Of a stretch of 64,000 nucleotides of DNA, positions 1 through 64,000 are shown piece after piece. The notes beneath the pieces are model-generated. The model was not told the DNA's origin. It did not search any database and was given only the letters and a program-made list of their open reading frames with translations. Source of the stretch: a virus (lineage: Duplodnaviria; Caudoviricetes); IMG/VR virus record IMGVR_UViG_3300033273_000833, positions 1 to 64,000 of that record; one strand, written 5' to 3'. Made by a program: the position numbers and the translations under genes. Within the stretch, counting starts at the first letter, position 1; each line of letters opens with the position of its first letter.

Positions 1-171
1 GGTAGCGGTAATGAAAACAACGCTGCTGATAGCATGACCGTAGGTTACGGAAACTTAAACGAAGATGACGCTGATGGCTCACATGTATTTGGCAGAAAGA
101 ATACTTCAGATTCTTTCAGAGCAACTACGATTGGTAGTGGTAATTTTGTAAGCGGAAACTATGCGTCAACT
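1..171 (+). repeat. Near-identical direct repeat of 1579..1749 within the adhesin gene
   Basis: 171-nt copies differ at only a few positions (t/c and a/g transitions, mostly synonymous). Confidence 0.9.
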
Positions 172-2820
172 GTTGGTTATGGTAATGATGTAACCACGGC
201 TGGCGTAAGAACCCATACGATTGGTATGGAGAACGTAGCCAACGCAGAAGATTCTGTTATGGTTGGTAGCGGTAATGAAAACAACGCTGCTGATAGTATG
301 ACCGTAGGTTATGGAAACGTTAATAATGCTATCAATAACATGACCGTAGGTTACGGAAATCTCAATAAGGATGGCGCTGGTGGTTCTCATATTTTTGGGA
401 GAACAAATACCTCAAATTCTTTCAGAGCAACTACGGTTGGTAGTGGAAACTTTGTTACTGGAGATTTTGCTTCAACCATTGGTTACGGGAACTATATAAC
501 TAATTCAGGATCTAGAGCTCATACATTCGGAATGGAAAATACGGCAAACGCCAGAGATTCTATTTTAATAGGTAGTGGAAACTTAAATGAAGGGCACGAC
601 TCTTTAACTGTAGGTTATGGCAACATTAACCAAGGTATTCATTCTCATATTTTTGGTAGAGATAATAGAACAAGCGGAGATACATCTTTAACTTTTGGAA
701 TTAATAATTACGTTGGCTCTGAAACCGCAACAATTGTAGGAAACGCTAACTATGTTGAGGGTAAAGATTCTAGAACTTTTGGTTTTGGGAATACAGTAAC
801 TGAAAGTGGTCTTCGTAGCCATTCTATTGGTAACGACAATATTTTGAATGGGAAAGATTCTTTTATTCTTGGTAGTGGTAATGAAAATAATTCTATTGAT
901 TCAATATTAATTGGTTATAATAATAAAAATTTATTAGATGCTTATGTTAATGGTGATGAATCTTTTCTAATTGGTGACTCTAATATCAATTGGTCTAAAA
1001 AGCATACTATTATAGGATTTAATAATACTGGCAGTGGAAGCAATTCTTTCACAATAGGTAGAGATAATTTAAGCGACTTCTTTGGGGAGGATGGTTACGT
1101 TGTTGGTATAGCGAATGAAAATAATGGTGAGATGAGTCATATTATAGGGAATAGAAACTATAATTGCCAGTCAGAGAATACTGCTATTTTTGGACACGAT
1201 AATATGGTTAGAGCTTGTTGTGATAATAGGCAGGATAATTTCCCTCAAGCTGATTGGTCTCATGTTTTTGGTAGGGGTAATCATGTTTTTTCATTTAAGT
1301 CTAATGTTTTTGGAAGTGAAAATATTGCGAGTGGTCAATATTCACATATTGGCGGTTTTGGTAATTTTAGCTTTACAGAAACTTACAGGCCTCATATTTT
1401 TGGAATTAATAATACTGGGTGGGATGGCGATTCTATAACTATAATTGGTAGTGGAAATGCTGTGAGCGGAGACTATGCGTCAACTATCGGTTACGGTAAT
1501 GATGTAACTGCGTCTGGAGAAAGAGCTCATACGATTGGTATGGAGAACGTAGCCAACGCAGAAGATTCTGTGATGGTTGGTAGCGGTAATGAAAACAACG
1601 CTGCCGACAGCATGACCGTAGGTTACGGAAACTTAAACGAGGATGACGCTGATGGCTCACATGTATTTGGCAGAAAGAATACTTCAGATTCTTTCAGGGC
1701 AACTACGGTTGGCAGTGGTAATTTTGTAAGCGGAGATTATGCGTCAACTTTCGGTTATGGTAATTATGTGACTACGTCTGGCGCTAGGACACATACATTC
1801 GGTACGGAGAATATTTCAAATGGATCTAATTCTTTAGTTGTTGGTAGTGGTAACATTAATAATGGAAGTGACTCAGCTATATTTGGCTATGGAAATTTAA
1901 TAAAAGAAAATACATTAAATGGTTCGATTTTTGGAAAAGGAATAACTTTAGATATCAATGACGCTTTCCAGTTTGGACCAAATGATAGTGGTAAGGTAAC
2001 TATTCTTGAAAATGGTCATATTGGTATAGGTTCAACTGGAGAAACTGCTTTTGAATCTCCTTCTGAATTATTGCATTTGTTTGATGGGAATGCATTATTC
2101 GAATCTAAGGATAATGGTGGTGAGGTTAGATTTTACAATAACTTAGAAGAGCCTGATTTTCATAATCCATCTCAAGACGACATAAGGTTTGTGGTTTCTG
2201 GAGCAAACCAAAGAATTCAAGGTGATTTAATATTGTCAACAGGAATTGGCAAGAAGGGGCAGACTTTACACGGCAGAATATTTCAAGAAGCAACTCATAA
2301 CGAAAAAATATCTGGAATGAATTGGGGTAGGGCTGTATACGGTCCGTTTGATACATGTGATCATGATTTATTCGTCACTCATCCTAATAAGGTTGATATT
2401 ATAACAGGTACAGATGGTAGCATTAATGAACATAAGGTTGGGATTCATGCTGCTGAAGATTTTTGTAACTCCTTAAATAATCCAGATAGCATGATACCTG
2501 AAGAAGGTAGGAAGATTCTTTATGCCCCTAGACCTCATGACCCTCATGGAGTTTTATATAATGTTCAACCTACTGGAGCGATTTTTGCTAGATATACTAT
2601 ATATGAAGTACCTGAAATGGATATTTATAGCGCAGTACTACCTTCCGCGCAACTGAATAGCGGAGCAGCTTATACTATTAAGAATGTAGGCAAGGGAAAA
2701 ACTAATGTATTTGTAGAGGGACAAGATAAACTGGATATGTTATTCACAGGATTCATGATTGAGGCTAGATTTGAAAGTCATACATTTATTAGCGATGGAA
2801 GAGGCTGGTTTATAGTTTAA
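1..2820 (+). CDS. Fibre/adhesin-like virion protein with YadA-head-like GxxN repeats (5' truncated by the window edge)
   Basis: Frame is open from base 1 (GSGNENNAADS...). Dozens of 14-aa repeats of the type (T/I)(V/I)G(Y/S)GN / HxFGxxN typical of left-handed beta-roll adhesin heads. C-terminal LPSA...AYTIKNVG...FISDGRGWFIV motif resembles phage fibre ends. Confidence 0.7.
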   Translation, partial: GSGNENNAADSMTVGYGNLNEDDADGSHVFGRKNTSDSFRATTIGSGNFVSGNYASTVGYGNDVTTAGVRTHTIGMENVANAEDSVMVGSGNENNAADSMTVGYGNVNNAINNMTVGYGNLNKDGAGGSHIFGRTNTSNSFRATTVGSGNFVTGDFASTIGYGNYITNSGSRAHTFGMENTANARDSILIGSGNLNEGHDSLTVGYGNINQGIHSHIFGRDNRTSGDTSLTFGINNYVGSETATIVGNANYVEGKDSRTFGFGNTVTESGLRSHSIGNDNILNGKDSFILGSGNENNSIDSILIGYNNKNLLDAYVNGDESFLIGDSNINWSKKHTIIGFNNTGSGSNSFTIGRDNLSDFFGEDGYVVGIANENNGEMSHIIGNRNYNCQSENTAIFGHDNMVRACCDNRQDNFPQADWSHVFGRGNHVFSFKSNVFGSENIASGQYSHIGGFGNFSFTETYRPHIFGINNTGWDGDSITIIGSGNAVSGDYASTIGYGNDVTASGERAHTIGMENVANAEDSVMVGSGNENNAADSMTVGYGNLNEDDADGSHVFGRKNTSDSFRATTVGSGNFVSGDYASTFGYGNYVTTSGARTHTFGTENISNGSNSLVVGSGNINNGSDSAIFGYGNLIKENTLNGSIFGKGITLDINDAFQFGPNDSGKVTILENGHIGIGSTGETAFESPSELLHLFDGNALFESKDNGGEVRFYNNLEEPDFHNPSQDDIRFVVSGANQRIQGDLILSTGIGKKGQTLHGRIFQEATHNEKISGMNWGRAVYGPFDTCDHDLFVTHPNKVDIITGTDGSINEHKVGIHAAEDFCNSLNNPDSMIPEEGRKILYAPRPHDPHGVLYNVQPTGAIFARYTIYEVPEMDIYSAVLPSAQLNSGAAYTIKNVGKGKTNVFVEGQDKLDMLFTGFMIEARFESHTFISDGRGWFIV
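214..318 (+). repeat. Near-identical direct repeat of 1528..1632
   Basis: 105-nt copies starting catacgattggtatggagaacgtagcc and ending ggaaac. Confidence 0.9.
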
Positions 2821-2825
2821 ATGAA

Positions 2826-5800
2826 ATGGCTAAGAAAAATAATGTAAGATATAAGCCTGAATTAACTCAGAGAAAAAATACTGACAAATTTGTAGGAGAA
2901 GGTATCTCCAGCAAAGATTTTATAGTATTAAACGATAATAAGATTGGTATTAATTTGCCAGAAAATATTATTGGCGAATTAGGTAGTATTGATCCAGACG
3001 TAGCTCTCGATATTGTTGGTGGGATACACGCTACTGAAAATGTTGAAGCGAGTGGCCATGCTGAGTTTGGTGAATATGGTAAGTTTGGAGGAAATATTGA
3101 TGGCGGCGGATACCTTCGAGTGAGGGATGAGATTACTGGTGGTGGGTATCTCAGAATGGGTGGAGATATAGATGGTGGTGGGCATCTTAAGGTAAGGGAT
3201 GAAATTACTGGCGGTGGCTATCTTAGGATGGGTGGAGGCGGTACTTTTGGCGGAGACTTGTATGTAGGAGGTAGTGTTTTCTCTACAGGAGAATATAATA
3301 TATACGGGAATACTTATTTGCATCAAGACGTTTTTATTCGTGATGATTTATTAGTTAGTGGCGACTCTCAATTTTTAGATTCTGTGGTAATGGGAGATCC
3401 TTATGAAGAAGATATGGCAACTTTTTCTGGATCAGAAATTACTTTAGGAGCTCGAGAGTCTGGAGTTTTGGCTGAATTTGATAATGGGATAAGATTTTAC
3501 GAAAGGCCTACAGTTAGTGGTACAGGGGTTATGCTCATTGGTGAAATTAACGATACTGTATTAACTGAATTAAGGGTTGATGGTGATGGAGAATTAACTG
3601 GAGATTTAACAGTTGGAGGCAATCTTTATGTTTCTGGAGATACTTTTGTTCAGTCGGTTACAGATGTATCAGTTACTGGAGATATTAGCGGTTATATAGT
3701 AGAAGGTCAAAGTGGAGTTTTTGAAACTGGTTTCTTTGAGAGCGGTAACTTTAATAAATTAACTGTTAATGAATTTCTGGGAATCGTTCAAGAGCTTTCT
3801 GTAGAAAGCGGGATAACATCAAGTGGTTTTAATGTTTTAACGGAAGCAGACACTGGCGTATATAATGACTTGTTTTATTTAAACTCAAATCCTAGTGGGT
3901 ATATAACTGAGGCTGAAGCAATTGCTAGATTTGAGCCGCCTCCCCCCGATCCTTTTTGTTTTTTTTACGATGCAGAAAATCATAATGGACAAATACTAAA
4001 AACATATTACCCCCAAACGGTAGCAAATAGACCTGATATACTTTTATCTGGTATTGAAGTAAAGGAAGCTTCGGATTTAAGCCTAAAACTAAGATACCAT
4101 GGCCCTAATTATGCTTACGCTGGAACTGGATATATAAATGAAATACGAATATTACCTCAATTTGTAAATGAATACGGAACAGGTACTAGAGCATTTAACG
4201 GTGTTTTAAGAAGTTCTTATGTTAATAAGCAGGTGGTGACTGGAGAAGCGAATGGAAGAGAGGCTTTTATAACAATAGAGGAAATAGGAGAACCTCCGAT
4301 TCCAACAGATATGTATATTGACCTTTATTCCAATTCCATACCCAAACCTGGAGAGCAACAAGGTTCTACAGCATTAAAAGAAGATGATAAAATTAATGTT
4401 TTTGTGGAGTTCGATAACCAAAAAGCCAGAACGATAACTATTCTTGATTCGGGGATATCTAAGAATGAAGAGGTTTATTATAATACTGAAATGAATGATG
4501 GAACTTACCCCAATACTTTTACTTTTGAGGATATTGGAGGTGGTAGCGGTAGAGCAACAATGCAACTTACTGTTTCTGAATTGGCGGGTAATCATGGTTT
4601 CGCAATAAAAACAACCAATAAAGTTTTAGATGAGTCAGAAGGTATTGATTCTGTAAGCTTGGGTTCTTTAAGCGGGGTCAGGCTTTTAGATCAAACTTAC
4701 CCATATATATCTGCATCAATAGCTCCTGATAGTGGTTCTTATAGTTCTGCGTTTGGATTAAATAATGTGACAGGATTGCATTATGATGTTTTAAATAGTA
4801 CGGGTAGTTATTTTATAGTTGATACTAATATATCAAATTGGAGCGATAGTATAGATTATGTCACTTATACAAAAGGGTTAAATGGTCTAAGAGATAGATA
4901 TAATTTATATAATAATATAGTTTTGAGTTCTAATGCGGTTGATTTTTCTTCTGCTGAAGAAGTTTTGTCTAGTACTGGAGATTTTGGCGCAAAAGTAATT
5001 GAATATAAAACAGGATTTCATAGCGAAGAAATATTAAGAATTTCAGGTTTTAGGGCTGCGAACGGAGCGTCTGATGTTTTAGATTTTACTGTACCTGTTG
5101 AAAATGGTCCTCAGATACTTGATTTGTATGTGGACGATACCCCGCATTACGCTCAAGCTCCTCATATTACTGGTAGTACAGAGATTAAAGGTGGTGATAA
5201 GATAAGCGGATTTGCTTACGTTGCGACGAAAGGGATATTAGAATTATCTGACACTAATAATCCAGCTGATTTTAAAAACCATATAGAATTTAAATTAGAT
5301 GATTACGGAATAAGTGAAGGAACTAACTGGTTTCACCCCGCTTCAGTCGAGCATTATTGTAATATCGATAACACAGGAACTCCTGAAGAAAAAGTTATGT
5401 TTGGATTCGCAATTGATGTGACAGACTTAGTGTCAAGAGATTCTTCAGATACATTTAAATTAAACTCAAGAATTCATACAGATAATAAAGAGAGTAACAT
5501 GCTGCATCAATTCGATCAGGATACTTTTAGTGGATCTTCTAATTATATCAATAGCCAATACTCCTCAGAAGAGTCGTCAAGTAGTTATATTTACAAGGCA
5601 GGCAGTGGTACGGGGGTAAACTGTTATGAGTACGAAGGGCGTTTTTCAGCAAGCCCCAGGCAGGTAAATAATGGAGATGTTCCAGCTTTATACTTGTCGG
5701 GCGTAGACTACCCCATAAATCAAAGTGGGTTAAAAAATTCTGAAACTGCTACCATTCATTTTGAGAAAGAAAATATAGATACTTTGTACATAGATGACAC

Positions 5801-7091
5801 TGACTTGGGGGGAGCTGGGGAACTTAATTTTAATAATCAAAATAATTTTACGAATATAGAAAAACAAGTAGCTACTTTGACCGTTACAGCTATTCAAACT
5901 AGTAACATTAAATATAACGGTAATGCATATTCGAGCGGAGTACAGTCTGCAGGAACTGTGACTGTGGAAATTACAAATGGAAGTGTTCATTTTGGACTTT
6001 GTAATGATATAGAAATTAATTTTACAGGGTTAGGGGTGTCGAGCACAGGAAGTTTTAATATATCAATATCTGGCACGACACTAATAATTAACTGTCCTTT
6101 TAATTATAGTAATGGCAATTGGTATTTTCCTAATATTGGCCAAGTAATGAATTTTATAAATAGTCAGGCTGGCCTTTCTGCCACGAAATCAAGCTCAGTA
6201 AATGCTAGCAAATCAGGCTTAGAGGCGCCAATCGGAGGAGGTTGGGCTGGGGGGCAGACTAAACCGCTTTCAGCTGTGCAAATTCTTGGTCCAAGAGGAT
6301 TTCCTTTAGTTGAGAAAGATGTTTCTAGGTTGGCTGGCTCTTATAATGTATCTACGGATAATTTTACTATATCAGGAACAAAAACGTCAAACGGGTTGAG
6401 AACTTCAATTTCGGATACTGTTAATATAGCTAATGTTGCGCCCACTTTTACTGTGCAAGATTTACCTGCTTCATTGAAGTCTACGTATGGCACAACAAAT
6501 AACACGACTTTCTATATACAGGCAACTCAACAATTGCATAGAGAATTATCTCTTGAACTAGACCCCAGTCAATCTAATCAACCTTCATTATCTAAATCAG
6601 TAAAAAATGCTTTACCAACAAACTCTCCGAATAATTTTATTATTGGAGTGACTGACGCTGATACAAGGGGTCAATTTTCTTTTGAATTTACAGGATCAGG
6701 TATAGGAGGCCAAGAAATTACTTCTTTAACAAATCAAAATTATACAATAGGAGGCTTTACTGAAAGAGAGGTTTTTGCATCACATCAAAGCTTAGCTGCA
6801 GGGTTGGCTGAGCTTTCAGGCGTAACCGTACAAGATCCAAATGATATAAATATGGAAAATGTATCAAAGGGCGGCACGGCTACTAATGGAGGTACAGTAT
6901 TTAATTATAAGAGTTATTCCGACGGGGTGCAGATGGATAATTCGATAAATTTTGTCAATCAATTTACCACAACTAATTCACAAGGAATAACTACAGGACA
7001 GGGTGCGACGCATGTATTTAACTTGGATAAAAACAACAGAGCAGCTAATGCGGTTCCGCCAGGAGCTAAATTTATAGTAAGCGAGGATTAA
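2826..7091 (+). CDS. Large putative virion structural protein (fibre/baseplate-like, 1421 aa)
   Basis: N-terminal GGGYLR(V/M) and VSGD repeats, then beta-rich Gly/Ser/Thr/Asn domains; 5 nt after the upstream fibre gene; no signal peptide. Confidence 0.55.
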   Translation: MAKKNNVRYKPELTQRKNTDKFVGEGISSKDFIVLNDNKIGINLPENIIGELGSIDPDVALDIVGGIHATENVEASGHAEFGEYGKFGGNIDGGGYLRVRDEITGGGYLRMGGDIDGGGHLKVRDEITGGGYLRMGGGGTFGGDLYVGGSVFSTGEYNIYGNTYLHQDVFIRDDLLVSGDSQFLDSVVMGDPYEEDMATFSGSEITLGARESGVLAEFDNGIRFYERPTVSGTGVMLIGEINDTVLTELRVDGDGELTGDLTVGGNLYVSGDTFVQSVTDVSVTGDISGYIVEGQSGVFETGFFESGNFNKLTVNEFLGIVQELSVESGITSSGFNVLTEADTGVYNDLFYLNSNPSGYITEAEAIARFEPPPPDPFCFFYDAENHNGQILKTYYPQTVANRPDILLSGIEVKEASDLSLKLRYHGPNYAYAGTGYINEIRILPQFVNEYGTGTRAFNGVLRSSYVNKQVVTGEANGREAFITIEEIGEPPIPTDMYIDLYSNSIPKPGEQQGSTALKEDDKINVFVEFDNQKARTITILDSGISKNEEVYYNTEMNDGTYPNTFTFEDIGGGSGRATMQLTVSELAGNHGFAIKTTNKVLDESEGIDSVSLGSLSGVRLLDQTYPYISASIAPDSGSYSSAFGLNNVTGLHYDVLNSTGSYFIVDTNISNWSDSIDYVTYTKGLNGLRDRYNLYNNIVLSSNAVDFSSAEEVLSSTGDFGAKVIEYKTGFHSEEILRISGFRAANGASDVLDFTVPVENGPQILDLYVDDTPHYAQAPHITGSTEIKGGDKISGFAYVATKGILELSDTNNPADFKNHIEFKLDDYGISEGTNWFHPASVEHYCNIDNTGTPEEKVMFGFAIDVTDLVSRDSSDTFKLNSRIHTDNKESNMLHQFDQDTFSGSSNYINSQYSSEESSSSYIYKAGSGTGVNCYEYEGRFSASPRQVNNGDVPALYLSGVDYPINQSGLKNSETATIHFEKENIDTLYIDDTDLGGAGELNFNNQNNFTNIEKQVATLTVTAIQTSNIKYNGNAYSSGVQSAGTVTVEITNGSVHFGLCNDIEINFTGLGVSSTGSFNISISGTTLIINCPFNYSNGNWYFPNIGQVMNFINSQAGLSATKSSSVNASKSGLEAPIGGGWAGGQTKPLSAVQILGPRGFPLVEKDVSRLAGSYNVSTDNFTISGTKTSNGLRTSISDTVNIANVAPTFTVQDLPASLKSTYGTTNNTTFYIQATQQLHRELSLELDPSQSNQPSLSKSVKNALPTNSPNNFIIGVTDADTRGQFSFEFTGSGIGGQEITSLTNQNYTIGGFTEREVFASHQSLAAGLAELSGVTVQDPNDINMENVSKGGTATNGGTVFNYKSYSDGVQMDNSINFVNQFTTTNSQGITTGQGATHVFNLDKNNRAANAVPPGAKFIVSED

Positions 7092-7092
7092 T

Positions 7093-8793
7093 ATGGGAGC
7101 TTTTGAAGATTTTGTAAATGAAAACTTAGGTAAAAGATTGCCTATGCTTGAGGATCATGGGCATCCTCATTCAAGCTCAAAGGCGGCAGGTATAATTGGT
7201 TCGAGGTATTTAGATTTAGATACAAATTATTTATACGAAAAAACTGGCGAAAATAATACTCAAGATTGGGTCAAGATTGCTACAATTGGAGATGCTAGAG
7301 ATATAGCTAGAGGGCCTAATTTTTCAATACAATTTAATAGTGGAGACCTTCTGGGCGGTAGCGAGTATTTGATATTTTCAGGTAATGAACTTAGTGGGGT
7401 TAGTGGAAGTTTTGATAATTTAAGAATAAGTGGTCAAGATGTATTAACTGGAATTGATGCCGTTAGGACAACTGCAGGAGGCCCAGACTATGCAATTCAG
7501 TATGGTAGTGGTACAGGGTTTTACGGAAGTTCTAATTTAATATATTCTGGAGAGCAGTTGAGTGGCGCCAGTGGATTTTTTGATGACTTTAAAGTTACTG
7601 GAGATTTAGCTGTAGGCGGAAACCTTTATGTATCAGGAGAAACTTTCATTCAGTCTGTAACTGATGTTTCTGTAACTGGAGATATTAGTGGACATCGCAT
7701 TGAGGGTACTAGTGGAGTATTTGACATAACAACTGGAGCGAGTGGAGCTTTTGCTGATCAACTAACAATTAGTGGGGTCTCAGTTTTAACTGGAATTGAA
7801 ACAGGGCATTTTGTTACTACAGGTCAGACGGGAGACTTTGTGACTAGTGGTGAAACAGGGCATTTTGTTACTACAGGTCAGACGGGAGACTTTGTGACTA
7901 GTGGTGAAACAGGAATTTTTGTTACTACAGGTCAGACGGGAGACTTTGTGACTACTGGATTTTCTGGCTTGGTAAAAATTACATCAGGACAATTTACCGA
8001 ACAGCTCACAATCAGCGGGAACCCAGTTTTGACTGGAGCAGTTGGGGCTCGCCCTGAAGGTCCAGATTTTGCTGTACAATTTGGTAGCGGAGATACTTTA
8101 AGCGGTAATCAATATCTTTTATATTCTGGGAATCAACTTAGTGGAGCTAGCGGTTTTTTTGATGATTTTTTAGTTTCTGGAGTTTCTCAAGTTACATCAG
8201 GACAATTTACCGAACAGCTCACAATCAGCGGGAACCCAGTCTTGACTGGATTTGAAGATGTTACGGCTACTCCTGGGGGACCCGAATTATCTATACAGTT
8301 TAACAGCGGAAACGAATTTCACGGAACTTCTGGGTTACTATATAAGTCAGGCCAACTCAGTGGCGTAAGCGGTATTTTTCAAGAAGATTTGCAAGTTGGC
8401 TTAGATGAAGAGTCTCCAGTCTTGCTGGTTGCCGAAGACAATACTGTTGATATTTTTGGAAATTTATTAGTTTCTGGAATTTCGAGCGGAATAAGTGGTG
8501 TCTTTGATAATATAGTAATAAATGGATGGAATCCTGTAGTTACGGGACAATTTGCGGAATCGGATTCTTTTACTGATATAGAATACAATTCAAGTGGAGA
8601 TATAACAGGATCCTTAAACTGGACAGATAATGGCAGATCAACTTTAATAAAAGTAAAGCAATTTAATTACAATGAGTCTGGTCTGCTAACTGGTGTAATC
8701 TCTAGGGATGGAACATACACAGAACAACTAACGAAAATATTAACATATGATTCGAGCGGAAATCTTGAATCAATACAAAAAGATTATATATGA
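7093..8793 (+). CDS. Putative virion fibre protein with SG/TG repeats (566 aa)
   Basis: Repeated GGP(N/D/E)xxIQ(F/Y)xSG modules and VTTGQTGDF repeats; shares a GDLxVGGNLYVSGxTFxQSVTDVSVTGDISG module with 2826..7091. Confidence 0.6.
   Translation: MGAFEDFVNENLGKRLPMLEDHGHPHSSSKAAGIIGSRYLDLDTNYLYEKTGENNTQDWVKIATIGDARDIARGPNFSIQFNSGDLLGGSEYLIFSGNELSGVSGSFDNLRISGQDVLTGIDAVRTTAGGPDYAIQYGSGTGFYGSSNLIYSGEQLSGASGFFDDFKVTGDLAVGGNLYVSGETFIQSVTDVSVTGDISGHRIEGTSGVFDITTGASGAFADQLTISGVSVLTGIETGHFVTTGQTGDFVTSGETGHFVTTGQTGDFVTSGETGIFVTTGQTGDFVTTGFSGLVKITSGQFTEQLTISGNPVLTGAVGARPEGPDFAVQFGSGDTLSGNQYLLYSGNQLSGASGFFDDFLVSGVSQVTSGQFTEQLTISGNPVLTGFEDVTATPGGPELSIQFNSGNEFHGTSGLLYKSGQLSGVSGIFQEDLQVGLDEESPVLLVAEDNTVDIFGNLLVSGISSGISGVFDNIVINGWNPVVTGQFAESDSFTDIEYNSSGDITGSLNWTDNGRSTLIKVKQFNYNESGLLTGVISRDGTYTEQLTKILTYDSSGNLESIQKDYI
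7798..7959 (+). repeat. Three tandem 54-bp units (ETGHFVTTGQTGDFVTSG)
   Basis: 7798-7851 and 7852-7905 are identical; 7906-7959 is a diverged third copy. Confidence 0.95.
7981..8250 (+). repeat. 57-bp direct repeat (7981..8037 and 8194..8250)
   Basis: acatcaggacaatttaccgaacagctcacaatcagcgggaacccagt(t/c)ttgactgga occurs twice with one mismatch. Confidence 0.9.
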
Positions 8794-11225
8794 GCTTTTC
8801 ATTATCAGGAGGATTAATTACTCAATCAGGAACCGATGCAAATCTTAGTGGTTTAGCCTCAGTTGCTGGAGTTGTGGCTACAGATGATGATCCTACTGGT
8901 AGAGGTATAATTATTTACGATATGGGGAGTCTTAGATTAAGAATAACTGGAACTTTGTCTCATGATCCAGATAAAGAAATAATGATTTTTCATCATACAA
9001 AATCCAATAGTAGTAACTCTACAATCGAAAGAGTTCTATCTATTGCTGGCGGCGGAACTTATAATTATGGTATAAGAACAAGTTATAGTGGAAAAGTTGG
9101 ATATTCTTCTGGTTGTGGTTTAATTTTTTCAGGCAGGCCTTTTACTAATTGGCATCCATCAGATAGCGCAATTCATATTGATAGTGCAACTGCAAATTTT
9201 GTATGTAGAGGCGGGATTATTCAGTCGAATAAAGGTTTTTATTTATCTGGTAATGTAGATATTGAAGAAACAGTATTTCTCAATATGACTAATAGGTTTT
9301 CGATGGAAGTTAGAACCTTTGGTCGCAACGATATAGTTACTGATAGGGCTCAAAATATTATTTTAGCAGGAGGGGTTTCAATTATGGATGCTAGAAGAAT
9401 GTCCGAGCAATCGATGATATTCAGAAAAGGTGCAGTTTCTAGGGTATTTGGGGATTATTTCGAGACAGAATTAAAAGATTTTGATGTATCTAAAAATACA
9501 TTTGATTATGACATTGGTAATTGCGCGAATGATACTCAAATGATAGCAGATCATCATATCGTGAACTCAAAAACTGGTAGTGACGTTAGAACTATGTGGA
9601 GAAACACTACTGGGAATGGCAGCCAGCAGGGTAATACTTTTATACATAAAGAAGTTTTATTAAATATCAAAGATAGAGCTGGTGTTGCAATTCAGGGAGT
9701 AAAAATGTACCTATCTGATAATCCTTCTTCTTTTGCTAAGTCAGTATCCTATACAACAAGTCATTCTAGTTATGTATATTCTGCGCCGACATTGTCAACG
9801 GCAACCATAACTAATGCAGGAAAAACAATTTCTTACGACTACACGAGTGCAATTGTATATGAAAAGACTAGTGATGCCGCAGGTAATATTGCTAAATTTA
9901 AAGTTTTAACGGCTACTCATTTTTTAGATAAAAATGCAAATGATGTAAGCGCTTCTCAATATTATACTTCATTTGCGTCAGGGAAATGGAGGGAAAGTGA
10001 TAACGCAGAACCTGCATACACAGACTGGGACACAACTAGATTTGGGGGATTTTATAAAGTTGATAGAAGATCTAATTCTAATACTAATACCGATGATTTT
10101 ACTTTTAATTTTTGCTCATATGATCATGCATTGTCATCAACGACGCAGGAGCTAAAAGGAATAGGTGAATTATTGATTAATTCAATTCTTCTTGGCGATC
10201 CAGCAATAACTGAAAATAAAGCGACGGCTGACGCTTATGCTGTAATAGAGAATTCAGAAAAATTTTACAATAGAGCTAAAGCATATCTTTATGATAACTT
10301 TTCTGGAGAAACATCTACTATAGTATCTAGAGATGGAGATACAATAGATGCTGGATCATATGATGTAACGATTGATAATTCAGCTGGGCAGCCTTTTGGC
10401 TTAAGCGGAAATACTATAACAATTAAATCATCTTCTTTTACTGGAAATATTACAACATCTGGGACTGTAACTTTAGTTGGAAGTATTAATTATGTTGGTA
10501 CGATCACTGATGTAAATGGCACTAGATCATTCGGATCTTATCAAATTAAAAATTTAGTAAATGGTAGCAGGGTACAGGTATACAATGCAACAACAGGTGT
10601 AGAAATTTATAATGCAGTAGTTAATGCTACTAGCTTAACAGAAGGGTTTACTAATACGGGAGGGACGGCGATGAACGCTAACGACAATATGCGGGTTAGA
10701 GTTGCCTACCAGAATGGAGCAACAGCAAAAGAACCTCAAGAGTTATTAGCCACTTGTCAGTATCCAACTTGGGAGGTTAGCGCCAACCAGGTAGATGCAA
10801 CTCAATATAATAATTATTCAGTTGATGGTAGTACTATTGCGGAATTTTCTCTAGATATAGGTACAGGCAAAATTGAGGTAGATATAGATGATACTGATAA
10901 TAGTACAACAGTACAAAGAGTTGCTTCTTGGTACTACGCGGAGTTGATGGAACCCGCTGGAATATCTGATTTATTTGGAGCTATTGACTGGATCGAAGAT
11001 AATCAAATTGCAATTGATCAATCTAAGGTTGATTTATTATTAGATAATGTAAAGGCAGTTCCGCTGATTCTAAAAGGCGGTAGATTATATAGGCTTGATG
11101 GAACAACTATTATTGCTTCTAGTAGTAATTCAATACAAATAGATTACGCTCCAGTTTATATAGCTAATGCTCCTTTGATAGAAAAAATTGATAAAAATAC
11201 AAAACTAATACCAGCGCTACTCTAA
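8790..11225 (+). CDS. Putative virion structural protein (811 aa)
   Basis: Overlaps the upstream stop (ATGA coupling); beta-rich Thr/Ser/Gly composition; ends the structural run; no catalytic motif recognised. Confidence 0.5.
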   Translation: MSFSLSGGLITQSGTDANLSGLASVAGVVATDDDPTGRGIIIYDMGSLRLRITGTLSHDPDKEIMIFHHTKSNSSNSTIERVLSIAGGGTYNYGIRTSYSGKVGYSSGCGLIFSGRPFTNWHPSDSAIHIDSATANFVCRGGIIQSNKGFYLSGNVDIEETVFLNMTNRFSMEVRTFGRNDIVTDRAQNIILAGGVSIMDARRMSEQSMIFRKGAVSRVFGDYFETELKDFDVSKNTFDYDIGNCANDTQMIADHHIVNSKTGSDVRTMWRNTTGNGSQQGNTFIHKEVLLNIKDRAGVAIQGVKMYLSDNPSSFAKSVSYTTSHSSYVYSAPTLSTATITNAGKTISYDYTSAIVYEKTSDAAGNIAKFKVLTATHFLDKNANDVSASQYYTSFASGKWRESDNAEPAYTDWDTTRFGGFYKVDRRSNSNTNTDDFTFNFCSYDHALSSTTQELKGIGELLINSILLGDPAITENKATADAYAVIENSEKFYNRAKAYLYDNFSGETSTIVSRDGDTIDAGSYDVTIDNSAGQPFGLSGNTITIKSSSFTGNITTSGTVTLVGSINYVGTITDVNGTRSFGSYQIKNLVNGSRVQVYNATTGVEIYNAVVNATSLTEGFTNTGGTAMNANDNMRVRVAYQNGATAKEPQELLATCQYPTWEVSANQVDATQYNNYSVDGSTIAEFSLDIGTGKIEVDIDDTDNSTTVQRVASWYYAELMEPAGISDLFGAIDWIEDNQIAIDQSKVDLLLDNVKAVPLILKGGRLYRLDGTTIIASSSNSIQIDYAPVYIANAPLIEKIDKNTKLIPALL

Positions 11226-11227
11226 TA

Positions 11228-11422
11228 TTAAATTGGAGGTTTATCGTCGTTTTTTATTTTTTTTAACAAATCTTGCTTTTCATCCTCATTCATTTTATTG
11301 TATAAAAAAATTGCTAATTCTTTTATTCTAAATAATCTTTTTTCTGGAGTTCCGTTTACAAAATATAATATCATTGAGCCTAATAGCTTGCTGGTTAGGT
11401 ATTTAATTATTTTTTCCCTCAT
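11228..11422 (-). CDS. Small hypothetical protein (64 aa)
   Basis: Fills the gap exactly and has a GTGTA motif 12 nt upstream of its ATG. Confidence 0.55.
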   Translation of the reverse strand: MREKIIKYLTSKLLGSMILYFVNGTPEKRLFRIKELAIFLYNKMNEDEKQDLLKKIKNDDKPPI

Positions 11423-11434
11423 TATAAATGTATG

Positions 11435-11439
11435 TACAC
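11435..11439 (-). promoter_or_regulatory. GTGTA motif
   Basis: 12 nt upstream of ATG 11422. Confidence 0.5.
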
Positions 11440-11480
11440 ATTATATAACGAAGAATCGTGTTAATTAAGATTAAATATAA

Positions 11481-12479
11481 TTATTTTATAAACCAAGAAT
11501 TGTACTCGTTTTTAAGACTCCTTACTTTTTCTTCTATAGTTGCAAAAAAATTACAATGAAGTATCGCATTTTCTTGGTATTTTTCAGTAAATCTTCTTGT
11601 GTGAGTCGTAAATCTAAAAGGAAACCTAAAGGGATTTAATGGCTGACAATTTTCTTCCAATACTTTGGCAGGAAATACATTATCAGATAGTAATGTTTTG
11701 GCTAGGTTTGGTTCATCTCTACTTGCAGTCATCCACTCTTGATCATTTGTGGCTGATTCAGCTAAAGACCATTGTTTGTCTATAGCTTGATGAAGTAAAT
11801 CAAAACAGAATTTAGAAAATCTAAAGTGTAAAAAGCCAGAACAGAGAGAGCTTCCTTTTTTCGGAATTAATTCATATAACTTTTGGTAAGAGTAACCAAG
11901 CGATTCAATAGCTAACACTTCTTTATCCGCATCCCTGAGTTTTGGCTCAGAGAATCTGCACCTAAATTCTTCAAACGAGATATCACATTTTAATGACGGC
12001 GCTATGAAGTCGTCCCACATACTATCAGAGCTTCTAGGGTTTTTAGTTCCACCACTTTGGTATTCAAAATTGAAATTACTAAAATATTTAAATGGATTTT
12101 TATAAAAAACTACATCATTGTCTGACCATAATACATTGAAACCTGATGATAAAATTTTTAAGACAAGAGGAAACTTCTGGAAAGTCATATGACCAAAAGT
12201 TTTTGAATCAAAGTGTCCAGCTTCCGTAACTTCTATATCAAAAGGTAATAATATGCAGTGGTCATGAATTTCGTGAAGAGCTGTATACGCTTTTTCATCT
12301 GTACAAAAAACTATAAAATTATTTAGTTTTATTTTTTTCAAGCTTTCGATGGCATTTTTGCAAATAGTAGTTTGACCGAAGTTGGTCATGAAAACTATTA
12401 TTTCTTTATTTATTGATTTTTTTTGAATTTTTTTAGTAAACTCTTTATTCCAGTTGTCTGATATATATAGTTTTTTCAT
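11481..12479 (-). CDS. Nucleotide-diphospho-sugar transferase (GT77 / Nucleotid_trans-like)
   Basis: FCTDEKA, KFPLVLKILSSGFNVLWSDNDVVFYKNPF (DxD), LCSGFLHFR, NDQEW and ILHCNF motifs. Confidence 0.8.
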   Translation of the reverse strand: MKKLYISDNWNKEFTKKIQKKSINKEIIVFMTNFGQTTICKNAIESLKKIKLNNFIVFCTDEKAYTALHEIHDHCILLPFDIEVTEAGHFDSKTFGHMTFQKFPLVLKILSSGFNVLWSDNDVVFYKNPFKYFSNFNFEYQSGGTKNPRSSDSMWDDFIAPSLKCDISFEEFRCRFSEPKLRDADKEVLAIESLGYSYQKLYELIPKKGSSLCSGFLHFRFSKFCFDLLHQAIDKQWSLAESATNDQEWMTASRDEPNLAKTLLSDNVFPAKVLEENCQPLNPFRFPFRFTTHTRRFTEKYQENAILHCNFFATIEEKVRSLKNEYNSWFIK

Positions 12480-12493
12480 ATTAATTTCTTTAT

Positions 12494-12499
12494 TTACAC
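12494..12499 (-). promoter_or_regulatory. GTGTAA motif
   Basis: GTGTA ends 15 nt upstream of ATG 12479. Confidence 0.6.
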
Positions 12500-12503
12500 T
12501 AGA

Positions 12504-13460
12504 TTATTTTTTAAATATATTGACTACATCATTGTAATGTACTGATTTACGCATCTTCTCAAAAAACGAATCTTCAAAAAAAGAGTAGGCATTAATATCT
12601 ACACAATGTCTTTCAAATATATTTGATAATAATTTTATGAATTTAATTCTGCAGATCATCATTTGTTTAATGTGAGTCTCTCGTATTTCTTTTGGGTTAA
12701 AATACTTACCCTTAACTCTACTAACGGCTTTCGCTACATCATCTGGGTCCGCTTCAGTAATGATTGAATTATTTATATTATACCAAAAGTCTCTACCCCC
12801 TTGAGATTGTGTAGATACGACTGGGGTTCCGCACAGTAAATATTCAGAAGAAGAAAAACATGCCCCTTCTATTTCAGATAAACAGAGCCCGCACACACTC
12901 TCATTTATTAAGGATACCATTTCTGTTCTGCTATATTTTTTATCTGGATCATTTACACAATCAGGAATTTCACAAACATCCTTTCCGTGATTATTGCCTC
13001 CTGCCGCTAGTGCTAGATTATTTATTTTAGAGCATAAAAAATGTCTTTTAAACGCTGATCTTCTGGCTGTATATAAAGCACTGTATTTTTTCTCAGAATT
13101 AGTTATTTTAAATTTTCTTTCATCAAGCCATGCATTTTGATTAATTACGTCTCCAGTTAATTGATGTTCAAATCCAAAAATATTTTCTTCTTGATTGTTA
13201 AACATGATGAAAAACTGTTCAGGATTTAAACCTAAAGACTCTATTGCGAATTTACTTTTTTTAGCCGCAGTTTCATCGAAAAACCAGCCACAAATAACAA
13301 AAAAATAATCTGTTTCTTTTATTTCGTCTTTAACCTCTTTGAGCCATTTGTAGTTATGTTCTATGTTTTCAATTATGAAAATCCTGCAATTGTGATGGTT
13401 TAAGTAATGCCTAAATGGAAAGAAATCATTGGGCCAGGTATATAAATCACTTTCTCTCAT
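12504..13460 (-). CDS. GT-B fold glycosyltransferase (GT4-like C-terminal domain)
   Basis: LCLSEIEGACFSSSEYLLCGTPVVSTQSQGG matches the ExFx7E...G.PVV signature. Confidence 0.75.
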   Translation of the reverse strand: MRESDLYTWPNDFFPFRHYLNHHNCRIFIIENIEHNYKWLKEVKDEIKETDYFFVICGWFFDETAAKKSKFAIESLGLNPEQFFIMFNNQEENIFGFEHQLTGDVINQNAWLDERKFKITNSEKKYSALYTARRSAFKRHFLCSKINNLALAAGGNNHGKDVCEIPDCVNDPDKKYSRTEMVSLINESVCGLCLSEIEGACFSSSEYLLCGTPVVSTQSQGGRDFWYNINNSIITEADPDDVAKAVSRVKGKYFNPKEIRETHIKQMMICRIKFIKLLSNIFERHCVDINAYSFFEDSFFEKMRKSVHYNDVVNIFKK

Positions 13461-14388
13461 AATTATTATAGTAATTTCTTATACATTTTACAAAATTATT
13501 TTTTGATATATCGTTAAAGGCTTTAAAGCAGTTTTCCCTAAGAAAGTTTTCTCTGTCTGGGGTTATTGATTTTAGTACGTCCCTGAGCGTGGAATATTCT
13601 GATTCTTTAATTTTTATACAGCAATCGTTCCAGTCTAGTGAGTTTATTTTTGGCAGACTCCAGTTGTCTGATAAAAAAATTGGTATGGCTCCAGCCCCTA
13701 AGGATTCAAAAAAACGAATGGAAGATGGTCCCGCTCCGCTCGGGCATAATGAAAATCGACTTCTAGCTACAATTTCGTTGTAAAAGATTGTTTGCTCTTC
13801 TTCTATGTATTCTTGCATTGGATTAGTCTTGATGCCTTTAAGTTGTTCTCCATATACTGTATTATTAAACCTCCACTTTTGCCTTTGTACTACAACGCTG
13901 TTTGATGGATGGGAATCTTTAAAGATTTTTAATCTTATGTTTGATATGTAACTTTTTGCGTGACAGCCTATGAATGAATACCATATATCTTTTTTTGTTG
14001 GAACTGGTACATTAACTGGATATAATGGGAAAGGTTCAACTTTAATTCCATTATGAGTAGGTTCGTTATCTACTGCGTGAGGAGCGAATACTGTTGAGAC
14101 TCCAATTCTTTTAAGTATTTGAGTTATTTCTCTATATCTATAGCTTTGGCAAATTGTGAACGTCTCTTTATCGGATAGGTCTAACCTCTTTAACTCTTTA
14201 ATAAAATCTTCAGACATTTTTTTATTTTTAGCGTTTCCAAAATTTAAATTGTCGATAACAGGGGCCCAAGGTACGGCTAGGTATCTTATGTCTGATTTAA
14301 TTGGATTTGAGTTTAAACAATCGAAAGAGTGTCCTTCTGTTATAACTGGAGTTTGCCAGGGGAAAATATCTTTATATAAAATTTCCAT
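13447..14388 (-). CDS. Exostosin-family glycosyltransferase (GT47)
   Basis: SRFSLCPSGAGPSSIRFFESLGAGAIPIFLSDNWSLP is the exostosin signature; also YSFIG motif. Confidence 0.85.
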   Translation of the reverse strand: MEILYKDIFPWQTPVITEGHSFDCLNSNPIKSDIRYLAVPWAPVIDNLNFGNAKNKKMSEDFIKELKRLDLSDKETFTICQSYRYREITQILKRIGVSTVFAPHAVDNEPTHNGIKVEPFPLYPVNVPVPTKKDIWYSFIGCHAKSYISNIRLKIFKDSHPSNSVVVQRQKWRFNNTVYGEQLKGIKTNPMQEYIEEEQTIFYNEIVARSRFSLCPSGAGPSSIRFFESLGAGAIPIFLSDNWSLPKINSLDWNDCCIKIKESEYSTLRDVLKSITPDRENFLRENCFKAFNDISKNNFVKCIRNYYNNYERK

Positions 14389-14924
14389 TAATCTAAATAT
14401 ATATTATACAAAAGTAGGTTAGTTTTTTCAGCAAAAATAAACTTTAATAGTCTGGTTTCGATTGGATCAAAGTCATTATCTTGATCATAAAAATCTTTTA
14501 ACGAGATACTAAACTCAAATTTAGATTCGGTGTTTAATTCTTCTTTTTTAAAATTTAAAGATGTAAAGGATATACTAATTTTTTTTTCTTTAGTAAAGTG
14601 GTCTTTTGGTATAATTTTACTAGGAGATTCATTTTCGTCTTTGTCTACGAATGATATTTTTATATCTTTCGTGTTGGATATTTTACAAGAAAAATTTAGA
14701 GTAGAATATTCTCCGATATCCATTTCGCACCAGTTTTTCTGTAAAGGTAATACTGCCGCGCACCAATTTTTCCTTCCGTTATGTATGATTGGTAGGACAA
14801 ATTGTCCATTTTGCGACTCTATTGGAATCTTTGTTGGCGTATGTTCGTTAATTAAATTTCCAGCCCAGCTAGCCTTTAGTTCTGGAACTAAACACATTTT
14901 AGGGCTAAAAATATTATACATCAT
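14388..14924 (-). CDS. Hypothetical protein, possible CBM11/CIA30-like carbohydrate-binding beta-sandwich
   Basis: W-C-A-A-V-L...MDIGEYSTLNFSCK...IKISFVD...ISLKDF...LLKFIF pattern resembles galactose-binding-like domains; lies inside the GT operon. Confidence 0.4.
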   Translation of the reverse strand: MMYNIFSPKMCLVPELKASWAGNLINEHTPTKIPIESQNGQFVLPIIHNGRKNWCAAVLPLQKNWCEMDIGEYSTLNFSCKISNTKDIKISFVDKDENESPSKIIPKDHFTKEKKISISFTSLNFKKEELNTESKFEFSISLKDFYDQDNDFDPIETRLLKFIFAEKTNLLLYNIYLD

Positions 14925-16405
14925 AATTCAGAGAGTAAACCTTCGTCGTTTAAGTATATTATATTTTCATTAATATTATTTTCTTCAATATAATCAAACT
15001 TACCTGCTTTTAGGTATTCAGAGCAACTTATAGAGTGAAATATTTTTTCGTCAGCTATATCCATAAATGATAGATTTGATCGATCTAGGAATAAATGTGC
15101 ACCTATGTTCATTAGTGGGATTCTCTGATCTAAATTAATTGTCTTGTTGTTCCCTTTTATTGGAAAGTACGATACTTCTTCAGGCAGGTTTGTTTTGAGT
15201 TCTAGTTCTCCGTAAACCAAATCAAGAAAAACTATTTCGTGCTCTGGGTGATTTTTTAATATAGACTCTAATTTATTTGAACATTTTTTAAATCCACAAT
15301 CATTAATTACTAATAAAATATTTTGTTTTTCTAAATATATTAATGACTCATCTATGATTCCATACTCATAGGCGTCTCTATATAATAATTCATTGTGTCT
15401 TCCTGATACCGAAAGATTTAATGTGTTCCATGCTTTTTCATGAATTAAATGGTAAAGATCTGTCATATTGTCTTTGGCGTAATGGAATTTTTTAAAAATT
15501 CCCCATAATACAGTGTCCCAATGAGGTTCTCCTATAATTAAGTCTGGTATGTATTTACGCAGACAAAGGTAGACTCCTTTCTTTATCGCAAAACCATCAA
15601 CCCCTGTAGTTTTTGTGATATATTTTTCTGAATAAACTTGATCTAAGTTTTCATATTTTTTTTCATCAATTTCTTTAACAAAATATTGTATTATGTCTTC
15701 ATTTTGATTAAGTAAATTTTTGTAAATATCTGTAGATAGTGGACAATCTAGATTTGTGTATAAAATATAATCATTTTCACTGCAGTGATCGCTTGCAGTG
15801 TCTAGCATATCTAATAGGAATGCGAAATCTTTAGGGGCTCCAATTTCTGTTTTAGCTGAACGAGATAACTCAACTCCTGCCCATGCCCATTTTAATCTTT
15901 CTCCTGCTATTGAGCTGCAAGACATTAGTTTTGTTTTATTTTTGTTAGCTAATTTAAATGATTCAAGGGTTAATTTAACTCTTTTTTTGAGAGATTTTGA
16001 TTGTATAGATTTAGGGTCTATATAATTAAATACATGAATAATTTGGTTCGCATTTTTTCGAACTAAAGACTGGTTGATTTTCGTGTTTTCAAAAAGTTTC
16101 ATTGGGTTTTTATCTGTAAAGGTTAAATAGTCTACGCATGAAGTTTCTGGTTTGTATATTTTTTTCCATAAATATCTTTCATAGCCTCTTTCTGAATTTT
16201 TTAAATGAAAGTGCTTTCTATTCTCTTGTAAGATTTTATTATCTAACCAGCTTAATATTCTCTCATTTATCTCAGTCCATGTAGACCGTGGTAAATTGCT
16301 CCGCGTACTACTAGTGTCCCTAGTTTTTTGACTACTAGTTTTGCAGCCTTTTTGATTATTAACTGGGCCATTAGCTCTTAGAAGTTTATTGATTGAAAAC
16401 GCCAT
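14921..16405 (-). CDS. Putative GT-A fold glycosyltransferase-like protein (494 aa)
   Basis: YILYTNLDCPL, DGFAIKK and IIGEPHWD motifs; first gene of the GT operon. Confidence 0.5.
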   Translation of the reverse strand: MAFSINKLLRANGPVNNQKGCKTSSQKTRDTSSTRSNLPRSTWTEINERILSWLDNKILQENRKHFHLKNSERGYERYLWKKIYKPETSCVDYLTFTDKNPMKLFENTKINQSLVRKNANQIIHVFNYIDPKSIQSKSLKKRVKLTLESFKLANKNKTKLMSCSSIAGERLKWAWAGVELSRSAKTEIGAPKDFAFLLDMLDTASDHCSENDYILYTNLDCPLSTDIYKNLLNQNEDIIQYFVKEIDEKKYENLDQVYSEKYITKTTGVDGFAIKKGVYLCLRKYIPDLIIGEPHWDTVLWGIFKKFHYAKDNMTDLYHLIHEKAWNTLNLSVSGRHNELLYRDAYEYGIIDESLIYLEKQNILLVINDCGFKKCSNKLESILKNHPEHEIVFLDLVYGELELKTNLPEEVSYFPIKGNNKTINLDQRIPLMNIGAHLFLDRSNLSFMDIADEKIFHSISCSEYLKAGKFDYIEENNINENIIYLNDEGLLSEL

Positions 16406-16435
16406 GAGTTTTTCCGAGAATATTCATAAGATATA

Positions 16436-16473
16436 TTACACGTTTTATGTTTATTTTGAGTGTTTAGTGTGTA
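16436..16473. promoter_or_regulatory. Divergent pair of GTGTA motifs (16437-16441 minus; 16469-16473 plus)
   Basis: Point toward the GT operon (ATG 16405, 31 nt away) and the GHKL ATPase (ATG 16484, 10 nt away). Confidence 0.6.
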
Positions 16474-16483
16474 TATCAATAGT

Positions 16484-18178
16484 ATGAAAGAGTTGCAAAA
16501 TATAAGAATAAGAACTGGGTCTAATATAAGTTCAATATTACAATCTACCGTTACTTTACCTCAAGCTTTTACTGAATTAGTTAAAAATTCTATACAGAAC
16601 TTATCTACTTTTGTTAAAATTGATATTCTTGATGATAAGATTTTGATCGAGGATGATGGGCGAGGTTTCTCTGTGGGTAAAGATGATTCTGGTATGACGG
16701 ATTTTGATAAATATTTTGTATTTGGCAATTCATATGATAATACTGGTGGAGTTGGCATGAGGTTGGGTCATATGGGTATTGGGGGTAAGTTGTCCAATGA
16801 TAAGTTATCTAAAAATAAGTCACCTGACTGGTCTATACATACAAAAAATAGCCAGGGCAGTTGTTTTACTGTTAACTATAAACCTGAAAAAAATGAATTC
16901 CTTGATGATTATTATCCAGAATTGATTGAGGTTGAAAATGAAGAATGCATAGTTTCTTCAGATACAGGAACTGTCGTGGTTATTAATAGTATTAATGAAA
17001 GCTTGAGGGATTCTGGCACTTTGCATAAAATAGAGGTAGAGCTTAAAACTTTTTTTGGATTTTTGGTCAGTAAATTAAAATCAGAAAATAAAAAATTTTC
17101 TATTACTTTAAATGGGAAATCTTTAGATTTTGACTATGTACTTCCAGGTACTGCATTTAGGACAATAAATAAAAGATTTTATTACGAAATTGATGAAGAG
17201 GTGAGGGTATCTGAAGTTCAATTTAATTTGTCTTTGGTTAAAACTCGATCTTTACTAGATAAGCATCCCGTTAAAAATGTAGAAATTATTTCAAATGTTA
17301 AAATATGTAATTTAAGCTTAGGAGATCCAGAGTTATTACAACATACGTATGAAGTTTTGTCTAGAAAGCATGGAGAGATTATAGAGGTTGAGTCAGAAGT
17401 TGTTAATTTGTTTAGAAATTTAGTAGGGTTCGTTTCTTGTTCAGATTTAAGTTCTGTTATGGATAAAGGCGGAATGCCTGCTAAAGATTTATCGCATCAT
17501 CAGTTAAGAGAAGATCATCCGATGACTGCCCCTTTTATGGAAAAAGTTTATGAAGTCATTGTAGACGTTTTAAGAACTTATTTAAGTATTAGATATAAAA
17601 GTAGGTATGAAAAATTCGATGAAATTGTTGAAGAAATAACAAGTTTCCTGAAAAATTCGAATGACATTGATGAAAGATTTTTAGTGAAAGCAGATTTAGG
17701 CGTAGATTCTACTAAGGATATTGTCGAAAATGATATAATTAATTCTGCTCAGTCTGCAGCTAATAATAAGAGAGAGTTTGATCCTTGTTCAAAAAAACAT
17801 GAAGACTCTTCTAATTGGGAAACTAGGGTAGATTCAGAAAAAAAGGAAGGATTGAAAGATAAGCCTTTAGTAAATTTTGAAGGAAAATCTCTAATAAATT
17901 ATGAAGTCGTAGATTTTGGAGAAGGATTTTCTAGAGAGATGTCTCGCTTTAATGACATCGGCGAACTTAAAGTTTTAATAAATTCTACTAATATTAAGTT
18001 TATGAGAATAGATGAATCTGTAAACCCTTTGCTTATGGCTATGCATATAGCTGAATGTATTATTATGGAAGTTGCAGAATATAATAACCCGATGATAACC
18101 CCAAAACAGCTTCAGGATAAAATTTCATTATTTTATGAACAAAGTTATAATTCACTAAAAGATAGGTTCTTGGATTGA
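16484..18178 (+). CDS. GHKL (HATPase_c / MORC-Hsp90-MutL-like) ATPase
   Basis: Bergerat-fold motifs ELVKNS, IEDDGRGF, GHMGIGGK and TGTVVVI. Start moved to ATG 16484, 10 nt after a GTGTA motif (ORF track start 16460). Confidence 0.8.
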   Translation: MKELQNIRIRTGSNISSILQSTVTLPQAFTELVKNSIQNLSTFVKIDILDDKILIEDDGRGFSVGKDDSGMTDFDKYFVFGNSYDNTGGVGMRLGHMGIGGKLSNDKLSKNKSPDWSIHTKNSQGSCFTVNYKPEKNEFLDDYYPELIEVENEECIVSSDTGTVVVINSINESLRDSGTLHKIEVELKTFFGFLVSKLKSENKKFSITLNGKSLDFDYVLPGTAFRTINKRFYYEIDEEVRVSEVQFNLSLVKTRSLLDKHPVKNVEIISNVKICNLSLGDPELLQHTYEVLSRKHGEIIEVESEVVNLFRNLVGFVSCSDLSSVMDKGGMPAKDLSHHQLREDHPMTAPFMEKVYEVIVDVLRTYLSIRYKSRYEKFDEIVEEITSFLKNSNDIDERFLVKADLGVDSTKDIVENDIINSAQSAANNKREFDPCSKKHEDSSNWETRVDSEKKEGLKDKPLVNFEGKSLINYEVVDFGEGFSREMSRFNDIGELKVLINSTNIKFMRIDESVNPLLMAMHIAECIIMEVAEYNNPMITPKQLQDKISLFYEQSYNSLKDRFLD

Positions 18179-18200
18179 GTATAATCTGTAGATTTGAATT

Positions 18201-18980
18201 ATGAAAGTTAATAAAATATCTTATCTGACGAGCTGTATGGGGAGAGTTCATCATTTGAAGCAAACTTTTATACAAAATATTAAAGATGCGGAGAATTCAG
18301 ATATCGAGATAGAATTTGTATTATTAAACTGGAATTCTAATGACGGTTTGAATGATTGGTTTTTTAAGGTTGTCGTACCAGAAGTGTCTCAGCAGAAAGA
18401 TCTTGATGAAAATAACTGTATTGGTATTAAAAATTCGAAAAACAAAATAAAATATTTACGAACAAAAAAGCAAAAATACTTTCACATGTCTCAAACTAAA
18501 AATATAACAGCTAAGAATTCATCAGGAAATATTTTGTGTTGGGTTGATGCCGACAACTATATCACAAATGGATTCACTGATCATATTTTATCAGTTGCTG
18601 AATCTCCAGAAGTTAACTCATTGTTACTAAGGCCTGAGTCTGGCAGTGATTCTGCGGGAAAAATTGTTATCGATAGAGAAAGCTTTTTCTCTGTAAATGG
18701 TTACGATGAATCGATGTATGGATGGGGGTTTGAGGATGATGATTTTAGATCTAGAGTTCAAAAATCAAACAAGAATATACATTTTGAAACTTACCCTTTA
18801 TGCTTCTCTAAATCTTTACAGCATGGAACTGCAGAAAGAATTCAAAACTATGATCTAGAGAATACTTCAGGAGGTTTATGTAGGGATAGGAATTTAGAAA
18901 TTTCAAAAATAAATTTAAGTAAAAATATATATACTGCAAACTCTGGGAAATCATGGGGAGATATTCATCAATTATTATAA
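18201..18980 (+). CDS. Glycosyltransferase, GT2-like N-terminus with GT7-type C-terminal motif
   Basis: LCWVDADNYI (DxD) and GYDESMYGWGFEDDDF (GWGxEDD, beta-1,4-galactosyltransferase-like). Confidence 0.8.
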   Translation: MKVNKISYLTSCMGRVHHLKQTFIQNIKDAENSDIEIEFVLLNWNSNDGLNDWFFKVVVPEVSQQKDLDENNCIGIKNSKNKIKYLRTKKQKYFHMSQTKNITAKNSSGNILCWVDADNYITNGFTDHILSVAESPEVNSLLLRPESGSDSAGKIVIDRESFFSVNGYDESMYGWGFEDDDFRSRVQKSNKNIHFETYPLCFSKSLQHGTAERIQNYDLENTSGGLCRDRNLEISKINLSKNIYTANSGKSWGDIHQLL

Positions 18981-18992
18981 AATATTAATAAA

Positions 18993-19544
18993 GTGGAAGC
19001 TTTTAAGAAAAAGTATTTTCAAAAACTAAAGTATAAGTCCAAGTATATTAATTTGGAGTACGAAGAATCCGTAGAGATATATAATCAAGCTAAATTTGAA
19101 TTCTTAAAGTCTGTGTCTGAATATGCAAATAAATCTGAAAAAGAAAATCCATTTTTAAATAATATTCAAAAGGAAGAAACTAAGAAGGATAAAATTAATG
19201 GAGATGGTAAAAAGATATATAGAGAAATAGTAAATAAAACTCATCCAGATAAGTTGATAAATATTAATGAAGATAAAAAAGAGGAGTTGCAGAGTTTGTA
19301 TAACGAAGCTTCTCAAGCTAAAAATAAAAATGATTTAGATAGTTTATTTCGCATAGCTTCTAGATTAAACATTGAGAATGAAGACATAACAATAGACTCT
19401 ATTAATAGAATAGAGCAACAGATAAAAGAGAAGGAGGATTATATAGAAAAAATACATAAAGATGTTGCGTGGATATGGTATTACGCTAATAAGAAAGAAA
19501 GGGACATAATATTGAAGAATATTTTTTCAAAAATGTGTAACTAA
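18993..19544 (+). CDS. J-domain-like (DnaJ) protein
   Basis: KKIYREIVNKTHPDK...ELQSLYNEA (HPD motif) flanked by predicted coiled coils; GTG start. Confidence 0.7.
   Translation: MEAFKKKYFQKLKYKSKYINLEYEESVEIYNQAKFEFLKSVSEYANKSEKENPFLNNIQKEETKKDKINGDGKKIYREIVNKTHPDKLININEDKKEELQSLYNEASQAKNKNDLDSLFRIASRLNIENEDITIDSINRIEQQIKEKEDYIEKIHKDVAWIWYYANKKERDIILKNIFSKMCN
19535..19540 (+). promoter_or_regulatory. GTGTAA motif
   Basis: 13 nt upstream of ATG 19553. Confidence 0.6.
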
Positions 19545-19552
19545 TTATAGTC

Positions 19553-20578
19553 ATGAGCTATATTCCAGAATATCACGAGAATTATTATAATGTAGAAGGT
19601 ACTGCGTATAATCAAGGTAAGATAGGCATAGGAACCTTTAAGCCTGTAGATTTATTACATGTAAGTGGGGGTAATATAAGGGTGGATGGTAGCGGTTATG
19701 TTAATGGAGATTTAAATATAACTGGAAATTTAAATGTTTACGGAGACTCTACAATAGGTTATACTGAGACTGTAGCTGCTGAAGATAAAAATATAGAACT
19801 TAATGTTAAAACTGGTGTGATTGGATCAAATTCTCATGCAGGAGCCCTAACTGATGATGTAGGTGCTCACGAAGGAGGATTGACTTTAAAGAGTATAGAG
19901 GGAGACCATACCTGGAATTGGTTGAATGATAATACAGGAGAAATTGTAAAAGCATGGTCTTCGAATGAAAATATAATTTCCACTGGAGATAATAAAATAT
20001 TTTTTAGAGATACTGGTTTGTTTATTCATAGCCCTTCTGATGGGTTATTGAGACTGCATTCAGATAGAGATGTCGATGTAGTTGGAGACCTAAGGGCTCA
20101 TAATAATGTTCATGTCGGAGAAAATTTATATGTATCTGGCAGTGGGTATGTTAGGGAAGATTTATATGTTTCTGGTAGCGGGTATGTAGAAAATAATTTA
20201 TATGTATCTGGTAATAGCTATGTGGAGAATAATTTATACTTAACAGGCAGTGGTTTTATTGAAGATGATTTGTATATTTCTGGTAGCGGTTTTATTGAAG
20301 ATGAGTTGCATGTTACTGGAAAAGCTTTTTTTAATAATAGAGTTGATGTAAGTGGGAATTTAAATTTTACTGGTGAATTGTCTGACCCTAATGATCCAGA
20401 TTACATATTAAGTGGGTTGAGATTTAATGGTGTTCCTTGGCGTCAAGCTATATGGGTAGATGCTCCAGACACTACAGGGTCTCAAGGTACTTCTGGGGAG
20501 ATTGCTCACGATGATGACTATTTTTATGTATGTATAAGTGAGAATAACTGGAAGAGATCAGCCTTAACAACTTGGTAG
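19553..20578 (+). CDS. Putative fibre protein with 12-aa YVSGSGYVENNL repeats
   Basis: Tandem repeats; C-terminal APDTTGSQGTSGEIAHDDDYFYVCISENNWKR motif common in phage fibre proteins. Confidence 0.6.
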   Translation: MSYIPEYHENYYNVEGTAYNQGKIGIGTFKPVDLLHVSGGNIRVDGSGYVNGDLNITGNLNVYGDSTIGYTETVAAEDKNIELNVKTGVIGSNSHAGALTDDVGAHEGGLTLKSIEGDHTWNWLNDNTGEIVKAWSSNENIISTGDNKIFFRDTGLFIHSPSDGLLRLHSDRDVDVVGDLRAHNNVHVGENLYVSGSGYVREDLYVSGSGYVENNLYVSGNSYVENNLYLTGSGFIEDDLYISGSGFIEDELHVTGKAFFNNRVDVSGNLNFTGELSDPNDPDYILSGLRFNGVPWRQAIWVDAPDTTGSQGTSGEIAHDDDYFYVCISENNWKRSALTTW

Positions 20579-20587
20579 TTATAAAAG

Positions 20588-23500
20588 ATGAGTATCCAAA
20601 GGGCAATATTCATCAAATTATCAGGAGCTGAACCTTATGCTGGTGGTGACTGGAATGAATACCATGAATCTCCAGTATATATAGATACTAGCAAGACTGG
20701 TATTATTATCAGAGATGATTTTAATGTTAGTGGAGATGCGTATTTTGATTCTGGATCTTATTTTAGCGGGCACTTGTATCAGCATCAGGATTATAATTCA
20801 TATCTCTCTGGTAAACTTTTTGTTAATAAAACTGGTTATGTTTCAGGAGATTTAAATATATTAAAAGATTTAGATGTTTCGGGAGCTGTTGATATCTCTG
20901 GAGAGGTTTCTATTACTGGATCTACTAGAATAGAGAACGATTTAAATGTAAGTGGAGATTTAGATATAACTGGAAACTCTTATTTACAAAGCAATTTATA
21001 TTTAAATCAAACAGGATATATTACTGGAGACTTAAATATACTTAAAAAACTGCATCTTTCTGGAGAGGGTAATTTTTACTCTGCACCTAAAGTTCATGAT
21101 GATCTTTATGTGAGTGGAGATTCTATTTTATCAGGAAATAAATATATTAGCGGACAGTTAAATGTTTTAAATAAAGCTCACGTTTCTGGAGATTTAGTTG
21201 TAGAGCAGACTGGTTACGTAGAGAGAGACTTATTTGTTGGTGGAGATTTGTTTGTTTCTGGAGAAAAAACCATAATTAATACTTCTGAGTTAGTAATAGA
21301 GGATAAGAATATTCAACTAGCTTGGTCGTCGGGGGATGTCGGTAAATTTTCCAGAGGTCAGCTTGATGGCGCTGGAATAACAATAGTTGCTACGGGAGAA
21401 GGTAACTCTACTGAGGATATTTTATTTGTTTATGATGAAGGTTATGATGCATTAAATAGTAATGTAAATGTTTTTGTTTCGGAAGATTTGTTTGTAGAAA
21501 AAACAGGGCATATAAATAACTTAGTAGCATCTGGTTATTCTTTGTTTAAGGATAATATTAGGTTGAATAAAACTGGTTATTTTGAAGATGATGTATTTTT
21601 ATCAACAGGGTATGCGAAAGATATTGTAATTTCTGGTACAGGGCATAATCAAGAATTAATTGTTAGCGGAAATTCTTTATTTAAGGATGATGTATTTGTA
21701 GAAACAACAGGTTATATTAGTGGAGATTTGGAGGTAACGGGAGATGTTAGGGTAACTGGAGATGTTTATATTAGTGGAAATTTAGAATTTAACCATGTAA
21801 CTATACCAGGTAATTTATACATAAAAGATAAATTGTATGCAGAAAGCGGAGTTGTTTCTTCAGGAGATTTTATACTATCTAAAACTGGGTATGTTAGTGG
21901 CGACTTTAATGTAAAAGATGTACTAAAAGTTTCTGGTTCTGGTGATATAGAGGAGCTTTTTGTAAATACAGGAAAAATAAATGATATTGAAGTTTCTGGA
22001 GGCGCAGCTTTTGATGATGTAGTTAAAATTCATGAAACTGGATATGTGGGTAAATTACTAGAAGTTAGTGGAGTATCTAATTTTAAAAATAATTTATATT
22101 TAGATAAAACGGGGTATATTTCTGGTGATTTAGACATATCTGGGACGGGTTATATTACTGGAGACTTGAATGTAACAGGTAATGTAAATGTGACTGGGGA
22201 TGTAGTTGTTGGGGGAACTTTTATACCTCTTACTCACCAAAGTGTTCCTGGTAATTTCTATATAGGTGATAGGCTTTACGCTAAGAATGGGATAAACTCA
22301 TCTGGGTATTTATTATCTGAAGGTCAAATAACAGGACAGCAAGGGCTGGTTGTTAGTGGGTATAGTTATTTTGGGAATATTGATTCTACGGGTAGCGTTA
22401 ACTTATCAGGTGACGTAACTGTTACAGGAGATTTAGATTTATCTGGAAACTCTACCTTAACTGGAGATCTTACTCATACTGGAAGAGTTAATAGATCGGG
22501 AGTTACTGATCATAGGGGTGATTTAAATTTAAGTGGTAATTTAGATATTACAGGTGATGTATTCATTGATGGTAATATATATAATACTGGTAATAATTTT
22601 ATATTGGATACTACAACACTCAGGGTTTATGATAAAAATATTGAGCTAGCTACTGGTAGCGGCTATGGTAATCTAAGAAGAAATGAGTTGGATGGGGCAG
22701 GTATTACTATTAAAGCTTCTGGCGATAATAATGATATTGAATTATTATATAAGAATTCTGATGTAGCTTTGCATACTAATGTATCATTTTTGACTTCAGG
22801 TGATGTAACCACTAAACAAACTGGTTACATATACGAAGATTTAAATGTAGGTAAAAACTTAGATGTCTCAGGAGATTCAAACCTGAAAAAGAATTTATTT
22901 TTAGATCAAACAGGTTATATTTTAGGCGATCTAAATATACTCAAGGATCTTGACGTTTCTGGTAATGTAGATATCTCTGGAGAAACTACGATCACTGGAG
23001 CAACCAGGATCGAAGATAAACTTGATGTCAGTGGTACGCTTGATGTAACTGGAAAAACATTTTTACAAAGTGATTTACATGTAGGTCAAACTGGGTATAT
23101 AACTGGAGATTTTAATATTCTAGGTTTGACAAATATTACTGGAGCAACTAAGATTGAGAATCACCTTGATATCAGTGGAACTCTTGACGTAACTGGAAAA
23201 AGCTTCCTTCACAGTGATTTACACGTAGGACAAACTGGGTATATAACTGGAGACTTGAATGTAAGCGGTTCTGGTAGGTATGGCGGTGATGTGCTTTTAG
23301 AAAATAGTCAAAGTGGATTAGCTGTCTCTGCTATCGCTGGTGTTGGTACAGGAATTAGAGTTAATGATTGGATAGTTGACCATACTGTCATACAAACAGA
23401 CATTAATAATAAATCATTCACGGAACAATTAATTAATGGACCTTTAGCTAGCAACATCATCTCAATGAATGCTACCGTTTTCAGAAATAACGATAGTATA

Positions 23501-23662
23501 GCTTATTCAGTATACTCTGTAGCTAATCCATCTCAAGACCCTGATGGTCCAGGTTATAATTTCGAAATATCTTATAGCGGAAATACAGTTAAGGTAGTTG
23601 ATTTGGATGATGCATTGAGAATAGCAGACGAAGTTACTATTGATATAAGATATAAATCTTGA
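20588..23662 (+). CDS. Long fibre protein with VSGD/TGY repeats (1024 aa)
   Basis: Continuous GDL(N/D)VSG repeats and two EDKNI(Q/E)LA...LDGAGITI modules shared with 19553..20578. Confidence 0.6.
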   Translation: MSIQRAIFIKLSGAEPYAGGDWNEYHESPVYIDTSKTGIIIRDDFNVSGDAYFDSGSYFSGHLYQHQDYNSYLSGKLFVNKTGYVSGDLNILKDLDVSGAVDISGEVSITGSTRIENDLNVSGDLDITGNSYLQSNLYLNQTGYITGDLNILKKLHLSGEGNFYSAPKVHDDLYVSGDSILSGNKYISGQLNVLNKAHVSGDLVVEQTGYVERDLFVGGDLFVSGEKTIINTSELVIEDKNIQLAWSSGDVGKFSRGQLDGAGITIVATGEGNSTEDILFVYDEGYDALNSNVNVFVSEDLFVEKTGHINNLVASGYSLFKDNIRLNKTGYFEDDVFLSTGYAKDIVISGTGHNQELIVSGNSLFKDDVFVETTGYISGDLEVTGDVRVTGDVYISGNLEFNHVTIPGNLYIKDKLYAESGVVSSGDFILSKTGYVSGDFNVKDVLKVSGSGDIEELFVNTGKINDIEVSGGAAFDDVVKIHETGYVGKLLEVSGVSNFKNNLYLDKTGYISGDLDISGTGYITGDLNVTGNVNVTGDVVVGGTFIPLTHQSVPGNFYIGDRLYAKNGINSSGYLLSEGQITGQQGLVVSGYSYFGNIDSTGSVNLSGDVTVTGDLDLSGNSTLTGDLTHTGRVNRSGVTDHRGDLNLSGNLDITGDVFIDGNIYNTGNNFILDTTTLRVYDKNIELATGSGYGNLRRNELDGAGITIKASGDNNDIELLYKNSDVALHTNVSFLTSGDVTTKQTGYIYEDLNVGKNLDVSGDSNLKKNLFLDQTGYILGDLNILKDLDVSGNVDISGETTITGATRIEDKLDVSGTLDVTGKTFLQSDLHVGQTGYITGDFNILGLTNITGATKIENHLDISGTLDVTGKSFLHSDLHVGQTGYITGDLNVSGSGRYGGDVLLENSQSGLAVSAIAGVGTGIRVNDWIVDHTVIQTDINNKSFTEQLINGPLASNIISMNATVFRNNDSIAYSVYSVANPSQDPDGPGYNFEISYSGNTVKVVDLDDALRIADEVTIDIRYKS
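22991..23263 (+). repeat. 144-bp (48-aa) tandem duplication in the fibre gene
   Basis: ITGAT(R/K)IE...LHVGQTGYITGD units begin at 22991 and 23135. Confidence 0.85.
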
Positions 23663-23663
23663 A

Positions 23664-24041
23664 TTAGAAATCTATCTTAAAATTTTTAGTGTCTATATTT
23701 TTTTTATCTAAGTGATGTTTTGTTCCGTTTCGTTTTTTTGCGTAATCTTTAAAATATTTTTGCTTTATCGGATCAACCCCTCCATTTTGCTCCGCTCTTT
23801 TTGCTGAAAGTTCAGCGCTCGCATCCAGCATGTCTCCAAGTGTGCCTTTTTTGTTTTTAGTTTTATTGACAAAATCATTGTTGTCCCAAGGATTTATTGA
23901 AGCTTCTGTATTTAGATTTGGTGAATGATAAATTCTTTCCCATTTTACTCCATCAATTATAAGCTCTTTAATTTGATCCATATGAAAGAAAACTTCTTCA
24001 TATTTTTCTTCGTCTGGATGCTTAAATAGGTATATTGGCAT
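23664..24041 (-). CDS. FmdB-like small phage protein lacking zinc-ribbon cysteines
   Basis: MPIYLFKHPDEEKYEEVF start resembles MPxYxYxC of FmdB/CxxC proteins, but the protein has no Cys. Confidence 0.5.
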   Translation of the reverse strand: MPIYLFKHPDEEKYEEVFFHMDQIKELIIDGVKWERIYHSPNLNTEASINPWDNNDFVNKTKNKKGTLGDMLDASAELSAKRAEQNGGVDPIKQKYFKDYAKKRNGTKHHLDKKNIDTKNFKIDF

Positions 24042-25117
24042 TACATTATTTTGTTTAATAAAGTGTCAACTGTATTAGAGTATGTAAATTTTGACGCTGT
24101 CTCTAATCCTTTTTCATTTTTTTGTTTAGCTAAAGATTCAGATTTTTCAAATGCTTCGATTACACTTTCTGGAGAAAATATATTTGTTAATCCTTGATTG
24201 TATGCAGTATTTTCATGGAAAAATTTTCCATCATAAATAGGTATTTGGCTTGAAGGGTTAATTAGTATAGAGTTTTCGTTATTAGCCCAATCTTTATGGC
24301 TTGTGTGATTTAGTACTATACTCCATTTACCTAAACATGTTGCGTTAAAAGATGGCAAATTCCAGCCTTCTGCTCCGCTTAAACCTGATAAATCAATGTC
24401 TATTGCATTTAAAAAGTCATTAACTTCTGAGTTGGTTTTTAACCTTGGTAAAAATGATATATTCGAAAAGCTTTTTCCGCCAAATAGTATATTTAATCTT
24501 TGGTTTAACTCTCCCTGCTTCATGAATGGATTTTCAATTACACAGGTAAGTCGAAATTTATTATTATTTCCATATTTTTCTGCCCAAGAACTTAATATTA
24601 TTTCATGATTTTTTCTTTTTTCAAACTTTCCCATTAAGCCAAAATGAATAATGTCGTCTGATAAGTACTGCTTTCCTGTTACATGAAAATCTTCATCAAA
24701 TCCCATTGGACAAAATGAAGAATTAGGACAACTATCCTTGAAGCAATCTAAAGCGTGATTGGAACTAAAGAAAACGTGATCTTGGAAGTTTGCTAAAGTT
24801 TTTTCTTGTTCTGTAGGTTGGTCAGTTTCGTAAAAAGTTAACAAAGTTTGGTTTTTGGAGATTCTATTTTCAGATCCGTTGAGATGCCATAGCTGTAAGC
24901 ATGGCGTGTCGCTTTTTAAATTTACGTACCTTGTGTTAATCGACTCTTCCAGCCATTTCTTGAACTCTGTAGACATTTTATCAAACGCTGTCACTTCTAT
25001 ATTTCCATGTGGGAATATTTTAGTATCAATATTTTTTTTATGCAACTCTTTTAGTATATTGTAAGCTACATTTCCGAAAGATAGTGAATTAATTGGGCAT
25101 TTGACTATTAAACTCAT
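24041..25117 (-). CDS. GT4-like glycosyltransferase
   Basis: FGLMGKFEKRKNHEII and AEGWNLPSFNATCLGK motifs. Confidence 0.8.
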   Translation of the reverse strand: MSLIVKCPINSLSFGNVAYNILKELHKKNIDTKIFPHGNIEVTAFDKMSTEFKKWLEESINTRYVNLKSDTPCLQLWHLNGSENRISKNQTLLTFYETDQPTEQEKTLANFQDHVFFSSNHALDCFKDSCPNSSFCPMGFDEDFHVTGKQYLSDDIIHFGLMGKFEKRKNHEIILSSWAEKYGNNNKFRLTCVIENPFMKQGELNQRLNILFGGKSFSNISFLPRLKTNSEVNDFLNAIDIDLSGLSGAEGWNLPSFNATCLGKWSIVLNHTSHKDWANNENSILINPSSQIPIYDGKFFHENTAYNQGLTNIFSPESVIEAFEKSESLAKQKNEKGLETASKFTYSNTVDTLLNKIM

Positions 25118-25145
25118 ATGTATTATAAATTATAAATTATATTAT

Positions 25146-25490
25146 TCAATAGCTTTTTTTGTGCAAGTGTCCTTCCGCTAACATTATTTCATTTATGCTA
25201 TTATTTTTATCTCTATCTGTATAAAGTACGCCTAAGACTCTACCAAACTTACCACAACCAAATGACTCTAAATATATTTCTTCATTTGTAGATATTATTT
25301 TTTCTAAAAATTTTTTTGATTTTATACCTAACTCTTTTTCTTTCTTATTTCTGGTTCTGGTTTCTGGAGCATTAACTTCGTAAAACCTTATTCGTTTTTC
25401 GACGAAAGTATTAAATCCAAGGTCTATTACGGCGTCTACTGTGTCACCGTCTACGACTTTAATTATTGATTTTATTTTATAGTAATACAT
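25146..25490 (-). CDS. Thermonuclease (SNase-like) family nuclease
   Basis: KVVDGDTVD, RIRFYEVNAPE and GKFGRVLG motifs. Confidence 0.9.
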   Translation of the reverse strand: MYYYKIKSIIKVVDGDTVDAVIDLGFNTFVEKRIRFYEVNAPETRTRNKKEKELGIKSKKFLEKIISTNEEIYLESFGCGKFGRVLGVLYTDRDKNNSINEIMLAEGHLHKKSY

Positions 25491-25903
25491 TAGAATGGTA
25501 TATCATCCATTCTTGCATAATCTTCAGCGTCATCCTCAATAAAAACATTACTGTCAGAATCACTTTCTACTGGAACTACTTTTTTTTGTTCAGGTTTTTT
25601 ATCTCCTAGATCGTACTTCAGTAATTTAATGTAATCAACTAAGCAGTATAACCTTGATCTAGTTTGATTGTCTTTAGTTTTCCATGAGTTGTATCTCATT
25701 TTACCATCTATCAATACTGGCTTGCCTTTTTTGAGTTGAGGTAAGCAGTATTCTGCCTTTTTTCCCCATACTTCAGCGTCAATATAAGTTACTGTGTCCA
25801 TATCGTTAATTGCTATTGTAAAATTTACAACTAAATTATCTCCTTTAACTCTTTTAGCTACAGCGTCTTTAGTCAAATTTCCCATTCCTGAGTATCTATT
25901 CAT
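25490..25903 (-). CDS. ssb: Single-stranded DNA-binding protein
   Basis: GNLTKD, FTIAIN, EVWGKKAE, LKKGKPVLIDGKM OB-fold pattern; acidic tail ending DDIPF. Confidence 0.92.
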   Translation of the reverse strand: MNRYSGMGNLTKDAVAKRVKGDNLVVNFTIAINDMDTVTYIDAEVWGKKAEYCLPQLKKGKPVLIDGKMRYNSWKTKDNQTRSRLYCLVDYIKLLKYDLGDKKPEQKKVVPVESDSDSNVFIEDDAEDYARMDDIPF

Positions 25904-26510
25904 TTATGTTAATTATTCTCCTTAACTCTTTTATTGTTTTCTTGTGAAGGTTTATGCATCCTTGAATGGATAAGCCTACTTCTTCATGGATTAATCTCCA
26001 GGGTTTTATTTTATTATCCTTGTAAGAAAAATACCTAAGTTCAAATATTTTCTTAACCCTTTGATCTTTATGATTTTGTAAAAAACTATTTATTTTATTA
26101 AATAATTCTTTTGAATCTGATTTAATTAAATTAGAAACATGCTCTTCTTCGCTTAAAAAAGAGACCCAGTCTAGTTTTATTTCATCACAACTAATCTCTG
26201 GTTTTTTCTTGCTTTTATTGTAATTGTTTAGGCATAAATATTTCGCTTGATTGCCTAGGTGTGTTACGAATTTAACATTTTTTGAGAAGTCGAAGCTTTG
26301 TACAGCTTTATATATGTGATAATCTTTCTCACATAAAAGATCTTCTCTGTTTGAATACTCGCTATTTTCAGGAACATAGTGCTTTACCATTTCTATAAAA
26401 ATTCCTGAATGAGCTTCTATTATTCTATTTAAATTTGTCTCGACATTACAATCGTTTTGTATCTCTTCGATAACTTGATTTTCTTCGATAATTTGATTTT
26501 GCTTAATCAT
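25896..26510 (-). CDS. Phage sigma70-family sigma factor (regions 2 and 4 only)
   Basis: EDLL...IYKAVQSFDFSKNVKFVTHL (region 2) and KIFELRY...EEVGLSIQGCINLHKKTIKEL (region 4 HTH). Confidence 0.8.
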   Translation of the reverse strand: MIKQNQIIEENQVIEEIQNDCNVETNLNRIIEAHSGIFIEMVKHYVPENSEYSNREDLLCEKDYHIYKAVQSFDFSKNVKFVTHLGNQAKYLCLNNYNKSKKKPEISCDEIKLDWVSFLSEEEHVSNLIKSDSKELFNKINSFLQNHKDQRVKKIFELRYFSYKDNKIKPWRLIHEEVGLSIQGCINLHKKTIKELRRIININE

Positions 26511-27028
26511 GATCCTGTGCTACCAAAACCTCCTTTACCTCTTAATCCTTGAGGTGTGTTTTTAAAACCATCTATTGATATTTTGTTATGCTTGCAAAAA
26601 ATAACCTGAGCTATTTTATCCCCATGTTTGTAGATTTTAGATTTATTAACCGCATTTAATCCGACTGATATATCATCATTATTCTTAATGATATGGAGAT
26701 CTTCTGGTTGATAAATGTATTTAAATCTTAGCTTTATGGAGTTTTTGTATCCAGAATCTATGACGCCAACGCTATTACATAAAAGCAAGTTATACTTGCT
26801 TATGCTAGATCTAGGGTAAACTTTTGCATAATAAGTATACCCCTCTTTTTCGTCGAAATCAAACTCGACCTTGGTGTCGTATTCGATGTAAGAGATACTC
26901 TTGTAAAGATTAGCCATCCATACTTCTCCAACTATTCTAGGAGAACTATCTGCTACCAAGTCATAACCAGCATCTCCGTCGTTTTGCGGCTCCAATATGT
27001 TTTTCTTGTTTGCTATTTTAAGATTCAT
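26507..27028 (-). CDS. dut: Trimeric dUTPase
   Basis: AGYDL, PRSS, GVIDSGY, KIAQ and RGKGGFGSTG motifs. Confidence 0.95.
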   Translation of the reverse strand: MNLKIANKKNILEPQNDGDAGYDLVADSSPRIVGEVWMANLYKSISYIEYDTKVEFDFDEKEGYTYYAKVYPRSSISKYNLLLCNSVGVIDSGYKNSIKLRFKYIYQPEDLHIIKNNDDISVGLNAVNKSKIYKHGDKIAQVIFCKHNKISIDGFKNTPQGLRGKGGFGSTGS

Positions 27029-27338
27029 TTTTTTGAATTGAGTTTATTATTTGATCTAAATCTTTTGATAAATCATGTAGTCCTGCATTAGACAATATTT
27101 TGGGTGAGTAACAAAATGAGCATGATTCTATATTGGCTTCACTTCCTGAATATTCAGATAAATCAGTGACCATAATAGTAGGTGATATTTTCATATCCTT
27201 ATCACCCTCATAGGCTAATGATACAGCTTGAGTTGCGGCCTCCAAAACTGTTTCTGCTTTTATGGTTATCTCCCAGTTACCTGATGTGACTAAATATATT
27301 TTTTTAGTTTTCTCTCTTTCTGTATTTCTAAATGTCAT
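27018..27338 (-). CDS. Hypothetical protein (106 aa), first gene of a leftward operon
   Basis: Directly follows a sigma70-like promoter; overlaps dut. Confidence 0.65.
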   Translation of the reverse strand: MTFRNTEREKTKKIYLVTSGNWEITIKAETVLEAATQAVSLAYEGDKDMKISPTIMVTDLSEYSGSEANIESCSFCYSPKILSNAGLHDLSKDLDQIINSIQKNES

Positions 27339-27344
27339 GATTAA

Positions 27345-27373
27345 ATCATATACGAAAATTAATTCTAAGTCAA
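27345..27373 (-). promoter_or_regulatory. Sigma70-like promoter, leaderless
   Basis: TTGACT-17-TATGAT; ATG at 27338 is 7 nt past the -10 box. Confidence 0.75.
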
Positions 27374-27530
27374 TACTAAATAATTTTATATATATTGGTT
27401 ATTCGAAGTTATGCAATACAATATATTATTTATATTATATACTACGGTAGAGATTATATATAGTTAAAGTATTAAATCAAGCAAAAAAAATAAATTTGAA
27501 AAAAAAAATTAATTTCACAAAATATAATGT

Positions 27531-28433
27531 ATGAAGCATAGAAGATTTTCATCCCAAAACCATCCTATTGATATATCATTTCAAACAGTAAAAACAATTC
27601 ATACTACAGATGGCTCACCAAAAATAGAAATCATTAAAATTAAAGACCACGGATTGTGCTTGACAATGGAGGATGATATACAATTCTTGGAATCACAGCA
27701 CGAAACCTATCACGAGGTCTTCACACATACTCCATGCCGATACACAAACCAAATTGAAGATATACTTATTCTCGGAGGAGGGGATGGAGGTGTTGCCACA
27801 GAAATATTAAAATATCCTTCTGTAAAAAAAGTCACTATCGTCGACTTATCAAAAGAGGTAGTTGATCTATCCATTAAATATTTTCCAAAGATTTCCAGAG
27901 GACTGCAAGACCCCAAAACAGAAATTATCTATGATAACGCATGCTCTTGGATAAAAGATCATGAAAAAAAATATGATTTAATTTTTATAGACACAACTGA
28001 TTTTAACTTTAAGCACAATAATGATAATACAGTATTAGACCCATCTTGCTCAGAATCAAAAAAAATTAATTTGCGAGACTCTAATAATATATTTGCTTGC
28101 TTGAAAAATTTAAACGAAACAGGAATTATAGTATTCAACCATGACTTTTGCGGCCTAGACTCACACTCAATCTACGTGAAAGAAAATTTCTTAAGAAAAA
28201 AAATAAAAGACACTATACCTTTTACATCAAACATTCCATATTTTCCAGGAAACCAATATTGCTTTATCATGTGCAGTAATCAAGAATTTAAGAAGTTTAA
28301 CGAGTTAGACTTTTCAATAAATAATATAGATACAAGAATTTACAATAGAAATTCACATCTAGCCTCCCTCTTTATAAGCAAGGAGTATGAAGACTTCTTT
28401 CCTGGCCTTAAAATGGATATAGAAAAATGTTAA
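27531..28433 (+). CDS. speE: Spermidine synthase (aminopropyltransferase)
   Basis: YHEVFTH, ILILGGGDGG, VTIVDL, YDLIFIDTTD motifs. Confidence 0.88.
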   Translation: MKHRRFSSQNHPIDISFQTVKTIHTTDGSPKIEIIKIKDHGLCLTMEDDIQFLESQHETYHEVFTHTPCRYTNQIEDILILGGGDGGVATEILKYPSVKKVTIVDLSKEVVDLSIKYFPKISRGLQDPKTEIIYDNACSWIKDHEKKYDLIFIDTTDFNFKHNNDNTVLDPSCSESKKINLRDSNNIFACLKNLNETGIIVFNHDFCGLDSHSIYVKENFLRKKIKDTIPFTSNIPYFPGNQYCFIMCSNQEFKKFNELDFSINNIDTRIYNRNSHLASLFISKEYEDFFPGLKMDIEKC

Positions 28434-28452
28434 TAACTTATTAACTTAGCTA

Positions 28453-28481
28453 TTGACTTCAATCCTATTTATTGTTAGAAT
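28453..28481 (+). promoter_or_regulatory. Sigma70-like promoter upstream of nrdA
   Basis: TTGACT-17-TAGAAT. Confidence 0.75.
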
Positions 28482-28516
28482 TATTTTTAATTTGAAAAGA
28501 AAATTCCCCAACAATC

Positions 28517-28522
28517 GTGTAA
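28517..28522 (+). promoter_or_regulatory. GTGTAA motif
   Basis: 11 nt upstream of the nrdA ATG. Confidence 0.6.
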
Positions 28523-28532
28523 AATAATATTC

Positions 28533-30986
28533 ATGGAAATAAAGGTTAAGAAAAGAAACGGTAGACTAGAAAATTTTGAAGTAGAAAAAATAAACGCAAG
28601 CGCTCAGAGAGCATGTGAAAACATCACAGACGTATCTCCGAGTGAAATTATACTCGACGCACAATTACAATTATATGACAAAATAACAACAGCAGAAATA
28701 GATAAAGCTCTAATACTCTCAGCAAGAGAAAAGATAGAAAAAGAGCCAAATTACTCATTCGCAGCAGCCCAACTGTTATTGAATACTGTATACAAGGAAG
28801 TATTTAAAGAAGGAGTAGATTCAGACACATTTAAACTACAATATAGAAAGAATTTTATACAAAACACAAAAAGATTAGTAAAACTAAATAGATTAGACAA
28901 AAGGCTATTAGAATTTGACTTGGTAAAACTATCTGAATCTCTAAAAATTAGAAGAGACAAGCAATTTAAATATTTAGGGATACAGATACTTACCGATAGA
29001 TATTTTATTAGGTCTGATAATAAAATCATGGAAGCTCCTCAATCCTTTTGGATGAGAGTCGCTATGGGTTTATCTCTAAACGAAGAAAATAAAAATGAAA
29101 AAGCAATTGAATTTTATGACTTAATAAGTCAAATGTTGTATACTCCATCAACCCCAACTTTATTTAATAGTGGAACAACACATTCACAACTTAGCTCCTG
29201 TTATCTTAATACTTTTGATGATAGTATTGATGGTATCTTTGACGGTGCTTGGCAGGAAGCTAGAAAATCAAAATACGCTGGTGGGCTTGGCCTTGATGTT
29301 ACCCCTTTTCGTTCTACAGGTTCTCATATTCAGGGAACTAATGGTATCTCTAGTGGCCTTGTACCATGGCTTAAGATATACAACGATCTTTTGGTGGCTG
29401 TAAATCAAGGCGGAAAGCGCCCAGGAGCTGGCTGCGCTTACTTAGAACCCTGGCATTTAGATTTTGAAGATTTTCTAAATTTAAGAAGGAATACAGGGGA
29501 CGATAGACTGCGTTGTCATGACATGAACACTGCTTCTTGGGTTCCAGATGAATTCATGCGTAGAGTAAAGAATGAAGACGCTTGGTATTTCTTTGATCCA
29601 AAAGATACTGAAGATGAGAATGGAAAAACCCTTCACGATCTTTTTGGAGAGGAGTTTGATAATCGATACGACGAGCTATGTAAAGCAGCAGACGCAGGTT
29701 CAATTAAAAATTATCGAATAATTCCTGCGAAAGAATTGTGGAAAAAAATGCTCAAAGTATTATTCGAAACATCACACCCATGGAATACCTTTAAAGATCC
29801 ATGTAATATTCGATACACAAATCAACACCAAGGAGCAGTTCGAAGCTCTAATCTTTGTACAGAAATCACACTCCACACAAAATCCTCAAAATATAAAAGC
29901 GGAGAAAAGACGGAGGTTGGCGAAACAGCTGTATGTAACCTAGGTTCAGTTAACTTAAGGAATCATTTAACTGAGAAAACGGCTCATGGTTCATCAAGTT
30001 ATGCGATTGATTACAAAAAATTAGAATCAACAATCCACACAGCAATTAGGATTTTAGATAACGTAATTGATTTAAATTTTTACCCAACCAAAGAAGCTCA
30101 AAACTCAAACTTTAAACATCGACCAATCGGACTAGGAATGATGGGTTTACATGACATCCTACATATGCTAGAGATTCAAATCGATAGTGACGAAGCTGTT
30201 AAATTTAATGATAAACTTTTTGAATTCTACTCCTGTCATGCTATTTATGCTAGTTCAAAACTAGCTAAAGAAAAAGGTTCTTATCAAAGTTATGAAGGGT
30301 CGTTATGGAGTCAAAATATACTACCGATTGATTCTTTTAATAATTTAATGTTATACAGGAAAAATAAAACAAAAGGATCTGAGACTCTAAAGGAGTGGGA
30401 TCAAGTAAGAAAACATATAAATGAATTTGGTATGCGCAATTCCAATGTTATGGCCATCGCTCCAACAGCTACTATTGGCTACATTAACGGGATAGAACAA
30501 AGCATAGAACCTAATTTTTCTGTTCTTTTTGTTTACGAAAATAAAAGTGGAAACTTTTTTATAACTAATGAACATTTTGTGAAAGATATGAAAAATAGAG
30601 ATTTATGGTCTACCGAAATGGCAACACTAGTTAAAGATGTTGACGGAGACTTATCGCTTTTAACAGAAGTAATACCTGACGAATTAAAAAATAAATACAA
30701 AACAGCATTTGACAGAGATATGTTTAAACTAATTAAATGCAACTCCGTTCGCCAAAAATGGATAGACCAGGCAGTCAGCTTCAATCTTTACAACAAAACC
30801 ACATCCTTAAAGTATTTAAATGATATTTATACAGCAAGCTGGGAATCTGGATTAAAAACCACATACTATTTGAGGAATAGAGCTGCAAGTAAAGTTGAGA
30901 AATCCACATCCCCAGAAGAGCAGGCTCCCTCAGCTTGCAGTATTGAAGCAATGAAGAACGGAGAAACATGTGAAAGCTGTCAATAG
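28533..30986 (+). CDS. nrdA: Ribonucleotide reductase class I alpha subunit with N-terminal ATP cone
   Basis: VKKRNG cone, TPTLFN, QLSSC, SNLCTEI, VCNLGS, APTA, TTYYLR and a C-terminal CESCQ tail; no intein. Confidence 0.97.
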   Translation: MEIKVKKRNGRLENFEVEKINASAQRACENITDVSPSEIILDAQLQLYDKITTAEIDKALILSAREKIEKEPNYSFAAAQLLLNTVYKEVFKEGVDSDTFKLQYRKNFIQNTKRLVKLNRLDKRLLEFDLVKLSESLKIRRDKQFKYLGIQILTDRYFIRSDNKIMEAPQSFWMRVAMGLSLNEENKNEKAIEFYDLISQMLYTPSTPTLFNSGTTHSQLSSCYLNTFDDSIDGIFDGAWQEARKSKYAGGLGLDVTPFRSTGSHIQGTNGISSGLVPWLKIYNDLLVAVNQGGKRPGAGCAYLEPWHLDFEDFLNLRRNTGDDRLRCHDMNTASWVPDEFMRRVKNEDAWYFFDPKDTEDENGKTLHDLFGEEFDNRYDELCKAADAGSIKNYRIIPAKELWKKMLKVLFETSHPWNTFKDPCNIRYTNQHQGAVRSSNLCTEITLHTKSSKYKSGEKTEVGETAVCNLGSVNLRNHLTEKTAHGSSSYAIDYKKLESTIHTAIRILDNVIDLNFYPTKEAQNSNFKHRPIGLGMMGLHDILHMLEIQIDSDEAVKFNDKLFEFYSCHAIYASSKLAKEKGSYQSYEGSLWSQNILPIDSFNNLMLYRKNKTKGSETLKEWDQVRKHINEFGMRNSNVMAIAPTATIGYINGIEQSIEPNFSVLFVYENKSGNFFITNEHFVKDMKNRDLWSTEMATLVKDVDGDLSLLTEVIPDELKNKYKTAFDRDMFKLIKCNSVRQKWIDQAVSFNLYNKTTSLKYLNDIYTASWESGLKTTYYLRNRAASKVEKSTSPEEQAPSACSIEAMKNGETCESCQ

Positions 30987-31000
30987 AAATAACTTTCAGA

Positions 31001-31417
31001 ATGAATAAAAAAATACAGGCAGCTGGCGTCGGAATAACACACAAGGGAAGCGTTTTATTAGCTAAAAGGATAGAAAAGTACAAAGGAAAGCCTGTCCCAT
31101 ACCCAGGGTATTGGTCTATTTTTACTGGCACAGTAGATGACGGAGAGTCTTTGGTTGACTGTGCAGCAAGAGAATTAATGGAAGAATCTCAAATTAAATT
31201 AGATCCAAAAACTTTCGTATTTATAAAAACCATATCAAGAGAAGATACAGATCTATCAGTATTCTTTGTGGAATCCGACGAACTATTAGTACCTATATTA
31301 AATGAAGAAAGCATGGGATACGGATGGTTCTCTATAAATAGTTTAGATAGTTTTACTGAAAAACTTGACGATGAAATACTAAACTCAATCAAAACTTGGC
31401 ATAGTAAATGCAAATAG
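31001..31417 (+). CDS. Nudix hydrolase
   Basis: GTVDDGESLVDCAARELMEES Nudix box. Confidence 0.9.
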   Translation: MNKKIQAAGVGITHKGSVLLAKRIEKYKGKPVPYPGYWSIFTGTVDDGESLVDCAARELMEESQIKLDPKTFVFIKTISREDTDLSVFFVESDELLVPILNEESMGYGWFSINSLDSFTEKLDDEILNSIKTWHSKCK

Positions 31418-31487
31418 TATATTAGGTTGCTCAATTAAGAGGGCCTCGAGTGCCAAAAGGTCTCGAATAATAAAAGGAATAAAAAAT

Positions 31488-31964
31488 ATGTCACAGTTAA
31501 ATAAAGGAACGGGTAGCTCCTTAACGAGCCCAATAACTAGAGAAGAAATATTCAGCCCAATAGAATCTTTTTTAGATTCTTTTTTTAATGATTCTTTCTC
31601 GGCTTTATCTAATTCATCAGGTATTTCTGTGTACGATAAATACAGTTATCCGAAAGTTGATATTATACAAAATGAAAAAGATATGTTAATCGAAGCAGAA
31701 ATCCCTGGATTATCCAAGGAAGATGTATCAGTTGAGCTAGAGAAAAATATCCTAACGATATCAGGCGTATCCAGAAAAGATAAGTCTTCAGATAAAACAA
31801 ATTACATACGCAGAGAAATAAAACGCTCTTCTTTTAAAAGATCATTCACAATATCTGATTCTTTAAATAAAGAAAAAATTAAAGCTGATTTTAAAGATGG
31901 AATATTAAATATTACTATACCTAAAAATAAACCAGACTCTGTAAAAAAATTGAAAATATTATAA
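31488..31964 (+). CDS. Small heat-shock protein (Hsp20 / alpha-crystallin)
   Basis: YPKVDI, AEIPGLSKEDV, SFKRSF, ADFKDGILNITIPK motifs. Confidence 0.95.
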   Translation: MSQLNKGTGSSLTSPITREEIFSPIESFLDSFFNDSFSALSNSSGISVYDKYSYPKVDIIQNEKDMLIEAEIPGLSKEDVSVELEKNILTISGVSRKDKSSDKTNYIRREIKRSSFKRSFTISDSLNKEKIKADFKDGILNITIPKNKPDSVKKLKIL

Positions 31965-31971
31965 ATTTAAA

Positions 31972-32000
31972 TTGACTTTTTTTTATCTTCATGTTACTCT
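31972..32000 (+). promoter_or_regulatory. Sigma70-like promoter (extended -10), leaderless
   Basis: TTGACT-17-TACTCT preceded by TG; ATG 32007 is 7 nt downstream. Confidence 0.6.
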
Positions 32001-32006
32001 TATAAT

Positions 32007-33125
32007 ATGAAGTTAATAAATGTAGTATTATTTTTTGTTTCAGCTCAACTAGCTTTTTCTTTTGCTCCAAGCTCTCTTAAGGACGCAACATTTGAAGTAG
32101 TTGGCGACTATACGTACTTACATTTACTTCACCCAGATTATTTTGATGCAGCGCTTTACGGCACCAAGTCTAAATACTCTATAAAATTTAAGAAAAATAA
32201 TCAAGCAGTCTTATTCGAAGAAGGATTAAACACAGCTACATATGAATATTATTACAAAAAAAATAGTGATACGTCCGCCTCCTTAACTATTGAAACTACA
32301 TACAGCACAACAATTTTAGTAAACTTAACCTTTTCTTCTGATTCTTCAGGTACAGGCAGTTATACAGAAACTCATATTTCTAATGAAGTATGGTCTAGAA
32401 GTAATTTATCTTTTACATTTACGCAGCTCCTTGATCTAAATAATCCAAACAATTGGTATTTGTTCGGAGGTTACTGGCACCAGCCATCTACGAACACCTA
32501 CGTAACTCCTTCGAAATTTGGTAACGGTGCTGGTTATATAAAAGAGGGAGAAAGGAAGATAATTAACGATACTACTATACCTGCAGATCATTTAAGGTGG
32601 TTTAAATTTGCAAACAAATACTACTGGCAACAAGCTAATAATATTTTTATTACGATTTCTGATTTCACTCAAGGTAACTTTGATAACGTATTCAAACTAT
32701 CTAACGAAGAAATCGATCAAATAGTCGCGGAAGATACTTCTTGGTATAAGTTTGGACGTGAGTATTATAACCCCAAAATGAATATCACAGTGCTAGATAC
32801 GGATGTAGATAACTCTGAATACGCTGACGAAATTAAAACGTATTTTAGCAATGAACCTCGATCTCCATATTATGGATATAAGTCACAAAAATCAGATCAG
32901 GAAGTCATTGCTGACCCATCATACACGCCGATACAAAATAACGCAGGATTCTTTCTTAGTGATGGTTGGATTTTTTCTCCTAAACATGGTTGGATTTTCA
33001 CAAACTCTACCATTTACCCTTATTTCTATCTCAATAAAACCAACTCTTGGTACTGCTATAAGATGGAAGAGGGCTCATCAATGGTATATGATTACAAGTT
33101 AAACAACTGGATCTTTGATTTTTAA
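32007..33125 (+). CDS. Secreted protein with signal peptide and Trp/Tyr-rich C-terminus
   Basis: MKLINVVLFFVSAQLAFS signal-like N-terminus; DGWIFSPKHGWIF...YPYFY...SWY aromatic repeats. Confidence 0.7.
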   Translation: MKLINVVLFFVSAQLAFSFAPSSLKDATFEVVGDYTYLHLLHPDYFDAALYGTKSKYSIKFKKNNQAVLFEEGLNTATYEYYYKKNSDTSASLTIETTYSTTILVNLTFSSDSSGTGSYTETHISNEVWSRSNLSFTFTQLLDLNNPNNWYLFGGYWHQPSTNTYVTPSKFGNGAGYIKEGERKIINDTTIPADHLRWFKFANKYYWQQANNIFITISDFTQGNFDNVFKLSNEEIDQIVAEDTSWYKFGREYYNPKMNITVLDTDVDNSEYADEIKTYFSNEPRSPYYGYKSQKSDQEVIADPSYTPIQNNAGFFLSDGWIFSPKHGWIFTNSTIYPYFYLNKTNSWYCYKMEEGSSMVYDYKLNNWIFDF

Positions 33126-33134
33126 ATACAATAA

Positions 33135-33140
33135 GTGTAA
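33135..33140 (+). promoter_or_regulatory. GTGTAA motif
   Basis: 9 nt upstream of ATG 33149, heading the operon that contains the giant gene. Confidence 0.65.
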
Positions 33141-33148
33141 TATTCTAT

Positions 33149-34300
33149 ATGAGTATTGCGCGATTTAGTGATCTTCCAGAAAAAAATAATCCATCAACAG
33201 GAGATTATGTTGTAGGTTATGAAAAATCTTCATTTATGGATGAAAAGAAGTATTCAATAAAAGAATTATTCTCTTTATACTCCTCACTAGATCAAGAAAT
33301 CTCAGGTAAGCGAATTTTTCATAATATTGAATACGCTGGAGGTCTTACTATCGACGATATTTCAGGCGTAGATAAACAAGTTTCAAAAATCGTCAAACAA
33401 ACCCCTATAGAATTTATTGGCGAAGCGGATGGTTTTACGACTCCTAGAGCTTGGATAAATGAAATACATTACGATAATAGATGCGTAGACATAAAAGAGT
33501 TCGTAGAAGTCTGTGGGCATACAGGTCTAGACCCAAGAAGATTAACCATTATACATTATAAGTCAGATGGGTACATGTACCAAACCCATCAATTTTGCGA
33601 AAAAGATGGATGCGTCGATCCAGAGCCTTTTGCTTACACGCTAACAGGAACATCATTTGAAAACGTTGTCGGGGACTTTGGTTTTGAAGCAGCGCCAATG
33701 TCTGGGATATCTAATGATACTGACTATGGTTTTGCTTTAGTTTATGACTACCAAGAAACTGGAGAAAGAGTCTTGCAATTAATAAGTTATGAAGGTAGTG
33801 GTCAACAAATTTCTTTTGTAGCAAAAGACGGCCCTGCGTCAGGGATGAGATCCCACGACATTATAGCTATCCAAGACCCAGATGTTCAAGAAATTTTATG
33901 CGAAGAATTAAGAACTCTTCAGCTTTTTGGCACAGGTAATAGATATTCTGATTTTGAATGGAGATTCCCAACAGAGCATCAATTAGAAACAAGCGGATAC
34001 TTAAACCACGATCAAGGATTCAAAACTATAGATGGAGATAAAGATCGGCTACCTTTTGAATCAAGGCTTGGAGTTAACACAAAAAACCCCTTAGATACAT
34101 TACATGTTAAAGGGGGGATCACAGCAGAGGGTAATTTATTAATTTATGGCCCCGACTCAGGACATTATGGACAACACAGAAAAACTCTAGTTAGAATTGA
34201 AAACCTACCTTCAGAACAAGACTTTCATAATATACCACCAAACACGCTATATAGAAGTGGACATCATTTAATGGTAAAACCAACAGACTTAAGAGACTAA
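33149..34300 (+). CDS. Putative virion protein containing a lamin-tail-like (LTD) domain
   Basis: RFSDLP...GDYVVG fibre-type N-terminus; WINEIHYDN...EFVEV...LQLISYEG...DGPASG...DI matches LTD-like domains of secreted nucleases; LGVNTKNPLDTLHVKG fibre motif. Confidence 0.6.
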   Translation: MSIARFSDLPEKNNPSTGDYVVGYEKSSFMDEKKYSIKELFSLYSSLDQEISGKRIFHNIEYAGGLTIDDISGVDKQVSKIVKQTPIEFIGEADGFTTPRAWINEIHYDNRCVDIKEFVEVCGHTGLDPRRLTIIHYKSDGYMYQTHQFCEKDGCVDPEPFAYTLTGTSFENVVGDFGFEAAPMSGISNDTDYGFALVYDYQETGERVLQLISYEGSGQQISFVAKDGPASGMRSHDIIAIQDPDVQEILCEELRTLQLFGTGNRYSDFEWRFPTEHQLETSGYLNHDQGFKTIDGDKDRLPFESRLGVNTKNPLDTLHVKGGITAEGNLLIYGPDSGHYGQHRKTLVRIENLPSEQDFHNIPPNTLYRSGHHLMVKPTDLRD

Positions 34301-34301
34301 A

Positions 34302-34736
34302 ATGGGACCAATACTAAATACAATAATAGGAGCGGGAATAAAAATAGGAGTTAACCTTATTAACGCTTGGTTAATGCAAAAGCATCAAGCTCAAATGTTG
34401 ATGGCGGCGAGAGACCAAGCTTTAGTAGAAGCGTTACTTAAAAATCAATCAGAACAAGCTAAAGATCCTTTTGTTAAAGTAACTAGAAGGGTTTTATTCA
34501 TGAGTATAACATTCACTATGTGCTTTCTGATGATTTACTACGCCTTAAACCCTGGAATTTCATATGATGTAATAGTACCTAAAGGTGATGGAGCTAGATG
34601 GAGTATTTTTTCTTGGATTTTTGGTGGAAAAGAATGGGAGATGGTTCAGATGACAGGAGGGCTACTTTTAAGTTCTTTTTTTGATCTTTGTTTTATGGTT
34701 GTGGGTTTTTATGCAGTACCCAGTAAAATGAGATGA
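34302..34736 (+). CDS. Holin-like membrane protein
   Basis: 144 aa, amphipathic N-terminus and two hydrophobic segments (VLFMSITFTMCFLMIYYAL; LLLSSFFDLCFMVVGFYAV). Confidence 0.5.
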   Translation: MGPILNTIIGAGIKIGVNLINAWLMQKHQAQMLMAARDQALVEALLKNQSEQAKDPFVKVTRRVLFMSITFTMCFLMIYYALNPGISYDVIVPKGDGARWSIFSWIFGGKEWEMVQMTGGLLLSSFFDLCFMVVGFYAVPSKMR

Positions 34737-35032
34737 AATACTTAATACTAATAACACTACTTTTATCATCTTGTTTTTCAGCTAATATAAAAAACAGTAA
34801 AAATTACATTAAAGATGAGACTATAACTTTAGAAACAATAGACACAAACCGAGACGGCAATTTATCTATATCAGAAATTAATTCATTTAAGAGACAATCA
34901 ACATCAAACAAATCAGATCCATTCAAGATATTTTTAGTTTTAATTAGTTTAGTTTTATTAATATCATCGTCTCCTTATGTAATAAATTCAATTAAGAATA
35001 AGTATGTCTCTAAGAATAAACAGAAGGAATAA
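34733..35032 (+). CDS. Lipoprotein with EF-hand and C-terminal TM helix (unimolecular-spanin-like topology)
   Basis: Lipobox LSSC (C14); DTNRDGNLSISE EF-hand loop (residues 37-48); hydrophobic 66-84; basic tail. Confidence 0.6.
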   Translation: MKYLILITLLLSSCFSANIKNSKNYIKDETITLETIDTNRDGNLSISEINSFKRQSTSNKSDPFKIFLVLISLVLLISSSPYVINSIKNKYVSKNKQKE

Positions 35033-38000
35033 TTTTCTAGAGATCAAAGAGGGTTCTAATTTAAAAATATTCAGAGCCCCAACTAGAGACCCCAATCAAA
35101 TCCCTGATCATGATTTTGCATACCACTTAGGCTATCATAATGGAAACAATTATGGCCTATCATCAAACCCACAATTTCATGTTAATTCTGACAGCGAATA
35201 CTATAGCAGCTCTGCGCTAAAATTTAATGGCACTGAATTTTTAGAGAGTAAAGAAATTAATCTATTAAACAAAAACAGTTTTTCTATTTCTACATGGGTC
35301 AACACAGAATCAGAGTTAGAAGAATTCCTAGTAACTGATGTAGATTCGTCAGGCGACGGTTCATTTTATTTAAAATCTAATAACGCCAGCGGTAGGCCAG
35401 AATTTGGAATATATAATGGAGTTAATGAGTTTGCATATGTAACTGGAAATAGTGGCATAAATGATGGTGATTGGCATCTAATTAACATTAATTTTAGCTG
35501 CGATAAACCAAACGAAGAAGTTTCTATAGAATTATACATAGATTCTTTTCTTCAAGAATCAAAATCTCTTAGCGGGATTCTTCATTTAGATTCTTTGTCT
35601 GGTAACGGCTTATGGGAAACAAGAAAACTTGAGGCTTCAAAATTAACAGACGACGATCAAACTTCATACATAGAAATGACTAACAGTCAAGAAGAATCAG
35701 ATCTGTATTTCGCTGAACCAATCACTGGAGGGATAGATAAAATAAGGTATCGAGCCATCAATGACGAAGCTAACTTTGGGGAAATCAAAACCTCATTAAT
35801 ATTAAAAAATAAAGACACGTCAGAAATTTCGACATGGGAACTCCAATCTTTCAAAAGCTCCAACTTTGATAACCAAAAAGCAATCAGCAACCCAACCCCT
35901 TTATATTTTGGACAAACTCCATTTCCACCACCCATACCAGAAAAAGGAATATCTTACGGCCCAGTAGAAAGCGTCTTCACCGCAGGCTGCCCATCAGAAT
36001 GCTTGTCGTATGATAATAGTTTGAAAACTTGGTTTCCAATACAGGATTACAGCATTTCATCGCCTCATGCAAGTAGAGTTATTATAAATATCCCCACAAT
36101 AAAACAATATGTATATGCTGGAAGCCCAAAAATTACAATCCAAGCAGGCGGAGTTTTTACGATTTACAGCAGCCACATAAACTCAAGCACAACTTTAAAC
36201 GTTATCTTTCTACCAATTGGATCCACCCCAAGCCTGACAGTAAACGAAACAACTAATACCATAGATATATCATACCCAAAAAGAAATTCATATTTTAGTT
36301 CAACAGATCCAGCCCTAGTAGATATACTAAACTTTATTAATAATCAAGATAACTTTACAGCAACAACAACAGCTACGACTTACTATAAAAATCAACCCAT
36401 GCGTGGATTAAATGACGGATCATACCAAGCAACAGATGAAACTGAATCCACAAACCCACAAGCCCATTATCCACTAAGAGCTGAAGACGCAAGAGATTAC
36501 GAAACAAACAGCTCTGGCGACGTCATCAACCACGAAGAGCAATATATATACGCAAACTTCAACACCTGGCAAACTGAAGCTCCCTTTCTATATGGACACG
36601 ATTGGGACTCGGCAAACTTTACAAACTACGAAATACTAGGTATTCGCTATCATTACAGCTCAGAACTATCAAATAGCTCAACAAATGGGATGACATTTTC
36701 AAGAATCATTGAATTTGGACTATACTTAAATAACACAGAATATGATTTATGGACATTTCTTCCCCTCAATAACTTTTCAGGATTAACTTCCAATATAAAC
36801 AATCAAAATAATTTCACAATAGGATCGTCTTCTTCAAATAACAAAGAAAAGTTTTATAAAGGAGAAATAGATCAATTAATTATTTTTGATAAAACAATCT
36901 CTCAAGATGAAATAAATTTTTTATATAATAATAATAGAGATAATGTATCGTACTCGAAAGAGCTAGCTGAAGACATGAAGGTAATTTCTTGGTATGACTT
37001 TGCTAATTCCGAAATTGTTGGATGGGACAGGCATTATAGAAAATCAGAAAAAAATGTAGCAAGACTTTATCACCTAAACAACACCAGAAAAGACTCAAGT
37101 TCATATGCAGTATTGCCTGAAGAATTTGGCGATATACAATATTCTAATGATGTTTTTAAGTTTTCTGATTATTCTGCATATTTCGACGGAGAAACTTATT
37201 TATTCGACGAAGGAGGTAAAGAACTTTCTTTTCATGGGAATTTTACAATAGATGTTTTCTTAAATTTTGCTCAAATACCAGGCGCAGACAGACAGGAGTT
37301 ATTAAGAACAAATCATTTCAAAAAAACAGGAACAAGTTTAAGTATTTATTTCCAAAACAATAGGTTATATTTCGACATGTATTTAGGTCTCAAGCAATTC
37401 ATGTTTATAGAAAGTAATGAGCTAGATATTTCTACTGACATTTTTTTTCATGTCGCAATATGTAGAGACAGGGAAAATGTTTATCTATTTTTTGATCGAA
37501 AGATTTGCGGACAAGCATCATTCCCATATTACCTACCAATTGATAACGCTTCAGAAGGTTTATATATTTTTAATGAATTTAATGGGTATGCTCAAGATTT
37601 CAGAATTATTACCGAAGCTTGTTTATATCAACCTGAAAAAGATATTGATGAGTTTACCAATAGGCTTAGTTCCGAATTTTATGAAAGAAACATTTTAACC
37701 ACTACATCACACTATCCAATAACTAAAAAAGTAGAATTTAATGATAGTGACGGCATATACATACCGTCAAAACATTTCATCGAAACCGCTCATGACCACA
37801 AAGCGTTTAATTTTCATAAAAACAGTTTCTCAATAATTGGCTGGTTCAGATTAGAAAACTTAATTAAATCTGGCTTCATATTAGGCTCCTGGAACGACGA
37901 AGGGGGAAACAGTCATAGTTACGCAATTAGGTACGTTAAAAACTTCAGAGACCAAGTAAACACTTTGGTGTTTCTCGCATCTGAAGATGGTACTAACTTT

Positions 38001-41000
38001 AGATCCGTTAGAACAATTAAGTTAAAAAATAATATAATGCGATCCGATAGATGGTATTTTTTCGCAGTAACTTATGATACTAATACTCAAAAATTAAAGT
38101 TTTTCTTATACGATCAACTTAGCTTTATAGATTCAAGCGAAGGTTTAGTAAATCAATTTTTTACTATATCGAGAAGAGACGACTTCCAAATTAATGGAGT
38201 AAAACACACCGAAGAAAGTGATACTTTTTTAGATATGTCTTTATCTCAATTATTCTTTTTAAACAAGCCAGCCTCTTTAGCTGAAATCGAGTCCTTCTGG
38301 AATTCTGGGGGAGGAATAAAATACAAAGAATCAATAGACTTAAATCGCTATGTTATAGCTTGGTTCGATTTCCCAGAAGGCTCCTTATTAGACCTACACA
38401 ACCAGAACCATTTAACTTCTTCTACAGCTTTTACAATTACAGAAGGTAGACGTAAGTTAGAAGCTAAAGATGATGAGGCTGAGATATTTTTAGTAAAGCC
38501 AACTATAGGTAATAATATATTATTTAATCTAGCTGAACATCGGCCCACATACGAAACTAACGGTATAAACAATCTACATTCTTTGCAATTTGATCAAACA
38601 AAAACCCCCTTCTTAGACTCTAATTTTACTTTAAACTTTAATACAGATTTTTCTTTTTATTTTTGCTTCAAATCTTCTGGAACAAATTCAGAGTTTAGGC
38701 CAATTGTAGATTTTTCTAATTCAGCAACACAGGGGCTATCAGTTTTATGGAAAGATACTCCAGAATCAAACTACCCAGGAATTTTAAAATTAATTGTAAA
38801 CAATCAAGAATTAGTATTTGAAAACGAACCTTTTATTAGAGACATAAATGTTGTAAACATAGAATGGAACAGAAAGAAGGAAAGAGTATTTTTATCATTA
38901 AATAACTCTAGACTTTCATCAGCTCCAAAGTCTCTAAAAAATACAGCAATCCATTTAAATTTTTCACAGACACCCATGTCTCTAGGCAAGTTTTATTATG
39001 ATAGCGAAAACGAATTAGGTAATTTCAACGGATTCCTTTCTGAGATATTATACCACTATGGATTAGCTCAAGTAGAAACACTTCAGTATTTTTCAGACAA
39101 ATATAACGCAATTCATCCTGGCACTAGCCCAGAGTATATATATGACGATGATGAACCTGCTATATTTTTTAATGTATCACAAATTAAACAATACATACAA
39201 GAAGGAACTAGCTATCTAGGAAGAATTCAATGCTCTCTATCAAATCCTATTTACTCAACAATTGAAAATAGCAATATTACAATTAACGAAAATGGAGACA
39301 TCTATTTAATAAGTCCAGCAGATAGAGATATAGATTCGTATCAGTATACAGTCATAACTTCAGACCAAGACTCAGATATTGAACAGTCTATGAGCTTTAT
39401 CACTTACGTTCAAAAGGACACGGTCATAGCTACTGTAGATACTAGTAATATCAAAACATTCTTAGCTGACAATGAAACCTCAAAAGGGACGGATTTAGGC
39501 TGTTTATCAGCCAACGAATCAGTCACATGGTCAACTCAAGATTCTTTGATAACAATAAACCCATACAGCGGCTGCATTACATTAAATGAAGATATTCCAC
39601 CTGGTACAGAGTCTATAGACTTTACAGTTTCAACATTAGATACAGAGGAAAACATTACTTCGTCAACAATAACCTTAACAATCTACAATCCAATAAGATC
39701 CTCTGAGTTAATATTTAAAAGTTCATACCCAAGTCCCACAATTGAACTAGATTATATACTTGAACCTGGGCAAGAATATATCGAAGTTGACTTCAATGAC
39801 GGCTTAGGCTACAGGTTAGTACATTACAATAATTTAACTTCGCCTATACCATCAAACTTTAGTACAGCAAACATTTTTCACAAAAACTCTCAAATATACA
39901 GCAACTACTTAAACAGCAATTATTGGAACGATTTTAATAAGTCGATACCCTTAATATCTTTACAGGATATCGCCTATCATGAATACGAAGAAAACTCTTT
40001 CGAGCAAGAATCCAGAGTTAAGTCTTATCAATTTATTAATAATTGGCAAGAATCAGATGTGCCAGAATCAGAAAATCTTTACCAAACTTTTAAATTCTCA
40101 GATATAAATCACTCAGACTTTAGTAATGCTCAAAATATAATCAACAATCTAAGTTATAAAATTGACAGGCAGTACCTAGAAGACGAAGATAACATTAATT
40201 ACAATGACAGGCTAGTATGGAGAAGAATTAGATTCACCCTATCCTCTAATCACTACTTTAAAATCAGAGGCAAATTTATATCCCTAAACGCAAGGCGTTA
40301 CGGATATAACGAAGGCGTCGATACGGGTTCTGAAAATCTAGCTGAACTAACTTTAATAGCCGATGAAGACTCAGTTCTGCAAAAGACATCATTTAATGGT
40401 TTTGACATCTCAAATCTTACATTAAATATAGAAACCGATCAATTAGTTGATTTAACAAAGTTTTTACAAGGATGTCGAATTGCAGACATTTCAATAATTA
40501 ATTTCAATACTTCAAATGTACTATGTATGTCAAATTTTGCTTCGAGAATGTACAGCAAAAATACCGTAGACCCAAGTGACTCAAGTCGGTCATTATTACC
40601 TATAAAAAATTTAATACAAAATGACATAGATTTTTCAAATGTATTAACTATTGATAGATTTTTATACGATTCACATGATTTTACCTACTCAAGCCAATTC
40701 AACGCAACACTTATTAATGGATACCAAGAAACCGATGTAACATCCTGCGAAGAAAACTGGGATCAGTGGCTGTTGGATAATAATAGTAACCACGAACACG
40801 ATATTAATTTATCCCAAGCCGATTTCAGCAATTTACTATCTATGAGTGAATCCTTCAGGGGCTGGTGTTCAAATTTTCAAGTCATATTTGATACTCAAAC
40901 TACAAAGACTTATACAAAAGTAAAAAATATGTACAGATGCTTCAGCGAGTGCCAGATCGGCATACATCCAATTTTATCAAATATAGTTAAATTCGTCTCT

Positions 41001-44000
41001 TTATCCAACTATAACCATAGTAGCATTTATCCTACCCAACAAAAAATTGTATCATCATTATCTTATAGATCAAGTGAATACGCTACAGATTATTCATACA
41101 GCAGCTATAGGTCGGAAAGAGACAATTATTTCTTTTTCGAATATTCAGACGAAAGAGTGATTAAGACGACTTATGGCGATACAGGTACAATTATACATAA
41201 CAACAAAGTTTATTCAAATAGCGCAAATCATTATCTACCAGAACTACAAGTCACACCAGTATTAATACCTTTTTTCACAAAAACAACAGTAGATTTAAGC
41301 TTATTCACAAATGGACTCAAAGATATTAGTTATCTATTTAGAGAGTTTTATAGTTTTTCTGATATTAATTTCACAAACCAATTAAAATCAACAAATTTTT
41401 CAGAAGTTATTGATATTAAAAAACTTTTTACTTCTAGTTTCTTGATTCAAAATATAACATTTCCAAATAATTCTAACCTAGCTCCCTCAAACATCAAAGA
41501 TTCCTCAGCTATGTTTAGCGAATGTTACACTTTAAAAAATGTTAACAATTTCGAATACATGTCTATACCAAACTCTGAAAGTTGTGAAAACATGTTTTAT
41601 TATTGCGTAGACCTCAAATCCATAAAAATACCTCACTTAAATAAAGTAAAGTCTCTACATAGAATGTTTTATCATTGCATCAATCTATCATTAATAGAAG
41701 GCTCTACAGATGCATTTGGATACGGAGGCCCTAACTCTACAGGTTTAATTGATCTAGAGGACGGCTCAGAATGCTTTTATAAAAATGAAAAATTAAAAAC
41801 CTTAAACTTATCTAATATAACTTCAACTAAATTATCAAATATTAATAAAATGTTTTATGGTTGCAGAAGACTTTCATCGATTTATATTGGAGAAACATAC
41901 GTCAATGAAGGATCAGCATCTAATAGTGATAAAAATTTCTACCTAGGTAATGTGACCACTGCGAATTTAGCCTTTTTTCAATGTGAATTCTTAAGATGGT
42001 TCTGTCGAAAAGGAGAAAATATTTTTGACATAGAAAGAATTAATTTGCAAAATTGCTCCAGTGCGGTAGGCATCTTCAGATATTGCTTTAGACCTCTTTT
42101 TCTAGACCTTCAAGATGTTATATTAAACCCTTTACGAAGCACTAATACCTACGACTACCCAAATGATATAGGAAAATTCTTACAACCAATAAGCTTTTGG
42201 GATTTTTCGCAAAGCTTAGAGGATAATCTATTAGAAGCCTGCACATATCCAGATAAGTATTCAGAGCTGGTTGATTATTTTTTTCAAGAACAAGACTTAC
42301 TAGACTCTGGAGATTTTGATCTCGCGAGTAAACCTCCTGTATTTAAAAAAGGTACAGAAGTTTCGAATTTCCCTCAAGCCGAAATAGAAGGGTTAGTAGA
42401 CAAAGGTGATTTCAATATTGAAATCATACTTGCTCACAACAGCTCTTTTGATTTAAGATACATAAAAGCGATAATCTCGCCAAACTACGAGCACTATGAT
42501 TTGTTCCTAAACTCACTAACAGACGGAACTTCAATCAATACAGTTAGAATTTTCTGGACTTACTCCACCCACCCGAACGAAAGTTCTATATTAACCAACC
42601 ATTTCGGCACGAGCGCAATTACTCCTTACGAATTTTTTATAGCTCAAGGAGGAAATTACGAAGGAGAATTATGTATCTTTATAAAAGATAGAAACTCAAC
42701 CGTTCAAGATATAATCGAAGCTAATCGGGGTCCAGGCATCAAATTTGAAACTCTGCTTGATGTAGAAGCAGATCCTATCGGCACCTTAGACCTAGACGGG
42801 TCTCCTCAATACTCCTCAGGGAGCTTAAGTAATAGCTCAAATTCTTCATACATTTCCGCTAATTATGCAATTAAGCCTTGGTTTACCTACCGAAGCAATT
42901 TAATTTTAGATTTAAACGAAAACTCTGGAATTAATTTAGCTAACGCTTTTAGAAACTGCACCCTTATTGAAAATGTATTCATAAAAGGCTCTTCAGCAAA
43001 AATAAATAATTTTTCTGGAGCCTTCGGTCACAACACATCACTCAGGTATTGTGACACATCTAGCATAAATTTCTTAGATAATTACACAAGTGAATCTGCT
43101 TTTTTTAACTGCTTAAACCTTAGGCAGGTCAATCTTGGTTCTAATTTCTTACCTCAAAATAATCAAAATAGAAACCTAAGAAGTATGTTCATGTATTGTG
43201 ATTTTTTAGTTAAAATAGATAATGATTGTGCTGATTGGTATGGACCAAACTTAAAAACAATAGAAAACTTGTTTAACAGATGTAGTTTATTAAAGCAAAT
43301 TAATCTATCCAACTTAAGTCCAGTAAAATGTAAATATATGGATTTTGCTTTTCTTTCTTGCACAAGCCTAGAATCTCTCGATTTAACAAACTTCAACAGC
43401 CATAAACTGCAGTCTTTAAAGAGCGCGTTTAGCCACTTATCTTTAAAATCATATTCAGGTCTACTAAATTACTATTACAACCCATCAGCTCTTAGATTAA
43501 ATTACCTACCTTCTGCAAAAATAATTCCTTATACTATTGCATATGAAGACATACTCTACAACTCAAACACAAATACGTCTGTATTTTTTAGTAATTCCTA
43601 CCTAAATATGCTAAGAGAAGGAGATAGATTCACAGAGCTTTTCTCATGCGCTTCAAAATTTGGTCCACTTAAATTCGAAATCCCCGAATTACACAACATT
43701 TCATCAACGCGCGTAGATCTTGATTTATCCAGCCTGGATTTATCGAACGTAAGAGACGCGACCTCACTAGATTCGCTTGATGGAAGCTTGGGTTATAGTA
43801 GCTCCTATGTAAGATACGGCATAGCCAGGAACCCAGACGATACCTTTGATATAGAAGCTCTACACTCTAGAGGCCTGTGGAGACACGATGACTATAATTA
43901 TATCTCAGAAAATACATTAACAATAAATAGTGAAGGAGAAATTACTTCTATAGAAGAACCATTATATATATCAAACTATAACAGTAATTACGAAGACAAT

Positions 44001-45701
44001 CTTGACCATCAAAATTATCTCACTTACACTTATGGTACATTATATACACTTTCGTTAAATCCTAGAGCTACCGAGATGAATCCATACGACAGAGAAGCGA
44101 CAACAGATGATATTATAAACAGCGCCTCAGACCCAGATCTCGAATACCAATCAACAGAAAAAGGTTTTAACGCGGGCAACGGCGCCAGAATGAATGATTC
44201 TCGTGGTTACAATAATGATCGACACCCAGAAACGACTTTACTATCAAACGGCTCGAATGCTCTTTCTAATCTTTTTTATAATTCAAAAATTAATAATTTA
44301 AAAATAGGAGGAAGTTTTGAGATTCCAAACATTGAACCGACTTTAAAAACATATGATTACGGACATGGTATAAATTTTAATTCAGATGCCGATAATTTTT
44401 TTAATTTTGAAAAAAATTCAAATGATCCAAGTTATGCAGCAAGTAACCCTTACTTTTCTGATGAAAACCACAGTAATAAATGGAGCACAAGCGTTAGGGG
44501 GGTTAGAGCTCCAAGTCCATTATCAATGTTTCGTAGTTCGTATATAAATAACCTAGAAATATCAAATAATTTCCTTCAGTCATGTGAAAAATCTTATGCT
44601 TTAACCGCTATGTTCTATATGGCTAACATCTCAAGTTCGACAGGCTTAGATTTTACAAAACTCAAGACAGATAGCGCAATTTATATGGATCAACTTTTCT
44701 TCGGATATAACGGTACAAACATAAACACCTCCACATTCAAAACCAGCAAAGCTGTAACGATAAAAAATCTTTTTTACAACATCTATAACATATTTAATCA
44801 TAATATAATTACAACAAGCTGGGACACGAGCAATGTCAAGAATTTTGAACACGCTTTCGCTTGGCCCGCAACTACAGGAGGCTCAAACCAAACAGAAGTA
44901 GATAGCATTCTATCCACCTTTGAAATCAACCTATCGGGACTTTCATTCAATTCAGCAGAATTAATTAGAGGAATATTTTGGTACAATAATATTAACTACA
45001 TGATACTACCAACAAATAATTTATTAAGACCTTCTTCTAGAAAAATTTTTACACTAAATAATGTATTCGCAAATTCTGGACGATTTGGTTCATCGACGCC
45101 GTATTCCTTTGCCTTGCCACATTCAAATGAAGATATATTGACAAAAGTTAACGCTTTTTTAAGCTTTCTTGAGCCAGGGCTAACCAATAGAATATCCCTT
45201 AACTCAGCTTTCAATGCTCTAACTCCAGGTAATCAACAAACTACTGAAGATAACCCGACTTACGGATATTACAACACAGACAACAGCTCAAGAAGATCTC
45301 AGCCATATATTTTAGATTTAACGCCTATTGTAGGCAAGTCTATAACGTCATTATATTCTACATTTTTAACATATTTTGGCGGACAGCTAGCAAAGTCTCC
45401 TTTCATAACATCTATCACTAACATTGAGAATTTGTCATTTGACGAAGAAGTAGACGCCTATGACCTATTTAGCGCACTCAGAAGAGTCCATCCAGATTTA
45501 GCAATGAATTTATCTTCTTGGTGTTTGCCTAACGTAGATTATACAGAAAGCGATTTTTTTGATCAAAACAATATACACAATAGCCCTCAGGCCCCAATAT
45601 ACAGCTTTGTAGTATCTGATAGTCAAGGCGGGTATCACGAAAAATCTTCTGCCGCTAATGCAGGAGTTACTTTACCTAATTTTGGTGAACCTTGTGCATA
45701 A
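35004..45701 (+). CDS. Giant 3565-aa multidomain protein: about four LamG domains, cadherin-like repeats, BspA/DUF285 leucine-rich repeats
   Basis: LamG patterns (FSISTWV..WH, FTIDVF..FHVA, FSIIGWF..WYFFAVTYD, FNGFLSEI); LRR units such as WDTSNVKNFEHAF and FKTSKAVTIKNLF; C-terminal NLSSWC...P.FG..C typical of DUF285 proteins; no signal peptide. Confidence 0.75.
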   Translation: MSLRINRRNNFLEIKEGSNLKIFRAPTRDPNQIPDHDFAYHLGYHNGNNYGLSSNPQFHVNSDSEYYSSSALKFNGTEFLESKEINLLNKNSFSISTWVNTESELEEFLVTDVDSSGDGSFYLKSNNASGRPEFGIYNGVNEFAYVTGNSGINDGDWHLININFSCDKPNEEVSIELYIDSFLQESKSLSGILHLDSLSGNGLWETRKLEASKLTDDDQTSYIEMTNSQEESDLYFAEPITGGIDKIRYRAINDEANFGEIKTSLILKNKDTSEISTWELQSFKSSNFDNQKAISNPTPLYFGQTPFPPPIPEKGISYGPVESVFTAGCPSECLSYDNSLKTWFPIQDYSISSPHASRVIINIPTIKQYVYAGSPKITIQAGGVFTIYSSHINSSTTLNVIFLPIGSTPSLTVNETTNTIDISYPKRNSYFSSTDPALVDILNFINNQDNFTATTTATTYYKNQPMRGLNDGSYQATDETESTNPQAHYPLRAEDARDYETNSSGDVINHEEQYIYANFNTWQTEAPFLYGHDWDSANFTNYEILGIRYHYSSELSNSSTNGMTFSRIIEFGLYLNNTEYDLWTFLPLNNFSGLTSNINNQNNFTIGSSSSNNKEKFYKGEIDQLIIFDKTISQDEINFLYNNNRDNVSYSKELAEDMKVISWYDFANSEIVGWDRHYRKSEKNVARLYHLNNTRKDSSSYAVLPEEFGDIQYSNDVFKFSDYSAYFDGETYLFDEGGKELSFHGNFTIDVFLNFAQIPGADRQELLRTNHFKKTGTSLSIYFQNNRLYFDMYLGLKQFMFIESNELDISTDIFFHVAICRDRENVYLFFDRKICGQASFPYYLPIDNASEGLYIFNEFNGYAQDFRIITEACLYQPEKDIDEFTNRLSSEFYERNILTTTSHYPITKKVEFNDSDGIYIPSKHFIETAHDHKAFNFHKNSFSIIGWFRLENLIKSGFILGSWNDEGGNSHSYAIRYVKNFRDQVNTLVFLASEDGTNFRSVRTIKLKNNIMRSDRWYFFAVTYDTNTQKLKFFLYDQLSFIDSSEGLVNQFFTISRRDDFQINGVKHTEESDTFLDMSLSQLFFLNKPASLAEIESFWNSGGGIKYKESIDLNRYVIAWFDFPEGSLLDLHNQNHLTSSTAFTITEGRRKLEAKDDEAEIFLVKPTIGNNILFNLAEHRPTYETNGINNLHSLQFDQTKTPFLDSNFTLNFNTDFSFYFCFKSSGTNSEFRPIVDFSNSATQGLSVLWKDTPESNYPGILKLIVNNQELVFENEPFIRDINVVNIEWNRKKERVFLSLNNSRLSSAPKSLKNTAIHLNFSQTPMSLGKFYYDSENELGNFNGFLSEILYHYGLAQVETLQYFSDKYNAIHPGTSPEYIYDDDEPAIFFNVSQIKQYIQEGTSYLGRIQCSLSNPIYSTIENSNITINENGDIYLISPADRDIDSYQYTVITSDQDSDIEQSMSFITYVQKDTVIATVDTSNIKTFLADNETSKGTDLGCLSANESVTWSTQDSLITINPYSGCITLNEDIPPGTESIDFTVSTLDTEENITSSTITLTIYNPIRSSELIFKSSYPSPTIELDYILEPGQEYIEVDFNDGLGYRLVHYNNLTSPIPSNFSTANIFHKNSQIYSNYLNSNYWNDFNKSIPLISLQDIAYHEYEENSFEQESRVKSYQFINNWQESDVPESENLYQTFKFSDINHSDFSNAQNIINNLSYKIDRQYLEDEDNINYNDRLVWRRIRFTLSSNHYFKIRGKFISLNARRYGYNEGVDTGSENLAELTLIADEDSVLQKTSFNGFDISNLTLNIETDQLVDLTKFLQGCRIADISIINFNTSNVLCMSNFASRMYSKNTVDPSDSSRSLLPIKNLIQNDIDFSNVLTIDRFLYDSHDFTYSSQFNATLINGYQETDVTSCEENWDQWLLDNNSNHEHDINLSQADFSNLLSMSESFRGWCSNFQVIFDTQTTKTYTKVKNMYRCFSECQIGIHPILSNIVKFVSLSNYNHSSIYPTQQKIVSSLSYRSSEYATDYSYSSYRSERDNYFFFEYSDERVIKTTYGDTGTIIHNNKVYSNSANHYLPELQVTPVLIPFFTKTTVDLSLFTNGLKDISYLFREFYSFSDINFTNQLKSTNFSEVIDIKKLFTSSFLIQNITFPNNSNLAPSNIKDSSAMFSECYTLKNVNNFEYMSIPNSESCENMFYYCVDLKSIKIPHLNKVKSLHRMFYHCINLSLIEGSTDAFGYGGPNSTGLIDLEDGSECFYKNEKLKTLNLSNITSTKLSNINKMFYGCRRLSSIYIGETYVNEGSASNSDKNFYLGNVTTANLAFFQCEFLRWFCRKGENIFDIERINLQNCSSAVGIFRYCFRPLFLDLQDVILNPLRSTNTYDYPNDIGKFLQPISFWDFSQSLEDNLLEACTYPDKYSELVDYFFQEQDLLDSGDFDLASKPPVFKKGTEVSNFPQAEIEGLVDKGDFNIEIILAHNSSFDLRYIKAIISPNYEHYDLFLNSLTDGTSINTVRIFWTYSTHPNESSILTNHFGTSAITPYEFFIAQGGNYEGELCIFIKDRNSTVQDIIEANRGPGIKFETLLDVEADPIGTLDLDGSPQYSSGSLSNSSNSSYISANYAIKPWFTYRSNLILDLNENSGINLANAFRNCTLIENVFIKGSSAKINNFSGAFGHNTSLRYCDTSSINFLDNYTSESAFFNCLNLRQVNLGSNFLPQNNQNRNLRSMFMYCDFLVKIDNDCADWYGPNLKTIENLFNRCSLLKQINLSNLSPVKCKYMDFAFLSCTSLESLDLTNFNSHKLQSLKSAFSHLSLKSYSGLLNYYYNPSALRLNYLPSAKIIPYTIAYEDILYNSNTNTSVFFSNSYLNMLREGDRFTELFSCASKFGPLKFEIPELHNISSTRVDLDLSSLDLSNVRDATSLDSLDGSLGYSSSYVRYGIARNPDDTFDIEALHSRGLWRHDDYNYISENTLTINSEGEITSIEEPLYISNYNSNYEDNLDHQNYLTYTYGTLYTLSLNPRATEMNPYDREATTDDIINSASDPDLEYQSTEKGFNAGNGARMNDSRGYNNDRHPETTLLSNGSNALSNLFYNSKINNLKIGGSFEIPNIEPTLKTYDYGHGINFNSDADNFFNFEKNSNDPSYAASNPYFSDENHSNKWSTSVRGVRAPSPLSMFRSSYINNLEISNNFLQSCEKSYALTAMFYMANISSSTGLDFTKLKTDSAIYMDQLFFGYNGTNINTSTFKTSKAVTIKNLFYNIYNIFNHNIITTSWDTSNVKNFEHAFAWPATTGGSNQTEVDSILSTFEINLSGLSFNSAELIRGIFWYNNINYMILPTNNLLRPSSRKIFTLNNVFANSGRFGSSTPYSFALPHSNEDILTKVNAFLSFLEPGLTNRISLNSAFNALTPGNQQTTEDNPTYGYYNTDNSSRRSQPYILDLTPIVGKSITSLYSTFLTYFGGQLAKSPFITSITNIENLSFDEEVDAYDLFSALRRVHPDLAMNLSSWCLPNVDYTESDFFDQNNIHNSPQAPIYSFVVSDSQGGYHEKSSAANAGVTLPNFGEPCA

Positions 45702-45707
45702 ATTTTA

Positions 45708-45736
45708 TTGACATTGATCTTTTTTTAACTTATAAT
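45708..45736 (+). promoter_or_regulatory. Consensus sigma70 promoter for nrdB
   Basis: TTGACA-17-TATAAT; ATG at 45753. Confidence 0.85.
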
Positions 45737-45752
45737 CGTTATATATAAAATT

Positions 45753-46766
45753 ATGAAAGATAAAACTGGAGAACTATTAACAAAAAATATTGCAGGAGTA
45801 AATAGAATTTTACCTCATAAACATAAATACGCATGGGATTTATTTTTAAAAAGTTGCGCAAACAATTGGATGCCTACAGAAATTTCTATGCAAAATGACA
45901 TCCAACAATGGAAAAACAATGAAATCACAGAAGATGAAAAACTCTTGGTTAAGCGCTGCCTTGGATTCTTTGCTGGATCTGAGTCTTTGGTTGGTAATAA
46001 TTTGCTTTTGTCAGCTTTTAGATTTATTACTGACGCTGAGTGTCGTCAGTACATTTTGCGTCAAGCGTTTGAAGAAAGCTTACACAACTTGACCGTAGTA
46101 TATATATGCGACAGTCTAGATCTTGATATAGAAGAGGTCTTTACTGCCTACGAAACAATACCTAGTATAAAAGCAAAAGATGACTTCTTAATGAATATAA
46201 CCAACGACATCAGTAGGCAAGACTTTGATCCTCACACAAAAGAAGGCAAGCAAGAAATTCTAAGGAACTTTCTAACGTACTGGATTGTATGCGAGGGTAC
46301 ATTCTTCTTCAGCGGCTTCGCAATGCTTTTGGCGCTAGGCAGACAAAACAAGCTTCAAGGAATTTCGGATCAAATTAAATATACATTGAGGGACGAAAGT
46401 TCACACATTGCATTTGGAACTTATTTAATTAATACATTAATCGAGCAGAATCCTTCTATATGGACTAAGGCAATTCAAGATGAATTTGTCGAACATATAA
46501 AAAAGGCTGTAGAGCTAGAAATCGCATATGCACATGATGTACTTCCTACTGGAATTTTAGGATTAAATGCAGAAATGTTCGTCGATTATATGCACTACAT
46601 CGGCAATAGAAGGTTAGAAGCAATAGGTCTAGACTATCGTTTTCCTAGTGATAAAAACCCTTTCCCTTGGCTAGGAGAAGTTGTTGACGTACAAGCTATG
46701 GGTAACTTTTTTGAAAGAAGGGTTAGGGAGTACCAGCAAAGCGGATCTTTAGAAGACGATTTCTAA
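45753..46766 (+). CDS. nrdB: Ribonucleotide reductase beta subunit with class Ic (R2c, Mn/Fe) signature
   Basis: Ligands E77, E108, H111, E181, E215, H218; Val115 at the radical-Tyr position; NFFERRVREY tail. Confidence 0.93.
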   Translation: MKDKTGELLTKNIAGVNRILPHKHKYAWDLFLKSCANNWMPTEISMQNDIQQWKNNEITEDEKLLVKRCLGFFAGSESLVGNNLLLSAFRFITDAECRQYILRQAFEESLHNLTVVYICDSLDLDIEEVFTAYETIPSIKAKDDFLMNITNDISRQDFDPHTKEGKQEILRNFLTYWIVCEGTFFFSGFAMLLALGRQNKLQGISDQIKYTLRDESSHIAFGTYLINTLIEQNPSIWTKAIQDEFVEHIKKAVELEIAYAHDVLPTGILGLNAEMFVDYMHYIGNRRLEAIGLDYRFPSDKNPFPWLGEVVDVQAMGNFFERRVREYQQSGSLEDDF

Positions 46767-46767
46767 A

Positions 46768-47454
46768 TTACTTATCTTTCTTTTTCTTACTCGATTCTTG
46801 AGCTTTTTTTAAGGACTTAGGGTCTGGGTAATCTTTATCTCCAGGTTTTGCTGGTTTATAATTTTTACCCATTCTTTTTTTCTTGTTTCTAATATTTTCC
46901 CAAAGCCCAGGTTTTGAAGCGTCGGATTCTTTTTCCTTGCTAGGAGTTTTATCTTTTTTATCTTCCTTAGTATCTTTGCCTTTTTTTTGTAAAATTTTCT
47001 TTTGGAGAGCTGGAGGTAACTTTTTTTGTTCTTTTGTTAGTTCGGCATCCGATTCATCTAGAAAAGATACCATCTCTTCCTCGGCTTGTTGCTCTCCTTT
47101 AGTCATTTTGGTAACGCTTTTCTTACTCCACATTTTACAACTCCAATATTTAGCTTTCGTTTTAGGTCCAGGATTATCGCAACCATGCCTAGCCCTAAAA
47201 CTTTTACGCCTTGCAGGATCGTCCCGCTTAATAGACATATTTGGGTCCCCGAAATTAACTTTCACTACGTTGCCTTTATCGTTTTTAACGTAAACAGAAA
47301 ACTTCTTAGGTCCACCAGGAGTTCTAAAGGGTTTATTTAATTTTTTTCCTTTATTTTCCTCTGCAGCCCAAGCTTCTTCCGAAATAAATTCTTCATTTCC
47401 TTGTTGTGCTAATAGTTGATCTTTAATTTGTTGAGTAAAATCTAATTCTTTCAT
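46768..47454 (-). CDS. Lys-rich phage protein with KVNFGDPNM...RRKSFRARHGC...YWSCKMW domain
   Basis: Motif type I recall from uncultured aquatic phages; very basic C-terminus; GTGTA motif 9 nt upstream. Confidence 0.7.
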   Translation of the reverse strand: MKELDFTQQIKDQLLAQQGNEEFISEEAWAAEENKGKKLNKPFRTPGGPKKFSVYVKNDKGNVVKVNFGDPNMSIKRDDPARRKSFRARHGCDNPGPKTKAKYWSCKMWSKKSVTKMTKGEQQAEEEMVSFLDESDAELTKEQKKLPPALQKKILQKKGKDTKEDKKDKTPSKEKESDASKPGLWENIRNKKKRMGKNYKPAKPGDKDYPDPKSLKKAQESSKKKKDK

Positions 47455-47462
47455 ACATAATT

Positions 47463-47512
47463 TTACACTGTGTTTATGTAATAAATAAAACTTTTTTCAC
47501 TTTTTTGTGTAA
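47463..47512. promoter_or_regulatory. Divergent pair of GTGTAA motifs (47463-47468 minus; 47507-47512 plus)
   Basis: Each GTGTA lies 9 nt upstream of its ATG (47454 and 47521). Confidence 0.7.
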
Positions 47513-47520
47513 CCTTAGTC

Positions 47521-47916
47521 ATGGAATATAGCAAGCAAGGCGTACCAGGAAAATTAATAAATACTCAATTAGCTTCAACTAATTTAGCAGAAGTCACTGA
47601 GTTCGAAGGTCAGAGAATCCAATCAGCATATTTTTCTACTTGCGGAGAAAGCATAGGCATACAAGCTCCCGAAGGAAGGAGTATTGTAATTACTGATGTA
47701 ATCCATGGAGCAACAGGAGGAACAACTGGTGATAGTACCGACCTAGAACTATGCTTTAAAGACTCAAAAACTTCAAACGCCTCAACTAGAGTAGTCTTTT
47801 TAGTAATGCCAGCCAGAACCACTCACACGTTTTTCACTCCCATACTTTTGCCTGCTGGAAAATTTTTAAATTTCCGCAGCGGTTCCGATTTAACAATTTG
47901 TTATTATATAGTTTAG
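47521..47916 (+). CDS. Hypothetical protein, possible beta-sandwich virion accessory protein
   Basis: 131 aa; GTGTA motif 9 nt upstream; IVITDV...PILLPAG beta pattern. Confidence 0.55.
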   Translation: MEYSKQGVPGKLINTQLASTNLAEVTEFEGQRIQSAYFSTCGESIGIQAPEGRSIVITDVIHGATGGTTGDSTDLELCFKDSKTSNASTRVVFLVMPARTTHTFFTPILLPAGKFLNFRSGSDLTICYYIV

Positions 47917-47918
47917 TC

Positions 47919-47947
47919 TTGACTTTTGTTGACTAATTGCCTATAAT
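47919..47947 (+). promoter_or_regulatory. Sigma70-like promoter, leaderless, heading the recombination/replication operon
   Basis: TTGACT-17-TATAAT; GTG start 47954 is 7 nt downstream. Confidence 0.8.
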
Positions 47948-47953
47948 TATAAG

Positions 47954-48292
47954 GTGATTAAAAATAATAACAAAAAAGACATTCTATCAAATATTGTTGA
48001 TATTCCTAAAACACAAAAAAGAGCTTTTTGGGCGAGAGAATTTAAAATACTTAATGACTTAATGAGCATCTTTCCTAACGAAAAGTTTTGGAATGTAATT
48101 AATTTTAAAGAAAAAAAAGATTCTTTAATATTTTATAAATCAGAGCATGGCTTGAAGATACTTAAAGCTTTGTACAATGAATACAACTATCAACCAAAAA
48201 CAACCCCTAAAATAAAATTAGGGGAAAAATTTGGAGAAGACAAAATTATACCATCTAACAATAAAACAATTAAAAACTTTCTATCATCATGA
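47954..48292 (+). CDS. Hypothetical protein (112 aa)
   Basis: Follows a promoter and overlaps the recA-like start (ATGA). Confidence 0.65.
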   Translation: MIKNNNKKDILSNIVDIPKTQKRAFWAREFKILNDLMSIFPNEKFWNVINFKEKKDSLIFYKSEHGLKILKALYNEYNYQPKTTPKIKLGEKFGEDKIIPSNNKTIKNFLSS

Positions 48293-49395
48293 CAGACACA
48301 CAATCAAATACATTTTTAAAATCTTTTTTAAAAAACAATAAAGAATACCATTATAACTTCGAAGAAGAGATAGACTATAAGGTTTCGAGCGGCAGTCTTA
48401 GAATGGATTTCGAGCTTGGAGGAGGATTCGGTCCAGGTCTACATAGATTTGTTGGCATGAATGAAGGAGGAAAAACATCAGAATCTTTAGAAGTTATGAA
48501 AAACTTTTTAAATACGCAGGAAAAAAGTAAAGGTTTTTTTATCAAAGCTGAAGGTCGGTTAAGTCCCGAAATGAGATTAAGGTCAGGAATAAACTTTGTA
48601 TTCTCTGAAGATGATTGGGTAGAAGGAACATGTTTTGTTTTTGAAAGCAATGTTTACGAAACAGTACTAGAAGTTATGAAAATGCTAATACTTAATAACG
48701 ATGATGGAAACAAATACTGTTTCGTATTAGATTCTTTAGACGGTCTGATAACTAAAGATGACTTAAATAAATCTTTTGAAGACGCGCATAAAGTTGCTGG
48801 AGGAGCCTTATTGGGAGCGAAGTTCATGCAAAGAATGAGTATATCTTTAGCTAAAAGGGGACATATGGCAATATTTATATCTCAAGTAAGAGCTGATATT
48901 AAACTCGATCCATACTCAAAAGCCCCCGTAAGACAAACAAGCGCTACTGGAGGCAATGCCTTATTGCATTTTGCAAATTTTATATTAGAGTTTCAGCCTA
49001 GATTTAAAAAAGATATTATCCTAGAAGACTCAGCCAAACCAGTCTGTCCAGATAAAAACCCAATGCTTGGACACCTAGTCAGTATAACGGTCAAAAAGTC
49101 TCCTAATGAAAAAACCAATTATACATTAAATTATCCAATTAAATATGGTAGACAAGGGGGTAACTCAGTATGGGTGGAAAGAGAAATTATAGACATGTTA
49201 TATTTATGGGGATATATAAATAAAAAAGGAGCATGGATTAGCGTCGAAGAAGAATTTATTAATATATTAAAAGATAATAAATTTGATTTTCCTGAAAAAA
49301 TACAGGGTGATTCAAAATTAAATAACCATCTTGAAGAAAACCCTGATATGGTTAAATTTTTAATAAAGCATTTTAAAGAAATTATATCTAAGTGA
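48289..49395 (+). CDS. recA: RecA/UvsX-like recombinase
   Basis: Walker A GMNEGGKT, FIKAEG, VLDSL (Walker B), IFISQVR, TGGNALLHFA. Confidence 0.85.
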   Translation: MTDTQSNTFLKSFLKNNKEYHYNFEEEIDYKVSSGSLRMDFELGGGFGPGLHRFVGMNEGGKTSESLEVMKNFLNTQEKSKGFFIKAEGRLSPEMRLRSGINFVFSEDDWVEGTCFVFESNVYETVLEVMKMLILNNDDGNKYCFVLDSLDGLITKDDLNKSFEDAHKVAGGALLGAKFMQRMSISLAKRGHMAIFISQVRADIKLDPYSKAPVRQTSATGGNALLHFANFILEFQPRFKKDIILEDSAKPVCPDKNPMLGHLVSITVKKSPNEKTNYTLNYPIKYGRQGGNSVWVEREIIDMLYLWGYINKKGAWISVEEEFINILKDNKFDFPEKIQGDSKLNNHLEENPDMVKFLIKHFKEIISK

Positions 49396-49799
49396 AATTT
49401 AAAACCACCTCAGGAGTAATAAAAAGAGCCAAAACTCCTAAAAAGTATTTCATTGATTGGGAGGGAGAAAGCAAAAGCAAATTTCAAAAAAATGTTAAAA
49501 AATTTTTATTTGACTTCTGGAGGTATGATGTTGTGCTAGAAGAGTTTCCTATTCCTGGAAGCAGATTATCTATAGATTTTTTTAACGTAAACAAAAAAAT
49601 AGCTGTTGAAGTTCAAGGCGATCAGCACATAAAATATGTACCCTACTTTCATCAAACAAAAGGTAATTATCTACATCAATTAAGAAAAGACAAGGATAAA
49701 GAAAATTTTTGCAATATAAATGATATTATTTTGGTCGAAATTTTCACTGATGACGTTATATCTATAGATTTATTTAAAAAGTATAATATAGATTTATAG
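49392..49799 (+). CDS. DUF559/Vsr-like PD-(D/E)xK endonuclease
   Basis: EFPIPGSRLSIDFF...IAVEVQGDQH...KDKDKENFC pattern. Confidence 0.75.
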   Translation: MKFKTTSGVIKRAKTPKKYFIDWEGESKSKFQKNVKKFLFDFWRYDVVLEEFPIPGSRLSIDFFNVNKKIAVEVQGDQHIKYVPYFHQTKGNYLHQLRKDKDKENFCNINDIILVEIFTDDVISIDLFKKYNIDL

Positions 49800-49804
49800 T
49801 GTAA
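49799..49804 (+). promoter_or_regulatory. GTGTAA motif
   Basis: 9 nt upstream of ATG 49813. Confidence 0.55.
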
Positions 49805-49812
49805 TGGTTTTT

Positions 49813-50070
49813 ATGAGAGATTTTGATCCAGACAACCTTGGGCAATTTGAAATGCCCGACGAAATATTTGAAAAAATATATGAACTATCAGGAGGTACAG
49901 AAGAATCCTCCAAAGGATTTTTATTGGCCTATGTAAATAGTGTTGGCGAGCCTATTATTCACTCTAAAGCACCTAATCAAATTGTTCATATGGGGCTAAT
50001 AAAAGCTATAGAGCAATTTTTAATTCAAATGGAATCTCAGGAGGATATACCTCCATCTTCTGAAGATTAG
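49813..50070 (+). CDS. Acidic hypothetical protein (85 aa)
   Basis: Start moved to ATG 49813, 9 nt after GTGTA (ORF track start 49804). Confidence 0.6.
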   Translation: MRDFDPDNLGQFEMPDEIFEKIYELSGGTEESSKGFLLAYVNSVGEPIIHSKAPNQIVHMGLIKAIEQFLIQMESQEDIPPSSED

Positions 50071-50072
50071 TG

Positions 50073-50101
50073 TTGACTTTTAAAGTTTTTCTTGGTATCA
50101 T
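50073..50101 (+). promoter_or_regulatory. Sigma70-like promoter (extended -10), leaderless, for dnaB
   Basis: TTGACT-17-TATCAT with upstream TG; ATG 50108 is 7 nt downstream. Confidence 0.8.
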
Positions 50102-50107
50102 TTTAAT

Positions 50108-51622
50108 ATGATATCGTCAAACGAACTCGAACAACATGTTTTGGCTGGACTAATTAGGTATCCAGATATATTCCATGATATAGAATATTTTATTGATGAA
50201 AAAGATTTTTACGATGAAGACTCTATAGTTCATAAAACTATATTTAAAATCATCAAGCAATTAGCAAATGCATCAGAACCTATAGATCCAGTCATTATAG
50301 CAGAAAGAATTAATTCAATCGGAATTAGTTTTGAAGATAATATAAATGTTTCTGACTATGTTCAAGCTCTCTCAATGAGAAGAGTTGCCAAGAACCAAGT
50401 AATTTCTTCTTGTAAGGAGCTCAAAAAATTAACAGTCAAAAGAGAAATATGCAACTCTGCCAAAGAAGTTATATCGGCAGTTAAGCGAATGCCAGCAGAA
50501 TCGTCTTACTCTGAAATTGTGGGAGAAGCAGATTCGGTTTTTAATAAAACTATTAATGTTTTTGACTCAGGGCAAGATGCCCCGATTAATATATATGAGA
50601 ACATGGAGTCTATGGTAGAAGAGTTGGGCAATAACCCAGTCACCGACTTTGGGCTTAAAGGGCCTCATAAAAAACTACATGATTTATACGGCTCGCTTTT
50701 GCGCCCAGGAAACATTACAGTTATTACCGCAAGGTCTGGAGTAGGTAAGACTCAATTTTGCATGGATTTTTGCACCAAGGTTTCAGCGGAACATAATATA
50801 CCTATTCTTCATTTTGATAACGGAGAAATGAGCTTTGAAGAACTGACAATGAGGCAGTGTGCGGCTTTAAGCGGGGTCCCCTTGCATCTATGTGAGACAG
50901 GGAAATGGAGGACTGCTGGTGAAGAAGTCTGCAATAAGATTAGGTCAGTATTTCCAAAAGTTAAAGGCTTGCAGTTCTATTACCAAAACGTAGGAGGTCT
51001 TTCTGTCAATGAAATGATTAGCTTAGTCAAAAGATTTTACTATGGTAAAATCGGAAGGGGCAACCCTTTGATATTGAGCTTCGACTACATCAAAACTTCT
51101 TATTCCGAAAATAGTTCTAACATGAAAGAGTGGGAGCAAATAGGCAAAATGGTTAACGACTTCAAGAAGTGCATACAAAGAGATATTGTAGTTGACGGTA
51201 AACCAGTGATACCAATGATTACTAGTGTTCAAACAAACAGAATGGGAATCAGTCAAAACAGAAACTCTGATTCCGTCGTGGAAGATGAAAGCGTAGTATC
51301 TCTCTCTGATAGGATAACGCAGTTTTGCTCGCACATGTTTTTCTTAAGGCCGAAAACAACCGACGAAATAGAGTCTGACATGGGTTTCGGTACTCATAAA
51401 TTAATTAATCTAAAATCTAGACACCTAGGCGATGATGTTTTTGGGGCGTTAGAACCCGTAAAGATGCCTGACGGAAGATTAAAAAAGAACTATATTAATT
51501 TGAATTTTGATAATTTTGGAATAACCGAAGTAGGAGATCTTAGAGATTTAGTCGAGCACTTAGAAGCTTCAGGAGAACCATTAATGGATGGAGAATCTGA
51601 ACTTCCTGATCTTTTTTCTTAA
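50108..51622 (+). CDS. dnaB: Replicative DnaB-like helicase
   Basis: N-terminal EQHVLAGLI domain; ARSGVGKT; FDYIK; SVQTNR; KSRH. Confidence 0.92.
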   Translation: MISSNELEQHVLAGLIRYPDIFHDIEYFIDEKDFYDEDSIVHKTIFKIIKQLANASEPIDPVIIAERINSIGISFEDNINVSDYVQALSMRRVAKNQVISSCKELKKLTVKREICNSAKEVISAVKRMPAESSYSEIVGEADSVFNKTINVFDSGQDAPINIYENMESMVEELGNNPVTDFGLKGPHKKLHDLYGSLLRPGNITVITARSGVGKTQFCMDFCTKVSAEHNIPILHFDNGEMSFEELTMRQCAALSGVPLHLCETGKWRTAGEEVCNKIRSVFPKVKGLQFYYQNVGGLSVNEMISLVKRFYYGKIGRGNPLILSFDYIKTSYSENSSNMKEWEQIGKMVNDFKKCIQRDIVVDGKPVIPMITSVQTNRMGISQNRNSDSVVEDESVVSLSDRITQFCSHMFFLRPKTTDEIESDMGFGTHKLINLKSRHLGDDVFGALEPVKMPDGRLKKNYINLNFDNFGITEVGDLRDLVEHLEASGEPLMDGESELPDLFS

Positions 51623-51625
51623 TCA

Positions 51626-52678
51626 ATGAGCCCTGAAACAATCAAATCTGTATTAAATGAGTTGGGGTATAATTTAGTAGACAGAGGGTCTTACTGGCAA
51701 ACAAACGCTCTTTTTAGGAACGGAGACAACTCTACAGCAATACAGATATATAAAAATTCTGGAGTATGGAAGGACTATGTGTCAGGAACTTCATTCATGC
51801 CCTTTAAGAGTTTAATTCAAGCTACTCTTAAAACTAATGATAAACAAATTATAAATAAATATTTAAAGAATGTTGACACTCTTGACTTAGATAGCGTCGA
51901 ACGTCAATATAAGCCTACTCAAAAAATTATGTCAGAAGAAATATACCCTAAATCAGATATAGATAAATTTTTACCTCATTATAAATTTTATGAAAATAAA
52001 GGTATATCTAAATCTATTTTACAAAAATTAAAGTCAGGATTCTGCACAGAAGGTAAGATGCATAATCGATTTGTATTCCCTGTTTTTAATGAAAGCGGAA
52101 TGATTCATGGATTAGCTGGTAGAGATATGCTTAAAGATGCTGCGAATAGACCCAAATGGAAACACATGGGTCAGAAAAACAACTGGATATACCCCTTATA
52201 CGACGAAGACTCTTTAGCCAGAGAACACATAAACAACAAAGAGGAAGTCATTTTAGTTGAAAGTATAGGAGATTTATTATCTTTACACGAGTCAGGTATT
52301 TACAATTGTCTTGTAACTTTCGGGCTCTCTGTTTCGCCTAAAATGATATGCGCTTTAGTTTCTTTGGCTCCTAAAAAAATAATATTATCTTTCAATAATG
52401 ACTCAGACAAAGAAGAGAACAGGGGTGCAGATGCCTGTGTTAAAAACTATTTAAAACTATTAGATTACTTTGATCAAAATTCATTATATATATGCTTGCC
52501 TACAAAAAATGATTTTGGAGATATGAATATAGATGAAGTATCACAGTGGCAAATTAAATTATCCAATATAGACCAACCAAAACAACAAGAATATATTTTA
52601 AAAAGATCAAGCGAATTAAGATCTAATAAAAAATTAGCTGAAAGCTTATACAAAAAAACGAAAAAAATAAAATTATGA
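51626..52678 (+). CDS. dnaG: DnaG-type primase (TOPRIM) with Cys-less N-terminal domain
   Basis: NRFVFPVFN..G.IHGLAGR, RPKW, VILVESIGDLLSL, ILSFNNDSD. Confidence 0.85.
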   Translation: MSPETIKSVLNELGYNLVDRGSYWQTNALFRNGDNSTAIQIYKNSGVWKDYVSGTSFMPFKSLIQATLKTNDKQIINKYLKNVDTLDLDSVERQYKPTQKIMSEEIYPKSDIDKFLPHYKFYENKGISKSILQKLKSGFCTEGKMHNRFVFPVFNESGMIHGLAGRDMLKDAANRPKWKHMGQKNNWIYPLYDEDSLAREHINNKEEVILVESIGDLLSLHESGIYNCLVTFGLSVSPKMICALVSLAPKKIILSFNNDSDKEENRGADACVKNYLKLLDYFDQNSLYICLPTKNDFGDMNIDEVSQWQIKLSNIDQPKQQEYILKRSSELRSNKKLAESLYKKTKKIKL

Positions 52679-53709
52679 AACGTGATGTTAGATTATCTGC
52701 TAGTAGAATTAGTACATTAAAAAAATGCAGTTGGACATATTGGGTAAAGTACGTACTCAAGCTTCCTGACACAACCAATGCTGGAGCAAGTAGAGGTTGG
52801 ATCTGTCACTTGATCTTTGAAATTCTTGGTGAGCCGCGACACAAGAAAGTTTATGATCGGCTTTTAGTGGCAAAAGATATTTTTGAAGTTGAGTCAATCA
52901 AGAGGCTCGTAATGCATCATGCTCGTAAAATGAATGTTGATGACGCAGAAAATCTTCAGCTCATTAGCGATATGACAATGGCTGGCTTGAACTTTGATTT
53001 CTTTGGAGACACATTCGCAAAACCTGATTTAGCTATTTCTGAAAAAGAATTCTTGCTTGATGTAGATGAAGATGGTAAAAGATATAAAGTTTTAGGTTTT
53101 ATTGATAAATTATTTCTTTATAAATCTGCCAGTAAAGCTTTAATCAGAGATTTTAAAAGCAGTAAGAGCGTATTTAAAGGCAAAGACCTTGAAGATAACC
53201 TACAAGACTTAATCTACTGCTTGGCAGTAAAAAGAATGTTTCCTGAATACAAAAACAGAGTAATGGAGTTTTTGTTTCTGAAGTTTAATCTAGAGTCAAA
53301 GGGTAAAGTAATGATGCCTACAATTCCTGATGACGAGTTAGATGGGTTTGAATACGAACTCACACAAATCCAAGACTACTTGGAGAACTTTTCAGAGAAA
53401 GATGCTATGTCTAATTTTGCAGCCGACCAAGGATTCCCTAAAGATGGAAGCTTCGGAGGTTTATTAGCTTGCGGTAAAGATGGCTTTAAAATGAGTCGGG
53501 GCTCCCCAGTTTTAGACGAGAACGGAGAGCCAATAAAAGCGTTTATATGTCCCTTCAGAAAAGGTTTTAATTATTATGTATTAATTAATTCGGAAAACAA
53601 AATAATCAAAAGCTCATTTGAAAATGAAAAAGAAAAGCTTGTCGCAAAAGAAGGCGAGACTATTGAATTAAGAGAGTACAAAGGATGCCCTAAATGGATT
53701 AACTCATAG
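52675..53709 (+). CDS. PD-(D/E)xK exonuclease, RecB/AddB/Cas4-like
   Basis: LSASRI...C, GFIDKL, IRDFKSSK, QDLIY motifs; Cys at 18, 266, 292 and 338. Confidence 0.85.
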   Translation: MKRDVRLSASRISTLKKCSWTYWVKYVLKLPDTTNAGASRGWICHLIFEILGEPRHKKVYDRLLVAKDIFEVESIKRLVMHHARKMNVDDAENLQLISDMTMAGLNFDFFGDTFAKPDLAISEKEFLLDVDEDGKRYKVLGFIDKLFLYKSASKALIRDFKSSKSVFKGKDLEDNLQDLIYCLAVKRMFPEYKNRVMEFLFLKFNLESKGKVMMPTIPDDELDGFEYELTQIQDYLENFSEKDAMSNFAADQGFPKDGSFGGLLACGKDGFKMSRGSPVLDENGEPIKAFICPFRKGFNYYVLINSENKIIKSSFENEKEKLVAKEGETIELREYKGCPKWINS

Positions 53710-54588
53710 GCGATTATAACCCCAAGAAGAACGCAAAAACGCGTTCCAGTCTTTATAAGTATGACCAGCATCTAAAGAGCTCTCTTGCCCCCATTTATGA
53801 GCTAAATACCCTTCTATTTTTTCAACCATAGTATCATCAGTATACACAACACATTCAGCAATAAAACCTTCTAGGGAGAATTGACCATTTTCATTAACAC
53901 CCAGTCTAAAGCGATTAAAGGTATTATCGCCAGTATCTCCAGAAACTTTTTGAGTTCCATTTACTCTAATAAAAGAAGTAGCCGATGAATCCAATTTAAT
54001 TGTAATTAATGAGTTTGAGCCCACCATGACTGGACTTAAGCCGCTGGCAGTAATTACTTTAGCGCCACCAGCGTCTCCACCATAAACCTGCAAAGTCGCG
54101 CCACCACTTGCAGATCTAGCCATCATTCTATTTCCCCCAGACGTAGTATTTGTTAAAGCAAATAAAAAATGCTGAGGATTTGTAGGTCCTGTATCAACAC
54201 GAAAAATTAAACTCACTAAAAAATCTTGATTAGCCCTACTAAAAGAAAAAGATTCGTTCGACAAACCGCTAGTAGTACCCGCATATTCCATAACATTTAA
54301 ATTATTTAAAGTTCTCGTATTTGTTGTAGGTGCAGTATTGGCATTAGTTAAACTTGGTACTGTTAAATTAACCCCGTTACCGCTTTTGTCATTCCATTGA
54401 CTTACAGCATTTGATGTATGCTGAATTGTTGAAGTATCACTGGCATCCCACCAAGCGACTGTCGAAATTTCGCTAGGAGACCAAGGAATAATAATTTGCC
54501 TATTTAATGCATCAAGAATTTCATTCACTTTATTTCTTGTTTCATTAAGATCTACTTGAGTTTGATCAGAGTTTAATTTATCTACCAT
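53704..54588 (-). CDS. LamG-like (concanavalin-fold) virion accessory protein
   Basis: WSPSEISTVAWWDASDTSTI...VSQWNDKSGNG and LEGFIAECVVY...KIEGYLAHKWG; start moved to MVDKL (54588), 12 nt after GTGTA. Confidence 0.7.
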   Translation of the reverse strand: MVDKLNSDQTQVDLNETRNKVNEILDALNRQIIIPWSPSEISTVAWWDASDTSTIQHTSNAVSQWNDKSGNGVNLTVPSLTNANTAPTTNTRTLNNLNVMEYAGTTSGLSNESFSFSRANQDFLVSLIFRVDTGPTNPQHFLFALTNTTSGGNRMMARSASGGATLQVYGGDAGGAKVITASGLSPVMVGSNSLITIKLDSSATSFIRVNGTQKVSGDTGDNTFNRFRLGVNENGQFSLEGFIAECVVYTDDTMVEKIEGYLAHKWGQESSLDAGHTYKDWNAFLRSSWGYNRL

Positions 54589-54599
54589 TTCAATATTTA

Positions 54600-54605
54600 T
54601 TACAC
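54600..54605 (-). promoter_or_regulatory. GTGTAA motif
   Basis: 12 nt upstream of ATG 54588. Confidence 0.6.
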
Positions 54606-54614
54606 TATTTCGTC

Positions 54615-54643
54615 TTGACATTTTGATTTCAACATGCTATCAT
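54615..54643 (+). promoter_or_regulatory. Sigma70-like promoter (extended -10) for the polymerase operon
   Basis: TTGACA-17-TATCAT with upstream TG; ATG at 54653. Confidence 0.8.
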
Positions 54644-54652
54644 TATACTTAT

Positions 54653-55381
54653 ATGATACCTTTATTTAAAAGCCACTATTCTATAGGTAAATCAATACTT
54701 ACTTTAAAGAATCCCGAAAAAGCAGAAGAAGGTGGTCCAGATAGCATTTTCTCAATTGCTCAAGAACATGAATTAAAACAAGTTTGTTTAGTGGAAGACT
54801 CTCTGGTTGGCTTTTTAGAAGCTAAAAAAACCTGTGAAGAAGTAGGTATAAATTTATATTTTGGACTTCGCATTGAAATAGAGAATGGAAGTTTGTATAA
54901 AGTTATCATTTTTGCAAAGAATAGCGAAGGCGTTAAAGACTTAAACAGTATATACAGTAACAAGTTTTGCTCTGAAGATAAATTTTCCATAGACTCACTA
55001 AAGTTGTTATGGACAGATAATCTTTTACTCGTTATCCCCTTTTACGACTCTTTCATTTTCAACAATACATTATCATTTACTGGATGTATGCCCGACTTTA
55101 ACTTCACGAATCCTTCTTTTTTTATAGAAAATAATGGTTTACCGTTTGATCACATTGTTCGCAAAAAAGTTACAGATTACTGCGAATCAAACAGCTACGA
55201 AACCCTAGAAGCCAAAAGTATCTATTATAAAAATAAATCCGATTTTGATGCATGGCTTACTTACAAAATCGCGACTAATAGGAGATTTGGAAAAAACCAA
55301 TCTTTATATTGCCCAAATTTTGATCACCTAGGAAGTGATGAATTTTGCTTTGAATCCTACCTTAATAAAAATGGCAGATAA
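54653..55381 (+). CDS. Stand-alone PHP domain of DNA polymerase III alpha
   Basis: PLFKSHYSIGKSIL, EDSLVGF, FGLRIEI, IFAKNSEGVKDL; several metal-ligand His appear lost. Start moved to MIPLF. Confidence 0.8.
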   Translation: MIPLFKSHYSIGKSILTLKNPEKAEEGGPDSIFSIAQEHELKQVCLVEDSLVGFLEAKKTCEEVGINLYFGLRIEIENGSLYKVIIFAKNSEGVKDLNSIYSNKFCSEDKFSIDSLKLLWTDNLLLVIPFYDSFIFNNTLSFTGCMPDFNFTNPSFFIENNGLPFDHIVRKKVTDYCESNSYETLEAKSIYYKNKSDFDAWLTYKIATNRRFGKNQSLYCPNFDHLGSDEFCFESYLNKNGR

Positions 55382-56012
55382 ATTACTTAGATTTAATAAA
55401 AAACAGAAATATATATATTTTGATTTTGAAACTTGTGGCCTTAATTTAGCCTCAAAAGAAAACAAACCTTGGCAGCTTGCGTTTATAGTATCCGATGGAA
55501 CTAAGATCGTTTCAGAAAAAGATTATTTAATCAAGTGGGACACTCTTGATATTTCTGATGGAGCTGCAAAAACAACAGGATTCTCTAGAGCGAAATATAA
55601 CAAGCTTTCTGTTGATCCAACAATGGTTCTCGATGAATTTGAGAAATACATTTATGACGATCAATATTTAATTATAGGACACAATATACTTGGTTTTGAT
55701 GTTTATATACATAATATATTTAGAAAGCTACTAGGCAGAGATACAGACTACTCTTATATAAACAGATGCATCGACACACTGTCTTTATCTAAAGCTAAAT
55801 TAAAAGAAATTAAATTCGATAAAAATCAAACTTTAATTAATTGGCAATATAGATTAAACTCTTTTAGAGAAAGAGGCATGAAGTGTAGCTTAAAAGTAAT
55901 GTGCAAATTATATGATATACCCTTTGATGAATCAAAATTGCATGATGCATTATATGATATTAGAATTAACAAATTATTATTCGAGAAATTAATATGGCAA
56001 ATAGATATTTAA
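55371..56012 (+). CDS. dnaQ: DEDDh 3'-5' exonuclease (DnaQ/epsilon-like)
   Basis: FDFETCG, GHNILGFD, LHDALYD; likely start MADKLL at 55371. Confidence 0.88.
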   Translation: MADKLLRFNKKQKYIYFDFETCGLNLASKENKPWQLAFIVSDGTKIVSEKDYLIKWDTLDISDGAAKTTGFSRAKYNKLSVDPTMVLDEFEKYIYDDQYLIIGHNILGFDVYIHNIFRKLLGRDTDYSYINRCIDTLSLSKAKLKEIKFDKNQTLINWQYRLNSFRERGMKCSLKVMCKLYDIPFDESKLHDALYDIRINKLLFEKLIWQIDI

Positions 56013-58570
56013 AATTTAAAGAAAACTTTTCAAACTACGATGATTGTATTGACCCAGGAGTAAAGCTGCCTGAGATCAATATCACTGCAAAACAAAAAAA
56101 AGAATTAAAATGCAATCCTGATTGTTCAAACTTAGACTACCTTAAGGCTTTATGCTGGAAGGGAGTTAGGGATAAAGGTATAGACAAACTCAAGAACAAA
56201 CAAGACTATTATGATAGAGCTAAAACAGAGTTAGAAATTTTAGACAAACTCGGGTTTGTTGACTATATTTTATTGAATTGGGATATTCTTAATTATTGCC
56301 ACGAAAACGATATTCCGACAGGGCCAGGACGAGGCTCTGCTGCAGGTTCCTTAGTTCTTTTTCTCATCAGGGTTACAAACATTGACCCTGTCAAATATGA
56401 TTTATTTTTTGAGAGATTTGTTAGTGAGAGTCGAGCAAAGAAAATTGAAAAAAATGGAGTTACATACTTGGACGGCAGTTTGCTAGCGGATATTGATAAT
56501 GACATTTCTTACGAGCGAAGAAAAGATGTTATCTCTTATATAGAAAATAGGTTTCCAGGCAGGACTGCCAAGATTTTAACGCTAAATACATTGAGTGGTA
56601 AACTCTGCATTAAGGAATGTGGCAAAATTGTAAAAGAGTTATCAGAACAAGATGTCAATCTAGTCAGTTCTTATATACCGAAAAGATTTGGCGAGGTAGC
56701 TCCTTTGAGAGAAGCTTATAATGAGTCTCAAAAGTTCAAGGAATGGGTGGATTCTAACGATAAAATATTTAAAATCGCAAAAAAAATAGAAGGACTCAAC
56801 AAAAATACTGGAGTCCATCCCTCAGGGATAGCAATCTGCCACCAAGAAATCAGTAGAGCTTGCCCCATACAAAAAACCAATGATGGAGCACTCGTTACAG
56901 GCTATGATATGAATTGGGTAGCAGAGTTAATGGTTAAATTTGATATCCTAGGACTAAGAACATTAACAGTTATCCACGACACTTGCAAGCAGTTAAACAT
57001 TTCCCCAGAAAGCATTGATTTAAACTCAAAATCAATTTTTAAACCACTTAAAAATCTAGAAAATCCACATGGTTTATTTCAAATTGAGGCTGACACAAAC
57101 TTTCGGGTGTGTAAAAAGATTAAACCATCAAGTCTAGAAGAGCTTAGTGCCGTTGTTGCTATTGCTCGCCCAGGAGCCTTAGAGTTTATGGATAATTACT
57201 CAGACTATACTCGGACAGGCGACTTTCAAAGCGTACATCCTTTCTTTGATGAAGTCTTAAATTATACAGGAGGCATTCCTCTGTATCAAGAACAGCTAAT
57301 GAAAATGGCAGTTAAAGTCGGGTTTACTCTTGATGAAGCAGAGCAATTAAGAAGAATAGTTGGCAAAAAGAAGGTTAAAGAAATGCCTCAATGGAAATCG
57401 AAAATTGCAGAAAAAATTCGAGAGAAAAATTTAGAAGAAGAGATAGGAGAAGTTTTATGGAAGGTTGCGGAAGATAGCGCTAACTACTCTTTTAATAAAT
57501 CTCACTCTATATCTTATGCAACTCTTGCAGCATGGACAGTTTATTTGAAATTCAAGTATCCAAAACAATTCTTCTTAAGTCTTTTGAAGATGACGGAATA
57601 TGAACCATCTCCACAAGAAGAAATAAGTAAAGTATCTAGAGAATTAGGCTTTTTTAATATACAACTCTTGCAACCTGATTTAATTAAATCAAATATGGAT
57701 TTTTCTATTGAAGGAGAAAACATCAGATTCGGCCTAAATAGCATTAAGGGCGTAAGTAATAAGTCTCTAGCTAATATTAATTCTTTCATTAAAGAAAATG
57801 AAAGTGCTTCCAATAAATTCGAACTATTTCTATGCGCTAAAGAGTGTGGCATAAACATTGGTATATTATGCGGCCTCATACAAGCAGGAGCTCTTCAGAC
57901 AGAAAATAAATCAAGAGCTAGAACCGTACTAGAAGCCCAAGCTTTTAATATATTAACCGACAGAGAGAAAAGATTATTCACTCAAATTGGTTCAGATTTT
58001 AACTATGATATATTAACAGCAGTATCAACGTGCATATCAAAAAACCTTCTCGGAGATAATGGAAAACCTATTATGTCGGAAAAGAGATTTCAAACATTTA
58101 AAACTAAATTAGGCCCATACAAAGAGATCTATGAGAAAAATAAAGCTTATGAACAGTTTGCAAACTGGTATTTCGAAACTAAATTATTAGGTTACAGCTA
58201 TTCTACAACCCTACAGAAAGTATTCAGTACGGATAAAAATAGATTTTATAATACTTATGAACATTCAACCTTTGAAAAAGGCGAAAGAGTTAAGATGGTC
58301 TGCGTAGTGGAAGATGTTTTGTCTGGGGTTAGTAGAAACGGAAATAAGTACATTAAAATGTCTCTGCATGATGAGGTTGGATCAGTTCAAGCTATGATAG
58401 GAGACTTCAGAACACCGAATTTAACTAAATATAAAGACTCAGGAGGAGTAACTCCTAAAAAAGACAATATCGTAATTATTGTTGGTGAAAAAAGCGATGA
58501 CATTATCTTTGTAGACAGGATGTCTATAATGGATGACAGGATCTATATGAAACTTAGTGACTTAAAATAG
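55994..58570 (+). CDS. dnaE: DNA polymerase III alpha catalytic core (no PHP domain)
   Basis: GRGSAAGSLV, DIDND, HPSG, KFDILGL, SFNKSHS; C-terminal OB fold; no intein. Confidence 0.95.
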   Translation: MANRYLKFKENFSNYDDCIDPGVKLPEINITAKQKKELKCNPDCSNLDYLKALCWKGVRDKGIDKLKNKQDYYDRAKTELEILDKLGFVDYILLNWDILNYCHENDIPTGPGRGSAAGSLVLFLIRVTNIDPVKYDLFFERFVSESRAKKIEKNGVTYLDGSLLADIDNDISYERRKDVISYIENRFPGRTAKILTLNTLSGKLCIKECGKIVKELSEQDVNLVSSYIPKRFGEVAPLREAYNESQKFKEWVDSNDKIFKIAKKIEGLNKNTGVHPSGIAICHQEISRACPIQKTNDGALVTGYDMNWVAELMVKFDILGLRTLTVIHDTCKQLNISPESIDLNSKSIFKPLKNLENPHGLFQIEADTNFRVCKKIKPSSLEELSAVVAIARPGALEFMDNYSDYTRTGDFQSVHPFFDEVLNYTGGIPLYQEQLMKMAVKVGFTLDEAEQLRRIVGKKKVKEMPQWKSKIAEKIREKNLEEEIGEVLWKVAEDSANYSFNKSHSISYATLAAWTVYLKFKYPKQFFLSLLKMTEYEPSPQEEISKVSRELGFFNIQLLQPDLIKSNMDFSIEGENIRFGLNSIKGVSNKSLANINSFIKENESASNKFELFLCAKECGINIGILCGLIQAGALQTENKSRARTVLEAQAFNILTDREKRLFTQIGSDFNYDILTAVSTCISKNLLGDNGKPIMSEKRFQTFKTKLGPYKEIYEKNKAYEQFANWYFETKLLGYSYSTTLQKVFSTDKNRFYNTYEHSTFEKGERVKMVCVVEDVLSGVSRNGNKYIKMSLHDEVGSVQAMIGDFRTPNLTKYKDSGGVTPKKDNIVIIVGEKSDDIIFVDRMSIMDDRIYMKLSDLK

Positions 58571-58571
58571 A

Positions 58572-58577
58572 GTGTAA
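58572..58577 (+). promoter_or_regulatory. GTGTAA motif
   Basis: 18 nt upstream of the clpC ATG. Confidence 0.55.
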
Positions 58578-58594
58578 TTTATATATAATATTAT

Positions 58595-61039
58595 ATGAGT
58601 ACAGAACCACAAGCAAATTTTACACCACGGTGTCAAGCTGTAATAAACGAATCTAAAAAGTTATGCTCGAAGCTGAGGCATGACTCAGTTGAGCCAATTC
58701 ATTTATTTTCGTGCGTTATCTCAAATCAATTCAGCGTAATACCTGATTTATTGGCCACATACTCAATAACTATTGACGAGGCAATTACATGCGTTTCAGC
58801 CAATCTTACCAAAGTTAAGCCTATAGACAGAAACAGCACATTTAATATTCATTTTTCGAAAGATTGTAAAGAAGTAATTTTTGCCGCTATAGAGATTTCG
58901 GAACAACTAATGCATCCGTACGTAGGAATAGAACATTTATTAGTTGCTATACTAGAACAAAAAGACTCCCTAGTTTCTTCCACTTTAGAATCTTTATCTA
59001 TTGACTCGAAAGAATTTCATACTTTATTACACAATCAACTTTTTTTAGCTCAAGGAATTGAGTCTATTGGAACAGGCTTTGGTTCACCTTCCTCAAACGT
59101 CAAGAAGTCTAGCAAACAACAACAGCAATCATCCTCTTATCCCCACATAGAAAAGTATTGCAAAAATTTAAATAAAATTGCAGAACAAGATGGTTTTGCA
59201 AAGCTTGTGAGTAAAGAAAATGAACTTAAAGTACTGTGCGAAATATTGTGTCGAAAAAATAAAAACAATCCAATCTTGCTTGGTGAGCCAGGAGTCGGAA
59301 AAACTGCAGTCATCGAAGGCTTGGCCTCGTCTATAGTTGATCAAAGCTGTCCAAACATACTTCTAAACAAAACTATTTTTTCTTTAGATTTAGGTCTACT
59401 AGTTGCGGGAACTAAATACAGAGGTCAATTTGAAGAAAGACTCAAAAAACTTCTCAATGAATTTAAAAACTTTAAAAGCGCAATTTTATTCATTGACGAA
59501 ATACATACAATCATTGGTGCTGGGGGAGCAGAAGGTTCCATGGATGCCTGCAATATTCTTAAGCCAGCTCTAGCTAGAGGAGAGCTTGCTTGCATTGGCG
59601 CCACAACTTTGTCTGAATTCAAAAAGACCATAAGGAAAGACGGAGCAATGTCCAGAAGATTTCACCCAATCACCATAAATGAGCCATCAACATCAGAAAC
59701 TCTAAAAATACTAACTGGAATCTGTCCCTTTTACGAAAAATATCATAAAGTAAAATACGAGAAACAAGCATTAGCTTATTGCGTAAACTTAGCTGAAAAA
59801 TACATTAACGAAGGCAACTTTCCAGATAAAGCAATAGATCTACTTGATCATGCTGGAGCAAAATGTAAAATTAAACACTTTAATATACCAGATACAATAA
59901 AAGATATAGAAAAAACAATATCAGAAAGAATAGATACAACATCTTATTTAACAAACGGAGCGTTGACTGAAGATTTAGAAGATCTGTTTGCAAAATATGA
60001 ATCTATGCTAAAAGATTGGGACGAAGATTACGAAAAAAATTTACCAGTAATTACCAAGGATGATATTTTGAACATAGTATCTGAACAATGCAATATCTCT
60101 ATTAAAGATATGGATGAATCAACAATTGATAAAGCTAAGTCATTAAATAGGTTTTTGTCAAGAAAACTTATAAACCAAAAAGATGCTATAAAATCTTTAT
60201 GCAATTGCCTCAAAAGAAACTTATGCGGACTAAAAGAACCTCACAAGCCCTTTGGATCATTTCTCTTTCTTGGTTCAACTGGAGTAGGAAAAACTTATTT
60301 ATCTAAGCTTTTAGCTTCTCACTTATTCCAGTCGAAAAACTCTTTCATATCAATAGATATGTCTGAGTATTCTGAAAAAAATTCTATATCAAAATTTATT
60401 GGTTCAGCCCCAGGTTATGTAGGTTACGAAGAAGGGGGAGGGTTGGTTGAAAAAATAAGAGCCACTCCTCATGCCGTCATTTTGTTTGATGAAATAGAAA
60501 AAGCCCACCCTGATGTATTGAACGTTTTATTACAAATTTTAGACGAAGGATCTTTAACTGACAACACAGGTTACTCAGCTGATTTTTCTAAAGCAATAAT
60601 TATTGCAACAAGTAATATAGGTTCAGACAAAATAATCGAAAATAAATCAATGGGATTTATGTCTAGTCCAGAAACTCCAGAAGCTTTAGCTATAAAAGAT
60701 CTTGAAAAATCTATGAGGCCAGAATTAATAAATAGATTCGATGAAATTATTGTATTCAATCAATTAAAAGACGATGACTTTAGATCAATTATCAATATTG
60801 AAATTTCCAAAATTAGAGCAATGCTTAAAAAATCTAAACTACAATTATCTGTAGACGAAAAAGCTTTAGAATATTTTTATAATTTGAATTTCGATAAAAA
60901 ATATGGAGCCAGGTTTATATCAAGAACACTAAAAAATGAGCTTCAAAATCCTTTATCTGATTTTATACTCAAAAACTATGGTCTTAAAAAGATCAATGTA
61001 ACAACAGACAAACATGGAAGAAGAATCAAATTACATTAA
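58595..61039 (+). CDS. clpC: ClpC/ClpA-type AAA+ chaperone
   Basis: Two Clp-N repeats; GEPGVGKT / FIDEIH; short middle domain; GSTGVGKT, PGYVGYEEGG, FDEIEKAH; MGF loop. Confidence 0.9.
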   Translation: MSTEPQANFTPRCQAVINESKKLCSKLRHDSVEPIHLFSCVISNQFSVIPDLLATYSITIDEAITCVSANLTKVKPIDRNSTFNIHFSKDCKEVIFAAIEISEQLMHPYVGIEHLLVAILEQKDSLVSSTLESLSIDSKEFHTLLHNQLFLAQGIESIGTGFGSPSSNVKKSSKQQQQSSSYPHIEKYCKNLNKIAEQDGFAKLVSKENELKVLCEILCRKNKNNPILLGEPGVGKTAVIEGLASSIVDQSCPNILLNKTIFSLDLGLLVAGTKYRGQFEERLKKLLNEFKNFKSAILFIDEIHTIIGAGGAEGSMDACNILKPALARGELACIGATTLSEFKKTIRKDGAMSRRFHPITINEPSTSETLKILTGICPFYEKYHKVKYEKQALAYCVNLAEKYINEGNFPDKAIDLLDHAGAKCKIKHFNIPDTIKDIEKTISERIDTTSYLTNGALTEDLEDLFAKYESMLKDWDEDYEKNLPVITKDDILNIVSEQCNISIKDMDESTIDKAKSLNRFLSRKLINQKDAIKSLCNCLKRNLCGLKEPHKPFGSFLFLGSTGVGKTYLSKLLASHLFQSKNSFISIDMSEYSEKNSISKFIGSAPGYVGYEEGGGLVEKIRATPHAVILFDEIEKAHPDVLNVLLQILDEGSLTDNTGYSADFSKAIIIATSNIGSDKIIENKSMGFMSSPETPEALAIKDLEKSMRPELINRFDEIIVFNQLKDDDFRSIINIEISKIRAMLKKSKLQLSVDEKALEYFYNLNFDKKYGARFISRTLKNELQNPLSDFILKNYGLKKINVTTDKHGRRIKLH

Positions 61040-62171
61040 AACATTTCAGGAAGAATTTGAGCCAGACTCACACTCTTTTGTAAATGAATATTTTCAATTA
61101 TTTAAATCTAATTTTGAAAACAATAAGTTACCTAAAGAAATACGGTTCTTGGATGATCATGCTTATAGAATTTCTGCGCCAACCACTAATAAAACATACC
61201 TAACTGCTTTTTTTTCAAAGCCTGGAGAGCAATCTTATATTGGTAAATTTTCTCTAGCAGATGATGGAGCTGATATTAAAAAAGAATATAAAATTTTAAA
61301 GCATCTACAGAAAAAGAAGGTATGCCCAGAAGTATTATATTACGGAGAGCTTGACGATGAATTAGGTGTCAATTTTCTATTCACTACTGTAGAAGGGGTA
61401 GACAACAACCTAAATGGAACCAACCCTCAATTCTGGTGGGATAAAAATAAAGAAGTTTTAATCGATAAACTTTTATGTATTCACAAATATAGAAATGAAT
61501 TGTCTATTTCGTCTCACGATAATATTTTAATAAGTGAGTTTTTCGAAAACATTTTATTTGAAGAAGAGAATCTTTTTGAGTATATATTCCAATCTGATTC
61601 CGATCAATCATTATTTGACTTTATATCTAAATGTAAAGAAATTTCCTTAAAAATATGTTCTAAGCTTGATGCGAAAGATTTGGTATTGTGTCATAATAAT
61701 CTTTGCAAGTCTTCAGTTTTGTTTGAGCCAAATTCGGAAGAGAAATTTAAGTTTATTAATTTTCATAAAGCTATTATCGCTCCTCCAGCTATTGACCTAT
61801 TATCCATTTACCATAGATTATCTCTTGAAGAAGATGATGTATTTAGATCTTTTGATTTAACAAACTTTAGAGAACTTAAGTCTTTGTATGAAAGCCAAAG
61901 TGGTAAAGAAATTGATTTTTCTCAAGACATTAGGTTTTTGAACACTATTCAAAGGATGCTTTTGTTAGTGTACGAAAATAACTTTCCTCCAGTTACGCTT
62001 TTTCAATCTAATCCTTTGTTAAAATTTAGAACTCGCACAGCAGAATTAAAACACTTAAAAGAAAGGTTTCTTTCTATAATTAATCATAAAGACTTTAGTT
62101 ATTCAGATGACTTTTTTGAATACGATAACATGAATAAAATGCCTTTTAAAGAACTATTACTGTATGGATAA
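61014..62171 (+). CDS. APH/choline-kinase-fold protein with degenerate catalytic motifs
   Basis: IGKF, KKEYKIL, PEVLYY; LCHNNLCKSSVLF in place of HxDxxxxN; FINFH in place of DFE. Confidence 0.7.
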   Translation: MEEESNYIKTFQEEFEPDSHSFVNEYFQLFKSNFENNKLPKEIRFLDDHAYRISAPTTNKTYLTAFFSKPGEQSYIGKFSLADDGADIKKEYKILKHLQKKKVCPEVLYYGELDDELGVNFLFTTVEGVDNNLNGTNPQFWWDKNKEVLIDKLLCIHKYRNELSISSHDNILISEFFENILFEEENLFEYIFQSDSDQSLFDFISKCKEISLKICSKLDAKDLVLCHNNLCKSSVLFEPNSEEKFKFINFHKAIIAPPAIDLLSIYHRLSLEEDDVFRSFDLTNFRELKSLYESQSGKEIDFSQDIRFLNTIQRMLLLVYENNFPPVTLFQSNPLLKFRTRTAELKHLKERFLSIINHKDFSYSDDFFEYDNMNKMPFKELLLYG

Positions 62172-62177
62172 TTTGTA

Positions 62178-62205
62178 TTGAATATTTTTATATTATATAT
62201 ATAAT
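62178..62205 (+). promoter_or_regulatory. Possible sigma70-like promoter, near-leaderless
   Basis: TTGAAT-16-TATAAT; ATG at 62211; the AT-rich context weakens the call. Confidence 0.45.
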
Positions 62206-62210
62206 AATTC

Positions 62211-62780
62211 ATGAGTATAGCTCTTTATAAACCAAATAGTAAAAATACTGGAACTGCAGTTAACCTCAGGGTAGGTTCAGGCAAATACAACATACCCGCT
62301 CTTTATATTGGAGCTATTCAGCAGTACAGTTGGGATGAATCAAGGAAGCTTGGATCCTTCAGTGAAAATGCAAAAAACCCAGATAAAACAATTAACATTA
62401 AATTAAATGAGTTTGAATGCGGTGAGATTTTAAACTCCATTAGAGACAGGGTAGAGTACTCAACTTTCCATAAATTCGATGACAACCAAACTGTAATTAA
62501 GTTTACTCCCTGGGATAAGCAAAGAAAAATTTCTAAATATAATCCTCAAACTAAAACTTTTGATGAAAAATCAGTCACCGTAAGCGCATTTGGTTTAACT
62601 ATCACCAGAAATGGAAACCAAAGCTTTAAAATATCAATAGAGCCAGGAGAAGTTAGGGTAATAGAAGAGTTCATTAAAAATTATCTCACTGATTTTTTTA
62701 AATCTAAATCAGAAAACTTAGAAAAAAATAAAGAAAACACTTCTACAACAGAAAGCCTATCAGAAGACCCTCCTTTTTGA
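62211..62780 (+). CDS. Hypothetical protein, possible Whirly/PC4-like ssDNA-binding protein
   Basis: Beta-beta-beta-helix pattern occurs twice (INIKLNEFECGEIL; FKISIEPGEVRVI); acidic tail ending EDPPF. Confidence 0.5.
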   Translation: MSIALYKPNSKNTGTAVNLRVGSGKYNIPALYIGAIQQYSWDESRKLGSFSENAKNPDKTINIKLNEFECGEILNSIRDRVEYSTFHKFDDNQTVIKFTPWDKQRKISKYNPQTKTFDEKSVTVSAFGLTITRNGNQSFKISIEPGEVRVIEEFIKNYLTDFFKSKSENLEKNKENTSTTESLSEDPPF

Positions 62781-64000
62781 TGAAAAAAGTTTTAATCCAC
62801 AGCAATCATTCGAAAGCCTTTACGGGTTTCGGAAAACACACAAAAAACCTTCTTATCTACCTACAAAAAACAGGTAAGTATGAAATTGTGGAGTTTGCTA
62901 ACGGAAGAAAGTGGTCAGATCCATCTCTTTTAAAAATGCCCTGGAAGACATATGGCTCAGCTCCAGATAGCCAGGTTGTAACGGAAAGGGCTGCTCGAGA
63001 CCCAAAACTAAAAAGACACCTAGGTTATGGAGGGATAATGATCGATGAGGTCATAGAAAAAGAAAAGCCTGATGTTTACATTGGAATAGAAGACATCTGG
63101 GCATTTAGCGGTTACTGGGAAAAGCCTTGGTGGAATAAAATAAATCATGCAGTATGGACAACTCTAGACAGTTTACCAATTCTGCCTGAAGCAGTAAATG
63201 CAGCGCCCAGGATTAAAAATTATTTCGTGTGGGCATCTTTCGCTGAAAAAGCAATGCATAAACTTGGTCACGATCACGTTAAAATGATTAGAGGATCTTT
63301 AGATACAGATCATTTTTTCAAGCTACCCAATCAATCACGAATTCAACTTAGGTCATCTTTTAATATTAAAGAGCAAGACTTTATTATCGGATTTGTTTTT
63401 AGAAACCAATTAAGAAAAAGCGTCCCAAATCTGCTCGATGGCTTTAAAATATTTAGAGAAAAAAATCCAACTTCTAACGCAAAATTACTTTTGCATACTA
63501 ATTGGTCGGAGGGTTGGGATATTCCAAGGTTATTAAAAGAAAAAGAAATTGACTCATCACTCATTCTCACCACATACTATTGCCCGAAATGTAAAAATTA
63601 TGAAGTCAAACCTTTTGTTGGTCAACAGCAAAATTGTAAATTCTGTGGCTCAGAAAAAACTCAAAACACTACAGGAGTTAACAGCGGGGTATCAGAAGAT
63701 CAGCTAAACGAAGTATATAATTTAATGGACGTCTATTGCCATCCTTTTACATCAGGAGGCCAAGAAATACCAATACAAGAAGCCAAACTAACAGAGCTAG
63801 TGACTCTAGTAACTAATTATAGCTGCGGAGAAGATTGTTGCACAGATGAAAGCGGAGGCTTACCGCTCAACTGGAAAGAATACAGAGAACCTGGCACACA
63901 ATTTATTAAAGCTACCACAGATCCATTTAGCATATATAAACAATTAAATAAAGTTTTTAATATGAACAAAAAAGACTTAGAAAAAAGGGGTCAACTCGCA
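62780..64000 (+). CDS. GT4-like glycosyltransferase with zinc-ribbon insertion (3' truncated; absent from the ORF track)
   Basis: ATG 62780 overlaps the upstream TGA; reads MKKVLIHSNH..TGFG, RNQLRKSVPNL, CPKC...CKFC, YCHPFTSGGQEIPIQEA; open to the window end. Confidence 0.85.
   Translation, partial: MKKVLIHSNHSKAFTGFGKHTKNLLIYLQKTGKYEIVEFANGRKWSDPSLLKMPWKTYGSAPDSQVVTERAARDPKLKRHLGYGGIMIDEVIEKEKPDVYIGIEDIWAFSGYWEKPWWNKINHAVWTTLDSLPILPEAVNAAPRIKNYFVWASFAEKAMHKLGHDHVKMIRGSLDTDHFFKLPNQSRIQLRSSFNIKEQDFIIGFVFRNQLRKSVPNLLDGFKIFREKNPTSNAKLLLHTNWSEGWDIPRLLKEKEIDSSLILTTYYCPKCKNYEVKPFVGQQQNCKFCGSEKTQNTTGVNSGVSEDQLNEVYNLMDVYCHPFTSGGQEIPIQEAKLTELVTLVTNYSCGEDCCTDESGGLPLNWKEYREPGTQFIKATTDPFSIYKQLNKVFNMNKKDLEKRGQLA

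Follow-up and report, generated by a model that had tools for sequence, protein, structure and literature searches.

Two small overlapping genes in a 203,067-bp single-contig virus record (G000) raise the question of whether they encode a holin and a unimolecular spanin (u-spanin), and whether an EF-hand loop in the putative spanin controls its action. The window analysed here comprises bases 1-64,000 of this record, which has a CheckV completeness of 100% and no end repeats. An initial annotation of the window had described the pair as a holin-like gene coupled to an EF-hand lipoprotein of u-spanin topology, had proposed that membrane fusion is gated by periplasmic calcium and had noted no endolysin.

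Architecture of the gene pair

The features of the locus are listed in Table 1. The two genes overlap, as annotated initially; they lie on the same strand and are joined by the sequence ATGA, in which the start codon of the lipoprotein gene overlaps the stop codon of the upstream 144-aa gene. The lipobox cysteine Cys14 (codon 34772-34774, with Phe as +2 residue), the C-terminal transmembrane (TM) helix and the basic tail following it were all recovered where the annotation had placed them. The periplasmic linker of the 99-aa lipoprotein is 49 aa long, and its periplasmic part is devoid of Cys. In a structure model of low confidence (pLDDT 72, pTM 0.33), residues 63-98 form a helix and beta strands are absent. 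The final 29 nt of the lipoprotein gene are shared with the next gene (start 35004), which is probably why the tail is near-invariant among close relatives. The 144-aa protein has an N-terminal amphipathic helix, a Trp-rich periplasmic loop between its two TM helices and a basic C-terminus, with basic residues both before TM helix 1 and after TM helix 2. Fold searches with the models of the two proteins gave no significant match.

Table 1 Features of the gene pair and its surroundings (positions in the window).
Feature	Position	Strand	Evidence or remark
GTGTA motif, putative phage-specific late-like promoter	33135..33139	+	9 nt before ATG of operon head (33149)
383-aa operon head, no family match, putative fibre-like N-terminus	33149..34300	+	outside conserved module
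144-aa holin-like inner-membrane protein	34302..34736	+	hydropathy, homologs, structure model
TM helix 1, residues 64-82, preceded by K/R residues	34491..34547	+	hydropathy 2.0
TM helix 2, residues 119-138	34656..34715	+	hydropathy
99-aa lipoprotein with C-terminal TM, u-spanin-like topology	34733..35032	+	ORF, alignment, hydropathy
Signal peptide II, lipobox LSSC	34733..34774	+	pattern match
Single EF-hand loop, 12 residues (DTNRDGNLSISE), periplasmic by topology	34841..34876	+	PS00018 match
C-terminal TM helix, residues 64-84, after conserved Pro	34922..34984	+	hydropathy 2.4
3565-aa LamG/DUF285 giant gene, overlaps lipoprotein tail	35004..45701	+	neighbour, outside conserved module

Conservation and genomic context of the pair

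A sequence search with the 144-aa protein yielded 925 homologs. With identities of 58-90% and a mean column identity of 83%, the protein is unusually conserved for a holin. No homolog was found in cultured phages, and species genomes contained only one homologous fragment. The lipoprotein, when used as a single query, retrieved 11 relatives. A family profile built from lipoproteins found downstream of 144-aa homologs matched 274 clusters at 50% identity, a total that takes in longer multi-EF-hand proteins matched via the loop. As family representatives, we took the 117 matches of at most 140 aa among the best 150 of the profile search. Among these best matches, 114 of the 117 carry a lipobox by pattern, 112 of these 114 a TM and 106 of these 112 a net basic tail. 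The linker measures 36-65 aa (median 51) and reaches 60 aa in 5/112, and Asp at the +2 position occurs in 0/114, the corresponding sorting rule being that of E. coli, from which the host differs. Lipobox, TM and basic tail are thus retained across a family with about 30% identity, and the Cys of the lipobox is invariant in the family alignment.

In order to describe the synteny, 80 IMG/VR loci around 144-aa homologs were read downstream. A gene of 73-111 aa with lipobox and TM lies directly 3' of the 144-aa gene in 62 loci, with the ATGA overlap in 61 of these 62 adjacent pairs. The remaining loci have a homolog within 5 kb (10), weak ones (2), a contig end too near (4) or none (2). Five of six distant profile matches also overlap a 144-145-aa homolog (58-68% identity). 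In some loci, including those of Gp23-bearing T4-like phages, the lipoprotein gene is found about 1 kb off on the opposite strand. The two genes are thus shared by two phage lineages, as they are found in T4-like phages that have Gp23 as well as in lambda-tailed phages that lack it. G000 contains lambda-type tail-tip genes, and T4 Gp23 was sought in this genome and not found.

The third gene of the cluster (L087:4663-5226), which follows in 58/80 loci, codes for a protein with an N-terminal TM and a GAF domain (TM-GAF; Pfam GAF, 7.6e-8). Basic residues after the TM suggest that the GAF domain is probably cytoplasmic; the protein could be a lysis-timing sensor. In G000, the TM-GAF gene is located at 156663-157229 beside its usual neighbours. 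The pair is found not at its usual position ahead of this gene (156.6 kb) but at 34.3 kb, which suggests a joint relocation of the two genes. The 383-aa operon head was found upstream of the pair in the three closest loci only. Beside the 144-aa gene, 11 loci of both lineages carry a gene for a lipoprotein of about 200 aa (L006:5432-6061, L029:5432-6064, L048:4351-4959, -) with an invariant DCDNFA, His and EPQ, which by pattern form a papain/transglutaminase-like triad. This protein had no match in Pfam, PHROG or PDB and is a candidate envelope peptidase; as an endolysin it was rejected, being absent from G000 and matching nothing.

With regard to expression, 34 of the 56 distinct upstream regions taken from related loci have the GTGTA motif 9-11 nt ahead of the 144-aa start codon. 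In G000, it precedes portal, tape-measure and tail genes, also nrdA and others, and is found within 25 nt upstream of 35/201 genes. It is probably a leaderless promoter recognised by the phage sigma factor (G000 157543-158322). In the T4-like clade, the upstream motif is TAA(A/G)TA, which resembles the T4 late promoter consensus. These promoter motifs suggest that the pair is expressed late; a host-type promoter is seen before 32007. From the combined data, we regard the pair as a real, widespread and previously undescribed two-gene membrane module, with lysis as its most likely function.

If the pair is not lytic, it could form a conserved membrane complex that targets a conserved host protein and serves in envelope remodelling or superinfection exclusion, or is associated with the virion. 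The mean column identity of the 144-aa protein does hint at a partner under constraint, small lipoproteins are common among exclusion factors, and neither an endolysin anywhere in the genome nor homology to holins was found (see below). However, late-like motifs instead of a host-type promoter are present in both phage lineages, exclusion lipoproteins are usually patchy whereas the lipoprotein described here is near-universal in its clade, and a holin gene followed by a lipoprotein gene is the typical order of lysis cassettes. We therefore consider a non-lytic function unlikely.

Comparison with known holins and spanins

The 144-aa protein has the layout of the holin class, i.e. it is small, has more than one TM and a charged C-terminus, and late expression is suggested by the motif. 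In the ESM Atlas, it reached a feature score of 0.95 to a cluster with 14% carriers of PF11351. It resembles these GTA_holin_3TM proteins (PF11351; RcapMu/phiM5 type) in its Gly/Ala-rich N-terminal amphipathic helix, soluble helix, two TMs and basic C-terminus, but its Trp-rich beta-hairpin loop is longer and its gene, unlike theirs, does not come after an endolysin gene. Neither hmmscan nor a six-frame search nor hhalign supported membership in PF11351; the hhalign value against GTA-3TM-type holins was 0.6%, no better than shuffles, in a comparison comprising 8 holins of one subtype and a shallow query profile. No holin family was matched in the Pfam and profile comparisons. We infer the term holin from topology and context.

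No conserved i-/o-spanin pair was found among G000 and its relatives G003 and G007. Apart from the 99-aa lipoprotein, no lipoprotein candidate is common to these three genomes, and no other has a mature TM. Among the G000 proteins considered as alternative spanins, 93004 is most likely the Endonuc_Holl match, and the lipoproteins 91206 and 139100 as well as the TM protein 109764 lack conserved counterparts in G003 and G007. A small protein of 73 aa, hydrophobic and encoded at G000 109562-109783 (L084:11562-11783), has 41-44% identity to its counterparts in G003 and G007 and represents a second small membrane core gene.

The lipoprotein shares with unimolecular spanins (T1 gp11 and the 13 families of PMC6139136) the N-terminal lipobox, the C-terminal TM and the place after a holin-like gene. 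It differs from them in its EF-hand loop, in the lack of sequence similarity and in the absence of an endolysin from cassette and genome. A comparison of the lipoprotein profile with T1, SIO1 and P12053L, in which the positive control worked, gave no match, and Pfam and PHROG spanins did not match the lipoprotein beyond the signal peptide. T1 gp11 has beta strands, whereas the model of the lipoprotein is helical; with neither sequence similarity nor a beta-rich domain in this low-pTM model, the lipoprotein falls outside the T1 gp11 family. Fully stretched, 36-49 aa span about 13-17 nm, which is less than an E. coli-type periplasm. The linker of 49 aa (family 36-65 aa) is below the 60-149 aa published for the periplasmic domains of u-spanins (PMC6139136 Table S2); helical families do exist in the same survey. 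The protein should be called u-spanin-like rather than be counted as a u-spanin.

In a second lytic reading, the lipoprotein is not a spanin and both of its anchors reside in the inner membrane, where it would act as an antiholin-like partner or timing regulator of the 144-aa protein, with TM-GAF maybe as a third, sensing component. A linker too short for known spanins, the coupled and roughly 1:1 translation with the 144-aa gene, the TM-GAF gene following in 58/80 loci and the rapid divergence of the lipoprotein, of which only the anchors are retained, all agree with such a partner. T4 with holin T and antiholin RI and phiKZ with its holin-regulator (PMC12894885) have lysis cassettes containing a single-TM protein with a soluble regulatory domain, and a rIIB-family gene as a further parallel to T4-like lysis is present in G000; the predicted topology of TM-GAF, with basic residues after the TM and a cytoplasmic GAF domain, is however opposite to that of T4 T, and homology was not detected. 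Against this second reading, a lipid anchor and a TM in one and the same membrane would be redundant, Asp never occurs at +2 (a weak point, as this is an E. coli rule), the genomes compared yielded no further conserved candidate for a spanin, and the pair and the GAF gene can be separated, as in G000. We consider an inner-membrane partner somewhat unlikely. The probable rIIA/rIIB-like pair of G000 (135577-139099; L086:1577-5096) is kept in G003 and G007 and occurs here in a lambda-tailed phage; a PHROG 'RIIB lysis inhibitor' match (E 4.5e-57) came from the batch containing its second gene.

The initial reading of a holin-like gene followed by a protein of u-spanin topology thus gains support from the coupling in 62/80 loci, the kept anchors, the lack of Asp at +2, the late-like promoter and the lack of another conserved spanin candidate, but not from homology: neither protein appears to be homologous to a known lysis family, and we infer the term spanin from topology and context.

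The EF-hand loop

The canonical 12-residue loop reported initially agrees with PROSITE PS00018, with ligands at positions 1, 3, 5, 9 and 12, Gly6 and a hydrophobic residue at position 8. A pattern of this type arises in shuffled 49-aa linkers at a frequency of 6e-4, and the strict pattern occurs once in the 64,602 residues of the genome's proteins. The loop scores below the Pfam cut-off (EF-hand_5, 18.3 vs 25.9 bits). Instead of belonging to a full paired helix-loop-helix, it stands alone, and its entering helix makes a single turn in the model. The weak fold matches of the lipoprotein model are calcium-binding EF-hand proteins (E 2.9-4). Among the 62 adjacent orthologs, the loop is strict in 10, has lost Gly6 in 21 and is absent from 31; L097 was labelled loop-less by pattern but carries a variant loop. 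We used this synteny sample instead of the profile matches, where the EF share (96/117) is skewed by the profile. Degenerate and loop-less orthologs keep lipobox, TM and coupling. In a midpoint-rooted tree of the 144-aa protein, the strict-loop loci are on deep branches, one supported clade (95/86) holds nearly all degenerate and all loop-less forms, and supported branches force at least 3 changes of the loop, which on this tree amounts to several independent losses. The loop thus looks ancestral and selected, yet dispensable in the family.

Since the EF ligands are retained at less than 30% overall identity, real calcium binding is favoured. The proposal that periplasmic calcium gates membrane fusion, i.e. 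that the fusion step of a unimolecular spanin is controlled by calcium binding to the loop, could draw on this retention, on a canonical loop far beyond chance that is basal on the tree and on the weak fold matches. It is not supported by the ortholog data, as the loop is absent from 31/62 and degenerate in 21/62 with several independent losses, while lipobox, TM and coupling stay intact, and as the motif is single and unpaired. Moreover, periplasmic calcium tracks the medium and is expected to be constant, and no shift in periplasmic calcium at lysis is known. A calcium gate is therefore highly improbable, and the loop is more likely a structural calcium site, possibly pairing two chains, than a trigger, which is also the simpler reading.

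A literature search returned no title or abstract on an EF-hand spanin. The T5 endolysin is an EF-hand-like calcium-binding lysis enzyme. So is LysGH15, as cited in PMC12730064. Both resemble the lipoprotein in having a single EF-like calcium loop in a lysis-related phage protein, but they are peptidoglycan hydrolases, whereas the loop described here is part of a putative membrane tether.

Search for an endolysin and probable host

At the sensitivity of the searches, an endolysin is missing not only from the window but from all 203 kb of the genome. Six-frame searches with 14 endolysin Pfam families, which covered G000 together with 4 to 10 relatives (four records, G000 included, being at least 90% complete), gave no match; positive controls were detected for 11 families, the negatives for GH108, GH19 and PF11860 are weak for want of such a control, and GH25 and CHAP were examined by motif only. 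Nor was an endolysin revealed by motif scans or by comparing 116 unannotated ORFs with Pfam (25/37 families among the matches listed). In G000, searches also failed to find an NlpC/P60 domain or a peptidoglycan hydrolase associated with the virion. The lambda K-like tail-tip gene of G000 encodes only 123 aa (85319-85690; L083:6322-6690, -) and is probably the source of the Prok-JAB match of this genome.

G000 carries host-derived DUF1549/DUF1553 and Tat-type DUF1501 genes at 104263-108243 (L084:6263-10240), and the DUF1501 gene is also present in G003 and G007. The phage DUF1501 protein shares 81% identity with a Verrucomicrobiota-labelled cluster, members of which sit on cellular contigs beside a tRNA synthetase; its identity to another cluster, labelled Opitutae, is 73%. 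The host probably belongs to the Opitutae (Verrucomicrobiota), the DUF1501 likeness being a clue to the gene donor and not an assignment of the host. At G000 93525-94487 (L083:14525-15484), there is a gene for a secreted protein resembling an outer-membrane beta-barrel and, alongside, one for a 79-aa two-TM protein; both are host-like by eye.

Subdivision-4 Verrucomicrobia were long described as lacking peptidoglycan; tested Opitutae strains do contain it, at a DAP level roughly tenfold below that of E. coli and with ornithine added (PMC5303756). Because of the peptidoglycan in these strains, lysis without any endolysin is no more likely than the presence of an unrecognised hydrolase. Our literature searches yielded no account of host lysis by phages of Verrucomicrobiota.

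Discussion

The best explanation for the pair, to which we assign a probability of roughly 0.45 and which is accordingly tentative, is a late two-gene lysis module of phages probably infecting Opitutae, consisting of a holin-like protein and a compact unimolecular-spanin-like tether. According to this explanation, the 144-aa protein would accumulate in the inner membrane with both ends in the cytoplasm and act as a holin. The 99-aa protein would receive its lipid at Cys14 and be sorted to the outer membrane, with its C-terminal helix staying in the inner membrane, and the short tether would draw the two membranes together in the fashion of a unimolecular spanin. The EF loop would bind calcium constantly in the periplasm and stiffen or pair the tether, as an optional element and not as a trigger. 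The peptidoglycan might be breached by an unrecognised enzyme or a host enzyme, or the wall might be too thin to need one. The further-reaching version, in which widespread Opitutae phages lyse without an endolysin, with nothing more than a holin-like protein and a very short unimolecular spanin stabilised by calcium, because the wall is thin and the periplasm narrow, is doubtful at present.

The pair is a cloneable lysis candidate common to two unrelated phage lineages, and the natural forms with and without EF loop provide a built-in test of the role of calcium. The missing endolysin points to either a new family of peptidoglycan hydrolases or lysis without one. Should the lipoprotein prove to work as a spanin, none in the published survey would be as short, and it would set a lower bound on the tether for fusion of inner and outer membrane.

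What the first reader, a model, noticed from the sequence alone, without database searches (positions are those of the whole stretch)
45753..46766. Phage-encoded class Ic (tyrosyl-radical-free, Mn/Fe) ribonucleotide reductase
Seen: E77/E108/H111/E181/E215/H218 align at a constant +12 offset with Chlamydia trachomatis R2c ligands E89/E120/H123/E193/E227/H230 (numbering from memory). The first ligand is Glu rather than Asp, the radical-Tyr position (Ct F127) is Val115, and Y210 matches Ct Y222. Established: class Ic uses a Mn(IV)/Fe(III) cofactor instead of a Tyr radical and tolerates H2O2 and NO better. Phage RNRs are mostly described as class Ia/Ib, II or III. Inference: oxidative-stress-resistant dNTP supply, probably acquired from a PVC-type host.
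Basis: partly seen in the sequence, partly recalled or inferred. Interest (0 to 1): 0.75.

Follow-up and report, generated by a model that had tools for sequence, protein, structure and literature searches.

The report
Tyrosine-less (Val-type) phage RNR small subunit
A 203-kb uncultured marine phage encodes its own ribonucleotide reductase, and its small subunit has valine where most such enzymes keep the radical tyrosine; the reading is sound, but this Val/Ile lineage is common in ocean viromes, was flagged in a 2026 preprint, is not derived from the Chlamydia/Planctomycete enzyme, and has never been tested biochemically.

Summary
ORF 45753-46766(+) is a 337-aa NrdB. It aligns without gaps over the ligand region at a +12 offset to C. 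trachomatis R2c (1SYY, E 1.7e-112, about 52% identity). E77/E108/H111/E181/E215/H218 sit on the six ligands, V115 on F127 and Y210 on Y222.

The site carries the class Ic signature: Glu as first ligand and no oxidisable residue at the Tyr site. The protein nevertheless belongs to a separate Val/Ile clade (support 100/97). Class Ia NrdBz proteins are closer to chlamydial R2c than this protein is (442 vs 379 bits). An AU test rejects a clade joining the Val/Ile group with the Chlamydia/Planctomycete type (p 0.003), so a PVC origin is not supported. The nearest cellular relatives are Alphaproteobacteria and Deinococcota MAGs whose contigs carry cellular genes, so the clade is not virus-only.

The clade has its own pocket signature. 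Thr211 replaces the near-universal Ile (E. coli I234), and N112 and C180 are also clade-specific. Its NrdA partners (55-59% identical) form a matching group.

A 2026 preprint (PMC12918982) already named this viral group "subclass Ic-like" (Ile/Val, 269 GOV2.0 populations). This scan has reported it before on other genomes. The cofactor is unknown; Mn/Fe is an inference.

The parts
45753..46766 (+). nrdB: class I RNR beta subunit, 337 aa, Val/Ile-type (tyrosine-less)
   Evidence: ORF. PF00268 at 3e-76. 1SYY at E 1.7e-112. It is the only PF00268 match in the 203-kb genome.
45708..45736 (+). Perfect consensus sigma-70-type promoter (TTGACA-17-TATAAT, 12/12), ending 17 nt before the nrdB ATG
   Evidence: This is a consensus match only and no transcription start was shown.
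45981..45983 (+). Codon E77: first metal ligand, Glu instead of the class Ia Asp (Ct E89)
   Evidence: Invariant in homologues.
46074..46085 (+). E108-x-x-H111 ligand motif (Ct E120/H123)
46095..46097 (+). Codon V115 (GTA) at the radical-Tyr site (E. coli Y122, Ct F127)
   Evidence: In 77 lineage genes the codon is GTA 65, ATA 7, ATT 2, GTT 2, GTG 1.
46290..46295 (+). C180-E181: a clade-specific Cys directly before ligand E181 (Ct M192-E193)
   Evidence: Cys in 10 of 11 Val/Ile-clade rows, Met/Leu/Phe elsewhere. Both Cys codons are used.
46380..46385 (+). Y210 (Ct Y222) and T211 (Ct I223, E. coli I234 of the Tyr pocket)
   Evidence: Thr pairs with Val/Ile/Leu at position 115, and Ile pairs with Tyr/Phe. 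All four Thr codons are used.
46395..46406 (+). E215-x-x-H218 ligand motif (Ct E227/H230)
46731..46733 (+). Codon Y327: C-terminal tyrosine of the radical-transfer path (E. coli Y356). The tail ends in EDDF.
   Evidence: Invariant in alignment A1. The DDF ending is specific to the clade.
28533..30986 (+). nrdA: the cognate alpha subunit, 817 aa, one ATP-cone, about 15 kb upstream of nrdB
   Evidence: PF02867 at 2e-173, PF00317 and PF03477. It is the only match in the genome. Best PDB hit is 5IM3 at 778 bits. The NLCTE, SSCYL and TTYYLR motifs and a C-terminal CESC are visible.
28453..28481 (+). Promoter-like site before nrdA (TTGACT-17-TAGAAT with TG, 10/12)
   Evidence: Consensus match only.

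Best explanation
The gene encodes the working radical-generating (beta) subunit of the phage's only ribonucleotide reductase, paired with the NrdA at 28533-30986.

Shown here: it keeps all six carboxylate/histidine metal ligands, the Trp39 and Tyr327 radical-transfer residues and an alpha-binding tail, but it has no oxidisable residue at the radical site (Val115).

Inferred: the oxidising equivalent must therefore be stored on a high-valent dimetal cluster, as in class Ic, and sent to the NrdA cysteine on each turnover. By analogy with Chlamydia that cluster would be Mn(IV)/Fe(III), but the metal identity is not shown.

Shown here: the protein belongs to a distinct, strongly conserved Val/Ile clade of NrdBz-like proteins. 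The clade has its own pocket (Thr211 in place of Ile, plus Asn112 and Cys180) and co-diverged NrdA partners. It occurs in several marine phage lineages and in a few bacterial MAGs. It is not a recent copy of the chlamydial or planctomycete enzyme.

Inferred: the phage transcribes nrdB from its own host-type promoter and relies on host thioredoxin or glutaredoxin.
For: Family and ligands. Position 115 is Val or Ile only, in more than 200 lineage sequences. Selection is purifying and the key codons vary synonymously.

There is one nrdA and one nrdB in a genome estimated complete, and no class III gene. The NrdA catalytic motifs and ATP-cone are intact.

The Val/Ile clade has support 100/97 and sits inside an 18-row clade of Glu-type tyrosine-less proteins (96/82). 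Across all sampled sequences, first-ligand Glu goes with a non-Tyr site and Asp goes with Tyr. The window's NrdA is 55-59% identical to the NrdAs that sit next to Val/Ile NrdBs, against 47-48% to other NrdAz-type proteins.

A perfect promoter lies upstream. Two 151-nt contigs at 98.7% identity or better occur in a seawater metatranscriptome (a weak hint, since DNA carry-over is not excluded). No glutaredoxin or thioredoxin family match was found in the phage. PMC12918982 describes the same Ile/Val viral clade.
Against: No member of the Val/Ile clade has been characterised, so the metal content is unknown (PMC12918982).

The clade does not group with the biochemically defined Chlamydia type, so transferring the Mn/Fe assignment is an extrapolation across about 50% identity.

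The pocket differs from R2c (Thr211, Asn112, Cys180), which could mean different activation chemistry.

The transcript evidence is minimal.
Confidence: 0.78

Rival explanations
1. Same tyrosine-less logic but a different cofactor. The Val/Ile + Thr211 pocket would support a di-manganese cluster (class Id-like Mn(IV)/Mn(III)) or another iron-sparing cluster, or a different activating oxidant, rather than Mn(IV)/Fe(III).
For: The clade is phylogenetically separate from the characterised R2c. It has clade-specific second-sphere residues next to ligands: N112 after H111, C180 before E181, and T211 four residues before E215. PMC12918982 reports that the Ic-like group is anti-correlated with modelled iron, and says outright that its cofactor could be mixed, another metal or none.
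Against: The ligand set is identical to Ct R2c, including Glu as first ligand. The class Id proteins known so far keep the Tyr (PMC6370689). No NrdI-type or other activase was looked for or seen. The preprint itself says the iron pattern is not explained by a single metal.
Confidence: 0.17
2. A recent horizontal copy of a PVC (Chlamydia/Planctomycete) class Ic gene, taken from a PVC host.
For: The best PDB hit is chlamydial R2c. Another note on this genome reports a PVC-typical DUF1549/DUF1553/DUF1501 cassette (I did not check it).
Against: Identity to Ct is only about 52%, and about 50% to planctomycete proteins, the same as to Asp/Tyr NrdBz of Betaproteobacteria. The planctomycete protein scores 556 bits to 1SYY and a class Ia NrdBz scores 442, against 379 for this protein. 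The AU test rejects the joint clade. The closest cellular proteins (57-62%) come from Alphaproteobacteria and Deinococcota MAGs. The PDB holds no Asp/Tyr NrdBz beta subunit among these hits, so the top hit is partly a sampling effect.
Confidence: 0.03
3. A class Ia-like enzyme that keeps a tyrosyl radical on another residue (Y117 or Y210), or a non-catalytic R2-like protein.
For: Y117 and Y210 are invariant in the lineage.
Against: The same two tyrosines are conserved in the Asp/Tyr and Glu/Phe clades, including Ct R2c (Y129, Y222), which forms no stable radical. Glu as first ligand co-occurs with loss of the Tyr across the family. It is the only NrdB in the genome, so it has to be catalytic. 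R2lox proteins match only at about 1e-10, and this protein has the C-terminal Tyr and tail.
Confidence: 0.02

Closest known systems
Marine viral 'subclass Ic-like' RNR clade (PMC12918982, bioRxiv 2026: 269 GOV2.0 populations)
   Same: Marine viral origin. The beta subunit lacks the radical Tyr and carries Ile or Val. The alpha subunit is close to NrdAz but separate from it. No member has been characterised.
   Different: I could not compare sequences directly, so identity with that clade is inferred from its description. Here nrdA and nrdB lie 15 kb apart. I also find cellular members and a Thr211/Asn112/Cys180 signature. Neither appears in the passages I read.
Chlamydia trachomatis class Ic R2c (PDB 1SYY, 4D8F; F127Y mutant 2ANI)
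   Same: The fold, all six ligands including Glu as first ligand, a redox-inert residue at the Tyr site, and W51, Y222 and the C-terminal Tyr equivalents.
   Different: Val instead of Phe at the site. Thr211 for Ile223, Asn112 for Thr124 and Cys180 for Met192. About 52% identity. It is a separate clade, and the joint clade is rejected. The partner NrdA has one ATP-cone. The cofactor is untested.
PDB 6Y2N (Glu/Phe-type R2; I recall it as Saccharopolyspora erythraea R2c, but the tool gave no organism)
   Same: Glu as first ligand and Phe at the Tyr site. It matches the query at 7e-106.
   Different: It is closer to Asp/Tyr NrdBz proteins (526 bits with Nitrosospira) than to this protein (357 bits).
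NrdAz/NrdBz class Ia of Pseudomonas aeruginosa type (NrdA structure 5IM3)
   Same: The window's NrdA best matches 5IM3 (778 bits). NrdB is 49-50% identical to Asp/Tyr NrdBz of Nitrosomonas, Burkholderiales and others.
   Different: Those beta subunits have Asp as first ligand and keep the Tyr. The nearest beta subunits in the phages collection are of this Tyr type, not Ic: Pseudomonas vB_PpuM phages and the records labelled 'Acinetobacter phage MD-2021a'.
Leu-type tyrosine-less R2 (metagenomic representatives P0166, P0247). RNRdb counts Leu as Ic.
   Same: Glu as first ligand, an aliphatic residue at the Tyr site, and Thr at position 211.
   Different: It is a separate branch, sister to Phe-type proteins. 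It has Ala at 112 and Leu/Met at 180.

Membership tests
Class I RNR beta subunit (PF00268, ferritin-like dimetal-carboxylate) | Family profile match over the full length | tested here: met
   PF00268 at 3.1e-76, residues 19-303 of the protein on profile positions 4-281 of 281.
Class I RNR beta subunit (PF00268, ferritin-like dimetal-carboxylate) | Two E/D...ExxH metal-binding motifs (six ligands) | tested here: met
   E77, E108, H111, E181, E215 and H218 align to the Ct ligands and are invariant in homologues.
Class I RNR beta subunit (PF00268, ferritin-like dimetal-carboxylate) | Radical-transfer residues (E. coli W48 and Y356 equivalents) and a cognate NrdA with the catalytic Cys and YY pair | tested here: met
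   W39 and Y327 are invariant. NrdA at 28533-30986 has the NLCTE, SSCYL, TTYYLR and C-terminal CESC motifs.
Class Ic (R2c / RNRdb NrdBzc) | Redox-inert residue at the radical-Tyr site (RNRdb rule: Phe, Leu or Val) | tested here: met
   V115 aligns to Ct F127. The rule is quoted in PMC6370689. PMC12918982 notes that its Ic references carry only Phe or Leu.
Class Ic (R2c / RNRdb NrdBzc) | Glu instead of Asp as first metal ligand | tested here: met
   E77 = Ct E89.
Class Ic (R2c / RNRdb NrdBzc) | Groups phylogenetically with the characterised Chlamydia-type R2c | tested here: not met
   The Val/Ile rows form their own clade (100/97). The Ct-type, represented by L010 (556 bits to 1SYY), nests among Asp/Tyr proteins. 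The joint clade is rejected (p-AU 0.0034). Caveats: no true Chlamydiota sequence could be fetched, and the group was named after the tree had been seen.
Class Ic (R2c / RNRdb NrdBzc) | Mn(IV)/Fe(III) cofactor acting as the radical initiator | not testable with these tools
   This needs metal analysis, EPR/Moessbauer and activity assays.
Viral 'subclass Ic-like' clade (PMC12918982) | Ile or Val at the Tyr site, a marine viral contig, and an alpha subunit outside but nearest to NrdAz | tested here: met
   Val/Ile only. Homologues come from Tara, JGI and ENA marine sources. The NrdA best matches NrdAz-type 5IM3 but is 55-59% identical to partners of Val/Ile NrdBs against 47-48% to others. I made no direct sequence comparison with the preprint's set.
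[quoted passage not shown] | Closest similarity to R2lox, and no NrdA-binding tail or C-terminal Tyr | tested here: not met
   R2lox chains match only at 1e-8 to 1e-10, against 1e-112 for R2c. Y327, the tail and a cognate NrdA are all present.
Class Id (NrdBi, Mn(IV)/Mn(III)) | Tyr retained at the site, and membership of the NrdBi clade | tested here: not met
   The Tyr is absent. Chains I recall as class Id structures (for example 6CWO, 8DQ4; the tool named neither organism nor subclass) match only at about 1e-8 to 1e-9.

The most novel reading that the evidence does not exclude
The aliphatic-site proteins (Val/Ile here, Leu in a separate branch) that pair with Thr at the E. coli I234 position would form a functionally distinct class I subclass. 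Its remodelled, more polar pocket next to metal site 1 would support a cofactor or activation chemistry different from chlamydial Mn(IV)/Fe(III), for example an iron-free cluster suited to iron-poor ocean water.
Probability: 0.18. Interest if true: 0.7.

Novelty: new member of a known kind. Interest (0 to 1): 0.35.

Why it matters
RNR subclass determines which trace metals a replicating phage needs. About 1.4% of the RNR sequences recovered from GOV2.0 viral populations belong to this uncharacterised Ile/Val group (PMC12918982), so knowing its cofactor would link viral replication to ocean Mn/Fe supply. The enzyme is small and soluble, and its partner NrdA is in the same genome, so the question can be tested directly at the bench. 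As a discovery it is not new: the clade has been flagged in a preprint and this scan has found it repeatedly.

Tried and rejected
- Megablast of 17 kb of the window against cultured phages found only a 44-bp nrdB match, so there is no cultured close relative.
- The nearest NrdBs in the phages collection (Pseudomonas vB_PpuM-*, 'Acinetobacter phage MD-2021a') looked like candidate phage R2c proteins but carry Asp/Tyr. The 'Acinetobacter phage' contig carries bacterial-looking genes.
- A 19-sequence alignment was too diverse for the search for related loci. A 5-sequence alignment worked.
- A degenerate DNA pattern for a C. trachomatis-specific peptide found nothing in genome contigs. No true Chlamydiota sequence entered the tree, and Planctomyces L010 stands in for that lineage.
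- The independent-contrast test of the 115/211 coupling found only two contrasts, both in the same direction. It cannot reach significance.
- Sequencing runs: the one RNA run gave two short contigs inside nrdB and nothing over the promoter. I draw no inference from the uncovered parts, and neither the transcription start nor the strand could be read.
- I ran no structure prediction. The tool returns no coordinates, so pocket distances could not be measured, and 52% identity to solved structures already fixes the fold.
- The 90% clusters of the deep Val/Ile and Phe/Leu representatives carried no organism names.
- I rejected PVC origin, a hidden alternative Tyr radical site, and R2lox (see the rival explanations).

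Full report
**What is there.** The ORF at 45753-46766(+) encodes a 337-aa protein. It matches Pfam Ribonuc_red_sm over its whole length (3e-76). The window is the first 64 kb of a 203,067-bp IMG/VR virus record that CheckV rates 100% complete. The window also carries tail-sheath, primase and exonuclease PHROG hits, and DnaB, Pol III alpha and RecA-like genes. So this is a phage gene.

**The RNR complement of the genome.** The genome has exactly one nrdB. It has exactly one RNR catalytic-barrel gene, nrdA at 28533-30986. It has no class III gene and no glutaredoxin or thioredoxin family match. The NrdA has one ATP-cone, the catalytic-site motifs (SSCYL, NLCTE, TTYYLR) and a C-terminal CESC pair. 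nrdA and nrdB lie 15 kb apart, separated by several genes including a 3565-aa ORF. nrdB has its own perfect consensus promoter (TTGACA-17-TATAAT) ending 17 nt before the ATG.

**Checking the observation.** phmmer against PDB sequences puts C. trachomatis R2c first (1SYY, 2ANI, 4D8F; E 1.7e-112). The alignment runs from query 8 to 333 on chain 20 to 344, with a single gap near residue 296.
- E77/E89, E108/E120, H111/H123, E181/E193, E215/E227 and H218/H230 for the ligands.
- V115/F127 for the radical site. The F127Y mutant 2ANI shows Tyr in that column.
- Y210/Y222.

W39 (Ct W51) and the C-terminal Y327 are also conserved. My hand count of the midline gives about 52% identity to Ct.

**Conservation in the lineage.** There are 120 homologues at 81-96% identity from Tara, JGI, ENA and Logan marine data, on contigs of up to about 200 kb. 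There are also 80 IMG/VR contigs. In all of them the six ligands are invariant and position 115 is only Val or Ile. Among 77 gap-free genes the codon at 115 is GTA, GTT, GTG, ATA or ATT. The ligand codons, T211, C180 and N112 all vary synonymously. Median dN/dS is about 0.03, from only 14 usable pairs with dS near saturation. The residues are therefore held by selection.

**Where it sits in the family.** An exhaustive HMMER search of 1.8 billion cluster representatives shows a clean rule among relatives. Asp as first ligand goes with Tyr at the site. Glu goes with Phe, Leu, Val or Ile, apart from a small Glu/Tyr group.

Organism-labelled loci show that identity to the query is about 50% both for Planctomycete and Kuenenia Glu/Phe proteins and for Asp/Tyr proteins of Nitrosomonas, Burkholderiales and others.

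The calibration against the PDB is telling:
- A Planctomyces Glu/Phe protein scores 556 bits against 1SYY.
- A Tyr-bearing Nitrosospira NrdB scores 442 bits against 1SYY and 526 bits against the Glu/Phe structure 6Y2N.
- The phage protein scores only 379 and 357 bits.

So the 'best hit is chlamydial R2c' result reflects which structures have been solved, not special kinship.

An IQ-TREE analysis of 79 non-redundant full-length proteins (LG+C20) gives the following picture:
- All Val/Ile rows form one clade with support 100/97.
- That clade sits inside an 18-row clade of Glu-type tyrosine-less metagenomic proteins (96/82).
- The Planctomyces, Bradyrhizobium and 6Y2N-type Glu/Phe proteins nest within the Asp/Tyr NrdBz clade.

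Forcing the Val/Ile clade together with the Ct-type rows costs 85 log-likelihood units (p-AU 0.0034). The group was named after the tree had been seen, and no genuine Chlamydiota sequence could be fetched.

NrdA tells the same story. The window's NrdA is 55-59% identical to the NrdAs encoded next to Val/Ile NrdBs and 47-48% identical to other NrdAz-type proteins. Its best structure match is P. aeruginosa NrdA, 5IM3.

**Origin.** The PVC hypothesis is not supported. The closest relatives outside this phage lineage are:
- A 73% protein on a 44-kb contig binned as Pseudomonadales.
- 62% proteins in two Deinococcota MAGs.
- 57-59% proteins in three Alphaproteobacteria MAGs.

In these six loci nrdA lies directly upstream of nrdB. 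In each of the five Deinococcota and Alphaproteobacteria MAGs the Val/Ile gene is the only PF00268 match.

The alphaproteobacterial contigs carry YaaA, dCMP deaminase, purine-nucleoside phosphorylase, an FtsX/MacB-type permease, a TolC-like protein, carbonic anhydrase, a SulP transporter and DinB. One Deinococcota contig carries YceI. These are cellular contexts, so the Val/Ile type is not virus-only. This disagrees with earlier scan note e1-5320649.

A 55% Ile-type protein (P0271) sits on a different phage contig that also carries an intein-bearing terminase, ThyA, DHFR and an intein-bearing NrdA. The type therefore occurs in more than one phage lineage. The direction of transfer between cells and phages cannot be told without a root.

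**A clade-specific active-site signature.** I compared the 11 non-redundant Val/Ile rows with 17 Phe/Leu rows and 45 Asp/Tyr rows. The following are conserved only in the Val/Ile clade:
- N112, the residue after ligand H111.
- C180, the residue before ligand E181.
- T211.
- D120 and Q232.
- The C-terminal DDF.

T211 lies four residues before ligand E215. That is the position of E. coli I234, which with F208 and F212 forms the hydrophobic pocket around Y122 (from my own knowledge of the E. coli R2 structure). F185 and F189, the F208/F212 equivalents, are invariant.

Across all sequences gathered the pairing is nearly perfect. Tyr or Phe at 115 goes with Ile at 211 (95 and 39 cases). Val, Ile or Leu at 115 goes with Thr at 211 (84, 14 and 5 cases). 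The Leu/Thr proteins lie on a separate branch from the Val/Ile clade, which gives two independent contrasts in the same direction. That is too few for a significance test.

My inference is that the pocket next to metal site 1 is smaller-filled and more polar than in R2c. This could matter for oxidant access or cofactor tuning.

**Mechanism.**
- Shown: the dimetal site, the radical-transfer path and the partner NrdA are intact, and no oxidisable side chain sits at the radical position.
- Inferred: the oxidant is held on the metal cluster, as in class Ic.
- Not shown: which metals are used. Mn/Fe is the default by analogy. A different cluster is a live alternative (I give it about 0.17), because the clade is separate and its second sphere differs.

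Y117 and Y210 cannot explain a hidden radical site, since both are conserved in Ct R2c and in class Ia relatives. The proposed tolerance of class Ic to H2O2 and NO is a literature hypothesis and was not tested here.

**Expression.** A seawater metatranscriptome holds two 151-nt contigs inside nrdB with one or two mismatches. This is a weak hint only.

**Comparison with the literature and with this scan.** RNRdb's working rule assigns NrdBz proteins with Phe, Leu or Val at the Tyr site to subclass Ic (PMC6370689).

A 2026 preprint on GOV2.0 viral RNRs (PMC12918982) describes 269 viral populations whose alpha subunits form a clade next to NrdAz. Their beta subunits carry Ile or Val in place of the Tyr. 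The authors call the group 'subclass Ic-like', note that it has no characterised member, and report that it is anti-correlated with modelled iron. The present gene fits that description.

This scan has flagged the same clade on at least six other genomes, and follow-ups reached the same verdict.

- Class Ia NrdBz proteins are closer to chlamydial R2c than this protein is.
- The AU test rejects a shared clade with the Ct type.
- The Val/Ile clade has cellular members.
- The Thr211/Asn112/Cys180 signature and the 115/211 pairing.
- NrdA co-divergence.

**Verdict.** This is a real, functional, tyrosine-less phage RNR beta subunit. It carries the class Ic active-site signature but belongs to the already-noted Val/Ile 'Ic-like' clade. 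It is a new member of a known kind. The PVC origin is not supported and the cofactor is untested. Interest is moderate to low as a discovery, although the clade is a good target for biochemistry.

Noticed in passing
window 45708-45736: A perfect 12/12 sigma-70 consensus promoter (TTGACA-17-TATAAT) ends 17 nt before the nrdB ATG, and I saw no obvious Shine-Dalgarno sequence in the short leader. This fits an earlier scan note about near-leaderless host-type promoters in this phage.
   Followed up: partly
window 35004-45701: A 3565-aa ORF with a LamG-type lectin domain (PF13385) and DUF285 repeats lies between nrdA and nrdB. In most relatives examined nrdA and nrdB are adjacent.
   Followed up: no
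window 27531-28433, 31001-31417, 31488-31964: The genes flanking nrdA are a spermidine-synthase-domain protein, a NUDIX hydrolase and an Hsp20-family small heat-shock protein.
   Followed up: no
window 55994-58570, 58595-61039, 20588-23662: The phage encodes a Pol III alpha-type polymerase, a ClpB/ClpA-like double AAA+ protein (814 aa) and a 1024-aa protein with a bactofilin domain.
   Followed up: no
window 46768-47454 (-): A Lys-rich 228-aa ORF lies on the opposite strand and ends one base after the nrdB stop codon. It has no Pfam match.
   Followed up: no
L169:1465-2247, L170:1371-2165, L171:5400-6152: In all three alphaproteobacterial MAG contigs that carry an Ile/Val-type nrdAB, a YaaA (peroxide stress protein) gene lies within about 1-7 kb upstream of nrdA.
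   Followed up: partly
proteins P0122, P0123, P0127-P0129, P0131, P0132, P0134, P0136: Many NrdB relatives of about 640-660 aa match in two stretches that break beside ligand motifs, after residue 216 or around residues 91-115. This looks like intein insertion at the metal-site motifs. P0271's partner NrdA and its terminase also carry inteins.
   Followed up: no
L164 (BK013346.1, 2944-3858 of the locus): Aquificae Joseph's Coat Spring virus encodes a Glu/Phe (R2c-type) NrdB that is 32% identical to the query. So the phages collection already holds an assembled hot-spring virus genome with a Phe-type tyrosine-less R2.
   Followed up: partly
L162 (CAKLQH020000007.1): The record labelled 'Acinetobacter phage MD-2021a' carries LysR, PhzF and an Asp/Tyr nrdAB. 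It looks like bacterial chromosome rather than phage.
   Followed up: no
L002 and L003: Near-identical phage contigs are binned in public MAGs labelled Cellvibrionales (a 210,818-bp contig, probably a whole phage genome) and Candidatus Woesebacteria. These are likely binning artefacts and should not be read as host evidence.
   Followed up: no
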